From Podarcis pityusensis (lineage: Eukaryota): a stretch of DNA of 64,000 nt. Within the stretch, counting starts at the first letter, position 1; each line of letters starts with the position of its first letter. The position numbers and the translations under genes are program-made. The stretch is from NCBI GenBank assembly GCA_964106645.2, contig OZ067038.1; one strand, given 5' to 3'. Below the pieces are notes generated by a model. The model worked only from the letters and a program-made list of their open reading frames with translations. It was not told the DNA's origin and did no database searches. Of the stretch, positions 1 to 64,000 are shown one piece after another.

Positions 1-3000
1 TGCCCAAGTCAGTAAGCTGGAGCTTGGACCAAGGTCTCCCCAAATCAATCAAAACACACATACAATTTGTGCAAAGATTTTGGTTGGGACATTTGGAAAT
101 AGGTTTCTTGAGGTTGGGGAATTGTGGGAAAAGGTACTGGGGAGGCTAGTATGAGGAATGGAGGAAAATGGAATAGGTAAGAAATTTGCAGTTGTGGAAG
201 GGAATTTAGGGCTGTGAAGTTGAGTGGTAGTTGCAAGGGAGAGATCTGGTAAAATGTAGTTATGCAGTGGTGATGGAAAGGCCTTGCAACAGGTAAAACT
301 ACACAGTGCATGTGTAAAAGATCAAAGTTGATATGAGCAATAAAGCATTTGAGAATGGTGGATATTTGGTTGTGAATTCCCTCAATGGCCAAGGATTATC
401 CTATTTTAAAGGAGGCACAGGTGTGCAGGGACATCCCCTACAAGTTGGAGTCATTCTGAAAAGAGCAGCACTTCTCCCAGAAGTAAGAGCAGTGTGAAGG
501 AACACTGAGATGAATTGCTAATTGATAGTAGGTGGAATGTGCATTAAGATTGTATGACTGTCTGGATCACTACTGCAGCCCCAAAGTAATTCAGATGGGC
601 CTTTAAATGTCATCTGACTTTTGGATTCTTGGCCCTATCTTCTGAAAGTTAAAAAAGAACTGCTAGATACCTTTAAAACCAGCAGATCTCTGGACACCAT
701 ACTTTTGCCCAATTTTGGTATCACTCTCTAGCAATCTAGAAGCTTCTGTCTGGAAACAGCAACAAATCATAAAAGCAATGTAAATCCTTCTTTTGTGGTC
801 CTTCATTAGTATGAGAAAAGTGGCAATTCTAAATATTCTTTCCTGGGACCAATTTTCTGTGCACTATGAAGGGAGGCAGATGACTTTAAAATAATGGACC
901 CTGAAAGCTTAGTCAAAGAAACTCATAACATCTTTGCTTCTTCGTGTAGATCTGTAAAAAATGTGAGATGACATGAGTGATTTAAAAGATAGGAAAGCAT
1001 GGGAAACTTTCATTTGCTCCTACTTGGCACTACCATTACATTTTGGAGCAGTTTTCAATATCCTTTATAAACAAATCCAGAATGGTGCCTCAAGTTATAA
1101 TTATTGTTGGGAGTGGAAGGATGTTGGGTCCAGACGTCTAGTGAAAAAATGATTGCACCCTCCTGTAGCAAACTTTTGCTTATCTAATTGTTAAAATTCA
1201 TCCCAGATGTCTGGGGGTAAAAAACTAAGTTCAACACCCTTCCCCCTGGATTACTTGCTTATTTCAGCAATAAGAATCTACTTTACAGGGAGTCAGTACT
1301 GGGCTCAGCAGGTCAATGGTCTACTACTTTCACTGGCAGAGAAATTCTAGAGTCGCAAGTCAAAAACTTTCCTAGCCCTAGTCCCTGAGACTCTTAACTG
1401 ACGATAGCCGGGACTTAACATTGGACTTTCTACATGCCACACATGTACTCTGCCAATGAGCTATAGAGAAGAGTATAGAACAAGCTGCATGCATGAGTCA
1501 GTAGTGGGGTTCCCTCCTTGAAATTTGTCTGTCTGAGACTACTGCTGGTCTGCTGGTCTTGTATGGATGAAATTCTGTTGCCCCTGGCCACAGTGCAGTC
1601 ATGGATTGATTAAGTCCCTGGTGGACCCAAGAAGGCTTCGCTTTGAGGCATATTTTGTGGTGTCTTCTACACTTGATCTAACAAGGATTGCAGTCACAAG
1701 CTTAGGATGTGGGACTTAACATTGGTTGGGTTTAGCGTCATGTAGACTTCCCTCTTAAAGTATAAACAGACCTCTCCCTGACGCACGGGTGGTGCCAAGT
1801 GCGCCTCCAGGACTTGGCTTGTGATAAACACGGACTGCTACTAGCAGCTGCAGATAATTGGAGACTCGCCCAGGAGTGTTTCTACTTAGAATTTGTGCAC
1901 TCACTGTGTACAACCCACATGGTTCATACTATCCCCAGCTTGGGCCTGGTAGCTTAGTAGTAACCCCTGGCAATGTGCCAGGCTGGGAGTAAGCCCTACA
2001 AGCTGTGCTCTTGTTAAGCCTGCAGTGGATGAGAACTGTAGTGCTAGCACATTCCTTGTTTTCTGCCTATCCTGCCTCTGCGCACACAGCAACATTGAAC
2101 AAGCCCGTGTGGTGGAATCCAGCATACAGCTGGGGGGGAAAACATCCTGTTTACTCTTGCAGACAATGAGCTGACTGTCAGCAGAGCAGATTCACAGGCT
2201 GGAGTCAAGCAGGGGTTGGTAGTACACTTCCAGAGACTGCAGTTTGTGGAGATGTTAATTTAAACTAGAAATGTTTTTTGTTATAATACTTAATAACAAT
2301 TTAAGAGAAGGGAGAAAGATCCTGCCAGAAAATATTTTCTCATTAAAAGAAGAAAAATTCTCAAACAGTAATATATACAGGGCTAGAAAGAGAAGAAAAC
2401 ATAACATAAAAGAAGCCAGCAGCATATTTTTTAGGTACCCGCCATGCTCGGGCTAATATATTTCAAATTACTAGGTGCCACCAACATCATTTTTCTAGTT
2501 GACTGGATGCCTGTAATTTTTAAACCTTTAATTACACAGAGTACAGGTCTCTAAACTGTACACTCATGGTCCGATGCATCGAAATCCAGGGCCTATAATA
2601 GATTTCAGTTGGAAGCTGTATACAAGACTTTCAAGGATGTGAACTTCTGTCAGTGATAGCTCAAATAGGTAGAAAATAAAAAGGAACAGGGGTGCGCATC
2701 CCATTCCCACAATAAGCTTTGGGTGAACAGAAGAGTATATTTTGTCAGAGTGCATTAATTCATTTCTTGCCCAACACTTTCGTTCAGTGTGTTTATGTCA
2801 ATAATAGGCAAAATGTGTAAAAAAAATTAGGAACTTGGTGTTTCCACCTCAAATTGTGGTTTGGGCCACCCCAAATCATAGATCCACACATGCAGGAGAA
2901 TGTTATCTAGAGATGACAGACTCATATCCAATGCAAGTTTTTTAAACACAGGACACTGTCAAATGTGTTGGTCTAAGCCATTGCCAATGATAGCCAAACA

Positions 3001-3638
3001 CGCATAGAAAAGAATAAAGAACTGGGGAAGGGATGCAATAAACTTTGGTATATCACAAATCATACACCCACATCTGCAGGATGGTACCCTCTATCGGACA
3101 GCATAGAATCACGTCAGGCCCAATGCTTTTTGGAGTGGCAAGGTGCTATCAGTTGCATGGGTCTACACCAATAATTGTCAAAATATGTACAACTCTACTG
3201 CTGGATGTGTGAGTATATGGTTTGGTGGTTCCTAAGTTCCATCTTATTTTTTTACACATTTTGGTTGTCGTTGGCATAGTTTCACACCACACAGTTTCTT
3301 GTGTCCAAGCACTGTGTTGCTAGACCAAATGCAATTTGGGTATAACCATTGTGGTGGTCCAAAGCAAGTTTGGGTTGCACAAACCCAGTTCCTTATTCTT
3401 TTCTACATTTGTTGGCTATTAATTATTTGTTATATTAGAATAATATAATTTCTAAAATTGGCTATCATTGGACTACCTAAAAATTTATAATCTGACATAA
3501 ATTTTATGGATGTCATTCTTCATGAGATAGGTGCTGCAGCAGAGTGACAGACAGTCATTTTGGAAAATAGCTTCTGCAGACATGTGCCAATGTGCACATG
3601 ATGTTTACTGATGTTTCCTCTTTCTGAACTATCTTCTA

Positions 3639-3978
3639 CAGTGGTGCCCCGCAAGACGAATGCCTCGCAAGATGGAAAACCCGCTAGACGAAAGGGTTTT
3701 CCGTTTTTCGATGCGCTTCGCAGGACGAATTTCCCTATGGGCTTGCTTCGCAAGACGAAAATGTCTTGCGAGTCTTGAGATTTTTTTTCGCTCCCCCCCC
3801 CCTTTTTCTAAGCCGCTAAGCCGCTAATAGCCTTTTAGCAGCTAAGCCACTAAGCCTTTAATAGCCGCTAAACCGCTAATAGCGCTAATCCGCTAATAGG
3901 GTTGCTTCGCAAGACGAAAAAACCGCTAGACGAAGAGACTCGTGGAACGGATTAATTTCGTCTTGCGAGGCACCACTG
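3639..3978. mobile_element. Tc1/mariner (pogo/Tigger-like) MITE, family A
   Basis: TIRs CAGTGGTGCCCCGCAAGACGAA / TTCGTCTTGCGAGGCACCACTG, TA target duplication on both sides, internal TAAGCCGC repeats. A second copy is at 47673-48209. Confidence 0.9.
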
Positions 3979-4034
3979 TATGTCATCCAAGTGGAAATTG
4001 CTTTCAGTAATGACTTTCCTCCTGAAATTTATTA

Positions 4035-4276
4035 CAGTGGTACCTCGGGTTACATACACTTCAGGTTACATACGCTACAGGTTACAGACTCCGCTAATCC
4101 AGAAATATTACCTTGGGTTAAGAACTTTGCTTCAGGATGAGAACAGAAATCGTGCAGCGGTGATGCAGCAGCAGCAGGAGGCCCCATTAGCTAAAGTGGT
4201 GCTTCAGGTTAAGAACAGTTTCAGGTTAAGAACAGACCTCCAGAACGAATTAAGTTCTTAACCCGAGGTACCACTG
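4035..4276. mobile_element. Tc1/mariner (Tigger-like) MITE, family B
   Basis: TIRs CAGTGGTACCTCGGGTTA / TAACCCGAGGTACCACTG with TA TSD. A close copy is at 12254-12478. Confidence 0.9.
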
Positions 4277-4360
4277 TATAGGACACTGGTCTATAGTGTT
4301 GGACTTGGACCTTGAAAACTTTGAAATGTACTCTAGCATTTGGCACAATATGGCCTAGAT

Positions 4361-4496
4361 CAGACATAGGCAAACTCGGCCCTCCAGATGTTTTGAGACT
4401 AGAATTCCCATCATTCCTGATCACTGGTCCTGTTAGCTAGGAATGATGGGAGTTGTAGTCCCAAAACATCTGGAGGGCCGAGTTTGCCTGTGCCCG
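4361..4496. mobile_element. hAT-type hairpin MITE (136 bp)
   Basis: Nearly palindromic (GGCCCTCCAGATGTTTTG...CAAAACATCTGGAGGGCC) with 8-bp TSD GCCTAGAT at 4353-4360 and 4497-4504. Confidence 0.9.
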
Positions 4497-4716
4497 GCCT
4501 AGATCAATGGCCACTGATGAGTGCCAAGGCACCTGCAAAGGCTTTAACTGATGCCCCAGATACTGAGCTTTCATAAGTAAGTAAGTAAGTCTGTAGCCCT
4601 CCTAGAAAGGAAGTTATGGGGTAAAATGTGCAGGTACTTTCTCAGCAATTTCTGTGAAATGAGTGAGTGTGAGATGGCCTCTTTTAACTTATGTCTTTGT
4701 CCCTGTAACTTTCCAG

Positions 4717-7700
4717 GCTGTTTTCCTCCACTTCGTTGCGTCCTCTATTCCTCCTCAGCATGGGCTTTATTGGTGTTCTCCTGTTGGAGAGATGGAAGCC
4801 CCAATTCCTTTTGGATTTCTCAGGTAAGTGAAGTAGTGAAGGTTGTACAAGTAAAGGAAGTGGTGTAGTTCTGGAGCAGGGATAATCTTGGTTGATTTTG
4901 CACTCTTGCAAGTTCAGTTCATTGCTTCCTGTCCTGCTGTGATTTCCTGCTGATCAAGCCTTGAACTAACAGTTCCCCCCTTTTTGCTGTACTACACTGA
5001 ATAAAAAGTAGCAAGTAATTGGAGTTCTTTGGACTAAAGACACTTGGTTAATATTTACTGGTGTTTCCCCCCCCCCCATCTCTTTGCTTCTGCTCATGTT
5101 GAGAATGCACATTAGAGCACCTTTCTGTTTGTTGAGGGCAGTCATGTGAGAAATGCTGTTTGGCTGAAAGATTAAATGTAGCAATTTGTTTTGTACAGTT
5201 AGATCTTAAGGAGTGTGGATGTAACTGCCTGCAAGTCTTAACAAATTTTGGATTAAATAGGTGGTATCATGAGTGCCTGAGTGAGAACCAGGCAACTATG
5301 TGGTGTTGGCCTACAGTGTCTAATGTCTTTCCTTCACTGTCCTCAAGAAAGATACCCCTGATGAGCTCAGCATGTGGAGCACCAGTGGCTAGCCTTTTGT
5401 TGGCCCAAGGTCTGTATTTGTTCTTGACCAACCTTCCAGGGGTCCCATGAGAGCAGTGAGTGTAACCAGAAGTGAGTCACCCCACTCTCTCTTTTGCACA
5501 CAGAGAAACAGCTTCCCTTCTCAATTGGAAGGGCAGATTACCAAAGGGGGCAGTGGTTTAAATCTCTCCACTCATTGAATCATTCCTCGGGGGGGGGGGG
5601 TAAATTGTATCCCCATCTTCATCTCAGTGCTGCATCTACTTTGATTTCTTCTTCTTGCCACTGCCAAATTGGTGTAGTTTTTGTAAGCCATAAAAATTTG
5701 CTTGGGGGCGAGATCAGGTCCCCACAATGTGGGGTTAGCCACTCTTATGGTAGAGGCTGTGTCTTTCCACATGGTGGAATCTCTAATCAACTCTTTTTAG
5801 GACACTTTTTAGGACACATATGAGCAACAACTTGCAGAGTCTGGTTTTCATTAATTAGTATGTATGAAAGAAGCTGATCACAAGATGTTAGAGGGAGTCT
5901 ATTGTCTGGATTTAATATTGAATTGACTTAATCAGCCCTGCTGTGCCCAGACATCAAACCCTAAACAAAATACTGGCAGGGAGTGGTGTAGAAAAACAGA
6001 GACCTAGGTGCCCTGTTCAAGCAGGACTTGCAAAAACATTGCAGCCCAGAAAATTGGATCACATACTCCTCTTGTTCAGTAAGGTGTATCATGCCAGTTT
6101 CACATTGTGATTTTTGGAAGGTTTCCCATGTCACAGAATGATGCAAAGCACCAATAATATCACTCTTAGCAACGGATTTCTGCTTTAATCTTCCTGTGCT
6201 GGAGGAATTTCCTTTAGAGTAGCAGGATCAGCATCATTTTATTTTTATGTTAAATATTACTTGAGTTACGTTAAGGCTGTTTTGTTCCAGATAACTGCTG
6301 GCAAAGAGTAGAGTTGCTGTGGGGTTACATAAGACAAAATAGTAGGCCAGCCATGGTGAGCTGAGGGTTATTTTCTTCCTACTTTTGTTAAATGACCTGG
6401 TGAGCAGAACTACTATCCAACTTGGTTTATGTAAGTTCAACTGACAAGCCACCTATCCAAGAAGCATCTAATGTTGACCCTCATAACTGACACAGTCATC
6501 CTGCTTAGATCCCAGGCGGATTCTGTTGTGATCCTTATGAATCGTATTGGAGCTGTATCATTAAATAGGAATGCAGCTTTCTCCCTGTTTGAAGGACCAA
6601 GAAGAGGAGTTCTGAACATGATGAACATTTTTCATATGCAGAATACAGCCAAATTCATAGAGAGACTGTACTGAGAAATTCACTGTGGATTCAAGGTTAA
6701 TAATTTGCTGTTGCAGTGGACTGAGATTTCTGTGTGATCTTTCAGGCCCATAGGACTGCTACACAAGGTGAAGCAATTGTTAAGTGAGCAGCACAATGCC
6801 CCTGCCAGAGCTAACAAAGTCAAAGGCTGCATTAGCTTCCTTGTTGGTGCATTAGGAGGTACAAAACGGCCTGGTGTAAACAGTTGCGTTCCTGCTGCTC
6901 TAGTACATGATGCCTGGATCCTGCACTCTGGCAAGCAATAGTACTGAAATAACAGGAAAGCACAGTAGCCCATGTATTTGGAGCTGCCGTAAACAAACAT
7001 TACAGCCAGGCTTCTGTGTTAACAATAGTAGCTTTTCACACTCCTGAAATGGGCCCAAGATTTTTCATGTGGGCAGTGGCTGCTGCAATGCCTGAGTACC
7101 CACCAGAATCTCTGCTGCCCGAGGAAGATGGTGATTGGCTCCCTCTGTTAGGGCTGATTGCCTGGAATCTGGGTCACAGACTTAACAAGATTGCTTTCCG
7201 CCGCTCCACTGCTCTATTCACCAGCCTGTCAGCTCTGTGTATGTGGCCCAGGGGAAAGCCCTGAGCTAGCCCCAAGCGCTGTAGCTTGTACAGACTGTGT
7301 GCAGCTGACTGCACATTATAAATAACAGCATAGCACGTCAGCTACACTAGATAGTCATATCTGATGAGCTTTGAATTCTAGCTTCAAATCTCTAATGCAA
7401 AAGAGCTTATTCACACACCTTCTCTACAACTAGGCTCAAACAAAGGTCACATTTTAAGGTGCTCCGTGGGTGGCTTTGTAAAGCCAGGGTTTCTTTTTTA
7501 CTCACATAATATATTTGATTGAAATTTGGAAGAAAATACAAAGATTGATATCAGGTATCTTTTTATCAAGACTAAAAAAACTATCCTAAATAAAAACACA
7601 AATCAGAAAGAAAAGGGGAAAAACAAGATGAAGAAAAAAAGAAGAAAAAGGGGGTGTGTGAGAAAATGAGAACTTCTGATTCTTCATCTGTCAGCTATAT

Positions 7701-10700
7701 GTAGAAAATTATTCAACACATCCACTCCAAGATAAACACCCAACAAATCTGCTTTCAAGAAACCAAAGCCAAGGTTTCTTCATACTGTGTTCCAAGGCAA
7801 TCCAACTTCTACATCAAGAAAATTCCAATCCTGTGCCCAAACTCAGTTATTCGAGTAAATGTGTGGTTTATGTAGCACAGGCTTCCTCAACCTCAGCCCT
7901 CCAGATGTTTTGAGACTACAATTCCCATAATCCCTGACCACTGGTCCTGCTAGCTAGGGATCAAGGGAGTTGTAGGCCAAAAACATCTGGAGGGCCGAGG
8001 CTGAGGAAGCCTGATGTAGCATATACCTTCTCAGTTTTGATTACATCTGAATCAGTTCAGGAAGTTTGTTCAAAGTGCTGACCTCTTTGATGAGTGTGGG
8101 GTGTACAGCAGAGGAAAAGCCAAATGCATGTATAGAAGTGTGATTTGAGGTGACATTGGAATGAGGACACAGATACTTTTGCACCCTGGAACTTTATGTG
8201 ATCCCCGTCTCTTTCCAAAGTGTATATTTAAACACAAGAGTCAGAGAAACGCTTGTGGAAATAATGCAAGAAGCTACCTGAGATTCTCACATATCACATT
8301 TGGTACCAACAACCCTGCCCAGAGCACCCTCCCCACCTATTTTTTGAGTTTGCTCAGACTTTGGCGATTGCTTACTGGCAAAATATCTTACTATTCAAGC
8401 CTGTTGGCCAGAGCTATGAGAGAGAAAGTTCCTCAGCAGAGGTGGGCTGTGCTCTGTTTCAGAACTCCCCCTTCCCCAGTTGCAATTTTGTCAGTTGGAG
8501 TATGTCTTGGGACATCAAACAATGCAGATCTTCTGTAGTTGTGTGTGCGCAGCTACATAGAACATGATAGCTCTGTTGGTTAGAGCATGGTGCTGATAAT
8601 ACCAAGGTTGTAGGTTGGTGTTATCAGCGCCCTGCTCTAACCAACAGAGCTATCATGCTCTAAGTGCTGAAGGCCAGGCTGTTGAAGGAAGTAACCTCTA
8701 GCATTTAAACTGTCACACTTCACTTACTGCTTAGCTGAATTATATTTTTCTTCTTTCTCCTACAGTGCAGCCATTGGAGGAACCTAGAGGAGACAGGTAG
8801 GTTTGCTCTGTATTGTCTTCATAGTGGAGATGGTTATTGCCACCCTTCTGCCTTGCCTGCTCTCTTTTACTCAGTATTTTGACCTGTGTCATGACCTGAA
8901 AAGTCCTTCCCCAAATGGGTTTGTAGGGCTCCTTACTCATTTCCCTTCCTTAATGGGGTCAGGTTTGGTTCTGTTTTCGGTTTCTAGAAATTGGAAGAGT
9001 CGGATGGATGCCTTCTTCTCAGGATTTAATGGCATTTCAAGGCCAAGAGGAGGCGCTCAATTGTAGTCGTCACCTACTGGGTGGATGTCTGTCCTGAAAA
9101 TGCCACCTGAGGCTTAGGAGGTATGGGGTTCCAATAAAGGAATGTAGGAAGGAATTAACAGCTGTGCTGTGGCAGTCATTTCATCAGCACAAGCTTTTCA
9201 GTTTCTCAGACAGAACAATCCCCCATCTCCCCCTGCCCCTGGTCTGGGAGGGTCTCCCAATCTTCCCCGTGCTGATTTCCCTGTGGGGAGAGAGTCCTAT
9301 TCCACAGGCAGAGGTTCTTGTGCAAGTCCCTGTTAGCAGGACTAGTAAGTTGAATCCTTCCCCTTTTGGGTGGGCTTCACCTAACCAGCCCTTTTGGTGA
9401 AAGCCCTGCTCAAGAACTTTGCTTGTGGCTTTCCCTCCTCTCTTTCCCTCACCCCACAAATTGGCTCTGGGGGAGTTGGAGGAACTAATGAGGGAAGAGG
9501 CAAGCTGGATTATTTACACATATGGGACAATTGAAAGAGGTCAACATTTGGCCATAACTTTGTTCCACAACAACTTTGATAGCTTTCTGTTAATACTGCC
9601 TGCAGGAAGTGATTCTCTGTTTCTTGTGGCAAGCATACCTGGAAGGTCTAAAGTACTGATACATTGTTTCCATCCCTGTAGTGACAGTGAGATGGCAAGA
9701 GCGCAGCCTCACCTGTTAAGTGTCCCAGAGCTCTGTCGTTTCCTGGCAGAGAGCTGGATTACCTTCAGATTGTACCTTCAGGAGCTGCTGCAATACAAGA
9801 GGCAAAACCCTGCTAAGGTAAGCTGGGAGTCATCAGGCCCTCTCCGGAAAAATCCTGGAACATGACTACTTTCCCCCATGGTGCCTTTGGGCCGTGGCTT
9901 GTTAATACATACATACATACATACATATTCAAATACATTTATTCAAATACAAATACGTATTCACAGTTGCTCCTAGCACTTAGGGATGCTTCACACTGGA
10001 TTATTTTTCTACATGGATATTGCTTCAGTTTAAGAAAGGATGTGCATACACAACAATATGTGGTGTAAACGTTGTATTCCAAACAGCAATTTTACGGGAA
10101 TCTAGTATTCTTCACAATACATGTGGAAACAAAAAATGGGAATAGGGTTTTAACCAAGTATGCCAATACAGACAAGGTACAGTGTGTTCCTGTTCCAGAA
10201 ACTATCCTGAGAAAAATAGCTGAGGGCAGACATACCCTTAGCCTGCACATACGTGTTGATGTTTCTTTGTAGATGTCACTTCTTTGTTTCTTTTTCCTCC
10301 GCTGCCACCCAGTTATGTTTAGTAATCCAAAATGCATAATGTGATATATTTGTATTGCAACTCTGTTCTTTCATTGCAGAGGTGCATTTCTATGTGATGG
10401 CCTCATTCCTGCATTGAAATGTGAGATTGTTGCTTGCAGCAGTTGCTCCATATAAGCAGTAAATGAGCAGTTCTGGCCCTGAGCAGAATTCAGATTTTCT
10501 TGCTGTAGTGTCTGGGATTTATGAGCATAATGGCAAGCAGCTCTTTCTATTGATTAATTAATGGCCTGTCCTTGGAGGAGAAAGCATTACCTTATATTAT
10601 ATAGTCAAGATCATTTAAAGGGAAGGCAGGTAGAGAGGGGAGTAATGTATGGGCCTTATTTTATCTCAGGATGAGGGAAGTCCTGAAATCTGTTCTGATG

Positions 10701-13700
10701 GGAAGTTCTGCTTCTGCACATGAGTCTGGCAAACCGCTCTAAGCTGAAGCATTCCTTCGTCACCCACCCTAGAATGTTTAGTTCACATTGAGTTCATGAA
10801 ACATCGTACCCTGACCTGTTCTTAATGCATGGTTGACCACATCTACGGAATGCGATAGTTATGCTCTTTTAAGTTTTGCAATATCAATCACTAGTAATAG
10901 TTTAATAAGGAGGTTTTCATACCTGTCCAACCATGTGTTCCCTTTCCCAACCTTTAATCTATTGATGATTAATGCCTATATGCAACCCTTGCATTGTATT
11001 TGTGTTAACCAATCAGCAACAAGCACATATGTGGCAATGCTGTAATATTCAATAAAAGGGACTCCCCGAGACATGATCGAGAGATGCCTCCCATATGACA
11101 CTTGTCATTCGTCTGTCGTTTATTTCAACCCAACACTGTTCCAGTCACCTTTTGCCAGTGGCAAATTTCTTCCATTTCCATTGACAGCCTTAATAGTGAA
11201 TCAAACACATACTCCTTTCAGAGTGTTGGGATTGGCATAGAAAAAGTCAGGCTTTTTCCTCTTGTAGTCAGCTATTTGCCCATTTGTCAGTTACTTTCAG
11301 ACATGCAGCTTGCTGTTGCAGGTAATTCTGGATCCCCACCCGGCTCTGTTATAACACTACCTGGCAGCAGCACCCGGGAGCAAAAGAGTAGCCAATCATT
11401 CTGGCATGGCAGATGCGCAAAGCATGCAAAATGGCTGTGTGGGTGAATACAAGCAGTTATTAATTAAAACAAGGCTCTCTGGGATTGGGGGCGTCTCTTG
11501 AGCCATTGCAAAGGTGGCTTATTGGCTGTCCTGGGAATGCTTCCACTGTGCTAAACCTTTCTTCTCTATCTTCTTTCGCCTTGTACTTCCAGTTTTGTGC
11601 CAGAGTCTGCTCAGGATGCTTGATCTTAGCGATAGTAGGACACTATGTTCCTGGAATCATGATTTCCTACATTGTCTGTGAGTATAACTGGGCTGTTTTA
11701 TCCCTTAAAACTAGACATGTGACTTAACTAAGCATATGCCCAGGATTTTCCTTTATCCAGCTCATTTAAAAGAAATTAAAAGCACATAATAGTTCCGACA
11801 CCTTGTGGGGAACAGGGACATAGATTGAATTTAATGAGGCGCAGCTGGTGGAGGGCTGGACACTGAGTATCCTTTGGAAAATTGGCTGCCTCTTTGTCTC
11901 TGAGAATATATGCTTCTAACACTTTCTGGACTGTCTCCAGTGCTCAGTATCTTGCTGTGGCCGCTGGTGGTGTACCATGAACTTATCCAGAGGATGTACA
12001 CACGCTTGGAGCCCATTCTGATGAAACTGGACTACAGCATGAAGGTGGATACCTTGCATCTTAAACACGAAAAGAAAAGTAAGACAACAGCTCCACAGTA
12101 CCTGAAATGCATAGCTTTTGATGATGGGATGCAGGATATAAGTCCCAGGAAGTAAAAATTAGAAACTGGGATGGCTAGCTAGGAGCAATCCAGTGGGGTG
12201 AGGTCCAAAATCACTGGAGATGGCTGGATTTTAATGTGCAGTAGTGTCCAGTACAGTGGTACCTCGGGTTACAGACACTTCAGGTTACAGACTCCACTAA
12301 CCCAGAAATAGTACCTCGGGTTAAGAACTTTGCTTCAAGATGAGAACAGAAATTGTGTGGTGGCGGTGCGGCGGCAGCGGGAGGCCCCATTAGCTAAAGT
12401 GGTACCGCAGGTTAAGAACAGTTCAGGTTAAGAACAGACCTCCAGAAAGAATTAAGTTCTTAACCCGAGGTACCACCATACTGTGAGGAAGCACAGTCTG
12501 TATGAAGCTTCTGATAAAATATTCCTCTGGTCCTCTTTTTATAGGACTAGTTCCACTGATGTCCCATTAAGCATTTTGTATATGTTTTCTAACAGAGCGT
12601 CAAGGAAAGAGTGAGCCCGAAGCTGGCAATGAGCCAATGGCAGAGACTGAAAGTGAGAGTGAGGCGGAGCTGTCTGGGTATTCTCCAGTGGTAAGAGCAT
12701 GGGAAGGGATACATGTTGGTGTTGAGCTTCATTCCCAAGAATTCATTTCTTTCAAGTGATGTGAGTTTGCCTGCAGGGTTGGAAGGTCTGAGATCTTGTA
12801 CTTGTTCCCTTCATAAAGGCTACTGTATTCAATCTGACTTAGGAACTTGCAGGTTTTGGAGGGCCTTCTTCCCCCACCCTCACCCCTTTGGGCCTTGCCT
12901 TATCTTCTCAACACTATTATCACCAACTGCTCTTTTTTGTCATTGTTACCACCTATGTGCTTGCTGGGCAAAGAGCCAGTGAACAAGCAGGTATTGGCAT
13001 CTCCTTCTCACTTTCCCAGTGGTCTTGGCCAGAGCAAAAGGCGGGTGTACAAGGAGATTGCAATGATGAAGAGGCAGAGAAGGTCCAGTGGTGGCTCGTC
13101 AGTGGTCCCACTCCTGAAGTGTGGCCCCTTAGCAGATCCATCCTGACCCTTGATGCCTGTCCTGGAAACTTGGCATGATATACTTCAGATTCAGGGGGAC
13201 AGAGATGAGTGGTCAGGTTGGCATTGTTGGGGGCATCTCTCTCCAAATTCTCCCTCCAACTTCTGACTCTCCAACCTTTCTTTTCAGAGCCAAAATTACT
13301 CTATCTCTCAGGGTTTAGATGGAAGAGTTAGTCTTGGAGGATAGCTCTTCCTCATTATTGCCAGCACTAATTAGATATATAACCAACCTGGTATGTTGGA
13401 TCTGGGTTCAAATTCCTGTTTGGTCAGGGTGGGTCAAGTGGGTTAAATGTTTAAGACACAACAGCATGTCCAATTTTAAATCTGGAAAATAAGATGGCAG
13501 AATCCCAAGTCACTGATTCCTCTACAGTTAATCTTACAACTAATTTTTGTAATTGGAACAGCCGTCTTTTTGATAATCCATGCATTGTTTCCATTCAGTA
13601 AAAGGTTAATATTTTTAGTGCATCCCTCTTTGAAATCCAAGTTAATATTGGCTCAGACTCTGATGGCAGAGATTCTAGGCTAACAGGTGGGACCTAGTGG

Positions 13701-16700
13701 CTCCACTGTAAGGTGGAGATTTTTAGCCACAAGAACAAAAAATGTCCTCACGCTCCTCCTTTTTGCAGGTGGATGTGAAGAAGACAGCTCTGGCATTGTC
13801 AATTACAGACTCTGAGCTCTCTGATGAGGAGGCCTCTATCCTGGAGAGTGGAGGCTTCACCGTCTCCAGAGCTACCACACCACAGCTGACCGACGTGTCT
13901 GAAGGTGCCATTTTCTTACTCCCCAAATCCAAATGCTGCATATTATTTGGGGCCACTGTGTGGTAGAGTACAAGTTGTGTGTTCCCTTCTAGAGTGTTCA
14001 GAGATGAAAACTAGGATATGAAGGGTAGTTGTAGGGCTTAGAATTGATGAGAATGATGAACTTTGGGCTGAAAAGGACCAAAATCAAATTGATTCCTGAT
14101 TTCCAGATTTTGAGTGGCCCCTGAATACAGCTGTCTTCACCTGGAAACATGGATGTACTTGTTTACTATATTTTTACATGTTATCGTGCAGAGTCCAGTG
14201 TCTTTATTATTTCTTGATTGATGATAGACATCCCGGACTGTTCTGTAACTTGCAGGCCATTGGGAGAATGCGAGTAGCTCCCTTACTATGGTTACTGGTG
14301 CCACACACAAACAGCCCCAAGTTCTTCTGCAGCATTGTTAAGTCTTCAGGGATTAGCTGTCCACTCTAGGCTCTCCTTGCCTGAGCTTTGTTCCCCCTAC
14401 ACTCTTCTCCCCCACCTAAGATGAACAGCTGACATTACCAAGGCAACATATTTCACTGAGGATTGCAGTCCTTGAGGCTGTAAACCAAAAAGACCCACTT
14501 CTTCAACCAATCCATTTCCTTGTCATCCTAGCCTTGCCTTACATCAGGAGTGGTCAACCTTTTTAGACCAAGGGCAGCATTTCCTCTCTGCCAGTGATTG
14601 GTGGACTGAGCAGAAAATGTAAATTTTGCCTCTGTATAGTAGGCTACTTTCTAAGCACACTTGCACACCCATTTCTCTCCTCCATCCAGGCCAGCAAGAG
14701 GCAGTATCAGAATTCAGTGACACATCCTAGCCAGGCAAAAACACTCGAGGAAGGGTACAAACCAGGGCTGGTGGGAAGTGTGGCTTTGGCAGAGAAGGGT
14801 GTGGTGAAGTAGGAAGTGTAGCCTTAGCAAATCCTGAGGGCCAGATGGAGAGGCCTAGAAGGCTGCATCTGGCCCCGAACCTGAGCTTCCTTTCCCCTGA
14901 GCATAACTTTTATTCATTTGCAAGCCTCCTACCCCCAAACCACACACAACAGTGTAAATTGCAAACCATAAAGGACGGTATTTTAATGCAGAAACTAGCA
15001 CACTTGTACTATATAGATGTTGTAGTAGCTAGTGGTAATGTGGTATCATTACTGCTAAATCTCTGTGTATGTGAAAATCCAAAGTATTGGGTCTTGTTCC
15101 ATAATAGCTCATTTACACACTTAGAAGTAGCAGTTGCAGCCAATTCCACTGCAGTAGCATGCAGAGCTTTTCCTGAGGCTTTACCAATGAGGAAGAACCT
15201 GGTGGAGTAACTTCAGGGAGCCCCAGCCTGCAATGCTAAGTATGATTGTTGTTGTTTGTATAGTGCCTTAGAGTGCTTTGAAGCACATCAGCTTTGTTAT
15301 CATGTTATCCTAGCTACCTTGTATGATAGGTCAGGGTTGTTGCCATGGTGCATGTTGGCACCAGTGACGTGGGGAAATGTCATGTAACCCTGGAAACACA
15401 ATTTAGGTAGCTAAGTTGGAGGTTGAGAGCCAGGACCTTCACGGTAGATTTATTTTAAATGCTACCTTTTCCATGCACAAGGTCAGCTAGACAGGCAGGG
15501 TTGAGCAGTTCAGTGTATGGATGAGTTGGTGGAGAGGTTTGGATTTGTTAAGCACTGAGAAGTGTTCTGGGACAAGCCAGGGACAGGCTCCATTTCAGCC
15601 GGGATGGAACCAGACTATATATGCTTAAAGTCTAAAAGGTGGCAGAGCAGCTATTCAGCTGTTTGCTGGGAGAAAGCCACTTGAAGCTGAGGATCATCTT
15701 GTTTGGGGCAAACCATCCAGGGGAATCCAGGAAATTTCAGGGTGGTTAGTTTAATGTCTCTTCTGGGAAAACTGGTAGCAAGCATAATTAAAGATTGGAA
15801 TACCAAGCATATAGAAGGACAAGCTTTGCTGAGCAGAATCAGTGTGGCTTCTGCAAGGGTAAGTCCTGTGTTTGAGAATGTCAGCAAGCACATAGAGAGA
15901 GAGAAAGAAGTGATCCAGTTGACATAGTGTACTTAAACTTTCAAAAAGCCATTGACCATGGAGTCCCTTGCCCAAGACACCTGATTAAGTTTAGCAGCTG
16001 TGAAATAAGAGGACATGCTGTTATAGATCAGGACTGGTTAAGAAACAGCAGAGAATAGAAATTAATGAAGGGTTTTCCCAATGCAGTGGTGTCCAAACTT
16101 TTTTCAAAGAGGGCCAGATTTGATGTAGTGAAGGGCCATGAGGGCCGATCAAAGGGCCAACCAAAGTTTTTAAGCTTTTTTCAGGATTAAAGTTGTGGAG
16201 GGTTTTTTTAGGATTTTACCCCAGGAAATAAACAGCCACAGGGGCCGGATTAAACCTACCAGCAGGGCCGAATTAGGCCCCCAAAATGGACTTTGGACAT
16301 GCCTGCAATAGAGGGATGTAGGAAGTGGGGTCCACCAAGGTTTGGTGTTGGTACTGGTGCTTTTTAAACTTGTTCATAAATGATCTAGAGTTGGGAGTGA
16401 ACAATAAGGTAGCCAAGTTTGCTGCTCATACTAAATTGTTAGGGGTGGTTAAAACAGAAAGGAATTGCGATGGGCTTCAAAAGGAGAAGTAGACATTAAA
16501 ATGGGAAATGCAATTAAATGTAAGCAATGTAAGATTATGCATGGTGTAGAGAAAGAGAGCTGTTTCTCATAATACAAAAATCTGAGGACATGTAATGAAG
16601 CTGCATGTTGGAAGATTCAGAACAGACAAGAGGAGGTTCATATAGCACATACCATAGTTTAAACTATGGAATTAGTTCCAACAAGATGTAGTAATGGCCA

Positions 16701-18115
16701 CCAATGTGGATGGATTTAAAAGACAAATTTCTGGATGATAAAGCTGTCAATGGCTGCTGGCCACAATGGCTTTGTTCACCGTCTACTAGTGTGTCTGAAT
16801 TCCAGTTGCTGGGAGTTCCAAGCGGGAAGAGTGCTGTTTCACTCATGTCCTGCTTGTGTATTTCTCATAGGCATATGAGAACAGGATGCAGGACTAGATG
16901 GGGCTTAGGTCTGATTCAGCAAGGCTGTTCTTATGTTTTTATTGCCCCCATATTGTAGTGCAGGGGGCAGGAGTGAGAATGAGATAGTGGTGGTATATCT
17001 AAAGCACCTAATGAGTACATGGCAAAAGTGAGATTCAAACCAAGGAATTCACACTCTTCATAGCCACTATGATACACAGCTTTCATACATCAGCATTAAC
17101 GTGCATGATACTGCATACATTTACCAGCTCAGATTTGTTCTGGTGAGATGATTGAACAAGAAAGAAAAGCAGTAGCAAGATCATAGTGGGGTTGGTGACT
17201 TTTAATCAGGGAGTACAGCTATAGAACAGCAGCAACTGACCTGTTAATGAAAGAATAGGAAAGAACATTTCTGTTCAAGGTCAGGATAAGATTATAAGGA
17301 GGCACACAAAGGCAAGTACCGTAAGTGTATTCAGAAAACAGACTGGCAGCTGAGCTTGGAATGGCAATTGATGATTGAGAACAGGGAATTCTGGAGTGTT
17401 TGGGGAGGCCATGTTCATATTCCCAATATGCTTTTCAGATCTGGACCAGCAGAGCCTTCCCAGTGAGCCAGAAGAGTCCTTCTCCAAGGACTTGGCAGAG
17501 TTTCCTTCTGTGGAAGAGTTTCATTCCAGAGACTTGGGACCACCCAGTGAGGATGACAACTTTGCAGTGCCTGCCCACACTGCCCACCAACTGGACTCTG
17601 CTGAGAAAGACGGCGTGGCGGCAGCAGCCATGAGTTCAGACACATCCATCCTGTGCCTGGCCTCACCCCTGCACTTTGTAAATACGCACTTCAACGGGAA
17701 CGGGCAGGCAGTGGCAGGAGGAGCCCTGGAGCCCCAACCTGTCACTGCCCAAGGCCTGGGGCTGCACATCGATTCACTGAGCCAAGAGATTGTCACCACT
17801 GCTATCAGTACAGTAGTGCAGAACACCCTGTCAGCCCTGCTCCGCTCCTCTGAGGACAACGAGGGGCCTTCTCTCTCTGAGTTCCTGCCCACTGAGCCCA
17901 AGGAGAGACTGAGCTTCCAGGCCCAGCTGTCTGAGAGTGTGGAGGTGGGGGCGGCCTCTCTGCCTGGGGAGGAGGAGGAGGAAGCTGATGATTTTGAGCT
18001 GCTTGATCAGAGGGAGCTGGAGCAGATGGATGCAGAGCTTGGCCTTTCTGGAGAGACAGAGGCTCAAGCGACACCGGCTCTCCCTCCTGAAGAAGAATCC
18101 TTGCCCAGCTCCTAG
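4717..18115 (+). CDS. RETREG2: Reticulophagy regulator 2 (FAM134A), coding exons 2-9; exon 1 is upstream of the window
   Basis: GT-AG exons with consistent phases: 4717-4823, 8766-8796, 9682-9817, 11593-11677, 11941-12078, 12596-12690, 13769-13904, 17439-18115 (TAG). The translation contains [84 protein letters not shown] and the LIR motif DDFELL, matching human RETREG2 as I recall it. Confidence 0.96.
7878..8013. mobile_element. hAT-type hairpin MITE (136 bp)
   Basis: Same family as 4361-4496, with 8-bp TSD ATGTAGCA at 7870-7877 and 8014-8021. Older degenerate copies lie near 28275-28412, 28655-28780, 34080-34196 and 59980-60090. Confidence 0.9.
8558..8662. repeat. Fold-back inverted repeat of a tRNA-Ile-like SINE head (48-bp arms, 9-nt loop)
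   Basis: Left arm 8558-8605 and right arm 8615-8662 are reverse complements at 44/48 positions. The sequence resembles tRNA-Ile TAGCTCAGTTGGTTAGAGCGTGGTGCTAATAACGCCAAGG. Confidence 0.85.
10696..11135 (+). mobile_element. Solo LTR (440 bp) with 6-bp TSD
   Basis: Begins TGATGGG and ends CCCAACA (TG..CA with imperfect terminal inverted repeat), flanked by CTGTTC at 10690-10695 and 11136-11141. CCAAT near 11009 and AATAAA at 11051-11056. Confidence 0.72.
12254..12478. mobile_element. Tc1/mariner MITE, family B (RETREG2 intron 6)
   Basis: Same TIR and internal sequence as 4035-4276. Confidence 0.88.
15715..16940 (+). mobile_element. Degenerate CR1 LINE (RT region to 3' end) in RETREG2 intron 8
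   Basis: Frameshifted RT remnants: [52 protein letters not shown] (decayed FADD). The 3' end has TTCTTATGTT. Confidence 0.85.
16084..16305. mobile_element. hAT/Charlie-like MITE nested in the CR1
   Basis: Termini CAGTGGTGTCCAAA / TTTGGACATGCCTG interrupt the CR1 RT sequence, which resumes afterwards. Confidence 0.75.
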
Positions 18116-20460
18116 GTCCCACTGCTCCCCTGTATTTCTGCAGCTGCAAGGGAAGGACAAGTGAACACACAGCAGAGTTTGGTCTGTGCTGACTGGGGAC
18201 GGCAAAACATCCACATTCACAGTGTTATGTCTGGAATAGTGAGTCCTCTTCCTAGTGTTGGCCTTCCAAGCAGGGTGTTGCGTCTTGCCCACGCTTCCTA
18301 GTGGTGATGCAATCTTTTTTGGTCTGCTGCTTCAATTTGTCTGTCTTTGTCTATTTGTTTTGTTTTTTTGCACGCCGCATCGTCAGCTAGATATCCCCGC
18401 TGCTCGCACCCACTGTTCATGCCCCCCCCCAGTAGGAAGGAAAGCAGTTTTATTGGATGGAGGGGGGTGCCAGAGGGTCTACATTGTAAATATTTTTATG
18501 AAAACATTGGTTTGTTTAGTTGGGAAGAGGGAGAAGGGATTGGTGGTATGGAGAAAACGGGTTGAGGTGGGTTTCTTCCCTTGAGTTAGAAATTTCGGGG
18601 TGGAGGGGAAGTAGGGCTTCAAAGGAGACATCATGTGGAGTATATTTGCTGTCAGGACAAGATGAGGGGGCACAATTGAGCTTTGCTGCCCACCTTGTAC
18701 AAGAATAGCAGCTGCTTTTGCACTTCCGAGCACTAGCCCTTTCCCTTAACTTTCACCCTACAACCCAATTTCCTTTATTCAGTTGTGTGAATATGACACC
18801 TGATTTGGGCTCCAGGAAGTGGGTAGTCTGGTCCTGTAGATTCTCAACTCCAAGGCCAGGCTGTCTGCAGGCTCTTTAATCTACTTGGGAAAACACAAAG
18901 CAATTTGCAGTGACTTGAAAACTTCCTCTTCCACTGCTGCACTTTAAAAGCAAAATCCCCTTATATCTACTTCTTGTCACCTTTCTCTAAGGCCTGGCTG
19001 AGCCAGCTCTGCCCTATGATGCACCCTAGCCAGAGCACAATCTTCTGCTGCCCTCAGCCTTGCCTTAGGGAAAAGAGCAGAGCAGCTTGAAAAGGAATGA
19101 TGTGTGTAGGACATTGGGAAGAACATTCTCCAACTCCAAGCTCTCTAGGCTTATCTCCACTCTACTCCCACTCTCAAATCACTTTTGAAACCTCAGGGGT
19201 TTCACTCTTTATAGTCTTTTGCTAATTGGAGTAGTGTGCCCATTTATGTTCTCAGGAGAAAGGAGGGACTAAATGGGAGTGGAGGATTGTTTGGGTTTTT
19301 TTCTCCAAAGGTGGTTACTGCCCCTGATACCTATTGCTGCTTGCACAGGTTTGCAGAATATCAATTCTAGGATCTGATGGCTGAGTCTTTCAAATATTGA
19401 TTTTAAGTTGCAATGATAAAGTGGGTTTTTTATTATATGGAAACAGAGATGCCCCCTATTGGGTGTGTATCTTTGTTAAGAGGCAGCAGTCTGTCTTCAC
19501 TAATAGCGTTCTCGGCTGAGTGGATACTGCTTGCTCCCAGTAATGGATCTCATTTTTTGCCTGTTTTCCAATGATTGCTGGAGAAGCTGGATGGGTTGGG
19601 GAGTGTCATGAATTGGCCAGTTTCTTGCTGTTGAAAATTTTCAAGCTGGGCACTTCCAGGCGATTCCTGACGCTTTCACATTCTCACAAGTGACTGCAGC
19701 TTTGCAGATGCAGGCCCTGAAGCTGTGATAGCTTGCCCTGCAGGCCTCAGCATTTTAAACTGCACTTCTGAGAGTTTATGACCAAGGTGAAGGTGCTGCC
19801 TCTCAGCAGGAGGGGCCACCAATCAATTCCAAGCACATTTGCAAGACTCCAGTTCTTGCCTTTTGCACCCTTCAAGTTTCATCGCTTGCTGAGTCAGTCA
19901 CTGGCCCACTCTTTGTATCAAGGTTGCCTGTCTCAGGTTCCTTCAGTCATAGGGCAATGATTTTCTTGAAATACAAAATGATATTGTTCTCCAGAGTTGG
20001 TTTACTTTCTGACCTGTGTTGCCTGCCCCATCCCATCCCAGCCCCAGTCAAATGTTGAGGGGAGGATGCCTGTTAATACAGCTTCCTCCTAATGTCTGCA
20101 CTTTGGAAATGGGCAGCCATGTAGCACTGAGTGTGGAGCTTGCTCGCCTTTGTGTTGTGTCCTGAGCACAAATTTTGCTACCCCTACCACCAGCCAGAAG
20201 CCCTAGCTTTCCCATTCTGGTGCAGGAGGCATGTTATATGTTTGTGTTTTTCTCTGAAGCTTTAAGCTGTCTTCCTCTCCTTTGGTGGCAACAGCGCCAT
20301 AATGCTCCATGATAGGGGCCTTCTGAGGAAGGGCTGGGAGGCTGCTGATGTCACCCAGGAAAGGCAGAGGGCTTTGAACTGTGTAGCGGTGTTTATTCTA
20401 TGGCTAAATATTTAAAACAAACTGTAGTCTTTTTAATAAAAAAAGGTTCAAAGATGTGAA
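18116..20460 (+). other. RETREG2: Probable RETREG2 3' UTR with poly(A) signal AATAAA at 20435-20440
   Basis: Stretch with no recognised repeats after the stop codon, ending at AATAAA followed by T/GT-rich sequence. The end point is inferred. Confidence 0.55.
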
Positions 20461-22388
20461 TTTTGGGTTAAAAGTTCTAACTCTTCATCTTATCCAATCA
20501 CCCAGAAACCCCGCCTTTCTCAGTTTCTCAGGTATCCCTGATGCACTGGGATCTGGCAGCCATTTTAAGCCTATGTCCAGGTGGTTATTACCCTAGTTAT
20601 GGTCTTTCCTGATAGTATTCAGTATTCCATTGCACATGCATTGCAGCTCCACTAAGACTCCATTGTTCGCTCAAATTCAGGAAGTTATGTCCAGTGTTCA
20701 GTAACTCCTGTAGGTGAGCAGCTGGCACAACCTTGAACAGAAGGCAAGATGGCAGTAATGCTACACAAGCCATCATATCCTTTAGTATCTTCTCAGTTCC
20801 AGTTCTCACAACCACCCAAAGTTGTAGTAAGCATGTGCCTTGTACTATGTCAGGATCCAGGTGGGAATACACACAATTGCATGCTGTACCATACAGTTTT
20901 GTTTGTTGTTGAAAACTAGTGCATTTGGAGTGAAGAATAGAACTTTGCTCTTCATGCTAATGGATATGACAGCTTGAGGTGGTTTCTTAATGCTGCTGTT
21001 CCCCTTTATTGCCTCTCATTTAACAGCTACCCTAAGGTAACAGAAGTCTGTAAAGCCTATTAACAGCAGGTGTCATTTGAGGTTGGACATCTGGGTAAAG
21101 TAAAGGAACAGAGATACAGCTATAACTCTCCTAACTCATCTAACCTAAGTTCTTCCATGCAATGTGGAAACAGTTGTCAGTTCAGCTTACTTTTCTGCTA
21201 GATTCTCAAAGCAAGTAGATTAATCCAGTTTAGCTGCTTTTGATTCTATGGGCTCTACACCTAGTGTTCCCGGAGTTTAGCCCCCATGCACAGCAAAGAT
21301 GGACTTTCCAAACAAATGGTGCTAAGCTTGCAAAATTAGTTTACTACAGGTGCATTGGGTTCTTCAGCATATATGGTTTTCAGCCCATGGACTGCATTCC
21401 CTTCAGGCAGGCTTCCAAAGACCACATGCTAGTGCTGGTGATTGTAAATTTTAACTTTGAACTGTAGGTTCTTTCTATCCTACATCCAGGCAAGCAAAGG
21501 GCATTATCACTATGCTAGGACACATTTCAGCCAGGCAAAAACACTCAAGCAGGACTGCTAAGGGCTGTGAAGAAAAGTCCTAAGGATTAGATAGTGAGGC
21601 TTGGAGGATTGCATTTCGGGCCCGAGCCTGAGTTTTCTTATCTCAGACACACTGCATGATACAGTAGCTCTCACAAAAGCCTGCTTTTATTTGAGTGTAA
21701 GATTATGGCTCACATATCCACATTTATGCAGAAGTAAGCCCTATAATGTTCAGCAAAGCTTGTTTACAGCTGAATGTGTTTAGAATTGCAACCTTACTTT
21801 TTTTCATTTGTACATTCCCCCACTAATCCCCAACACAAATATGGAAGATAATTTTGCATGTTCAATTTTGTAACAAATGTTTCAAGTTAGGTAGATTATG
21901 TGGCAAAATGTTCATATATTTTCTGCATCTAAGTGTGTTTTTGGCATAGGGTGTAATTCAGTGTAGCACTCAGTGGTGTAGGTATGCATGAAATGAGGTC
22001 CCCAATCCTCTAGCACAGATTTTAGGGGAAGAGGGAGCCCTGTTGCATGAATGAATGCCATTCTGCACCCACAACTTATTTTTTAAGACCTCTGGGTGGG
22101 ATTCAACTCTCTTCCATCAATTGCCTCTAGGCTACATCCATATGGAGGAACATGTGAGAAAACAAACCAGGTTTATTACAAAAGCACATTATTAAATATA
22201 AAAAAAACAAGAGACCAACTGGGTCAGGGTCCTAGTCAAAGAAATACTAAAACAAATAATGGATGCAATCCATTAGTTGATCCAGAGGCTCCAGGGGGCA
22301 TACTATAACTCCTATCAAAAACTGAAAATGCTTCCGGCCTTCTGACCCACAACTTAACCTGCAAAAGTCAAAGCAAAAGAGGTACTAC

Positions 22389-22394
22389 TTTATT
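22389..22394 (-). terminator. STK36: Candidate STK36 poly(A) signal (AATAAA on - strand); an alternative lies at 22172-22177
   Basis: TTTATT on the + strand about 480 nt beyond the STK36 stop codon. Confidence 0.45.
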
Positions 22395-22873
22395 CTGGCC
22401 AGCAATGCCACTGTTCTCTTTTCTGCTTTTAAGTAGGAATGCTTGGTGACTTGTGGCTGTCCACTCTTCTTCAAAGGGAAAGGAAGAAATTCTCAGAAAA
22501 AAAGAAAAAACAAAGACCAGTATCCCAAGGCACTTAATGTAGAGTGCACTGAGCTAGGGTTTTTGCTACACATGAGCTACACGTCTTGTTTAGATAGGAG
22601 AACACAGCAGCTTGGCTTTTTCCATGGATGGTTCATAGCAAGAAAATGGTGCTTGGATGGTGTCCTTACTGAACAGCGGACTGTGGTACCTCTGTTCAGA
22701 TGATGTAAAACAGAGTTCTACTTCCAACTTCAGCTAGAAAGACTAGCGCGCTCTTGACATTTTGGCATATTGAAGGCCACTCCAAGACAGTAGCTGCAAT
22801 GATATTTCAGCTCCATGGTTCTCCAAACCTCTGGTGTTTGGAAGGAAGAGCACGTTGGAACCCTCTTGAATTC

Positions 22874-25800
22874 TTAGGCACTGTGTGCAGGCTGCAGGAG
22901 GTGGATCAATTTTTTACAATGCCTTGATGATGAGGGCCGTGGGCTGCTGTAAGCACTAGTCTGAGGTTTGTTACATGAAAGTGCTTCCAACTTTTCACTT
23001 GCTCCGAGTGACACCAGCACCTGGAAAGGAGATTGGGACAGATATATATTGTGCCCTGACATAGCCTATTGTGCTAAACTATGTAGGGCATTACCACAAT
23101 TACTTAGAGAAGGCCTGTGTTTTTAATCCTGCCTCTAACATCACTTCCGCATTATCAGGACACTGTGTTGGGACTTCCATCTACTGCAAGTAATGCACAG
23201 CTGATTGAGGAATATGTTATTTGGGGGATGGGACTGAAAACAAGGCCCCCTTTTGAGTAATTACATGGTAACTCCTTCAATGTGAATAACACAGCAATAG
23301 GATTCTATAGAGAGCCTCATAACTCCAGTATATCTTCAACGTCTGGTACTGAGAAAGATGTCATTCTGACAGAGCTGTTCAATAATGGAACGAACAGACT
23401 CCCATGAGAGGTGTTGGACTCTCCTTCCTTGGAAGTTGTTAAACGGAGGTTGGATGGCCACTTGTCACATACAATCTAGTTGAGATTCCTGCATTGTAGG
23501 GGGTTGGGCTAGATGGCCCTCAGGAACCCTTCCAACTTTATAATTCTATGATTCTTGGGGAACACAGTCATGTTTTCATAGAAAGGGGACTAGCAACTTA
23601 GGGTTGTATTCAGTGTACTGTCGGTGCAAGGCCTTTTGGCTGTGCAAAGTAACTCCCCTTCCTCCCTGCATACCCTCTAAGTCTGTTACGGGACTTCCAC
23701 AGCCATCCAAAGCAAATTTGGGGAAGGTTTGAGGTGCACAAGAATCAAGGAGAGTTCCATTGCACAAATGCCAATCCTTGCACTAACAGAGCAAGTGCAT
23801 TGGATACCACCCTTACACATAAAAAGTGATGATTGTAACTAGGTAAAGGAAGAATGAGATCTACTGGTGGGTGACCTAATATAAGCTCAGAGACACTTGG
23901 AACCAACAGAAAGTTAACATGGAAAAAACATCTATTCCTTGAGAATCCAGTGGTGGGATAGTTTGGAGCTCACTTATGTGCAACTGTTTTTGAAAGAATG
24001 GAACAGGTTGAGTTATATTGATAACTGCTTATTAAGATGGCAAAGCAAGTCAGGTATCACACACTGACTGTTTGGAAAGTGCTTCTCTCATAGAAAGGAA
24101 GGGTCAAGAGAATATGGCAGCTAATAGCAGCAATGAACTCTCAAGCCCGCCCCGCCCCCCGCCAACAAGAACCTACCAATGTCATATATTTTTTGCCCCA
24201 ATGTACAAACCTCAATTCTTGACCAGCAAGCAAAGCTTCATTATCCTCAACAACCATGGCAGGTAACCTTGCAATAAGGCTTCCATTATGCATTGTCAGG
24301 AATTAACTGAAGCACAATAAATCTGACTGCTGGTTTATTAGGGCCTGCCCTCAGCTGGCCGAGTCTTTTCCCTCCACAGTTGCTGAACTAATACCTGGTG
24401 GATCCTGGGCTGCTGGCCAATAGATCGAAGAGCAATGAGTGCTGCCTCTTGCACAGCTGGTTGCGAATCATGGCAGGCCACATCCAATAGACGACCAGGT
24501 ACCCTGCTCTGGATCAGCAAATCCTCCAGTTCCACCGACTGGCGGCCCAAGTTGCCCAGTGCTGAAGCCGCATTACAGCGGGTCTTGGCTTGCGGATCAC
24601 TCAGGAGCTGAACAACCCAAGGGACTGCTTTGCTGAGGGCTGGAGTAAGAGGGCCAGCCTGGTAGGCTGCATTGCCAACAGCAAAGCTGGCTGAGCGTCG
24701 CACATGTTCGTCCTCATCTGAAAGGCGTTCCAGCAGATGTTCCAGCAGCCCAATCTGGTCCTGCAGAACCTGAGGAAACCCCTGTCTGTGGCGCAGCAAG
24801 TTCCCCAAAAGGCTGCAAGTTTTGGCACGAACCGGGCATTCTTGGTGGCACAGCAGGTGGCTCAGTGGTTGGGAAGCAGAGTCTGAACCACATAGGAGTC
24901 TCTGTAGGAAAGGCAAGTGAGCTGGACTGGCCCGGGCTATGTGGGTGAGCAGAGAGAGCAAGTCTGCAGTAAGGGCTACTTGGTCTGATAGCAAAATGGC
25001 AGACAAGAAGGCAACAGCATGCTTTGAGGCAGCCACCCCCACCACCTGCTCAATGACTCCCTCGTCGCTCAGCACCAAGTGGCACAGGAGACTCAATGGC
25101 AACTCTGTCTCTGAGAAGGGAAGGTGGTGAATGCAGGCCTACAAAGAAAGCAAAAGCAGAATAGTGTCTCAAAGTGTGCATACCAGTATGAAGTTGGCAC
25201 CAACAAAGTTGTGTTTGTGCAAAGACTTCTGCTTATGCTATGGATCTTACTTTCCTCACCCTAGCCACAAAATCTATTTGTAGTCTTTCCACAAACTGGA
25301 CAACTTTGTTGGACATAACTCTGAACCTTTATCATTTTAAAAATGTTTCCCATAAAGGGTAAAAATTCCCTTATGTCTTTATGAGACTGGCATTTCCATC
25401 CCTTCCCCAGCCTACAACCCCCTTCAAAAAAGGCATTTGGTGCCTTGTTTTATGAAAAGCAGTTTTTTGAGTGCATCCACATAAGCACAACCACCATGAA
25501 TCAGAATGAAAGGCATTGCTTTGTGTGGAGCAGGGCAACTGGTCTGGCTAAGGCAGAGTCTGCATCTAGTGCTTAGACGACCAACATGAGAAAAGGTTTA
25601 CCTGGAGTAACTGTGCAGGGATTTCAGAGTCCCTTAGACCTGTTGTAATAAGCTCTAAAGTTTCAGGGTCCATGTCCAGAGCAAAGGGGAAACAGAACAG
25701 CTGGCAAATTTGGAGCACAACAGCTGATACCAGCTCTGGGTCACCATCCTCTTGCATCTGCCTGGAAGAGGGAAGAAAGCCGTCAAAGTGAGGTGTTAAC

Positions 25801-28800
25801 TTCCAGCTGTAAGTATATTTGGGCTGCAATAGTAAGCTCCAGACTCCGGTCTGAAACCCTGGAGAGCCTCTTATCTGTCAAGTGTAGACAATAAATGAAA
25901 ATGAGGTAGACTAATAGTCTAACTTGGTATAAGGCAACATTCTATATTCCATCTGCCCTGCCCTGGCCTTCAGTCATTACATGCTGGTTTTAAGGGATGT
26001 CTTGAACAAAAAGTTAATCGCTCTGAGCCAAATCACTGTTTTTTATAAAAGAAGCAAATATGCTCTTTTATAGCTATGTTACACCAAGCGGGACATGGGT
26101 GGTGCTGTGGTCTAAACCACTGAGCCTAGGGCTTGCTGATCAGAAGGCCGGTGGTTCGAATCCCCGCAATGAGGTGAGCTCCCATTGCTCGGTCCCAGCT
26201 CCTGCCAACCTAGCAGTTCGAAAGCACATCAAAGTGCAAGTAGATACATAGGTACCACTCTGGTGGGAAGGTAAACAGCGTTTCCATGCGCTGCTCTGGT
26301 TTTGCCAGAAGCGGCTTAGTCATGCTGGCCACATGACCCAGAAAAACTGTTGGCTCCCTCGGCCACTAAAGTGAGATGAGCGCCGCAACCCCAGAGTCGT
26401 TCACGACTGAACTTAACTGTCAGGGGTCCTTTAACTTTTTTGTGTTATACCAAAGCAGAAATAGGCTTAATGTGCACACCTTATTTTGACTGTAATTTTT
26501 GGAATTAGGAATCAAATACATTGGCGAAGTTTGGAAAAGGGCAAGGAATAAGGTTTACATAGGGATGCTATAATAAGAAGCTGAAACTGAGGAGAGTTTG
26601 GGAGATATGCAGAGCACAACTAGTGCCTCTTTCTAATCTAATCTAATCCAATGGCCTGCTCAATAAAAACCTTTATGGATAAGTATAATCCTAAAAACTT
26701 CATCTTTAATATAAAAACAAAGGTTGTTAGAAAGCCATATTCAGCTGCATGTATCTGGAACATTCCTGAGATTGAACATAGGAACACAGAAGGTTGCATA
26801 TCATCCACTTCTGCGTCTTGGGGCAGCTTTCTTGCTGAAAATGGAAGTTGGTAAGAAGGGGAGGAGCTAGACCAAAATCAGGGTTGGGGGAGACTGTATT
26901 GCTGTGCTGTGTTTGGGTAAATGACAAGTATGTTTCTATGCAGCAGCCCCCTGCCCTTGTCCCACTCTAGCAGCATTTAGTTTACTTCCTTCTATAGCTC
27001 AGCCCCAGATTTATCACTCACGTTTGTGCCAAGTAAGTCAGGAAGTCAGGTTCAAGCAGCTTGCTCAGGGTTGCCATCATGACCCCATTGGGCTGGCCCA
27101 GCTGGAGAAGGCACTGGTGAGGCTCTCGTGTGAAGATGAAGAGGGCTAAGCTGAGGAAGAGCAAGGTTCCTACAGCAGGGAAAGTACGAGTGAGTACCCC
27201 TTAGCCACCTATTCAATGTCCCCTTGCCTTTCCCAATCGGAGAGGTGACTGCCAGAACCAGGCCTGGCACCATGGAAAGACTGTGAGCATCCTTATATAC
27301 AGCCTCACCAAGACAAACCTCCTCAGCTCTGTCTTCTGACACGCAAATAGCAAGAGGAGACGCCCAAGAGGCAATTTGGGGTGGTTCTTACTAAAGGAAA
27401 GCCACTTTGTACCTTGTGGTGAGACGAGGTTCCAGTATGGCTCTGGTGCCTGCTGGCCAGCTCTCGGGGTGTCTCCTTCCATCACTGGCTCCTGAGAAGT
27501 CAAGTGGAGCACCATGGCAAAGCGATGCCACACAATGCCCCAGAGTTCGGAGGTAGCAAACTCCCGCACTACTGCTGCATCTCCCTGACAGAAGAGGAAC
27601 AAGCCCCAGAGCAGTGAGATGGGAGCCTAAACACCCTATTCTGCATTGCAGCTCAGGGATTTGGCTCATCGGAGACACCTTAATTCCGTGGATGCTCCCT
27701 CTGTAGCCTGACAGACCTAAACCCTTTCTGACTGGACCTCTCTTCCCACCTGTATCTAAAAAGCAGGAAGCTGGGCGTCCACTAAGAGGAATTGCTGCAC
27801 ATAACTCAGCTGATATGCCCAGAAAGGGCAGGGACTTAACTGCCCTCCCCATTTTGCTAGGGAATTTAAGGTCTTCATCACCACCAACTGCAACATATAT
27901 TTTCAAAGATGGAACAGGGCCAGTCCTGCAGAATCCTAAGACTCTGCTTTTATTACATTTTAGCTATCATAATATATTTTAATTGGGTGGAAGCAAACTT
28001 CTAGTCCATAAGAGGGGGAAAACAATGTGGTAATATGCAGGTGGCTATAGGTGAGAATTTGGCTGGAGTTTCTTCACGGACACAAATATACATACACAGC
28101 AAATTGTATATAAGAATAGTGCAATGTCCTCATCAGTATTTTTTTAAACTTTCAAATTCTATAGAAAGAACTGAGCCACCTAGCCAGAAAATATGCTTGG
28201 AAATTATCATATCTGTATAACTATGTTAGCAAACTGAGTTGTTTAGGTCCAGTTCTAGACTGCTGTCTTTATCTCAGTGTTACCCAACCTGGTGCCCTCC
28301 AGATGTTTGGAACTCCACCTCCCATCAGCCCCAGTTAAGTGTAGATTAGAAAATGGTTGGGGTGATGGCAATTGTGGCCCAAAACATTGAGGATGCCAGG
28401 TTGGGGAAGGCTGCTCCGTCCTTTGACCCAAAGTGGCCCTTCCAGTTGTGGATAGGGCAACCTCCAAGGAAGTCCATGAACAGACAGGACAGCACCTGGA
28501 TGAGAGCCAGTTCCCTACTGCCAAGAGCTGAGGGGCTACACATGGCCTTGGCAGAATTAAGCAAGCCATTTCTTACCCTACCCCATTCTGCTTCACCTAA
28601 CAGTAAATACTTTCCCTAATACCTCCTGGATCATTTGTGTACATCCTCTTGAGCAGCCTTTGCCAACTAGGTGCCCCCAGATGTTAGACCATAACTGTCT
28701 GTTGGACCACATGCTGGCTGGGGCTGATGGGAGCTACAATCTAGCAACATCTGGAGGTCACCAGGTTGGCCAATGCTGCTCAAGAGAATGCAAGGAAGCT

Positions 28801-31800
28801 GCTTGGTGGGGCATGAAGTCATACCTGGCTTAATAGCTGCAGCATCAAGAGCAGGAGCCCATCATAGAAGCCAGCTCCCATGGGAGGTGGCAGGCATAGC
28901 TGAAAGACACCAAGAGAAAGGACTAGACCTGAGACAGTGACCTCAAAGTCAACCACTATATGGCATGACAAGCATGACCCAGCCAGTGGCTTATGTGTCC
29001 TGATTTGCCCCTGTCTGTCTGGAGCTGGTTTCTTACCTCCGCAGGTTCTGTGAATACAGTAGCTATAATGGCCATAGCTTCCTCTTGCCTGATCATCACA
29101 GCAGCGCCATTTTGAATGAAGCATGTCAGCAGCAATCCTGCAGCACTCTGCATAAGACAGAGAGACCCCTCTGTGTGCAGGAATGGCCAGAATGCCTTCT
29201 TTACTTGAACTGGATGCAAATCTAGTTATTAGACTCCCCGCAGGAATGGCAATGCTGCTTTCTCCTTCATAGTCTACAGAAGTCCAACTCCGATACCTCT
29301 GGTATGACAGGGTAACAGGCAGACCATTTCTTTGCAGTCCAGAAGTATCTAGTACACATTTGTGGGAACAGTGGGATACCTCTTTTTCACAGCTTGTGAA
29401 GCTCTGTCTACAATACCTCCAACTGTGTGAAGGAAGATAACTGTTTGGTCCTTTCCTTGACCTTAGTGAGAATCCATCACTCGCCATCGGGTGCAGTGTG
29501 GAAGAGTTTCTCGTGAGTACAAACCTAAAGCTGGGGCTACTGACAATCAGATTACACATATGGGGTAAAAGAATCTATATAGACAGTTCTAAACTCTACC
29601 CTGGAGTAGAGATTACTCACTAGAACAGAGGTAGCTGTTGCATGGTTGAAAAGAGCCATGGCTTCCTTCAGCACTATTTCAGACCTAAACCACAATCAAA
29701 GAAATAGCAGCATTAGAAGGATGAAGCAACGGATGCCAAGGCCCTCATCTTCAAAGCTAGCAATACTTGCCAGACACTTAAGTGTGTGCCTGGAAAAGGA
29801 ACGGCAGCCGAAAACTAAGGCTGGGGCTGCACTGTGGCTCAAAAAATGTGGTTATGTTATGTAGCAGCTTCAGGGGAATCCTAAAAACCAGTAATTTCAT
29901 TTTCTAAATATATAAAAAAAACTTCTTGGCAGCATTGTTGCTCACTGCTGGGTACTTTCTGCTTCAGACTAAGAAACCATCAGTTCAGCACGGCTTACAG
30001 TCACCAGAAGTCTAGTCCTTAACACAGGTGCCAGCTCTCTCCTTATGCATACTCTGTGTAAATAGCTGGGAGGCTATTGCTACTGGGCCCCACTTTGGGC
30101 AAGCTGCTCCTGAGTTTAGGACAGCTACAGCAAACATTAAAAGAGTGTAGTGGGAGGGATGTATCTGCTTACAGAGCACAGTAAAGCACCATTGTACATC
30201 TTCCTGCAAAACATTTCTTGGACTGGCACGTTTTGCGATGGGGCATATCCCTCAAAACCAGGGTTGTGTCAAGCGCCTCCCCATTTTAGCACTGACTCTC
30301 CTTACTTCTTGCCAATCCACTTCTTGCCAATCCACACAACTCAAGTTAAGTCTCTGCGAGCCCTTTCCCTTGTTCCCAAGCAGTCAAGGCAAGAATATGA
30401 ACGGTGCCAAAGCAACAACACTTACTGAGGTGGGAGGATCTGTAGCTGGAGGAGCAGGAGGGAGAAGAGTCTCAGTGAGGCTTCAGCTGCCTGTACCTGT
30501 GCCACTTCAGTCAGTGGGACCTTTCAAAGAGACAAGGCTCAGTCCTGAAACACTGGCCCCATAAACCATCACCTTTCCATCCCATATCCACTCCTAAGAG
30601 AAGCTACCCAATGTTCCTCTCACAATGTTTTGCTCTAAAACCATGGTTATCTCAGCGCCCGTCCCCTGCCCATGCCAATCATGTTGGAACGCCTCTCCTG
30701 TTTCCACACCATCCTTTCCCTGATACAGTTTCCAGTTCCTTGCTCATTAACTCTCAAACCCCAGCATCTCTGATTAAATAAGGATCAGGGAGCAGGTTGA
30801 CGAGAAAGACCCCCTGACTGAGACCAGGGAAAGACACTTCCAGTCAGAGTGGACAATATCAGATGGAAAAATAGTTTGACCTGGTAAGAGGCAGCTTCCT
30901 TTCTCCCCCACCCCACCTTCTTAGGGCTGAGACTTTGCATGTGCTCATGATGAGGCAGTTCTCTTTCAGTTTCAGAATAAAAAAATACCTTGCCTTGCAG
31001 GGCACAAATCAGGGAGCTCAGCCTTTCTGGTGTTGCTAAGCGATGGCACAGAGTCAGACTGACATGGCAACAGGCATACAGGACCTGGGTGATGGAAATG
31101 CAAAGCAATATCAGACCACTGAGACATCACCACTTTCTTCCCAAGTGAGGAGGGAAAAGGGAATGCATTAAGGCATGTTGCCTCCAAGGATAAGATGCCC
31201 TGGGCACCAGTTCCCCGACTCCCAGAGAAGCAAAGGGAACATGGGGAGACGCGTTACCTTCATCCCATTAAGAGAAGAGGCAGAGCGCTCAATTCCTGAG
31301 AGAAGACTTGGAAGCAGGTCATTATCTTTCTCAATGAGCTTCTGGGCTACGTGCTGAGAGATCTGCAATGGAAATCCCTTGCCTTCAGTGCTAACACCAT
31401 TATCAGTTTCCACCACTTGAGGGAGCAATATAGCCAACTTCTCAGAAACATAAATGCCAATAAGACTCCCACCTGCTTTTTGGCCTTATGACATGTGCTG
31501 TGCCCTCCTGGGATGCCGCAGGATGCAGCTAGGGCTGCAGTAGAGGCAACTGCCAAGTGTTCACTCCACTCTTGCACTGCCTTTGCTTCTTTGGGGAACA
31601 CTGTTGGGGGTTGGGGAGCAAACAGAATACACCAAGAAGGTTAAATACACCAACTGGAAGTGGAACAGAAATGCCACTTACAGTGATATTATCTATTATT
31701 GTCTACTTTTATTTGTCACTTTTTTGCTCAAAGTGGACCCAAATGCATCCTCCATATAAAAGGGAGGTCTACTACATCCATCCTACCTTTAAACCATCAA

Positions 31801-34800
31801 ATTAAGAGTGAAAAGCCTGGGTAAAAGAAACACTTTTGCCTAGTGCATAAAAATAGAGATGACACTAGGCTTGCCTCTCTGGGCAGAGCACTCCATAATT
31901 AGGCAGCCACCACTGAAAAGGCCTCTTTTCATAGAATCGTAGAGTTGGAAGGGACCCCAAGGTTCATCTAGTCCAACCCTCTGCAATACAGGAATCTCAA
32001 CTAAAGCATCCATGACAGATGACCATCCAACCTCTGCTTAAAAACTTCAAAGGAAGGAGAGTCCACAACCTCCCAAGAGAGACCACTCCACTGTTGAACA
32101 GCTCCTACTGTCAGAAAGTTCTTTCAGATGTTTAGTCTGGAATCAGGAGGCATTTTGCATTATCCCAAAATGCAGTCAGATGGGCACATTCTCCACAGCA
32201 TTTGTTACCTTCCTGAGCTGGCTGCTTACAGCTAGCCTCGTGGCAGAGCACATCCAGAAGGCGGTGATGCTCCTCAAACAAGCTGGTGTAAAAGGGAATG
32301 GAGATGGATGGGCAGGCACAATCCATGCTCTCACACAAGTGGATGAAGCACTGTAAGGATAAGAGACAAGAGATGCTGTTGCAGTGAGGATAGTATAGGT
32401 CTGGGAGTTGTGGGGAGCCTAGAGCAAGAGTGGGGAAACTTTTTTAACCTGAGGCCCGCATTCCCTTCTGGGCAACCTTCCAGAAGCCCTATGCTATGCT
32501 GTATGTAGCCAAAGACAAAAGAGGGCACAGAAATGAATGTACTACAAATATGTTATATATTTTGGGATGTAGGAACAATAGCTGCTCCTCATCTTTGAAA
32601 AAGTCAAACTCTGGGTTGGAACCCATTTCTGTCCCAAGCCTTAAAACACACAGGTTCCAGGGGTAGGCAGGGAGAAGTGAACATTAAATTGAGACGAAAA
32701 CTGAATTAAATTTAATATAGTTTCCCTTAAATTAAATTTAATGAAATTAAATTGAGCATTAAACATTAAAAGGATGCTGAAGGGAGAGGGAGAGAGACTG
32801 AGACAAGATGGAGATGAGTAGACCAGGAGATAGGAGGCTTCAAAGGGACCCTTACCATCAGGCTTTGTTCTCGCAGCCTGCTCTCTTGGTCTGTGGGCTG
32901 AACCAGCAGTGCAGGTAACAGGGCAAGGAAGCGACTGGCAGAACTGTGGAATGCCTGCAAACTAGAGAAATATCTGTGTTTATAGGTTCGACATAGAAGC
33001 TTAGCCTTGAAACATGGCAGTGAGCTCAACACAGGCACTCAGATTCTCCCTTTCTTTGGCCAGTACTGTATAATTGTGTAATGCTCAGAAACTGTATGAT
33101 GACAGGTAACTAGGGACATTATATGCCATTTCCAGTTCTCAGACTAAATAATGGCACAAGGCATCAGAGTGGGGAATGAAACTGCTTCTTTTTGGTATTT
33201 ACTGTATTCATGCACACTGTGCTTTAATTTTGCCTACTCCCATACTGCCGACAACATAGGATAATTCACCTTCATATTTCATCTGCCATGAAAGTGTCTT
33301 ACCTTTGCTTCTTTCCACTCTGCTGTCGGTTGAAATCACTGGCAAAGTAGGCTGACAGGACAGTGATTAAGTCTATCAGTAGGGTGATGTACCAGGGCTG
33401 CTGTAGGATAGAGAGAGAGGTATGTGTTCTTGGGGCTGGATTCCAACTGGTTGGGTGCCCCATAGAAAGAACCAGTAATCAAGAACTACCAGAATCATCT
33501 GCCAAGGTAAGAAGAAAGGGAGGAGGAGGAAACTAACAGAGTTCTGAGTAAAGTGGGTTGAATTCTGTGCCAAATTTAACCTTTGTACAGATGCACAGAA
33601 TCTGTAGAGGAAAGACTTTTCCATTACAGTGTAAACTCCATGCGGCACAAAATTTGGGATCACAGAATGAGGCTTTAAAATAATCTCACCAATAAATGTT
33701 TTTAGTTCCCAGAGTTATCCACATATATGTTAAACATGCTGGTATCAGCTGTGGTAAGGTCAGACACCCTGGAGGTTTCAAGCAATCAGGTGATAAAGTT
33801 ACTCAGCCAAGCCCTCAGTTCCTAGCCCCTTGCCCGCCATTCATACCTCCTCTTCTTCCTAGCTGCTTATGATTCTTGTCAAAATATCCCAGATTCTGCA
33901 GAACACTCTAACAGTGCTTTTAACCTTGTGCAAGTTAAATACTTTTACATAATGAACCTTCTTTTTTTTAAAAAAATAATCCAAATACTATATGCTTAGT
34001 TTGGATTATAGTCCAATAAGAAAAAGGTCCAAATAACAGCCTGCTATGCACCTAGATGCTTTAACTCTTCAAAATGCAAGTACCAGACATGGTGTCCTCC
34101 AGATAATGTGGTCATCATCCCTGACCATTGGCCATGCTGGGAGGGAGGGAGTTGTAGTCCAAAGCATCTGGAGGGCACCATGTTCGCTACCCCCTGTTTT
34201 GGCGAATGCCTCTTCTCTACCTGCTTGATGTTGATACTCTCTAGGATACTTCCCGCTAACTCCACAAGGAAGTGGGATAATCCTGTGTCACTGCAGAAGT
34301 TGTACAACAGCTCTGTGTCACAGCGGGTACTTAACAAGTTGCCAATAACATGGAGGGCAGGGCGAAGATGGGAAGCTCCCTCCAGCATTCCCTCCAGCAC
34401 CTGTATAAGGAAAAGGGGTAAATGTACATAGGACATACAACTCGTCCCCATACAGGGTAAGAGTCATGGCAGAAACAGAGACCTTCCCCACACCAATGCC
34501 TAAAGTGCTCTGGAAACACCATACAAACTACTGATTCCACAGTCACTCTGTCTTCAACAGCATCACAGCACACTCTCGCCATCCCAAAATTCATCCATGA
34601 GATGTTGCTCCCAACTAAAGAGTTAATGACATGCCCAGCTTCCTTTCTAGGATCCACACATTTTTATAAGACCTCTATACCCTGTCAATTCTTAAGAGTC
34701 TCCATCTTTCCAAGCTGTCCCTAGTCTCTATGTATGTGGCTCATCATGTACTAGCTGAAAGGCCAAAACTACCAAAGGAATTCAACAAGGAAAGAGAGTT

Positions 34801-37800
34801 TCCACCAGTTTCTTTCCTCTTCTCTCTGTAGGAAATCTCGCTTAGCTTCTGAAGGACATACCCAGCATACAGCAAACATACCGTGTGTGTGTGTGTGTGT
34901 ATTTAGCCCTTCCCTACAACTCACCTGCCGACCAGAATCCTTGAGTCGGGCATGGATGCGCTGCACAAAAGCAGGGTCTCCCAGAAGGCTCAGTGGGGCA
35001 CTCAGCTGCACATGGGCAGGATCTGTGGCATCTATCAAGTGCTGCCACTCCTCATCGCTATCCAACTCCTAAGAGGCAAGAGTGAGTCAGTGAGGACTGC
35101 CACCATCAGAAAGCCAAGAAAGTACTTCCTTGCAACTATTCAAATGACTGTGGTACCTGGCCATGCGCTCACCTCAGTCTCCAGATCTACAGTGTCAATG
35201 CTCCGTCTGCCTCGTGCTTCTGCTCTGCCACTTTCTGGCCTCAGCTCTGGGAATTCCCGTTCGTAATCCTGTGTGATCCGATTCTCTCTGTCCATGAAGA
35301 AGAGGGATGAGAGGCTGAAGGCAGGCTACACAGCAATGAAATGTTCTCACCCCAGCTTTGGTTTTCTCTTGTAAAGGACCCCTGGACGGTTAAGTCCAGT
35401 CAAAAGCGACTATGGAGTGTAGCACTCATCTCGCTTTCAGGCCGAGAGAGCCAGTGTTTGTCCGCAGACAGCTTTCCAGGTCATGTGGCCAGCATGACTA
35501 AATCGCTTCTGGTGCAACGGGACACCGTGAAGAGTGCCAGAGAGCACAGAAATGCCATTTACCTTCCCACCACAGTGATACCTATTTATCTACTCACAAT
35601 GGTATGCTTTCAAACTGCTAGGTTGGCAGAAGCTGGGACATATATATGTCAGCTAATTCAGTTGTTTCCAGTGTTGTCTTGGTCATTTGGTATTACTTAG
35701 AGCAACAGTATCTCTATCTGAAAATCCTGCAAGCTGGAACTTACGTTTCTATGTATAACTTTGTCCAGAGCTGTTTTGCTGAGCCTATGACTTCTACAGC
35801 AGTAAAAGATTTGGACCTTACTCTGATTCTGTGTGGTGTTTGGTACTGCCAGCTTTAGATCCACACTTCCCTTGCACATGTATCATACACCACATTCCCA
35901 ACAAAATAAAGGCATTTAAACTCCTTCTTCTCACCGAGGTGTGGGGGAAGATTCCTTTTGCTCCCACTCCATCCCCTTTCCTCCAAGGCTAGGGTGCCTC
36001 TGTTCTCCAGTGCCAGGAGCTGCCCGATTCGCTTCCCTGGGATCTGTCTGAGCAAGGCAGGCTTTGCGTGTGTGGCTCTGGACCCCCTTGGGGGTTTCTT
36101 CCTTAAACGAAGCCCTGGATTTCCCCATCTCCTGTAAGAAGTCAAGCAACACAGGATGATTCTAATGGACCGGACCCCACCATACCATAAGTCGCCTTGC
36201 CAGCAATGGTACTACCTGCCTCTCACCTTTCTCCGAGCCTCCTGGGCCATCTTCTGCCGTGCTTTCCTCAAGATCTTTGACTGGCCACTGTGAGGGGCCA
36301 GCGAGTGTGTTTGCTGCTCTTTCAGGGCCTGCAGTTCAGGAGGCAGTTTGCTGGTGAAAGGGCTGGTAATGCCTTGATCCGCTGTGTCATCAATCACTGC
36401 AAAAGAGAAGGTTCATGTCGGTGCCTGGGCTTTCTTGAATCGGGCTCTGTAAGGAAAGGCAGATGCAGGAGCCAGATGGGGGGAAATTGCAAGTAAGCAT
36501 GGCAGCTGGTACTCACCAGTGACCCGCCCTGCAATGAAGGGGTGATAGAGTAACTCTGGCCAGGACAGGCGCTGCCGAGGGTCTTTCATCAAGAGGCCTT
36601 GCAAGAAGCTCTACACAGTAATGAGAGATGGTCACTTGCACGTCCTCACACTACTTATAGTCTATAACCCCAGCTGCTAATTTTAACAAGGAAAACCTTG
36701 GAACCAATGAAATTTCTTGGTCGCTGTGGGAAGAGTCTATTCAATCCATGCATACAAAAAGCACATTTTCCAGAATGTTCCCATTTTTTTTCATTTTTAA
36801 GTTTCTAGCTCTGAAGATTACTGAAAAAAGTCTTGCAAACATGGCTGTATATTCTGCCTTAAGAAAGAAACCTGGTGGCCCCAATACTACCAAAACATGT
36901 TTGCACACAGAGCTACATTCCTTGGCACAGATGTAGCAATGTGGTGTTCTTCAGACATTGTGGACAACATTTCCCTAACCACTGGCCATGCTGGCTGTGG
37001 CTGATGCAGTCAAAATTATTGGGGGGCATCCCTGCCTTAGCAAGTACACTCATCTCAGTCTAATCCCCACAGGGAGTGGGGTAGGATAAGGATTGGAGAA
37101 TGCACTTAAAAGCTGCATTTCTACCTTTCAGACATACACACCAACAGTGTGAAAGAGGCCAAGTGGCATGAGTGAACAAAATCTAAGGCGTTCAAGCTTC
37201 TAAGGAGAGAACAAACTCAAACCACAGATACATACAGTGTAATGCCAGAGATACAGATAGCTGAATTTGAGTCATGGGAAACCCAAAAGTATAAGCTTCT
37301 AGAGCAAAATATATCTCTTATGGCCCTTAGTAGGGCAATCTATCTTACAGGGCTCTTGTGTGTGGATAAAATGAGACTAAAGAAGCAATGCATCTAAACC
37401 TGCCCTGAGATCACTGGATGGAGTGGGGAAGGCATTTAAGTACAGTTACCTTGAAGTTGGGGCTCATGTTTTTTGGCCACTTGATGGGGTCCTTGATGAT
37501 CAAGCTCACCAACTGGAAGATGCTGTTGGTGTAGAAGGGTGGTGTCCCCACACACAGCTCATACAGAATGCATCCCACTGACCAGAGGTCAGCTGTGTGG
37601 TCGTAGGGTTTCTCTTCCACTAGCTCAGGTGCCATATACAGTGGCGTGCCTTTTATAGATGTCAGCACCATGGTGTGAATACTCATTGCACGGGCAAACC
37701 TTCCCAGGAAAGAAAGAAGACAACTGAGACCTTTCAGTAATGAGACCAGAGATTGGTTGGGGAGATCAGTTCTTAACGTACCTACCCAAAGTCACAGAGC

Positions 37801-40800
37801 TTGATCACTCCTCCTTTCCCAAGAAGGATGTTTTGGGGTTTCATGTCACGGTGCAAGATTCGGTGGGAATGCAGATAATAGAGCGCCGAGACCAACTGAG
37901 AGGCAATATCTTGCACCTGAAAGAAAATGACAACCCTGATACTTTGCAAAGCCCATTTAATCCTGTAGGGATGCTCCACATCTCCAGCACAAAACTTCCA
38001 TTTCCTTTTGTTATCTTTGCTGATGCCCCTCAATTGTGAATCACAAGTCCTTCCCCAACACACAGAAATCTATTTGTATTATCCTAAGACAATTAGATCT
38101 ATTTTTATCCTTGAGGGCAGCAGAGAGCAAGCATTTCCACTCTTCTATGTACCCTTCAGGTATTTTATTTTTTTTAATGATTTTTATTAAAATTTCAATA
38201 AAAGTTAAACAGAAAAACATAAAAGTATAAATACAAAAACACACAATACATAATCCAAAAAGAAAAGGAAAACACAGAAAACAAAATACAAAAAAAAACA
38301 ACTAGAAAGAAACAGAACAATTAAAAACAATATCACTTTTCCATTTCCGTTTTTGAATTTACTTATTTTCTGGACTTCCTCATACCTCCCTCTTTTGTAT
38401 TCCAGTCCAAATTGTTTGTCCAGCAATTTCTTTTCCACTTTTTTAATCCCAATCTTTAATCTTAATATAACCAAATTTCCAATTCCTTAAACATCTTTAA
38501 TCCTAATCTTTAATCTTAGTCTATCAATAACTTTAACCTGTACAGCTGGAAACTACTTATTTTCGATCCAACATCACTCTAACATTCCTTAATTTTGCAA
38601 TGTTTCTGAAGATAATCTTTGAATTTCTTCCAATCTTCCTCCACCAACTCTTCTCCCTGGTCACGGATTCTGCCAGTCATTTCCGCCAGTTCCATATAGT
38701 CCATCAATTTCATCTGCCATTCCTCCAGCGTGGGAAGTTCTTGTGTCTTCCAATACTTTGCGATGAGTATTCTTGCTGCTGTTGTTGCATACATAAAGAA
38801 AGTTCTATCCTTTTTTAACACCATTTGGCCGACTATGCCCAGGAGAAAGGCCTCTGGTTTCTTAGGGAAGGTATATTTAAATACCTTTTTTAATTCATTA
38901 TATATCATTTCCCAGAAAGCCTTAATCTTTGGGCACGTCCACCAAAGGTGAAAAAATGTACCTTCAGTTTCTTTACATTTCCAACATTTATTATCGGGCA
39001 AGTGATAGATTTTTGCAAGCTTGACTGGGGTTATGTACCACCTGTATATCATTTTCATAATATTCTCTCTTAAGGCATTACATGCCGTAAATTTCATACC
39101 TGTGGTCCACAACTGTTCCCAGTCAGCAAACATAATGTTATGTCCAACGTCCTGTGCCCATTTAATCATAGCCGATTTTACCATTTCATCCTGAGTATTC
39201 CATTTCAGCAGCAAGTTATACATTCTTGACAAATTCTTAGTTTTGGGTTCTAACAGTTCAGTTTCTAATTTTGATCTTTCCACCTGGAAGCCAATTTTCT
39301 TGTCCAATTTAAATGCCTCTGTACCCTTCAGGTATTTGAAGACTGCAATCATGTCCATCTGCTGCTAGACTCCAGATTCAACGCTAGTTCAAAACACATA
39401 TGTTCACTCAGGCATCACTTGAAGTGTGACTCCAGATATTCTTATTTATTTAGGATAAGGGCTGTAGCTCAGTGGCAGAGCTTTGCATACAGAAGGTCCC
39501 AGGTTCAATCCTCAGCATCTCTAGATAGGGCTGGCAATGTCCCTTGTCTAGAACACTGGAGAGTCACTGCCAGTCAAAGCAAACATAATTGAGCTAGATG
39601 GACTAATGGTTTGGCTCAAGGCAGCTTCCTATCTTCTTATTAATAATCATGGTGAATTTTATACTGAGTATGTAATGTTTTATGGTTTATTGTGTTTTTA
39701 TATTGTACCATACACCACTTTTGATATTCCAATTTGAGCAATATATAAATTGGTTTAAAAAATTAATAAACAAAAAGACATACAGTACCAACTTCCTTAA
39801 ACCTTTCCTTGATTTAAGCTGTTCTAATATCATCCCTGGTATCAAATTCAGAGGGATGGGTCTCCAGTTTCTCAGATCATCTTTTTAAAGATTAGGACTG
39901 TCTTGTAAGCACCTCAGTCACTATTCCAGGAAATGTAACAGGTTCATGTCAAAGTACACAGCTGGAGGGTTTATGGTCTAGCAGAGACTGACACCTACCC
40001 ACACTCCAGCTACTCTCCCATTCCTGGAGTCATTCATCACACTGAATCCCCACTCACTCTTCTTGTCATAGTTACCTGCTCCTCAGGCAAGTTCCCATCA
40101 TCCTCAAGGATCTGAAAAAGCTCCCCTTCAGCATAATCTGTCACTACCACAACCTGAAGGAGATAAACAAGACAAGAATGCCAATGAGAACATTTTCAAA
40201 GGTGGGACACTTGTGGGTAGGGAATGACAATATGACTAAGCTCTCTGTGCTGTTTGAAGCCAACAGGAAACCACCATCAAAAGAAGAGTGTGCAGCAGCT
40301 ACCAACACATTCTTATTTGATGAAGGTCCCTATGGAGAGCTCCAAACTCTAAGTGTGTTGGGACATTCTTTGGATATTGTCATTCTGCTGATAGGACTTG
40401 GCAGGTTAATTGCCTGATGCAGCCTCATGAACCAATAGGCTTGATGTGGCAATCCAAACTTCCACAGACAAGATGTGTAATTGAGATAGCTGTTACCAAA
40501 ATGGATAAATTTTAGTTCACTCCTCCTAGGTACTCATTGAGACATCTGGAGAACACCATATAACCTAAATTTCATCAAACAAAATGTAGCCATTTTCAGG
40601 CCTTTCTGCTTCTTGGGGGATTTTCCACAGAGCCAGGAAGACACCATTTTCTTCTTCACCTCCCACATTTAAAAAGGACTCCCAGCAAGTCCCTTACCTC
40701 TTTATCAGTTTCAAAACTGTCAAGCATCTGGACAATGTTGGGATGATGAAGCCCCCTCATGATCTCAATCTCTCGCTGCAAATTCTTCAGCTCTTTCTGC

Positions 40801-41183
40801 GAGCGACCCACTTTAGGGATAAACTTCAAGGCCACCACCTGCCAAAAAATTATTATTATTATCATTATTATTATTATTATTATATTATTATTATTATTAT
40901 TATTATTATTTTAAAAGGCTGGAAATGTGTCATACACTGCTTTCCCCTCTGTCTGTCCCTGAGAAACTCATTGTGAAACAATGACCACTGCAGGCTCAGG
41001 AGCAGACTTCTAATATAGCAATCTTTGGAAACAACTCTCCCTAAATTAACTCTCTTGCCTGTTGATGAGATCTATCCCCCTGTTCCCTTGTACTCTTACC
41101 TGTGCACTGTATTTGCGACGCCCTTTGTACACTCTTCCAAAAGAGCCTTCGCCAATCATCTCCAAGACATGATACATCTCCAT
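22874..41183 (-). CDS. STK36: Serine/threonine kinase 36 (Fused homolog), complete CDS, 26 coding exons, 1324 aa
   Basis: Exons in transcript order (+ coordinates): 41100-41183, 40698-40838, 40076-40153, 37786-37916, 37450-37699, 36517-36610, 36227-36396, 35935-36131, 35173-35287, 34925-35068, 34221-34400, 33303-33400, 32856-32961, 32209-32350, 31473-31600, 31258-31362, 30989-31084, 30426-30520, 29621-29684, 29037-29147, 28825-28899, 27413-27584, 27022-27169, 25602-25761, 24395-25138, 22874-23020. All are GT-AG, total 3975 nt, one open frame. Kinase motifs [21 protein letters not shown] and APE are present, followed by a C-terminal HEAT/ARM region ([16 protein letters not shown]) and the end [15 protein letters not shown]. 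Confidence 0.97.
23371..23555 (+). mobile_element. CR1 LINE 3' end
   Basis: Typical CR1 tail GACTCTCCTTCCTTGGAAG...CCCTTCCAAC...ATTCTATGATTCT. Confidence 0.8.
26090..26440 (+). mobile_element. Sauria SINE, near full length
   Basis: tRNA-like head with B box GGTTCGAATCCC, core CCTGCCAACCTAGCAGTTCGAAAGCA, tail CAGGGGTCCTTTAACTTT, and imperfect TSD TGTTACACCAAGC / TGTTATACCAAAGC. Confidence 0.9.
31930..32143 (-). mobile_element. CR1 LINE 3' end
   Basis: Reverse complement of the same CR1 tail (CATAGAATCGTAGAGTTGGAAGGGACCCC...). Confidence 0.82.
35371..35640 (-). mobile_element. Sauria SINE, 5'-truncated
   Basis: Reverse complement of the Sauria core and tail (GTAAAGGACCCCTG...AACTGCTAGGTTGGCAGAAGCTGGGAC). 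Confidence 0.85.
38166..39319 (-). mobile_element. Young 5'-truncated L1-clade LINE (ORF2 C-terminus, 3' UTR and A-rich tail) in STK36 intron 4
   Basis: Uninterrupted ORF ending at 38579 with zinc knuckle [14 protein letters not shown], an A-rich tail, and an 18-bp TSD TGTACCCTTCAGGTATTT at 38148-38165 and 39320-39337. Confidence 0.92.
39459..39635 (+). mobile_element. tRNA-derived squamate SINE (Squam3-like)
   Basis: A box TAGCTCAGTGG, B box GGTTCAATCC, tail GAGCTAGATGGACTAATGG...GGCAGCTTCCTAT. A partial relative lies at about 25835-25950. Confidence 0.75.
40850..40909. repeat. (TTA)n microsatellite next to the STK36 exon 3 acceptor
   Basis: Directly visible imperfect trinucleotide run of about 60 bp. 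Confidence 0.95.
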
Positions 41184-41959
41184 GATGGGAATGTGGGGAA
41201 GGGTGGGTATTAATCTGAAAGGGCAGAGACAAGAGATTAAGCTAAACACGAACAGTAAATGAGAAATGTAAGCACAATGGCAAAGCATGTCAATTCACAA
41301 TACCATTTTGCAAAATTATTATTATTTATTATATTTGTATACCTCCCTTCATGTGAAGATCCTAGGGCTGTTCACAACAGAAAAATGCAAAATAAGCATA
41401 CAAATCATGCACATGTGGTCAAAACCAAGAATCAAAAAGGAAAACCGGAGCAAAGCAGTCAGAAAAGGTTGGGGAAAGGGGAGTAGACTCTGGCAAAGCC
41501 AATATGACATGCATATCAGGCAAACAGCTCTAAAGAGGGGTCCCAGATCTCAGAATAGTTGTGCTTTTTGCATCTCCAGGCAAAATGCATGAGATGCATG
41601 ACAAGAAAGCTCTCCAACCAAGGAACTATTGGAGGAGATATCAAGTCCTTGCAATGCTGTAAAACCAATCGCTTAGCCACCAATAAAGCATGCAAGTTCC
41701 AGGACATTAGGATATAACAGAGCCATCCATGACCATCCAAATATTTCAGGGACAGTCTCATAACAAAATTAATTTGAGCAAGCACCTTCACCGAAAAAGA
41801 AGCCAATGCAAGGCATGTTTTTAATGCTTCCCAAGAAAAAAGTTAAGGCACCCCTGCTCCAAAGTGCCCATCAGGAGTCCATCAACACACACAGTCTTTT
41901 TAGCCATCTTCTTGCCTGCACAACTCTCCGAATCCCTTTTGCTATACTGTATAAAGTCC

Positions 41960-42720
41960 TCACCCGGCCACGGCGTCTTGAGGAGCCTCCTAAGGCGACG
42001 ATCCTACGCCCACCTACTTAGGAGTAAGCTCCACAAAAGTGAAATGGGGCAGAGAAATGCACAGAAGGTCGGGCTGTGCGCTGCAGCCCGACACCGGCTC
42101 CTTCGCCTCAGCCTCCTCCTTCCAGGTCAATCCAGGGGAAGGGCAGAAGCACCCACGTCCCACCCGGCTCGTCTGACAAAGCCTTTGCCGCGCTGAGCCC
42201 CGGCGGGGGCCGTTGGAACCCGGCGGCTCGAGAGTAGGGCCGGGCGGGGCGGGGCGGGGCGGACGGAGACTAGTTATCAGCGCAGGCCCCGCGCAACGGC
42301 GTCTCCCGGCTGTTGCCTAGCAACCCCCAGCACCGGAAGAGAACCCGGCAAGCGTTCCAAAGCGGTTGAGTTTCCGGGCCTGTCAAGATGGCGGCGACCG
42401 GCGATGGCGAGGAGCAGGAGGAGTTGGCGGCGGATTGGTAAGGGAGCGGTTCGGCCTTCTGTGTCCTCCTTTCTCTCTCAGCTGAAGGCAGATGAGCAAA
42501 TGGCTGGCGTATCCCCCCCCCTTCCTCCTCTGTTTTCTGTAGCCCAGGCCATCTCATCACGAAGGAATTTTTTTGTTTCTTCGTTCGTCTTGTTCTTATC
42601 TAATGTTCGACATGTACGATGTGGTTCGTCATCTTCCTGGGTCTCGTCACAACAGGGAGTGAGCTAGCACACGGTCCCCCCGCCCCCCGCGCGCTATTTC
42701 TGAGGGTAGGGGGCTGAGAG
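41960..42720. promoter_or_regulatory. CpG island / bidirectional promoter shared by STK36 and RNF25
   Basis: The main CpG-dense region of the window, lying between head-to-head genes. It contains tandem GC boxes (42242-42262), X-box GTTGCCTAGCAAC (42312-42324), ETS core CCGGAAG (42333-42339) and YY1 motif CAAGATGGCGGC (42384-42395) overlapping the RNF25 ATG. A candidate donor for STK36 non-coding exon 1 (CGG|GTGAGG) lies at 41964 on the - strand. Confidence 0.85.
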
Positions 42721-45700
42721 AGAAAGGCAGCGCCCAGTAGCCGAACAAGCAGCGATATGAATCTTATATCCAAGCCAAGTGCAAAATCCACTCCCTGGGC
42801 CAATCCTGTTCCTCCTCGCCCTTTGGTCTTCTAGCAGGGTTGGGGTTTTTTTTTTTTTTTTTTTAGAAACTCCTTATGAAAAACTGTAGATAGAGAAATA
42901 AATACCTTCTCTTTACCGCACAGTTACCTGGCTAGAAGCATATGCCAACTGAGATCTCTTCTCAGTCAGCTGTTGTTATGCCACTGGTTCCTTATGGATA
43001 TTATGAAAAAATACTCCATGCAACAATCTCACTCTCGGTTAGTATTACAGCTGTGTTTCTGCCCTTTGCAGTATGGAGCTGTGTCATTTTTCAGCCACAG
43101 AATCAAAACAGAAAGAGAATGACAGCCCTTCTCAAGCATGGTAAACTACCCACTGTTGTGGGAATTGTGTGTAAGGTAAAATTCTGAGAAGTAGCCAGAG
43201 AGAAATGTTTTTGTAGTTTTCATTATCACTGGCAGCAGCAAAGGTCTGCTAGTTTAGACTGTGCCCCTTCACAAGTGCCTAGCCTCTTAAGCGTTTTAGT
43301 GGCATTTTTAAAATTCAGGTTATTATGTTGGATTGCCACAAGATGTCAGCATTTACAAATGGGTTACATGACCCCCAAAACCTAAGTTAATGTAGGAGTC
43401 TAATGTGGTGTGTGTGTTATTTGTTCTTCTTGAACACGGATTTGCCTGCCATGGTGATATTCTAAAGCAGTTTTGCCCTGGTGGGCTAGATCTTTATCTC
43501 TCCCACCCTAATGGGCCAATTTTGAGAAGTGTGTGGGACCACCTACCTGTCAATCATTTGGTGACATATTGATATCAGGTGATTGACAGATGGATTGTTC
43601 CAACCTACTGTCATTGTTGGCCCTGGGGGAGAATTGAACTCCATTTGCATCAGCTGATGCAAGAGAACACTCTATGTGTTTCTGTCCTGCTCTGTACATA
43701 CTGGGAAGTGCCAGTCCTGTCCCAGCAGGAAGAGGCTGATGTGCTTGATCTGAGCTGAATTGAACTTCCTGAGCATCAGCTAATGCATAGGAGTTCAATC
43801 CTGATTTCTATCTGCCCCACGCATAACATCATACATGATGGACAGGAGAAACCTGAGGAAATTAGCCTTATATATCATATGATTTATTTTTTTTCTTACT
43901 CAGGGCTCTGCCTTCAGAAGTGGAAGTCTTGGAGTCCATCTACTTGGATGAGCTACATGTGTCTAAAGGAAACGGAAGGTAATTGCAACCCTAACCCTAA
44001 CCCTTTGCTGGTTTTTTGTTTTAAAGTATTGATCACTCCTGTGATCTTGCATATGTCATTGTGGAACTTGATTCCTGGTTTAGAAGACTGTACCCTGTTT
44101 TTGGATTAGACTACAGTGTCCTGCACAAACTCGGAATGAATTGCAACCCCTGATTCATGTTTGTTAATTTCTCAAAATATTGGTCACTTCTTTTTTCCCC
44201 TCCTTGTATTTGATACTACCATTCTGAAATAGTTATCTTTGTAAGAATATGGGGTGGGGAGAATGGAAGGTCTGCATTATGCCTGCTTCAATCTTCTTTC
44301 AGCCTGAGAAAGGAAGGAATAACAACCCACCTACATTATCTCTCCTATTCCATCTTCCTTTCATTTGACACCAGACCCTCACTTGAGCCTTTCTTCAACC
44401 CTAGGTCTGTGCCGTGGGAAATATCTATCACCCTTCATCCAGCAACTGCAGAGGACCAGGAGTCTCAGTACGTCTGCTTAACCTTGGTGCTATCCGTGCC
44501 TCTTCAGGTAAAGCCTTGTATGACCTGAGTGACTGTTTTGCTATATAGCACTTTAGCATGGCTGTACTACTCATTTTGACTTGGCTTTGTTTCTTATTAG
44601 TATCCAAATGAAGTGCCAAAGATAGCCATCCAGAATCCTCGAGGGCTGTCAGATGAGCAAATCCAAAAGTAAGTGTATTATGCAAACTCTTTCCAGTTCA
44701 GTGCAAGAAGTAAGGTTTTCTTTGTTTCAGTCTGTCACACTTTTAATGGAAAGTGTGGGGAGGTGGGAGCTTCTTTATATTGTGTTCCACCTGCCCAATG
44801 ATCTTATGTGGAATATGTATTATGCAGCTGTTCTCATAATTTAGAGCTGTGCTGTGAAGGCTGTTGCTATGTTACTAACATTGGGAGCATGGGGAATGAG
44901 GTTACAAACAAGACTGGAAGTTCTAATCATGTATGCAACATGTTTGGGTACATATAAATTAATTATGGTGTTTGTGTGTAAAATTGGCATTGGGAGAATA
45001 CATGTTAAAGGAGATATTTCCCTTAAAAGTTATTGATAGGTCGACAAAATTAAGAGATGAGAGGCAATGCATCTTGGTACATTACTGTATCAGAAATGCA
45101 GCCTCTTCATCCAAAACAAAGTCCCAGCTTCTGTGGCTCTTTACACGTGGCTTACTAGAACCTGCTTTTCCTTCCCTGCTTTCCCTTCCCCTAGAAGGGC
45201 TTCAAGCTGCTTTTTCAATTTCAGTCTGGTACCACTTCCTTCTAATTTGTACTGAAGTAGCTACTGTGTCAGATGAGATACTGGGTGAGAGGCTGGCGCC
45301 CATCCTGTGTTGGTGTTGAGATTGCTATTGCAAGTGGCTGATTCAGCCACTCCAGTTCTTGCCATCTCACTTCCCTGGACATCTATTCTAGCCTTTCTCC
45401 TTACCCTGCCCCCTTTTTTGCCTCCATTTTAGGATTTCCCAGACACTACAATGTACTGCTGAGGCCCAGCTGGGTACAGCTATGTTATATGAGCTAATAG
45501 AGGTAAGAGAACAGAAAGGGGAGGCAGGCTGTCCAGACCTATGGCTTGGGCTGTTGCGCCTTTATTGTGTGAAATGACAAACTGACCCTCTCTGTCTTCA
45601 CAGAAGGGAAAGGAAATTCTTACAGACAACAACATCCCTCATGGGCAGTGTGTGATTTGCCTGTATGGTTTTCAGGTAAGGGCATGCTGGATTGGCATAT

Positions 45701-48700
45701 TGTTTTCATTTGTGTGGAGCCATAAAAGCACTAATATATGGAAGAATGAGGTGAAGCTGGGACTCACTCAAAAAGGAAGGAAGAGGGAACGGGAACTTGT
45801 TGGGATGTCTCTAGATCCCTCCCTAGTGCTGTGTTGCATTCTGTTCTGCAAAAGTGTGTGCATGTGTCCCCACAGTGGGAAGGGGAGTAACAGTGGGAAT
45901 GGGGTGCAAAAAGCCCTTGTTAATGTGATTGTTTGAATCTGAGCCAGCATCCACATATATTACATATGAATTGAATTGAAATTGGATTGAATGGGAATTA
46001 TTATTTCAATGTATGCTGAAAACACACAGTGTAGCTGATTTATATTAATAGGAATCTGTGCCTTCCCCTGTGCAGGAAAATGAAGCTTTCACTAAGACAC
46101 CATGCTACCACTACTTTCACTCACGTTGCCTTGCCAGTTATACAGAGCATATGGAGGAAGAAATCCGTGCAGAGAGGAAAGAAAGAGTACAGCTTTTGGC
46201 ACCTCCTCCCAAAGAGGTAATAGCTCCTTGCGTGCACCCCACAGCTGCTCCTAGAACTTCACCAACTTTTTCCTCCAGGAATGGCTTCTGAATCTGGATC
46301 AGTATTTCCAGTTCATTTTGGTTATTAGTTACGGCATTGAGAGCTGTGGACAAGATTTTCCCAGATAGATGTTGAAATGGTTTTCCACGGTTCAGTGCTG
46401 TGCATACATTCGCATTTGCAAGTTATTTTGTCTACAGAGAACAAAATGTTAAGTGATGTGTAAAGTCTGGGAATCTAGTTAAAGACCAGAGGAGATGGTC
46501 AACATATCTTCCTTTGCTTCAAATACTAAAGAACTGGGGTTCTGTAGATAAAGGCAATCTTCACAGCTGCAGTACAAGTGACCAAAAAGTATACTCACAT
46601 TATATCTTCTTGAACACCTGTGTTGGTGTGTTTCCTGGTGGAAAAGATTGTGAATGGACTTCAACATACACAAAAAAGCTTTGCCAAGAAACAAAAGTTA
46701 TCTTCCTCCACTCCCAAACAATAGAATAGTTCTGAGGGCAGGGTTGCTAGTGGTGAATCTTCACTCTGAGATAATTTTTGCACTAGCTTTGATGCAAGTT
46801 GTGATTGCATTAGGAAGGCCCAGTAGCATCTTATAAAAGAGAACGCTTTACTGATGGATGTTTATAGAATGGAATTAACTAAATTCCCAGGAGGCTTGGA
46901 TGATGATCTCAGAATCCAGGCTGCCCCATGACCCTTGTAGTCAAACTGCACAGCACTCTTCTGCCGATAACACTGTTGTTGAGTGCTAGAGCTCCCCAGG
47001 ATGAGTAGCAGTTTATCAGGAAAATACTACTCTTAAGACACACTGGCGGAGTATGAGAACAGTAGCTGTATATCCCATGACTAGGTCTAACCAAGGCTGA
47101 ATTTTGCTGTTATTACCTTCTGTACAGGAATTTGAAGTGCAGTGCCCTGTGTGCAGGGAGCCTCTGGTTTATGATCTTGCAACATTGCAAGCAGCACCAC
47201 CTCCACAGCAGCCAATGGTAAGGAAACTTTAAAAACAGACCTTTCACATGGACTTGCTGCTCTTTAAAAGATGCACCAGGCAGGCACCCTCTTGCTTCAC
47301 TAATCTCTCTCACTTATTGGATCTGTTGGGCAACCCCATTTCTCCAAATGAGCTCTGTTAAGTGTTATTTCCAAATAATCATATACCTGGTGCTCTGTAT
47401 GCCTGCAGGTGGCTATGAGTTCTAACATTCTTGTCAATTTTTACTTCTACACCAGGGAGAGGAAATTATTTTCAGCCAGGGAGCTGTCTTCCTTTCTATT
47501 CAACCTTCCAGGGGCCACATAGGAATTTTATTGTTTGTATAGCAGGCTAGTTTCACACCCCTTCTTCATTTAGGCAAAAAGTATTAACAGAGTGAAACAA
47601 CAGATATATTCAACCCGTGTCTTTGCTTCCCTGTTACACAATAGGTAGTACATTTAGTTGTGTTTAAAAATACAGTGGTGCCCCGCAAGACGAATGCCTC
47701 GCAAGACGGAAAACCCGCTAGACGAAAGGGTTTTCCATTTTGGAGGTGCTTCGCAAAACGAATTTCCTATGTGCTTGCTTCGCAAGACGAAAATGTCTTG
47801 CGAGTTCCTGCGGGGTTTTTTTCCTTTCCCCCCCCTTTTTCCCAAGCCGCTAAACCGCTTAACAGCTGATGCTAAGCCGCTTATCAGCTGATCTTTAAGC
47901 CGCTTAACAGCTGATGCTAAGCCGCTTATCAGCTGATGGCTAAGCCGCTTATCAGCTGATCTTTAAGCCACTTAACAGCTGATGCTAAGCTGCTTATCAG
48001 TTGATCTTTAAGCCGCTTAACAGCTGATGCTAAGCCGCTTATCAGCTGATCGTTAAGCCGCTTATCAGCTGATCTTTAAGCCGGCTAAGCCGCTAATACT
48101 GTAGCGCTAAGCCGCTAAACCTCTAATGGGCTTGCTTCGCAAGACGAAAAAACCCGCAAGACGAAGAGACTCGCGGAACGGATTCTTTTCGTCTTGCGAG
48201 GCACTACTGTACCAGCTTAGGTTCTAACTAAGAATCCTCTGGGAGGAGCATGCTGTGAGTGGAGTTTTACTAATGAGATGCTCTTGCCTGTGTAAGGAGG
48301 TGGGAGGCTGCATTTCCCCCCCAGTCTTTCTCTCTGCCTGCCCCCCGGCAGCCCCTTTGCCCATCAGATCTGGAGGGTTGAGAGACCCAGAAGGCTCTGT
48401 TTGGGCCAGCCATCTAATTACATGCCTCTCTTTCCTCAGGAGGTGTACCAACCTGACACACAGACACTGCAGCACAGAGAACAACTGCGCCTGATCTATC
48501 AGAAGCAGCAGGAGAAAGGAGGCATCATTGACCCTGAAGCAGAAAGAAATCGCTACTTCATCAGCCTGCAAAAGGTTAGTACAGGCAGCAGGAGTACAAA
48601 GAGGATAACGGTCATAGGGAAAGAATGAAACAATGGAGGTAGCAATTTTTACTTGCTGAGACATCCTGTCTTGTAGCACAAGAGAGAGCTTTGATATTTG

Positions 48701-49641
48701 CATCCTAGTGCTGATGACTTTTGTTGCTGGCAATTTTGCAAGTTACTATAGGGAAAGATTTAAGCAGCAAAGCCTGGGGAAGACAGATGGGGTGACATCA
48801 ATATATTAATTCCTGTGGGATCTTTGCCACTCAGACTGAGAATCAAGCCTGCTGTGTTTATGCATTTTCTGCCCTTCATTTTGGTTTCTATCCTTTTTAG
48901 CCCCCAGATACCACTGAACATGAACAAGTAGCCATCTCAGAAAATGTTCTGGATACTGACAAGGAACTGAGGCCATCAGCAGGCTCAGAACATACCCAAG
49001 GAACTGCAGAGGCTGCTGTTCCAGTGAGGAATGAACCTGAAAAACCAGAGAGACCTTCTGTCCCTTTGCATTTCCATAGCAAGAGAGAGAGGACTCGAGA
49101 GGAGAAACCATCTATACAAGGCGCTGGCTGGCAGCTGCGCTACAAGTCACTGGAGACACCAGCAGAAACTCATTGTCTTCTCACTGTTGAGGGAAAATCC
49201 AGAACCTTCAGTAGAAGACCCAACTGGAGAAAGGAGAGGGGACAGCGAAGCTGTGGGAGGTACAATCAAGACTTCTCAAAATCTTGCAGCAGAGACCAAG
49301 TGTCTTCACTGGTGGAGAAAAAAGAGCTGCGCACCAGAGGAATCTCACCAACCAAAGAGGGAATGTATTTGAGAGAGGAGAAAAATGTCGTGGGGAAATG
49401 GACGCAGGAGCAGAAAAGTCAAGCCCATGACAGCAAGGAAGTAAACTTGGAGGTTAGCCATAATGAGCTCTGGGGGTCGGCCAAGTGGCAGGGTCGCCGT
49501 GGGATGCAGGATTGTAGGCAGTGGGAAAAGACCAAGGGCAGAGAACCTGGATCTTATATTAAAGTGCCAAGAGGCCGAGGACGCACCACATTGAACTCAA
49601 GGAGAGAGCTGCAGAGCCAAGAGACTGAGGATGGCTCCTAG
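42388..49641 (+). CDS. RNF25: E3 ubiquitin ligase RNF25 (AO7; RWD + RING-H2), complete CDS, 10 exons, 514 aa
   Basis: Exons 42388-42437, 43904-43978, 44405-44507, 44601-44668, 45433-45502, 45604-45675, 46076-46216, 47128-47217, 48440-48574, 48901-49641; total 1545 nt in frame. Motifs: LPSEVEVLESIYLDEL, YPNEVP (RWD), CVICLYGF...CYHYFHSRC...CPVC (RING-H2), GGIIDPEAERNRYFISLQ. Poly(A) signal AATAAA at 49852-49857. Confidence 0.96.
47673..48209. mobile_element. Tc1/mariner MITE, family A, with an expanded internal minisatellite (RNF25 intron 8)
   Basis: Same TIRs and TA TSD as 3639-3978, with ten 22-23 bp tandem units at 47851-48076. Confidence 0.9.
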
Positions 49642-52600
49642 CAGGCAGGAGTTGAGGCTTGAGGGGCTTTTTCTAGGGGTGAACACTGGTGATTTTGTTG
49701 TGCTGTCAACCATTGGCCTGGATTGTAAGGAAAAGCAGATCTGTCTTGAAATTCTCCTCTCGGCCATGGGCGGTTTATGTCTTGCAGAGTAGGGGTATAT
49801 TGTCCTCAGAGATCAGAATTACTGTCTGTGGACTGTAGTAAATAACTGAATAATAAATGGTAGCCAAATGCTATTGCCCATGGGTAAACTGTAGGATCTT
49901 ACAGTGAATCAGCGCTGTGTAGAGGACTGTTTGAGGCTGAATCACTGAACTAAAAGCCAAGCTTGAAAAATAACTATTAAGTAACCCTGTTCTAAAATAG
50001 GTGCTAAAAATAGAAGGACCATAAGGGAGTACAGGTCTCCTTGTTTACTGTCCAGAACTATGGAGAGGACTTGCCATTAATAGTGTCACTATTTTTAGAC
50101 ATGCCTTATTGATGGTATTGGCATATGTGAAAAGAGTTGGACTTGAATCAACATTGACTTGGCGGCTGTTGACCACAGAGGGTCCTTTAAGCCCCCCAAC
50201 TGTGGCCAGACTGAATGTTGGAGTCTCCCACTGCCTCACTGTAATTGGCTAATGTTCAGTAGTGATTGACCTTGAACTGCAAACATCAAACATGCCTATT
50301 CTAAAGGGCCTTTAAATTATAAGAAGTCCAACTCCTTACTCACCCAGTAGTTGGATTTGAAGCAACGAAGGCTTCAGCTCCAGGTACACCAAGGCTCTTG
50401 TCTTTGCCTGTTTTCACAAATGTGATATCCTGCAATGGTTTACTAACTGTAATCCTGTCCAGAGTTCACGTGACTTATGTTTTGGGTCTTATCATCTTTG
50501 ATTCGAGCCAAATTTGGTTTTGTTGGGGTGAGAAGTCTCTCATGCTCAACTGGCTTTCCCCTCCTAACCTTATGGCTTTGTGTATGTGCATTCACCCACA
50601 CACCATTCAAGAACAGCTCTACTCTCCATTTGGGAGGGTAATACCAATGCACCTACCTATTTTTAGGCTACACAGTCCCTGTCATCTCCCTCAGCAAAAT
50701 GCAGCCTTGTCTTCATGGGTATTTCTGCTCAGAGGAGGAATCTGTAGCAATATGGAGTACATGTGGCCACTATGCAGACATTTCGAACAGACTTTCCTCC
50801 ACTTGTATTTCTATTTTGTCACATATTTATGGCCTTCCTCCCCCCACAACAAATTTTACCCTAGGCTGTGTGAAAGTTCCCAAGCTGCTTAAATTCCTTA
50901 TATGTCTGCAAAATGTCCCCCCACCACCCCTCCCCAAGTGAAGCTTTGCCAGACTTCATAATTTTCCTTTTCTGCTTAGCCACAGTAACATTGTAGATGT
51001 GTGACAACTTTACAGAGCACAGTGGCCAAAATGACCTTACAATAGAAGTGTGACTGATTTTAAACCAGTTCATGCTAGAGGCTAAAGGATGTCATTACTT
51101 ATTTGCATGCATGCACATATACCAGTTTGAGCAGTTCTGCCTATTAAAAGGATTGATGTGAGATTGATTTACCTCCCTGCACTGTGGTGAGGTGGAATTT
51201 GTGGTGATGTGATGCAAAACAGGAGTATTAAAAGCAATTTGAGTAAACCAATCTATGATTCTCTTTCGTGGATAAGGAACATAGCTGCTGTGCTGCATGT
51301 GATGAGACCATTCAACATTAGAAACCATCTAAAAAGAGGCAGGGAGGTAATAACCTATGACCCAAGTAGTTTAGCTAAAATGAGGAACCTTTTGATTATA
51401 AATGAAAAACAATCGGGTTCTAATCTTTCTGTTGGATTCACATTTTCTTTTTCTTTTCTTTTTTTTTGTAAACTATTCTTCTAAGGAGAAAGGCTGCTTC
51501 ATTTTGCACCACTTGAAACTTCTGAACAATAATGAATGGTAGCCTACATAGAATATAAAACATGGGTAGCACAGTATGTAGATCCTGATTGGCTTTTCTG
51601 GACAGGGTTATAATACCGACATAGGTCCAGGTCCAGGAATACCTAAAAGCTATACATCTTAGGGACTTGGGTCATAAAAACTGACCCAAAGGGGCTAATT
51701 GGTGAGCAAAGTGCATATAGCTCCTGTAGTGTGCATTAGGTAAAAAAAGAAAGAGAAGGTAAGAGCTGGATGACAAGCTACTTTATTAGAGTACACAAAC
51801 TGTTCATTTGATCTTGGATGGATTATTTCAGATTACCTGTTAAACTGAGCAGTCTTCCTGATTTGCTTGAACCAAACATATGCAGATATACAATGTCTGA
51901 CTCTGCCCTATTGAGCAGCCATCTTGATCTGAAGGGAGGTTATACAATGATGAACACTCATCCTGATGTGTGGAGGTTATATATATTTCCATCTATATAT
52001 ATTTCCATCTTTTATATTATATTATATTATATATTTCCACACTTTTTCATGCATTTCCCAAATTGCAAAAAGTCTGGTTTTTAAATGTGGATTTTGTTGC
52101 AGCAAAGCACTTATTCTACTTAATTGTATAGACTTATTTTTCTGATATGCAACTGAATCCCTTCAAAATGTGTAATGGGAGGGTGCCATGTGAGAGGTAT
52201 GGTAGAAGAGAGAGATGAACGTGCTCAAAACTGGAACAGGAGCCAAGCATTAGACAAGTAGGAAGGGATGAGGCTGGGAAATAAAGGGACAAGAGGAGCA
52301 ATGGAGTGAGGGTACCATGTTGTGGGACTGAAGGTGAACAAAATACTGTTTGCCCCATTTGCTCTCTAGGACTGCTGAGATCCTTAAAAAATAGCCATCA
52401 CTATTAACAAGTGTTTGATTATAGGGCATACACAGCGTACTCATGGAGGAAACAGCTCCTTTTTTTTCATTCTGACATCCTTGGTGAATGGCTGTGCCTT
52501 CTTTGAGTAGGTCTCAAGGCTACTGGATCTGTGCTGTTGATCACATCCTCTGCTTGACACTTTCCCCTTCTATTGTTTTGCTGTCTCCTGATAGTTCTGC

Positions 52601-53177
52601 CTTCCTTTTTACCAACTGCTCTCGATCCTTTGAGGACTCTCGCCCTCATTTCATAAACCCACCCTATTTTCTTCCATCATGTCCACATCCAGAAATTTCT
52701 TTTATAAAATCTCTGAAGTGCAGGATCTGTTTCTTCCTGAACCTTCCTAGTCTTTCCCATGCTTTCGCCTATTTGTCTGTGATATATTAGAGTTACTGTC
52801 CCACCCACATGCGTACAATAAGTTGATGACTGGGTTAAAACTAATACCTCAAGTATCTTCTCTCTCCACCCCCCCCCCCCCAAATGTATGAAAGAACAAT
52901 TCCCCCTTCCATGTTTTGCTGTTGTAACATTGGCAAGAAGAGCAAGTGCTGTTTCACACCTGGGTGTTGCTATAAATAGAAGTGGAACCATCCGCCTCAG
53001 TGGCACTGACAGTACGTCCTAACCCAGCCTGCATGGAGAACCTCATTGTAACCATTAATTCAGATCAAACAGACTTGGGAATTGTTAGAGATCTGGCAGT
53101 TATGTTCACAGTATACATAGCTTACTGCAAGGGTCCTTCTCTATTTAATATTAATGTTGCACACACACACACACATA

Positions 53178-53838
53178 TTTGTTGTTTGTTGTTGTTTAGT
53201 CGTCTCCGACTCTTCATGACCCTATGGACCAGAGCACGCCAGGCACTCCTGTCTTCCACTGCCTCCCGCAGTTTGGTCAACTCATGCTGGTAGCTTCGAG
53301 AATACCGTCCAACCATCTCGTCCTCTGTCGTCCCCTTCTCCTTGTGCCCTCACTCTTTCCCAACATCAGAGGCTTTTCCAGGGAGTCTTTTCTTCTCATG
53401 AGGTGGCCAGAGTATTGGAGCCTCAGCTTCCGGATCTGTCCTTCCAGTGAGCACTCAAGGCTGATTTCCTTCAGAATGGATAGGTTTGATCTTCTTGCAG
53501 TCCATGGGACTCTCAAGAGTCTCCTCCAGCACCATAATTCTAAAGCATCAATTCTTCAGCGATCAGCCTTCTTTATAGTCCAGCTCTGACTTCCATCCAT
53601 CACTACTGGGAAAACCATAGCTTTAACTATATGGACCTTTGTTGGTAAGGTGATGTCTCTGCTTTTTAAGATGCTGTCTAGGTTTGTCATCACTTTTCTC
53701 CCAAGAAGCAGGCGTCTTTTAATGATCATCTGCAGTGATCATGGAGCCCAAGAAAGTAAAATCTCTCACTGCCTCCATCTTTCTTCCCCTTCTATTTGCC
53801 AGGAGGTGATGGGACCAGTGGCCATGATCTTAGTTTCT
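53178..53838 (-). mobile_element. BovB (RTE-clade) LINE 3' fragment
   Basis: Minus-strand translation RVPWTARRSNLSILKEIS.ECSLEGQIRKLRLQY.GHLMRRKDSLEK.LMLGK.EG.RRRGRQRTRWLDGI and LREAVEDRSAWRALVHRV, with a (CAA)n tail. Confidence 0.92.
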
Positions 53839-55129
53839 TAATGTGTGTGTGTGTGTGTTTAATTTTTATTTGATTTTACGATACAAATTATAAAAAAGAT
53901 TTAAATATATAATCATATACAGAGATTCTTCCAAATCTCAGGACTTCCCTCCACCCCTTCCCTGGAGTCCCATTTTAAACATTTAAAACTGCGTCTTCTG
54001 CCATACTCTTATTATATCAACCTATATTTTCCATGATAATTGTTACACTACAAGTGTAATCAAAATCCTGCCCTTAATGCTGCATATATACTTGGGAGTG
54101 GGACTTCTCAGAAAACATGCAGGGGGTTATGCTGCATGTGTGGCTGTTAATTCAGCAAGAGCAAAAGGGCTCTTTTATCCCTATAAATATATCTCTTAAC
54201 AGTCTGCAGTCACTTGAGAATCTGGTCAAGTGCTAAGGTGTGTACCTTACCATACGGTGCCTACATACGACTGCTTTTCCATGTGATTACAGGCACCATA
54301 TGGTCAGCCTTAAAGTAGCCACCATGTAGTTCCTGGTAGTCTGAATCCATTCAAGAGAAAGATCTCTGTTGTTAAGGCTCCTCCCGATGTCCTTTTTATT
54401 CCACGTTCATGATGATTTCTGCTCATGATGCTATCGAAGTGATCATGTGTAACTTTTCATACCACAAATGTGTTTGGGGCTGGGGCCGAGAAAGGCATTG
54501 CCCCACTTTTATTGCACTGTAGCTCCTCCAGACACCAATAATAAGGTAGCATTGGGAAGCATCACAGAACAACTGATAAGCAGAGTAAATAATTCCCCAC
54601 CAATTCACTATTATTGTGGCATGAACATATTGAACACATTACTGAATACAACTACAATAAAACACCAGTCTGGAGGAGGGACCTTTGGCAAAAGCATCAT
54701 CATTTGAAAAAAGATACTTTCCAATTTATATTACATATCATGCATGTAATATTATTGAATTAAACAAATAAGTCACAACCAGATAAATGCATAAAATCTT
54801 TTCTTGTATATCTAGCATCAAGACAGAAATCTAATCCAAGTTTCTTATCCCTGTTTAAAAATAGAATAATAACTGGCATTTGAACTTCATTTTTTTCCAG
54901 TTTAAGGAGGCAGGAGAGATTTAGCGTGGGGTGCCCAACTATAGCACACACAGCCATCAGCTTTAGTCATTTATTTGTTCAATCCTAATTGCACACAGAG
55001 GAGGTATTCATTTGCAAGCAAGATCAAAGATACATATGCAAGCAAGATGACAGATGATAAAATTTTGTCCCATCCCTGAGGCCATTCAAATCTGGATCAT
55101 ACTGTTCATCCTCCCATCAACTTCCCTGC

Positions 55130-55167
55130 TATAAAGTATGCACAACCCACAGTGCAAACATCACTTA
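55130..55167 (+). promoter_or_regulatory. TATA box and Inr-like element of the olfactomedin-like gene
   Basis: TATAAA at 55130-55135, TCACTT about 30 nt downstream (55161-55166), and ATG at 55179. Confidence 0.6.
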
Positions 55168-55178
55168 CTCCAGTGAGG

Positions 55179-58150
55179 ATGAAGGCAGTTCTGCAACAGC
55201 TGCTCTGTGTGGCTTCCTTTGTAAGTATCTACTTCAATAGCTTCTGGCTGACCTGGGGTGGCAAGACCTAGCTACATCGTAGAGGATGAGGAGAATCATC
55301 TTTTGACTTTCCACAAAGCTAACAGAATGAAACAACACACATAAAAATCCCTGTTGAAAAAACATCTGCCCAGACATGATATACAAGGCAATAGTGATAT
55401 TTACTGATAATGAAATACTAAAACAAATAATAACGGGGACTATATGTGTGCAGAACAAGGGAAAGAAGCTGAAGGAATACTGTATGTAGCAAGTAACCAA
55501 AGAACAAGTAGTTAAAATATTAAAAATATAAACTTACATTTCATCTAAATGATAGTGAAGTTGATACCTGGTGGATTTCCTTGAGGAGGGAATCATACAG
55601 ATAGGATGGTACAGCTGATCACATCTTCTCTCTGGCCAGCACCCATCTCATCTCAGGTGTTAAGGGCATACTGAGGAACGTCTCATCAGGTGACCTTTGC
55701 ATCTAGGCAGGAGCTGTTGTCTCTTTGGAGATTTGATATATGTGATTTGATAACTGAGGTGTTTATAATCTGAAAGATAAAAGCACAGAAGTAGCTGCAA
55801 CTCTTACTGAGCGATGTTAGAAACAACAAGCCGGCATTTCACAATTTTTTCAAAGGAGAATTGTGACTGAAGTCACAGAACTCAGCTGGCTAGCATTTAT
55901 TTATAAATTTATTAGCAGATAAAAGCATTCCTGATTTCTCTTGAAGCATGTGCGTTTATTGGTCCAATTCTTTTCTTCTTTTTAAACATCGCAGCCAGGC
56001 TCGCTCCTGAAAGAAGCTGGCAGGGAGCTCCGAGCTTGCCCGAGGGCTTTCCACCTAGTGCCTCTCACCCCCTCCTTCATCCGAACTCAGGGGTGAATTA
56101 TGGCAACAGCAGGTGAGGCAGCGTCTTTTCATTCCCTGAAAAGATGAAGGGAGGCTGATGTACTCCCCATATCAGCCTCTAATTACCTCTTGCAAGCTGG
56201 ACACGATGTTATTAGCAGCCATCTTTCAAGGCGCCCCTAGTGGCCCCCCCACCAAGGTAACTCTCAAGTATAATATAGTTGTCTAAAACAGCAAATTGGA
56301 TTATATTTGTGTTTAACTCTTGCAGTCCTATTCTGTGATGTTTACTCAAGAGATGGGGAGAAATTAGATTCAGTTTGCATTTAAAGGTGCAACTATCAAA
56401 TTCACATTCACCATAACACGGCCATCTTTCAAAATTTACACTTGTCCAAATTTTGTGATGTGGTTCTCCAACTAATGTTTTTAAAAATGTGCATATTAGG
56501 AGAAAGTGTGCATACAATGTATTACTGAAAATAACATGCAAAAATATTGGGGGAAATGCTTGAAAAATGTGTACATTAGTCAAAACTTCATACAAATATC
56601 TGTTTGTTAGGAACAATGCTTAAAAATGAGGATTTTTTAAAATTGAAAATTAATGAAGCTGTCAACATTAGGTCCATTATTTTCCATAGGTCTACTCTGA
56701 ATAAATCTTAGTTGAATACCACCCAAAGTCCTACTGCTCACAATGACCAGGACAGAAGGTAGGAGATGGTTTTTCATTCTTTTTTGCTGCACCATCTCCA
56801 GACTGATGCAGCTGAGGGACACAAGGATCACAGGATCTGTCAAGCACTGGATCAGGGGATCTGTAGATCCAAAAGATCTGAACCAACAATGCCCTCTCTT
56901 GAATATTGTACTTTGGTACTTGCTTCTGGCTGCCACCAGCAGGAGAACCACCAGTGTCCTATGGGAGAGCCATCCCATCTGCTAGGCCAAAACCTGAGTC
57001 GACCACTGTAGTAGAGGCACCAACACCACCACCAACAGTCTCCTCTTCTACCAGAGAGTCCACAATGTACCTTCGTAATCCTCCCCAGCCATCAACATTG
57101 GGTGTGTGTTAGGACTACACTGTTACTAAAAACAATAAAAACAGTATTGTTCAAGCATTCTATTTTCTGTCACAGTGAGGTATGGCATATTCTTTCTGCA
57201 ACCCGTATTTCTCCACACCCTTCATTTATTCTACTGATTACTCCCACTGCTGACACTTGTTCCACTGCCAGGGCTGACCCTCCTATAAGGCTGGGGGAGG
57301 GAGGTAGCTGCCTTGGGTGATGGAAGCCCAGGAGTTGATGCTCCTGTGGAGACCCCACCCACCCAACCACTCCACTGCTGGTGGAGAAACAGTAGTGGTG
57401 CTGGCTTCCAGAAAGATCTCATAAGATCTTGCCAGAACCCACTGGTGCTGCTGCTTTGTGGGCAACATGTTTCCATTTTGCCTCAGGTGGAGAAACAGGG
57501 TGTACCACCCCTGCCCACTGCTTTTGGGATTATGAATGGAGCCTGTCATATAAATTTTACGTGGCTCCTTTTGTCCTAGGATTGCAAACATTCATAGCTT
57601 AAAAAAAATAACAATTGGAGACTGAGATCCATGGAATGTCACATGTGAGGACAAACCTCTGGTCTCTGTCACCAAAATTATACAAATTAGTATTAGGGAA
57701 AAGATACTTCTTAAATTTAGGACTGAGGTGCGCTCATCCTTGAGGGAAGATGCTCAGAGGAAAGGTTAAATTCTCCATTATTGTCCTTAAATCAAATAGA
57801 ATGTGACTCTAGACATTTGAGTAAAGACAACTCAAGGTGCAACTGCTGATCAGATTTGTTCCAGTACTGTATCCATTAACGGCATTTGTATTTGGATGCC
57901 AGAGAGGAGACTGCAAGAATGATTGACAGTACTTCCCCAGTCATCCTTCACCCTTCCTACTTCCTATCTACCTTACCAGGTCATAATCAATGGTGGCCAT
58001 ATGTGGCAAGTAATAGGCATGAGGGATGCAAGAGGTCAGTGTCTTTGCAGCGTAGAGCTCAATGATATTATCTTCCCTGTGCAAAAAGTGGAAGCATTGG
58101 AGTCCAACTTCTACAACGTGACTGGATTGCTACAGAATCACTTGAACCAG
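55179..58150 (+). CDS. Olfactomedin/OLFM4-like secreted protein, first two coding exons (rest presumably beyond the window)
   Basis: Exon 1 is 55179-55220 (MKAVLQQLLCVASF, donor GTAAGT). Exon 2 is 57980-58150 (long pyrimidine tract + CAG acceptor, donor CAG|GTAAGC, phase 0-0) and encodes VIINGGHMWQVIGMRDARGQCLCSVELNDIIFPVQKVEALESNFYNVTGLLQNHLNQ. This parallels the recalled OLFM4 segment [29 protein letters not shown] and frog olfactomedin CVCEVLLPDSSFPAKRVGALE. Confidence 0.78.
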
Positions 58151-58754
58151 GTAAGCAGCAGCTATATCACCATGGAGTAGTAGTTAAATGATGCAATGTT
58201 TGCAGTATTCAAATGCCTATAATTCCACAGTCATGGAGGATGATATATAAAGTGAAAGCCACCACAGAAGTCTACTTGGTTGGATTATGACAGGTCCTCA
58301 AGGACTACTGTAGTGCGTACGTATATTTATTCAGTTATACAAATATCTATATTCTGCTAATTCATTAAGAAATATCAAAGAGGTTTGCAACAATACATAA
58401 AACCATACAATCAAAACTAAGTAAAAAACTTATAATCAGATTACTATAGTGGAAAGATGTATCCTTAATTGCCTGCATAAGCCTGATGGAATAGAAAAGT
58501 TTTCAGCAGGCATTTAAAAGCTGAAACAGAAGATGCCTGTATCAGCTATCTCCAAAATACAATGAAAAACACCTATTTATCTCCCCCATTAATCACAACG
58601 ACAACTTTGGCCAGCAGGAAATAATCAAGCAGGCATGATAGCTGCTCCCACAGAAGTCTACTTGTGACCATTGCAGCAGTCATGTTGGCAACAACGATGA
58701 GCATATTGGCGAAGTGGTGTGCACCCTGTCCCAGAAACATTTTAAATTATAAAA

Positions 58755-59220
58755 AGAGGAGCTATGCTGGATCAGGCCAAAGGCCCTTCTAGTCCAGCAT
58801 CCTGTTCTCATTGTGGCCAGCCAGATGCCTGCAGAAAGCGCGCAAGCACAACACAAGTGCGACAGCACTTTTCCCACGTGATTCCCAGCAACTGCTTCCA
58901 ACAGTGATGAGAGAATGTAAACATTGTGGCCAGCAGTCACTGGTAGCTTTGTCCTTCATGAATTTGTCTCATCCTTTTTAGAAGCCATCCAAGTTGGTGA
59001 CCATCACTATCTCTTGTGTTAGCAAATTCCACCGTTTAACTTTGTGCTGTGTGAAGAAATGCCTCCTACTATTTGTCCTTGATCTTCCAACTTTCATCTT
59101 TGTTGGGTGACCCCGAGTTCTAGAATGATGAGAGAGGGAGAAAAAGGTCCCACCCTACTTCCTTTTTTTCTAAACTAAAAAGCCCCCAAACCTTTCCCCA
59201 CAGTGGAGTTTCTTCAGTTC
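58755..59220 (-). mobile_element. Degenerate CR1 LINE 3' region
   Basis: Reverse complement of the tail type seen at about 16560-16940 (GCTGGATCAGGCCAAAGGCCC.TCTAGTCCAGCATCCTGTTCTCA). Confidence 0.8.
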
Positions 59221-62102
59221 TCACTATACCTTTTCCATTCCTCAGCTGCCTCATAGGAGAGACATAAAGGATGCAGAGTCCACAAATATTCCACAGTACC
59301 TTCGCACAATGTATTTCATTTTTGGTACCAGGTCTTGTCTTGTCTTCATCATGAAGTATTGTAATTTAGAACAGATGAACATGAAAACACCCATATATGT
59401 ACAACATGCAACAACTTTACTTAATCTTCTCTAACTGAGCAAGCTCACTGAGGAACTTGCTCTATAGATTCCGTTCATCATAAAGATGCAGTAACATATA
59501 TCATCAGGGGTGCATGCAAAGGGGGCTGCAGAATAGGAGAGAGGAGGTGGCATGGAAATGGAGTGGTCCGTGTACAAGGGAGAGTTGAAAAAAGGAGGAA
59601 GGAGGTGGTAGGGGAAAGGAAGTGACGGTGATAATGGTATGTGTGCAAAGGGGGCCTGCAGAACAGCAGGGAGGAGGAAATACAGAAATGAGGGTGGACT
59701 GTGTGCAAGAGGAAGTTGCGAAGGAGGAGGGAGGAAAAGGGGGCTTGCAGTAAAAATGGGCAGTGCAAAGTCTCATTTGAAAAATATATATATATTTCAC
59801 AAATAAAATGCTTTTATCTGGTATTTTGCTTAATGTTTTCCATATTTGCAACTTAGTCTACTTCTGTTACATATTTCTTATAGCACCACATTGCTTAAAG
59901 TCATCGTTATTCAAACGGAGCACTTCCTAAAAAAACCAAAGAGCTGTCATGGTGGCAGCTGTCCCAATGTTGCAGTCCATATGTTGTTGGACTACAACTT
60001 CCATCATCCATGATCATTAGCTAAGCCACCTGGGGATGGTGGGTTTTGTAGTCCAAGAATATCTGGGGACCCAAAGTTAAAGAACACTGACCTAGTGGGA
60101 GTGCAGATGGACTACTACTGAGGTATACAACCTTTGACTCCCTCTGTTTTGCTGCCTGCCTCATTTTCCTTTCAGTGCATTGGGTGCTCTATGAGGGAGA
60201 GGATTTATTGTAATCATTGATTCCTATGATGGTGCTTCTCGCTTTCCCCTTCATGAATAAGGGGAACTAAAGTGTGTGTGTGTGTGTGTGTGTGGCCAAG
60301 AGATGCAAGCATTCCTCAGGAGGAATCATAACTGTCCAAATATCTAATCTTTAAAAACATCACCTTTCTTTCCTTGTCCAATCTTACCCACCCAGTCCTC
60401 TGCATTAGGAGGAAATGTTTGACCACCTCTTGAAATCTCATCATCAAACCTGACACAAGGATTCCTGAGGTGGGGGTGGTATCCATTACCATTTGGGGGC
60501 TGGGCACCATTTTGAATCAAGAATGTGGATCAAAACATCACTATGGCATGACTTGGCCTGGTTTTTTGTATAGGCTGCCTCTTGAACTATCATTGTCAAA
60601 CTTGGCGTGTGGGTTCCTGAAGAGGCGGTAGTGGACTTTGTCACCTTAGACACTAGACGCCATTTTTAATCAAAATAGTGGACTGATACCTCACTTTGGT
60701 GTGACATAGGTTTGACTGCCTCTTTGAGACATCATCCCTAAACACTACACAAGTATTTCCAAGGTGGGAAGAGTGAGTGTGTACATTGATGTTTGGGTGC
60801 TGGGCACCATTTTGAATGAAAATTGTGAACCAAGACATTATTTTGGTGTTACTTTGCTCATTTTTGGCACAGGTTCAGTCATCTGTTGAGATCATAACGA
60901 AACGTTGCACAAGGGTTCCCAAGATGGGGGCAGCAATCTTTGGCAATGTTTGGATGCTGGGTGCCAGGCCTGTGCAGAGCTTGTCTGAGACCCATGGCAG
61001 ACATCACCAGATGACTGCGAGGAATGAGGTATTATTGGCATGACAGTCCAGCAAACCCCTGCCCCCCCCACCGGCTTAGCCCTCTGAGGCCCGGGGCAGG
61101 TATGCTTGGCTCCCCCCACTCTACAAAGGCTTCCTGGTCACCATCTTGAATCGTGATGGCACACCAAAACATGACTTTGGCATGACTTCACCCAATTTTT
61201 GGTGTGACATGTCTAAACTCACAAATTACACTATCTGTTTAAAAACAACAACAACAGGTTCCTAAAAATTCCCAGGCAGTGCCAGGCACCCCCTGCTAAT
61301 AAAAGTGGGGGAACCATCTTAGTGATATTTTATATTAAATCCTGATGGGGTTGTGTGCCTTGTGTCTTACAACACATATCTTCCATCTAATAGATAAGAG
61401 CACAGGTTAGACATAATGGTCACAAGTTATCTCTGCTTTGTTGCCTTTGCAGTAAGTTTCACTCACTGTAGGAAGCAGCATTGCCAGATCTCCAAGTCAA
61501 GTCACAATAAAGAGCTTCTCAGTCCTTTGAAGTTAGCTAACAGTTCAATAACTGTAAGCGACCCTAGGCCAGTGCATACTGTCTATGCTTCCATAGATAG
61601 CCAGGTTTCCCCTGCAATGAGCACCTATTGGCGCCGGGAACAGAAGAAACAGTGAGCTTCTTCTAAAAATATCCCATGCACACATAATGTGTAGGGAGTT
61701 CTCGCCATTCAAAACAGTGATTAGTAATGGACAACCGGTGTTCTGTTTAATAAATATAATGAAACCAGTAAGGAAGTATCAACAGAGTTTCTATGGAATC
61801 TACAGTGCAATCCTATACTCAGAAGGGAAGTGAGCCTTGCTGAGTTCAATGGACCTTATTCCCAGCTCAGGTAAATGTGAATGGTATGACATCATTAGAA
61901 TCCCAATATCTTTAAAGCTGACCAATCAGCTCTTTCCCCCATTAAATCTGGGCACCAAATTAACAAATGCATTCTATTCAGCTCAATATCCATTCTGTGT
62001 TTTTAATCATAACCTTGGCTGGCAGGGATGAGGGACTAACCTTCAGAAATAAGTTATGGACCTAGGTTTGCTTGGCATTCATGGATTTGCCATTATAATA
62101 TG

Positions 62103-62277
62103 CAGTGCTTTTTTCTGGGGGAACGCAGGGGTACGCATACCCCTAAACATTTTGTGAATCTTTGTACTTTTGTCATTTACTGTTTTTATTTTTCCCAGTT
62201 TGAGATATAAAATGGTGATTTTCTTGAGTCAAAATGAGAGTACCCCTAAATGTTTTTTTAGGGGAGGGGAAGCACTG
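62103..62277. mobile_element. hAT-type MITE
   Basis: Termini CAGTGCTT / AAGCACTG with 8-bp TSD ATAATATG at 62095-62102 and 62278-62285. Confidence 0.85.
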
Positions 62278-63856
62278 ATAATATGTTTGCATGGTGTATA
62301 ATAATTGCCTGAAATAGTGGGTTTTCATTATGACACATGTGGAGTACGGAGCCGATGTGATGTGTGAGGTGGATTCCATTTGATGCCTTTCCACTCAGAG
62401 AAGGCATCTGATAATGGAAGAGGAGTGGAGTTCATTTTCATCAATTCACTGTGTTCTAGAGGGTTCTTCAACCCCCTGGAACTGATTCTTTGGGAGTACA
62501 GGGGGAATTAGCAAAAACTGTCATTTCCTCCTTCTCTATTGGGCACCATGGGTATCTCTCCCAGACCCAAAGCCCTTCCACGAGCACAGGTGCGCCAACT
62601 GGATCCCACCATGTGTATTTTTTGTTTTCTGGCCCACGTTTTTGTCCTTCAAGGCCTAGCAAGGAGGACTGGATCAGGGTAAAATCTGAGGCATTAAAAT
62701 ATTCCAATGTTCTTTGTTCATTATTTCAAAATGTGGTCTTAACAGAGGCAGAAGAGGCACAAAGCACATGAAGACTTTTTGTAGCCCACTCACACATATT
62801 CTTATTTTATCTGATTGGGCCTAAACACCTCCTCAGAGGGGCACATCATTGTGCAAACAAAACTCAATTTGAAATGTTCATAACATCCAGTCCAATCCCA
62901 GCAAATTCCACTCTGGCTCATTCTACTACTTCCCCCAATGCCATCCCTTTTATAAAGAGGGTTCAACAAAAACGTCCCAGACCAACTTAGCAAACCCTCT
63001 GAAACAATTAGGATGTTTTGGCTGCTCCTGTACCTCGCTGTGGCTTCCTTGGTGAGTATTTTGCCCAGTGAGGGAATGTGAACGAACTGGTGGAAGTGAG
63101 ATAACCTAGGGTTGCCATTTTTCAAAAAGTAAAAATCAGGACACCCCGAAAATTGTTTGTTTGTTTTTTACAGAAATGCTCCAAACACATGATTTTTCGA
63201 TTGACTTGCCTAAGATCCAGGACAAAGTGCTGCCTTTCAGAAATTCCCTCGGAGGTCAATTCTGCCTTTGAAATCCCTAGATAATCCCAACCCACCCTTC
63301 AAAATGTAGTACTTCCAGAAAGTGGCTTAATATTGTAAATGGGTTGTCCAGATATCACAAATGTAGTGGTGTTTTTTTTTAATTTACCAGATTTTCCGTA
63401 GCAAGGATAAATCCAGATTAACTAGGAGGGAAATACAGGCTAACAATCTGATGCTGATGTACTGGGGATGCTATTCCATTCATGAATGAGGAACACTTAC
63501 CTGTGATTCCTGCATAGCAGGGGTGGAATAAATGACCTTTGAAATCCCTTTCAAGTCTACAGTTCTACGACCCCACAATAAACACCCACCTGGAAGCACC
63601 CCAAAAGCCCAAGACGTACGAGAAAACAAATGATTATTTCCCTTTGGCTTTGACACATCAAACAGGGTTTTAAATGCAATAATTCCTACTTGGAAATAAT
63701 TTATACAGTGGTATAAAGAGCAGGAAACAATGCAAAGACTTGTGGGAGCAAAGAAGGCATGACATGGGTCTGGAGATTCTTGCATTTCATTCAATATTGT
63801 GAAACAATGTTTATATTCAGGAATCACATGAGACCATAGCTGTCAACTTACAGATT

Positions 63857-63917
63857 TGAAAATAAGGGACCAGCAGCCTTGAAAATAAGGGACCAGCAGC
63901 CAAAATAAGGGACCTGC
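63857..63917 (+). repeat. Short tandem repeat (AAAATAAGGGACCAGCAGC, about 2.7 copies), probably subterminal repeats of a DNA transposon running off the window end
   Basis: The units are directly visible; the transposon context is inferred. Confidence 0.6.
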
Positions 63918-64000
63918 AATCTCACCAGGCACTCTTCCTGTCCTGCAGTCTGTCCTGTCTTCCTGTCTTCCTGTCCTCCTGCGGTCTGGTCAAACTCATG

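What the first reader, a model, noticed from the sequence alone, without database searches (positions are those of the whole stretch)
55130..58150. Hidden olfactomedin/OLFM4-like secreted-protein gene downstream of RNF25
Seen: TATA box, ATG, a 42-nt exon with a GTAAGT donor, a 2.76-kb intron and a clean 171-nt phase-0 exon. Spliced, these give MKAVLQQLLCVASFVIINGG-HMWQVIGMRDARGQCLCSVELNDIIFPVQKVEALESNFYNVTGLLQNHLNQ: a signal peptide, a CxC motif, FPxxKVExLE, the start of a coiled coil and an NVT sequon. Known: this is the N-terminal architecture of the OLFM4/frog olfactomedin/tiarin subfamily of disulfide-linked mucosal glycoproteins, and human OLFM4 is on another chromosome, unlinked to RNF25. 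Inference: a non-mammalian paralog with a short frog-like N-terminus, possibly a mucus, vomeronasal or gland protein. I found no exon 3 before 64000, so it cannot be confirmed as intact.
Basis: partly seen in the sequence, partly recalled or inferred. Interest (0 to 1): 0.8.

Follow-up and report, generated by a model that had tools for sequence, protein, structure and literature searches.

The report
Truncated lizard olfactomedin-like gene stump
The two exons are real and belong to the OLFM4/frog-olfactomedin family, but here they are only the front end of a gene that has lost its last three exons, OLF domain included, to a 6-kb deletion, so this is most likely an ordinary dead gene remnant.

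Summary
TATAAAG lies at 55130-55136. Exon 1 is 55179-55220 (MKAVLQQLLCVASF, donor GTAAGT). Exon 2 is 57980-58150 (57 codons, AG acceptor, GTAAGC donor).

Exon 2 matches squamate "olfactomedin-like" proteins that carry a Pfam OLF domain. It is 88% identical to Lacerta agilis over the exon and 54% to leopard gecko. RefSeq models in relatives use the same exon 1/exon 2 join. The CxC and F-P motifs are shared with bullfrog olfactomedin and with bird and mammal OLFM4. In L. agilis the ortholog also lies downstream of an RWD+RING (RNF25-type) gene.

The gene is not intact. The window is colinear with the L. agilis locus at 90-94%, except that about 6.0 kb of L. agilis is missing at window 59771|59772. 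That piece holds exons 3, 4 and 5, including the whole OLF domain and the stop codon. Contigs from four public DNA runs, covering three organisms, bridge this junction, so it is not an assembly error.

About 3.2 kb further on, a second TATA box and exon 1 (63013-63051) start the neighbouring paralog, which runs off the window.

My best reading is a lineage-specific 5' stump, probably a pseudogene. No RNA data were available, so I could not test whether it is spliced onto the neighbouring gene. Interest is low.

The parts
55130..55136 (+). TATAAAG box of olfactomedin-like gene A, 43 nt upstream of the ATG
   Evidence: Read directly. It is conserved in L. agilis within the 93.9% identical block window 54574-55895 = L002 9525-10854. 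A paralogous promoter lies at 62951.
55179..55220 (+). Exon 1 of gene A: 14 codons, MKAVLQQLLCVASF (hydrophobic, signal-peptide-like), donor GTAAGT at 55221
   Evidence: It differs from L. agilis exon 1 (L002 10133-10174) at one base. It is 93% identical to the N-terminus of the Rhineura RefSeq model P0008.
55221..57979 (+). Intron 1 (2759 nt), containing a high-copy repeat around 55900-56900
   Evidence: Colinear with L002 10175-12815 at about 94%. Contig depth rises 10- to 100-fold at 55900-56899.
57980..58150 (+). Exon 2 of gene A: 57 codons, phase 0 to 0, with the CxC motif, F-P, the KVEALE stretch and an NVT sequon; donor GTAAGC at 58151
   Evidence: phmmer E 1.1e-12 to gecko olfactomedin-like P0001. 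BLASTP gives 54% identity, E 2e-22. It is 50/57 identical to L. agilis exon 2. The two Cys are invariant in the 14-sequence alignment.
58151..59771 (+). Remaining 5' part of intron 2 of gene A, with a high-copy repeat insertion around 58300-59100
   Evidence: Window 57387-58686 = L002 12204-13527, 59094-59733 = L002 13521-14156, and 59729-59771 = L002 14513-14555.
59771..59772 (.). Deletion breakpoint. About 6.0 kb present in L. agilis (L002 14556-20567) is absent here; it holds exons 3, 4 and 5, the stop codon and about 330 nt beyond it
   Evidence: clean junction ...GCAGTGCAAAGT|CTCATTTGAAAAA.... It is bridged by contigs in X1 (59533-60005), X2 (59549-60032), X3 (59517-60005) and X9 (59517-60005).
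59772..62950 (.). Former intergenic DNA between gene A and gene B; repeat-rich, with no olfactomedin-like coding similarity
   Evidence: Window 59771-61327 = L002 20568-22142, continuing colinear to 63833 = L002 25622. tblastn of 15 family proteins finds nothing here at E<1.
62951..62957 (+). TATAAAG box of the neighbouring paralog, gene B
   Evidence: The promoter plus exon 1 aligns with that of gene A.
63013..63051 (+). Exon 1 of gene B: 13 codons, MFWLLLYLAVASL, donor GTGAGT. The rest of gene B lies beyond 64000
   Evidence: It is orthologous to L002 24789-24827 (MFWLLLRLAVASL), which precedes L. agilis exon 2B (…KCICSIELPDSTFP…) and a called 456-aa OLF-domain gene.

Best explanation
The finding is the 5' stump of one of two tandem olfactomedin-like genes (here called A and B) that lie downstream of the RNF25-type gene in lacertid lizards. 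The stump keeps the promoter, the signal-peptide exon, exon 2 with the CxC motif, and 1.6 kb of intron 2. In the lineage of this genome, a deletion of about 6 kb removed exons 3 and 4 (coiled coil), exon 5 (the whole OLF domain and C-terminal tail), the stop codon and the adjacent 3' flank. It joined intron 2 directly to the A-B intergenic DNA. What remains cannot encode an olfactomedin. It is most likely a non-functional unitary pseudogene remnant whose exons still look clean only because the loss is recent. Shown: the exon structure, the homology, the synteny, the deletion, and its presence in several individuals and species. Inferred: loss of function.
For: (1) Exon 2 is homologous to OLF-domain proteins. 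(2) The gene structure in relatives has five exons. In gecko L001 they are 8.4-8.7 kb (exon 1-like), 10055-10225, 12756-12983, 14131-14304 and 22536-23621. In L. agilis L002 they are 10133-10174, 12816-12986, 15039-15257, 16612-16866 and 19089-20237. (3) The window is colinear with L002 at 90-94% from the RNF25-type 3' end through gene B's exon 1. The one relevant exception is that L002 14556-20567 is missing at window 59771|59772. (4) tblastn of 15 family members against the whole window finds only exons 1 and 2, and no + strand ORF longer than 115 aa lies in 58151-64000. (5) Contigs from four DNA runs bridge the junction with more than 200 nt on each side. The runs cover three organisms, and organism A comes from two different studies. 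(6) Exon 2 is no better conserved than its introns: 93.6% against 92-94%. All 7 amino-acid differences from L. agilis fall on the window's lineage when polarised with the Zootoca protein. (7) No annotated protein of 338-1076 aa other than those of Lacerta and Zootoca carries this exon 1/2 sequence.
Against: Both exons keep an open frame, an intact ATG, a TATA box and consensus splice sites identical to those of L. agilis. The stump could therefore still be transcribed and spliced. dN/dS for exon 2 (0.46, from 7 non-synonymous and 4 synonymous changes) cannot be told apart from the family's normal value (0.42 for Lacerta against gecko), so neutral decay is not demonstrated. No RNA run was available, so silence is not shown. 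Sequence beyond 64000 was not seen. Logan contigs drop rare variants, so a full-length allele segregating in the population cannot be excluded.
Confidence: 0.72

Rival explanations
1. The stump has been co-opted as an alternative promoter and 5' exon pair for the downstream paralog B. Transcripts would start at 55.15 kb and splice exon 2A (which ends in phase 0) to exon 2B or 3B beyond the window. The result would be an in-frame chimeric olfactomedin with A's signal peptide and CxC module.
For: The promoter, ATG, open frames and both donors are intact. The deletion removed gene A's 3' end including the stop and about 330 nt beyond it, so gene A's own polyadenylation site is probably gone as well. 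Gene B lies on the same strand only 4.9 kb downstream. It has the same exon architecture, with exon 1 also ending in phase 0 (39 nt).
Against: No annotated protein carrying exon 1A/2A words was found outside Lacerta and Zootoca. No RNA data exist to support it. Exon 2 shows no excess conservation over the introns. Gene B has its own TATA box and signal-peptide exon.
Confidence: 0.13
2. The stump makes a short secreted peptide of its own: exon 1 plus exon 2, then read-through of the unused donor to a stop 9 codons later (…NHLNQVSSSYITME*), about 80 aa in all. It would carry the CxC motif and could cap or interfere with disulfide-linked olfactomedin multimers.
For: ORF 57923-58180 shows the frame stays open for 9 codons past the donor before a stop. 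The signal-peptide-like exon and the two cysteines are retained.
Against: This is pure inference. There is no transcript evidence, no identified polyadenylation site and no conservation signal. All seven replacements on this lineage are compatible with relaxed constraint.
Confidence: 0.06
3. The gene is intact and only looks truncated. Either exons 3-5 lie beyond 64000, or the 6-kb gap is an assembly collapse.
For: The window ends 5.85 kb after exon 2, and intron sizes vary between species. For example, gecko intron 4 is about 8 kb.
Against: The DNA after the breakpoint is orthologous to the L. agilis A-B intergenic region and then to gene B's promoter and exon 1, in order. Any downstream OLF exons therefore belong to gene B. 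The junction is present in contigs from four runs and three organisms, which rules out a one-off assembly error.
Confidence: 0.04

Closest known systems
Lacerta agilis 'olfactomedin-like' (P0017, 615-aa RefSeq model; locus CM020416.1:84.03-84.06 Mb = L002)
   Same: This is the ortholog. The neighbour is the same: an RWD+RING gene ends about 9 kb upstream. The TATA box is conserved. Exon 1 differs at 1 of 42 nt and exon 2 at 11 of 171 nt (50/57 aa). The splice sites are identical, the flanking DNA is 90-94% identical, and a second OLF gene follows downstream.
   Different: L. agilis has exons 3, 4 and 5 and a complete OLF domain (Pfam PF02191). The window lacks that 6-kb segment entirely.
Squamate 'olfactomedin-like' clade A (gecko XP_054826063.1 = P0001, plus Rhineura, Anolis, Pogona, Varanus and others)
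   Same: Five-exon structure, and the same exon 1/exon 2 join (MK.(V/L)L.QLL.VA.F|VIV.GGH). Exon 2 is 51-58% identical.
   Different: These are full-length proteins of 540-572 aa with an OLF domain. The window copy stops after residue 71.
Bullfrog olfactomedin (Aquarana catesbeiana, P0058) and vertebrate OLFM4
   Same: The N-terminal module is shared: a signal peptide, the CxC cysteines (invariant in alignment A3), a following F-P and a (V/L)E.LE stretch. These are also the best non-squamate matches to the full-length ortholog, at 30-39% identity with E 1e-64 to 1e-107.
   Different: In a quick midpoint-rooted tree the squamate A clade sits on a long stem, next to another squamate-only clade. 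The amphibian olfactomedins and the bird and mammal OLFM4 sequences fall on the other side. It is therefore a squamate paralog lineage, not an OLFM4 ortholog. Exon 2 is only 21-38% identical to these proteins.

Membership tests
Olfactomedin-domain proteins (Pfam PF02191 OLF) | An OLF beta-propeller domain of about 250 aa encoded by the gene | tested here: not met
   tblastn of 15 family proteins finds no OLF-domain similarity anywhere in the window. No + strand ORF longer than 115 aa lies in 58151-64000. The orthologous OLF exon (L002 19089-20237) lies inside the segment deleted at 59771|59772. Orthologs do have the domain (E 2.2e-65).
OLFM4 / frog olfactomedin subfamily | An N-terminal CxC cysteine pair after the signal peptide, followed by a conserved F-P | tested here: met
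   Alignment A3 of 14 sequences includes bullfrog olfactomedin and bird and mammal OLFM4. Both Cys are invariant and F-P is at least 90% conserved.
OLFM4 / frog olfactomedin subfamily | A cleavable N-terminal signal peptide | not testable with these tools
   Exon 1 (MKAVLQQLLCVASF) is short and hydrophobic, and it is conserved at the N-terminus of RefSeq models. No signal-peptide predictor was available.
OLFM4 / frog olfactomedin subfamily | A coiled-coil region between the CxC module and the OLF domain (exons 3-4) | tested here: not met
   Exons 3 and 4 (L002 15039-15257 and 16612-16866) fall in the deleted segment and have no match in the window.
OLFM4 / frog olfactomedin subfamily | The full-length ortholog's nearest relatives outside squamates are olfactomedin or OLFM4 proteins | tested here: met
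   In one search, every named non-squamate hit to the L. agilis ortholog is amphibian olfactomedin or olfactomedin-4-like, or bird or mammal OLFM4. The tree is; it is midpoint-rooted and contains no OLFM1-3 or myocilin outgroup.
Processed or unitary pseudogene / truncated gene remnant | Orthologous position retained but essential coding exons missing, in more than one individual | tested here: met
   Colinearity with the 6-kb gap. The junction is bridged in 4 DNA runs from 3 organisms.
Processed or unitary pseudogene / truncated gene remnant | Lack of expression, or neutral sequence evolution | tested here: inconclusive
   No RNA run holds the stretch. dN/dS is 0.46 against a family baseline of 0.42, from only 11 substitutions.

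The most novel reading that the evidence does not exclude
After the deletion, the surviving promoter, signal-peptide exon and CxC exon of gene A were captured by the downstream paralog B as an alternative 5' end. This would be a naturally occurring exon-shuffled olfactomedin. Its multimerisation module would come from one paralog and its coiled coil and OLF domain from another, under a second promoter with possibly different tissue specificity.
Probability: 0.13. Interest if true: 0.45.

Novelty: new member of a known kind. Interest (0 to 1): 0.2.

Why it matters
The result matters mainly as a correction. The exons are real and the family call is right. However, this copy is a decapitated remnant and should not be annotated as a new secreted-protein gene.

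It also documents three things of modest comparative interest.
- Squamates carry a lineage-specific, fast-evolving tandem cluster of OLFM4/olfactomedin-type genes next to RNF25.
- One member was lost by a clean 6-kb deletion in a group of related lacertids, while Lacerta and Zootoca keep it.
- Several RefSeq models in the family miss or mis-extend the short first exon.

This would be useful for anyone studying gene turnover in mucosal or chemosensory secreted proteins of lizards. It is not surprising to a specialist.

Tried and rejected
- Pfam scan of exon 2: no family. This was expected, because Pfam models only the OLF domain.
- PDB sequence search with exon 2: only a chance INAD PDZ match at E 0.21.
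- ESM Atlas feature search with exon 2: no usable hit.
- The three other phmmer hits (P0002-P0004) are repetitive, low-complexity proteins matched through many short stretches. I rejected them as spurious.
- Search for exons 3-5 in the window by tblastn with word size 2 and E up to 20: only noise.
- Search for RNA-seq runs: none holds the stretch, so the exon 1-exon 2 junction and the fate of the exon 2 donor could not be tested.
- Earlier notes of this scan: nothing near the place, and nothing under 'olfactomedin'.
- Literature search on olfactomedin plus lizard: nothing on this gene cluster.
- The careful maximum-likelihood tree did not finish in time, so only the quick tree is reported.
- Complex prediction and structure prediction were not used. 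A 57-aa fragment of a truncated gene would not change the verdict.

Full report
**Observation**

- TATAAAG is at 55130-55136, and the ATG is at 55179.
- Exon 1 is 42 nt (55179-55220) and encodes MKAVLQQLLCVASF, followed by GTAAGT. My first try was one base off.
- Intron 1 is 2759 nt and ends in a pyrimidine-rich tract plus AG.
- Exon 2 is 171 nt (57980-58150), is open in phase 0, and is followed by GTAAGC.

I never submitted the joined 71-aa peptide to any tool.

**Homology**

Pfam, PDB sequences and the ESM Atlas gave nothing for the 57-aa exon 2.

An exhaustive phmmer scan of 1.84 billion representatives gave one genuine hit. It is P0001 = XP_054826063.1, 'olfactomedin-like' of the leopard gecko (E 1.1e-12; pairwise 54% identity, E 2e-22). 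P0001 has a full Pfam OLF domain at residues 208-473 (E 2.2e-65). The other three hits are repetitive proteins and I rejected them.

A word search with the N-terminal 205 residues of P0001 returned 15 squamate 'olfactomedin-like' proteins. Against the window, all of them hit exon 2 (E 1e-16 to 2e-30), and several also hit exon 1.

The RefSeq models from Heteronotia, Euleptes, Paroedura and Rhineura begin MK.(V/L)L..LL.VA.F|VIV.GGH.

The nearest relatives are the lacertids Lacerta agilis (P0017) and Zootoca vivipara (P0016).

**Family**

I searched with the full-length L. agilis ortholog.
- The squamate orthologs match at 54-87% identity.
- Squamate paralogs and the non-squamate proteins follow at 30-45%. 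The non-squamate ones are amphibian olfactomedin (including bullfrog olfactomedin, P0058), amphibian olfactomedin-4-like, and bird and mammal OLFM4, at 30-41%.

In an N-terminal alignment of 14 sequences, the two cysteines of the CxC motif are invariant and the following F-P is nearly so.

A quick maximum-likelihood tree puts the orthologs (clade A, with a related squamate clade x) on a long stem, sister to another squamate-only clade (y). The amphibian, bird and mammal sequences fall on the other side. This tree is midpoint-rooted, has no OLFM1-3 outgroup, and the careful search did not finish.

The lineage is a squamate paralog group, not an OLFM4 ortholog.

**Synteny**

In L. agilis (locus L002), a gene whose product has RWD and RING domains (the RNF25 architecture) ends at L002:1085. 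Gene A spans 10001-20240, and a second OLF-domain gene (B) is called from 26247.

The window is colinear with L002 from 48572 onward at 90-94% identity. The placement 'downstream of RNF25' therefore holds and is shared.

The gecko ortholog has five exons, including an unannotated exon 1-like block 1.3 kb upstream of its exon 2. That block is 71% identical to window 54899-55230.

**The decisive result**

Colinearity with L. agilis breaks once in a way that matters.
- Window 59729-59771 matches L002 14513-14555.
- The next base onward, 59771-61327, matches L002 20568-22142.

The missing L. agilis segment (14556-20567, about 6.0 kb) contains exon 3 (15039-15257), exon 4 (16612-16866) and exon 5 (19089-20237). 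Exon 5 carries the OLF domain, the C-terminal tail and the stop codon. About 330 nt of 3' flank is also missing.

The three-way alignment shows a clean junction...GCAGTGCAAAGT|CTCATTTGAAAAA.... This agrees with the lack of any tblastn hit to exons 3-5 and with the absence of long + strand ORFs after exon 2.

After the junction the window runs through the former A-B intergenic DNA to a second TATAAAG (62951-62957) and a second short first exon, 63013-63051 (MFWLLLYLAVASL, donor GTGAGT). Its promoter is visibly paralogous to that of gene A. It is orthologous to L002 24789-24827, which lies upstream of L. agilis exon 2B (...KCICSIELPDSTFP...). Gene B then runs off the window.

**Is the deletion real?**

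No RNA run holds the stretch. Twenty DNA runs from three coded organisms do.

I laid four of them on 55100-61099. In each, one contig of about 470-490 nt bridges 59771 with more than 200 nt on both sides.
- X1: 59533-60005, no mismatches.
- X2: 59549-60032, a different study of the same organism.
- X3: 59517-60005, organism B.
- X9: 59517-60005, organism C.

The deletion is therefore not an assembly artefact, and it predates the split of these three organisms. Lacerta and Zootoca, which have full-length annotated proteins, keep the gene.

**State of the stump**

Exon 1 differs from L. agilis at 1 of 42 nt. Exon 2 differs at 11 of 171 nt (93.6% identity), which is no better than the surrounding introns at 92-94%.

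Seven of the 11 differences in exon 2 are non-synonymous. When polarised with the Zootoca protein, all seven lie on the window's lineage: V3I, R9W, V14M, K15R, V27L, T42S, L47V.

dN/dS is 0.46, which cannot be told apart from the family baseline of 0.42 (Lacerta against gecko) on such small counts. The frame, ATG, TATA box and splice sites are all intact.

This pattern fits a recent loss with relaxed constraint but does not prove it.

A word search using the L. agilis exon 1-2 segment found no annotated protein of 338-1076 aa carrying these exons, apart from those of Lacerta and Zootoca. No gene model therefore joins the stump to gene B. This is weak evidence, because annotation coverage for this species is unknown to me.

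**Interpretation**

The best-supported reading (0.72) is a lineage-specific truncated gene. It keeps a promoter, a signal-peptide exon and a CxC exon, but it lost its coiled coil, its OLF domain and its 3' end to a single 6-kb deletion. It is now most likely non-functional.

The alternatives are:
- capture of the stump as an alternative 5' end of gene B (0.13). This is structurally possible because exon 1A, exon 2A and exon 1B all end in phase 0 and lie on the same strand;
- a short secreted CxC peptide of about 80 aa (0.06);
- an intact gene, or an assembly artefact (0.04), which the colinearity and the read evidence largely refute.

Only transcript data from this species can separate the first three.

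**Novelty**

The family, its exon structure and its position next to RNF25 are already captured by RefSeq annotation in related lizards. The only new item is the lineage-specific truncation, so interest is low.

Noticed in passing
window 62951-63051: A second TATA box and a signal-peptide-like first exon (MFWLLLYLAVASL, donor GTGAGT). They belong to a paralogous olfactomedin-like gene B, which continues beyond the window end. The promoter is recognisably paralogous to that of gene A.
   Followed up: yes
L002 24789-24827; L002 10001-10132; L001 8418-8734: Public gene models in this family handle the short first exon poorly. The L. agilis gene B model starts inside exon 2 (L002 26247) and misses exon 1B. 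The L. agilis gene A model P0017 starts at an upstream ATG and reads through the TATA box; the same frame has a stop in the window. The gecko model P0001 starts in intron 1 and misses the exon 1-like block.
   Followed up: partly
window 58700-58899 and 59900-60099 (also 55900-56899): Very high-copy interspersed repeats. Summed contig depth is 35,000-105,000, against about 10-35 for flanking single-copy DNA, in all four DNA runs. They are probably SINE-type elements inside the remnant of intron 2 and the intergenic DNA.
   Followed up: no
window 60264-60303: A (GT)n microsatellite. The reads tool skipped it as a repeat.
   Followed up: no
window 52999-53002 vs L002 4445-8697: A 4.2-kb indel between the window and L. 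agilis, in the spacer between the RNF25-type gene and gene A. The extra DNA is in L. agilis and is probably a transposon insertion there.
   Followed up: no
window 24338-25102 (-): A 254-aa ORF with HEAT/Armadillo repeats (Pfam E 8e-16). From position and from memory of the human 2q35 gene order, this is probably an exon of the STK36 (Fused) homolog, head-to-head with the RNF25-type gene. The gene name was not tested.
   Followed up: partly
window 9419-9865 (+): An ORF with a RETREG1-3 reticulon-homology domain (Pfam PF24456, E 2.5e-12). It is probably an exon of a RETREG2/FAM134A-like gene. The acidic 246-aa ORF at 17375-18115 (+) may be its last exon; this was not tested.
   Followed up: partly
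window 38579-39358 (-): A 259-aa ORF in an AT-rich block (GC 0.36) with no Pfam hit. Its Cys/His-rich tail looks like the C-terminal part of a LINE ORF2. That is my reading and was not tested.
   Followed up: no
L001 27673-33624: In the gecko, the gene downstream of the olfactomedin-like ortholog is a glycine N-acyltransferase-like gene (Gly_acyl_tr_N/C). A Gekko kuhli model (P0033) even fuses OLF and GLYAT domains, which is probably a gene-model merge.
   Followed up: no
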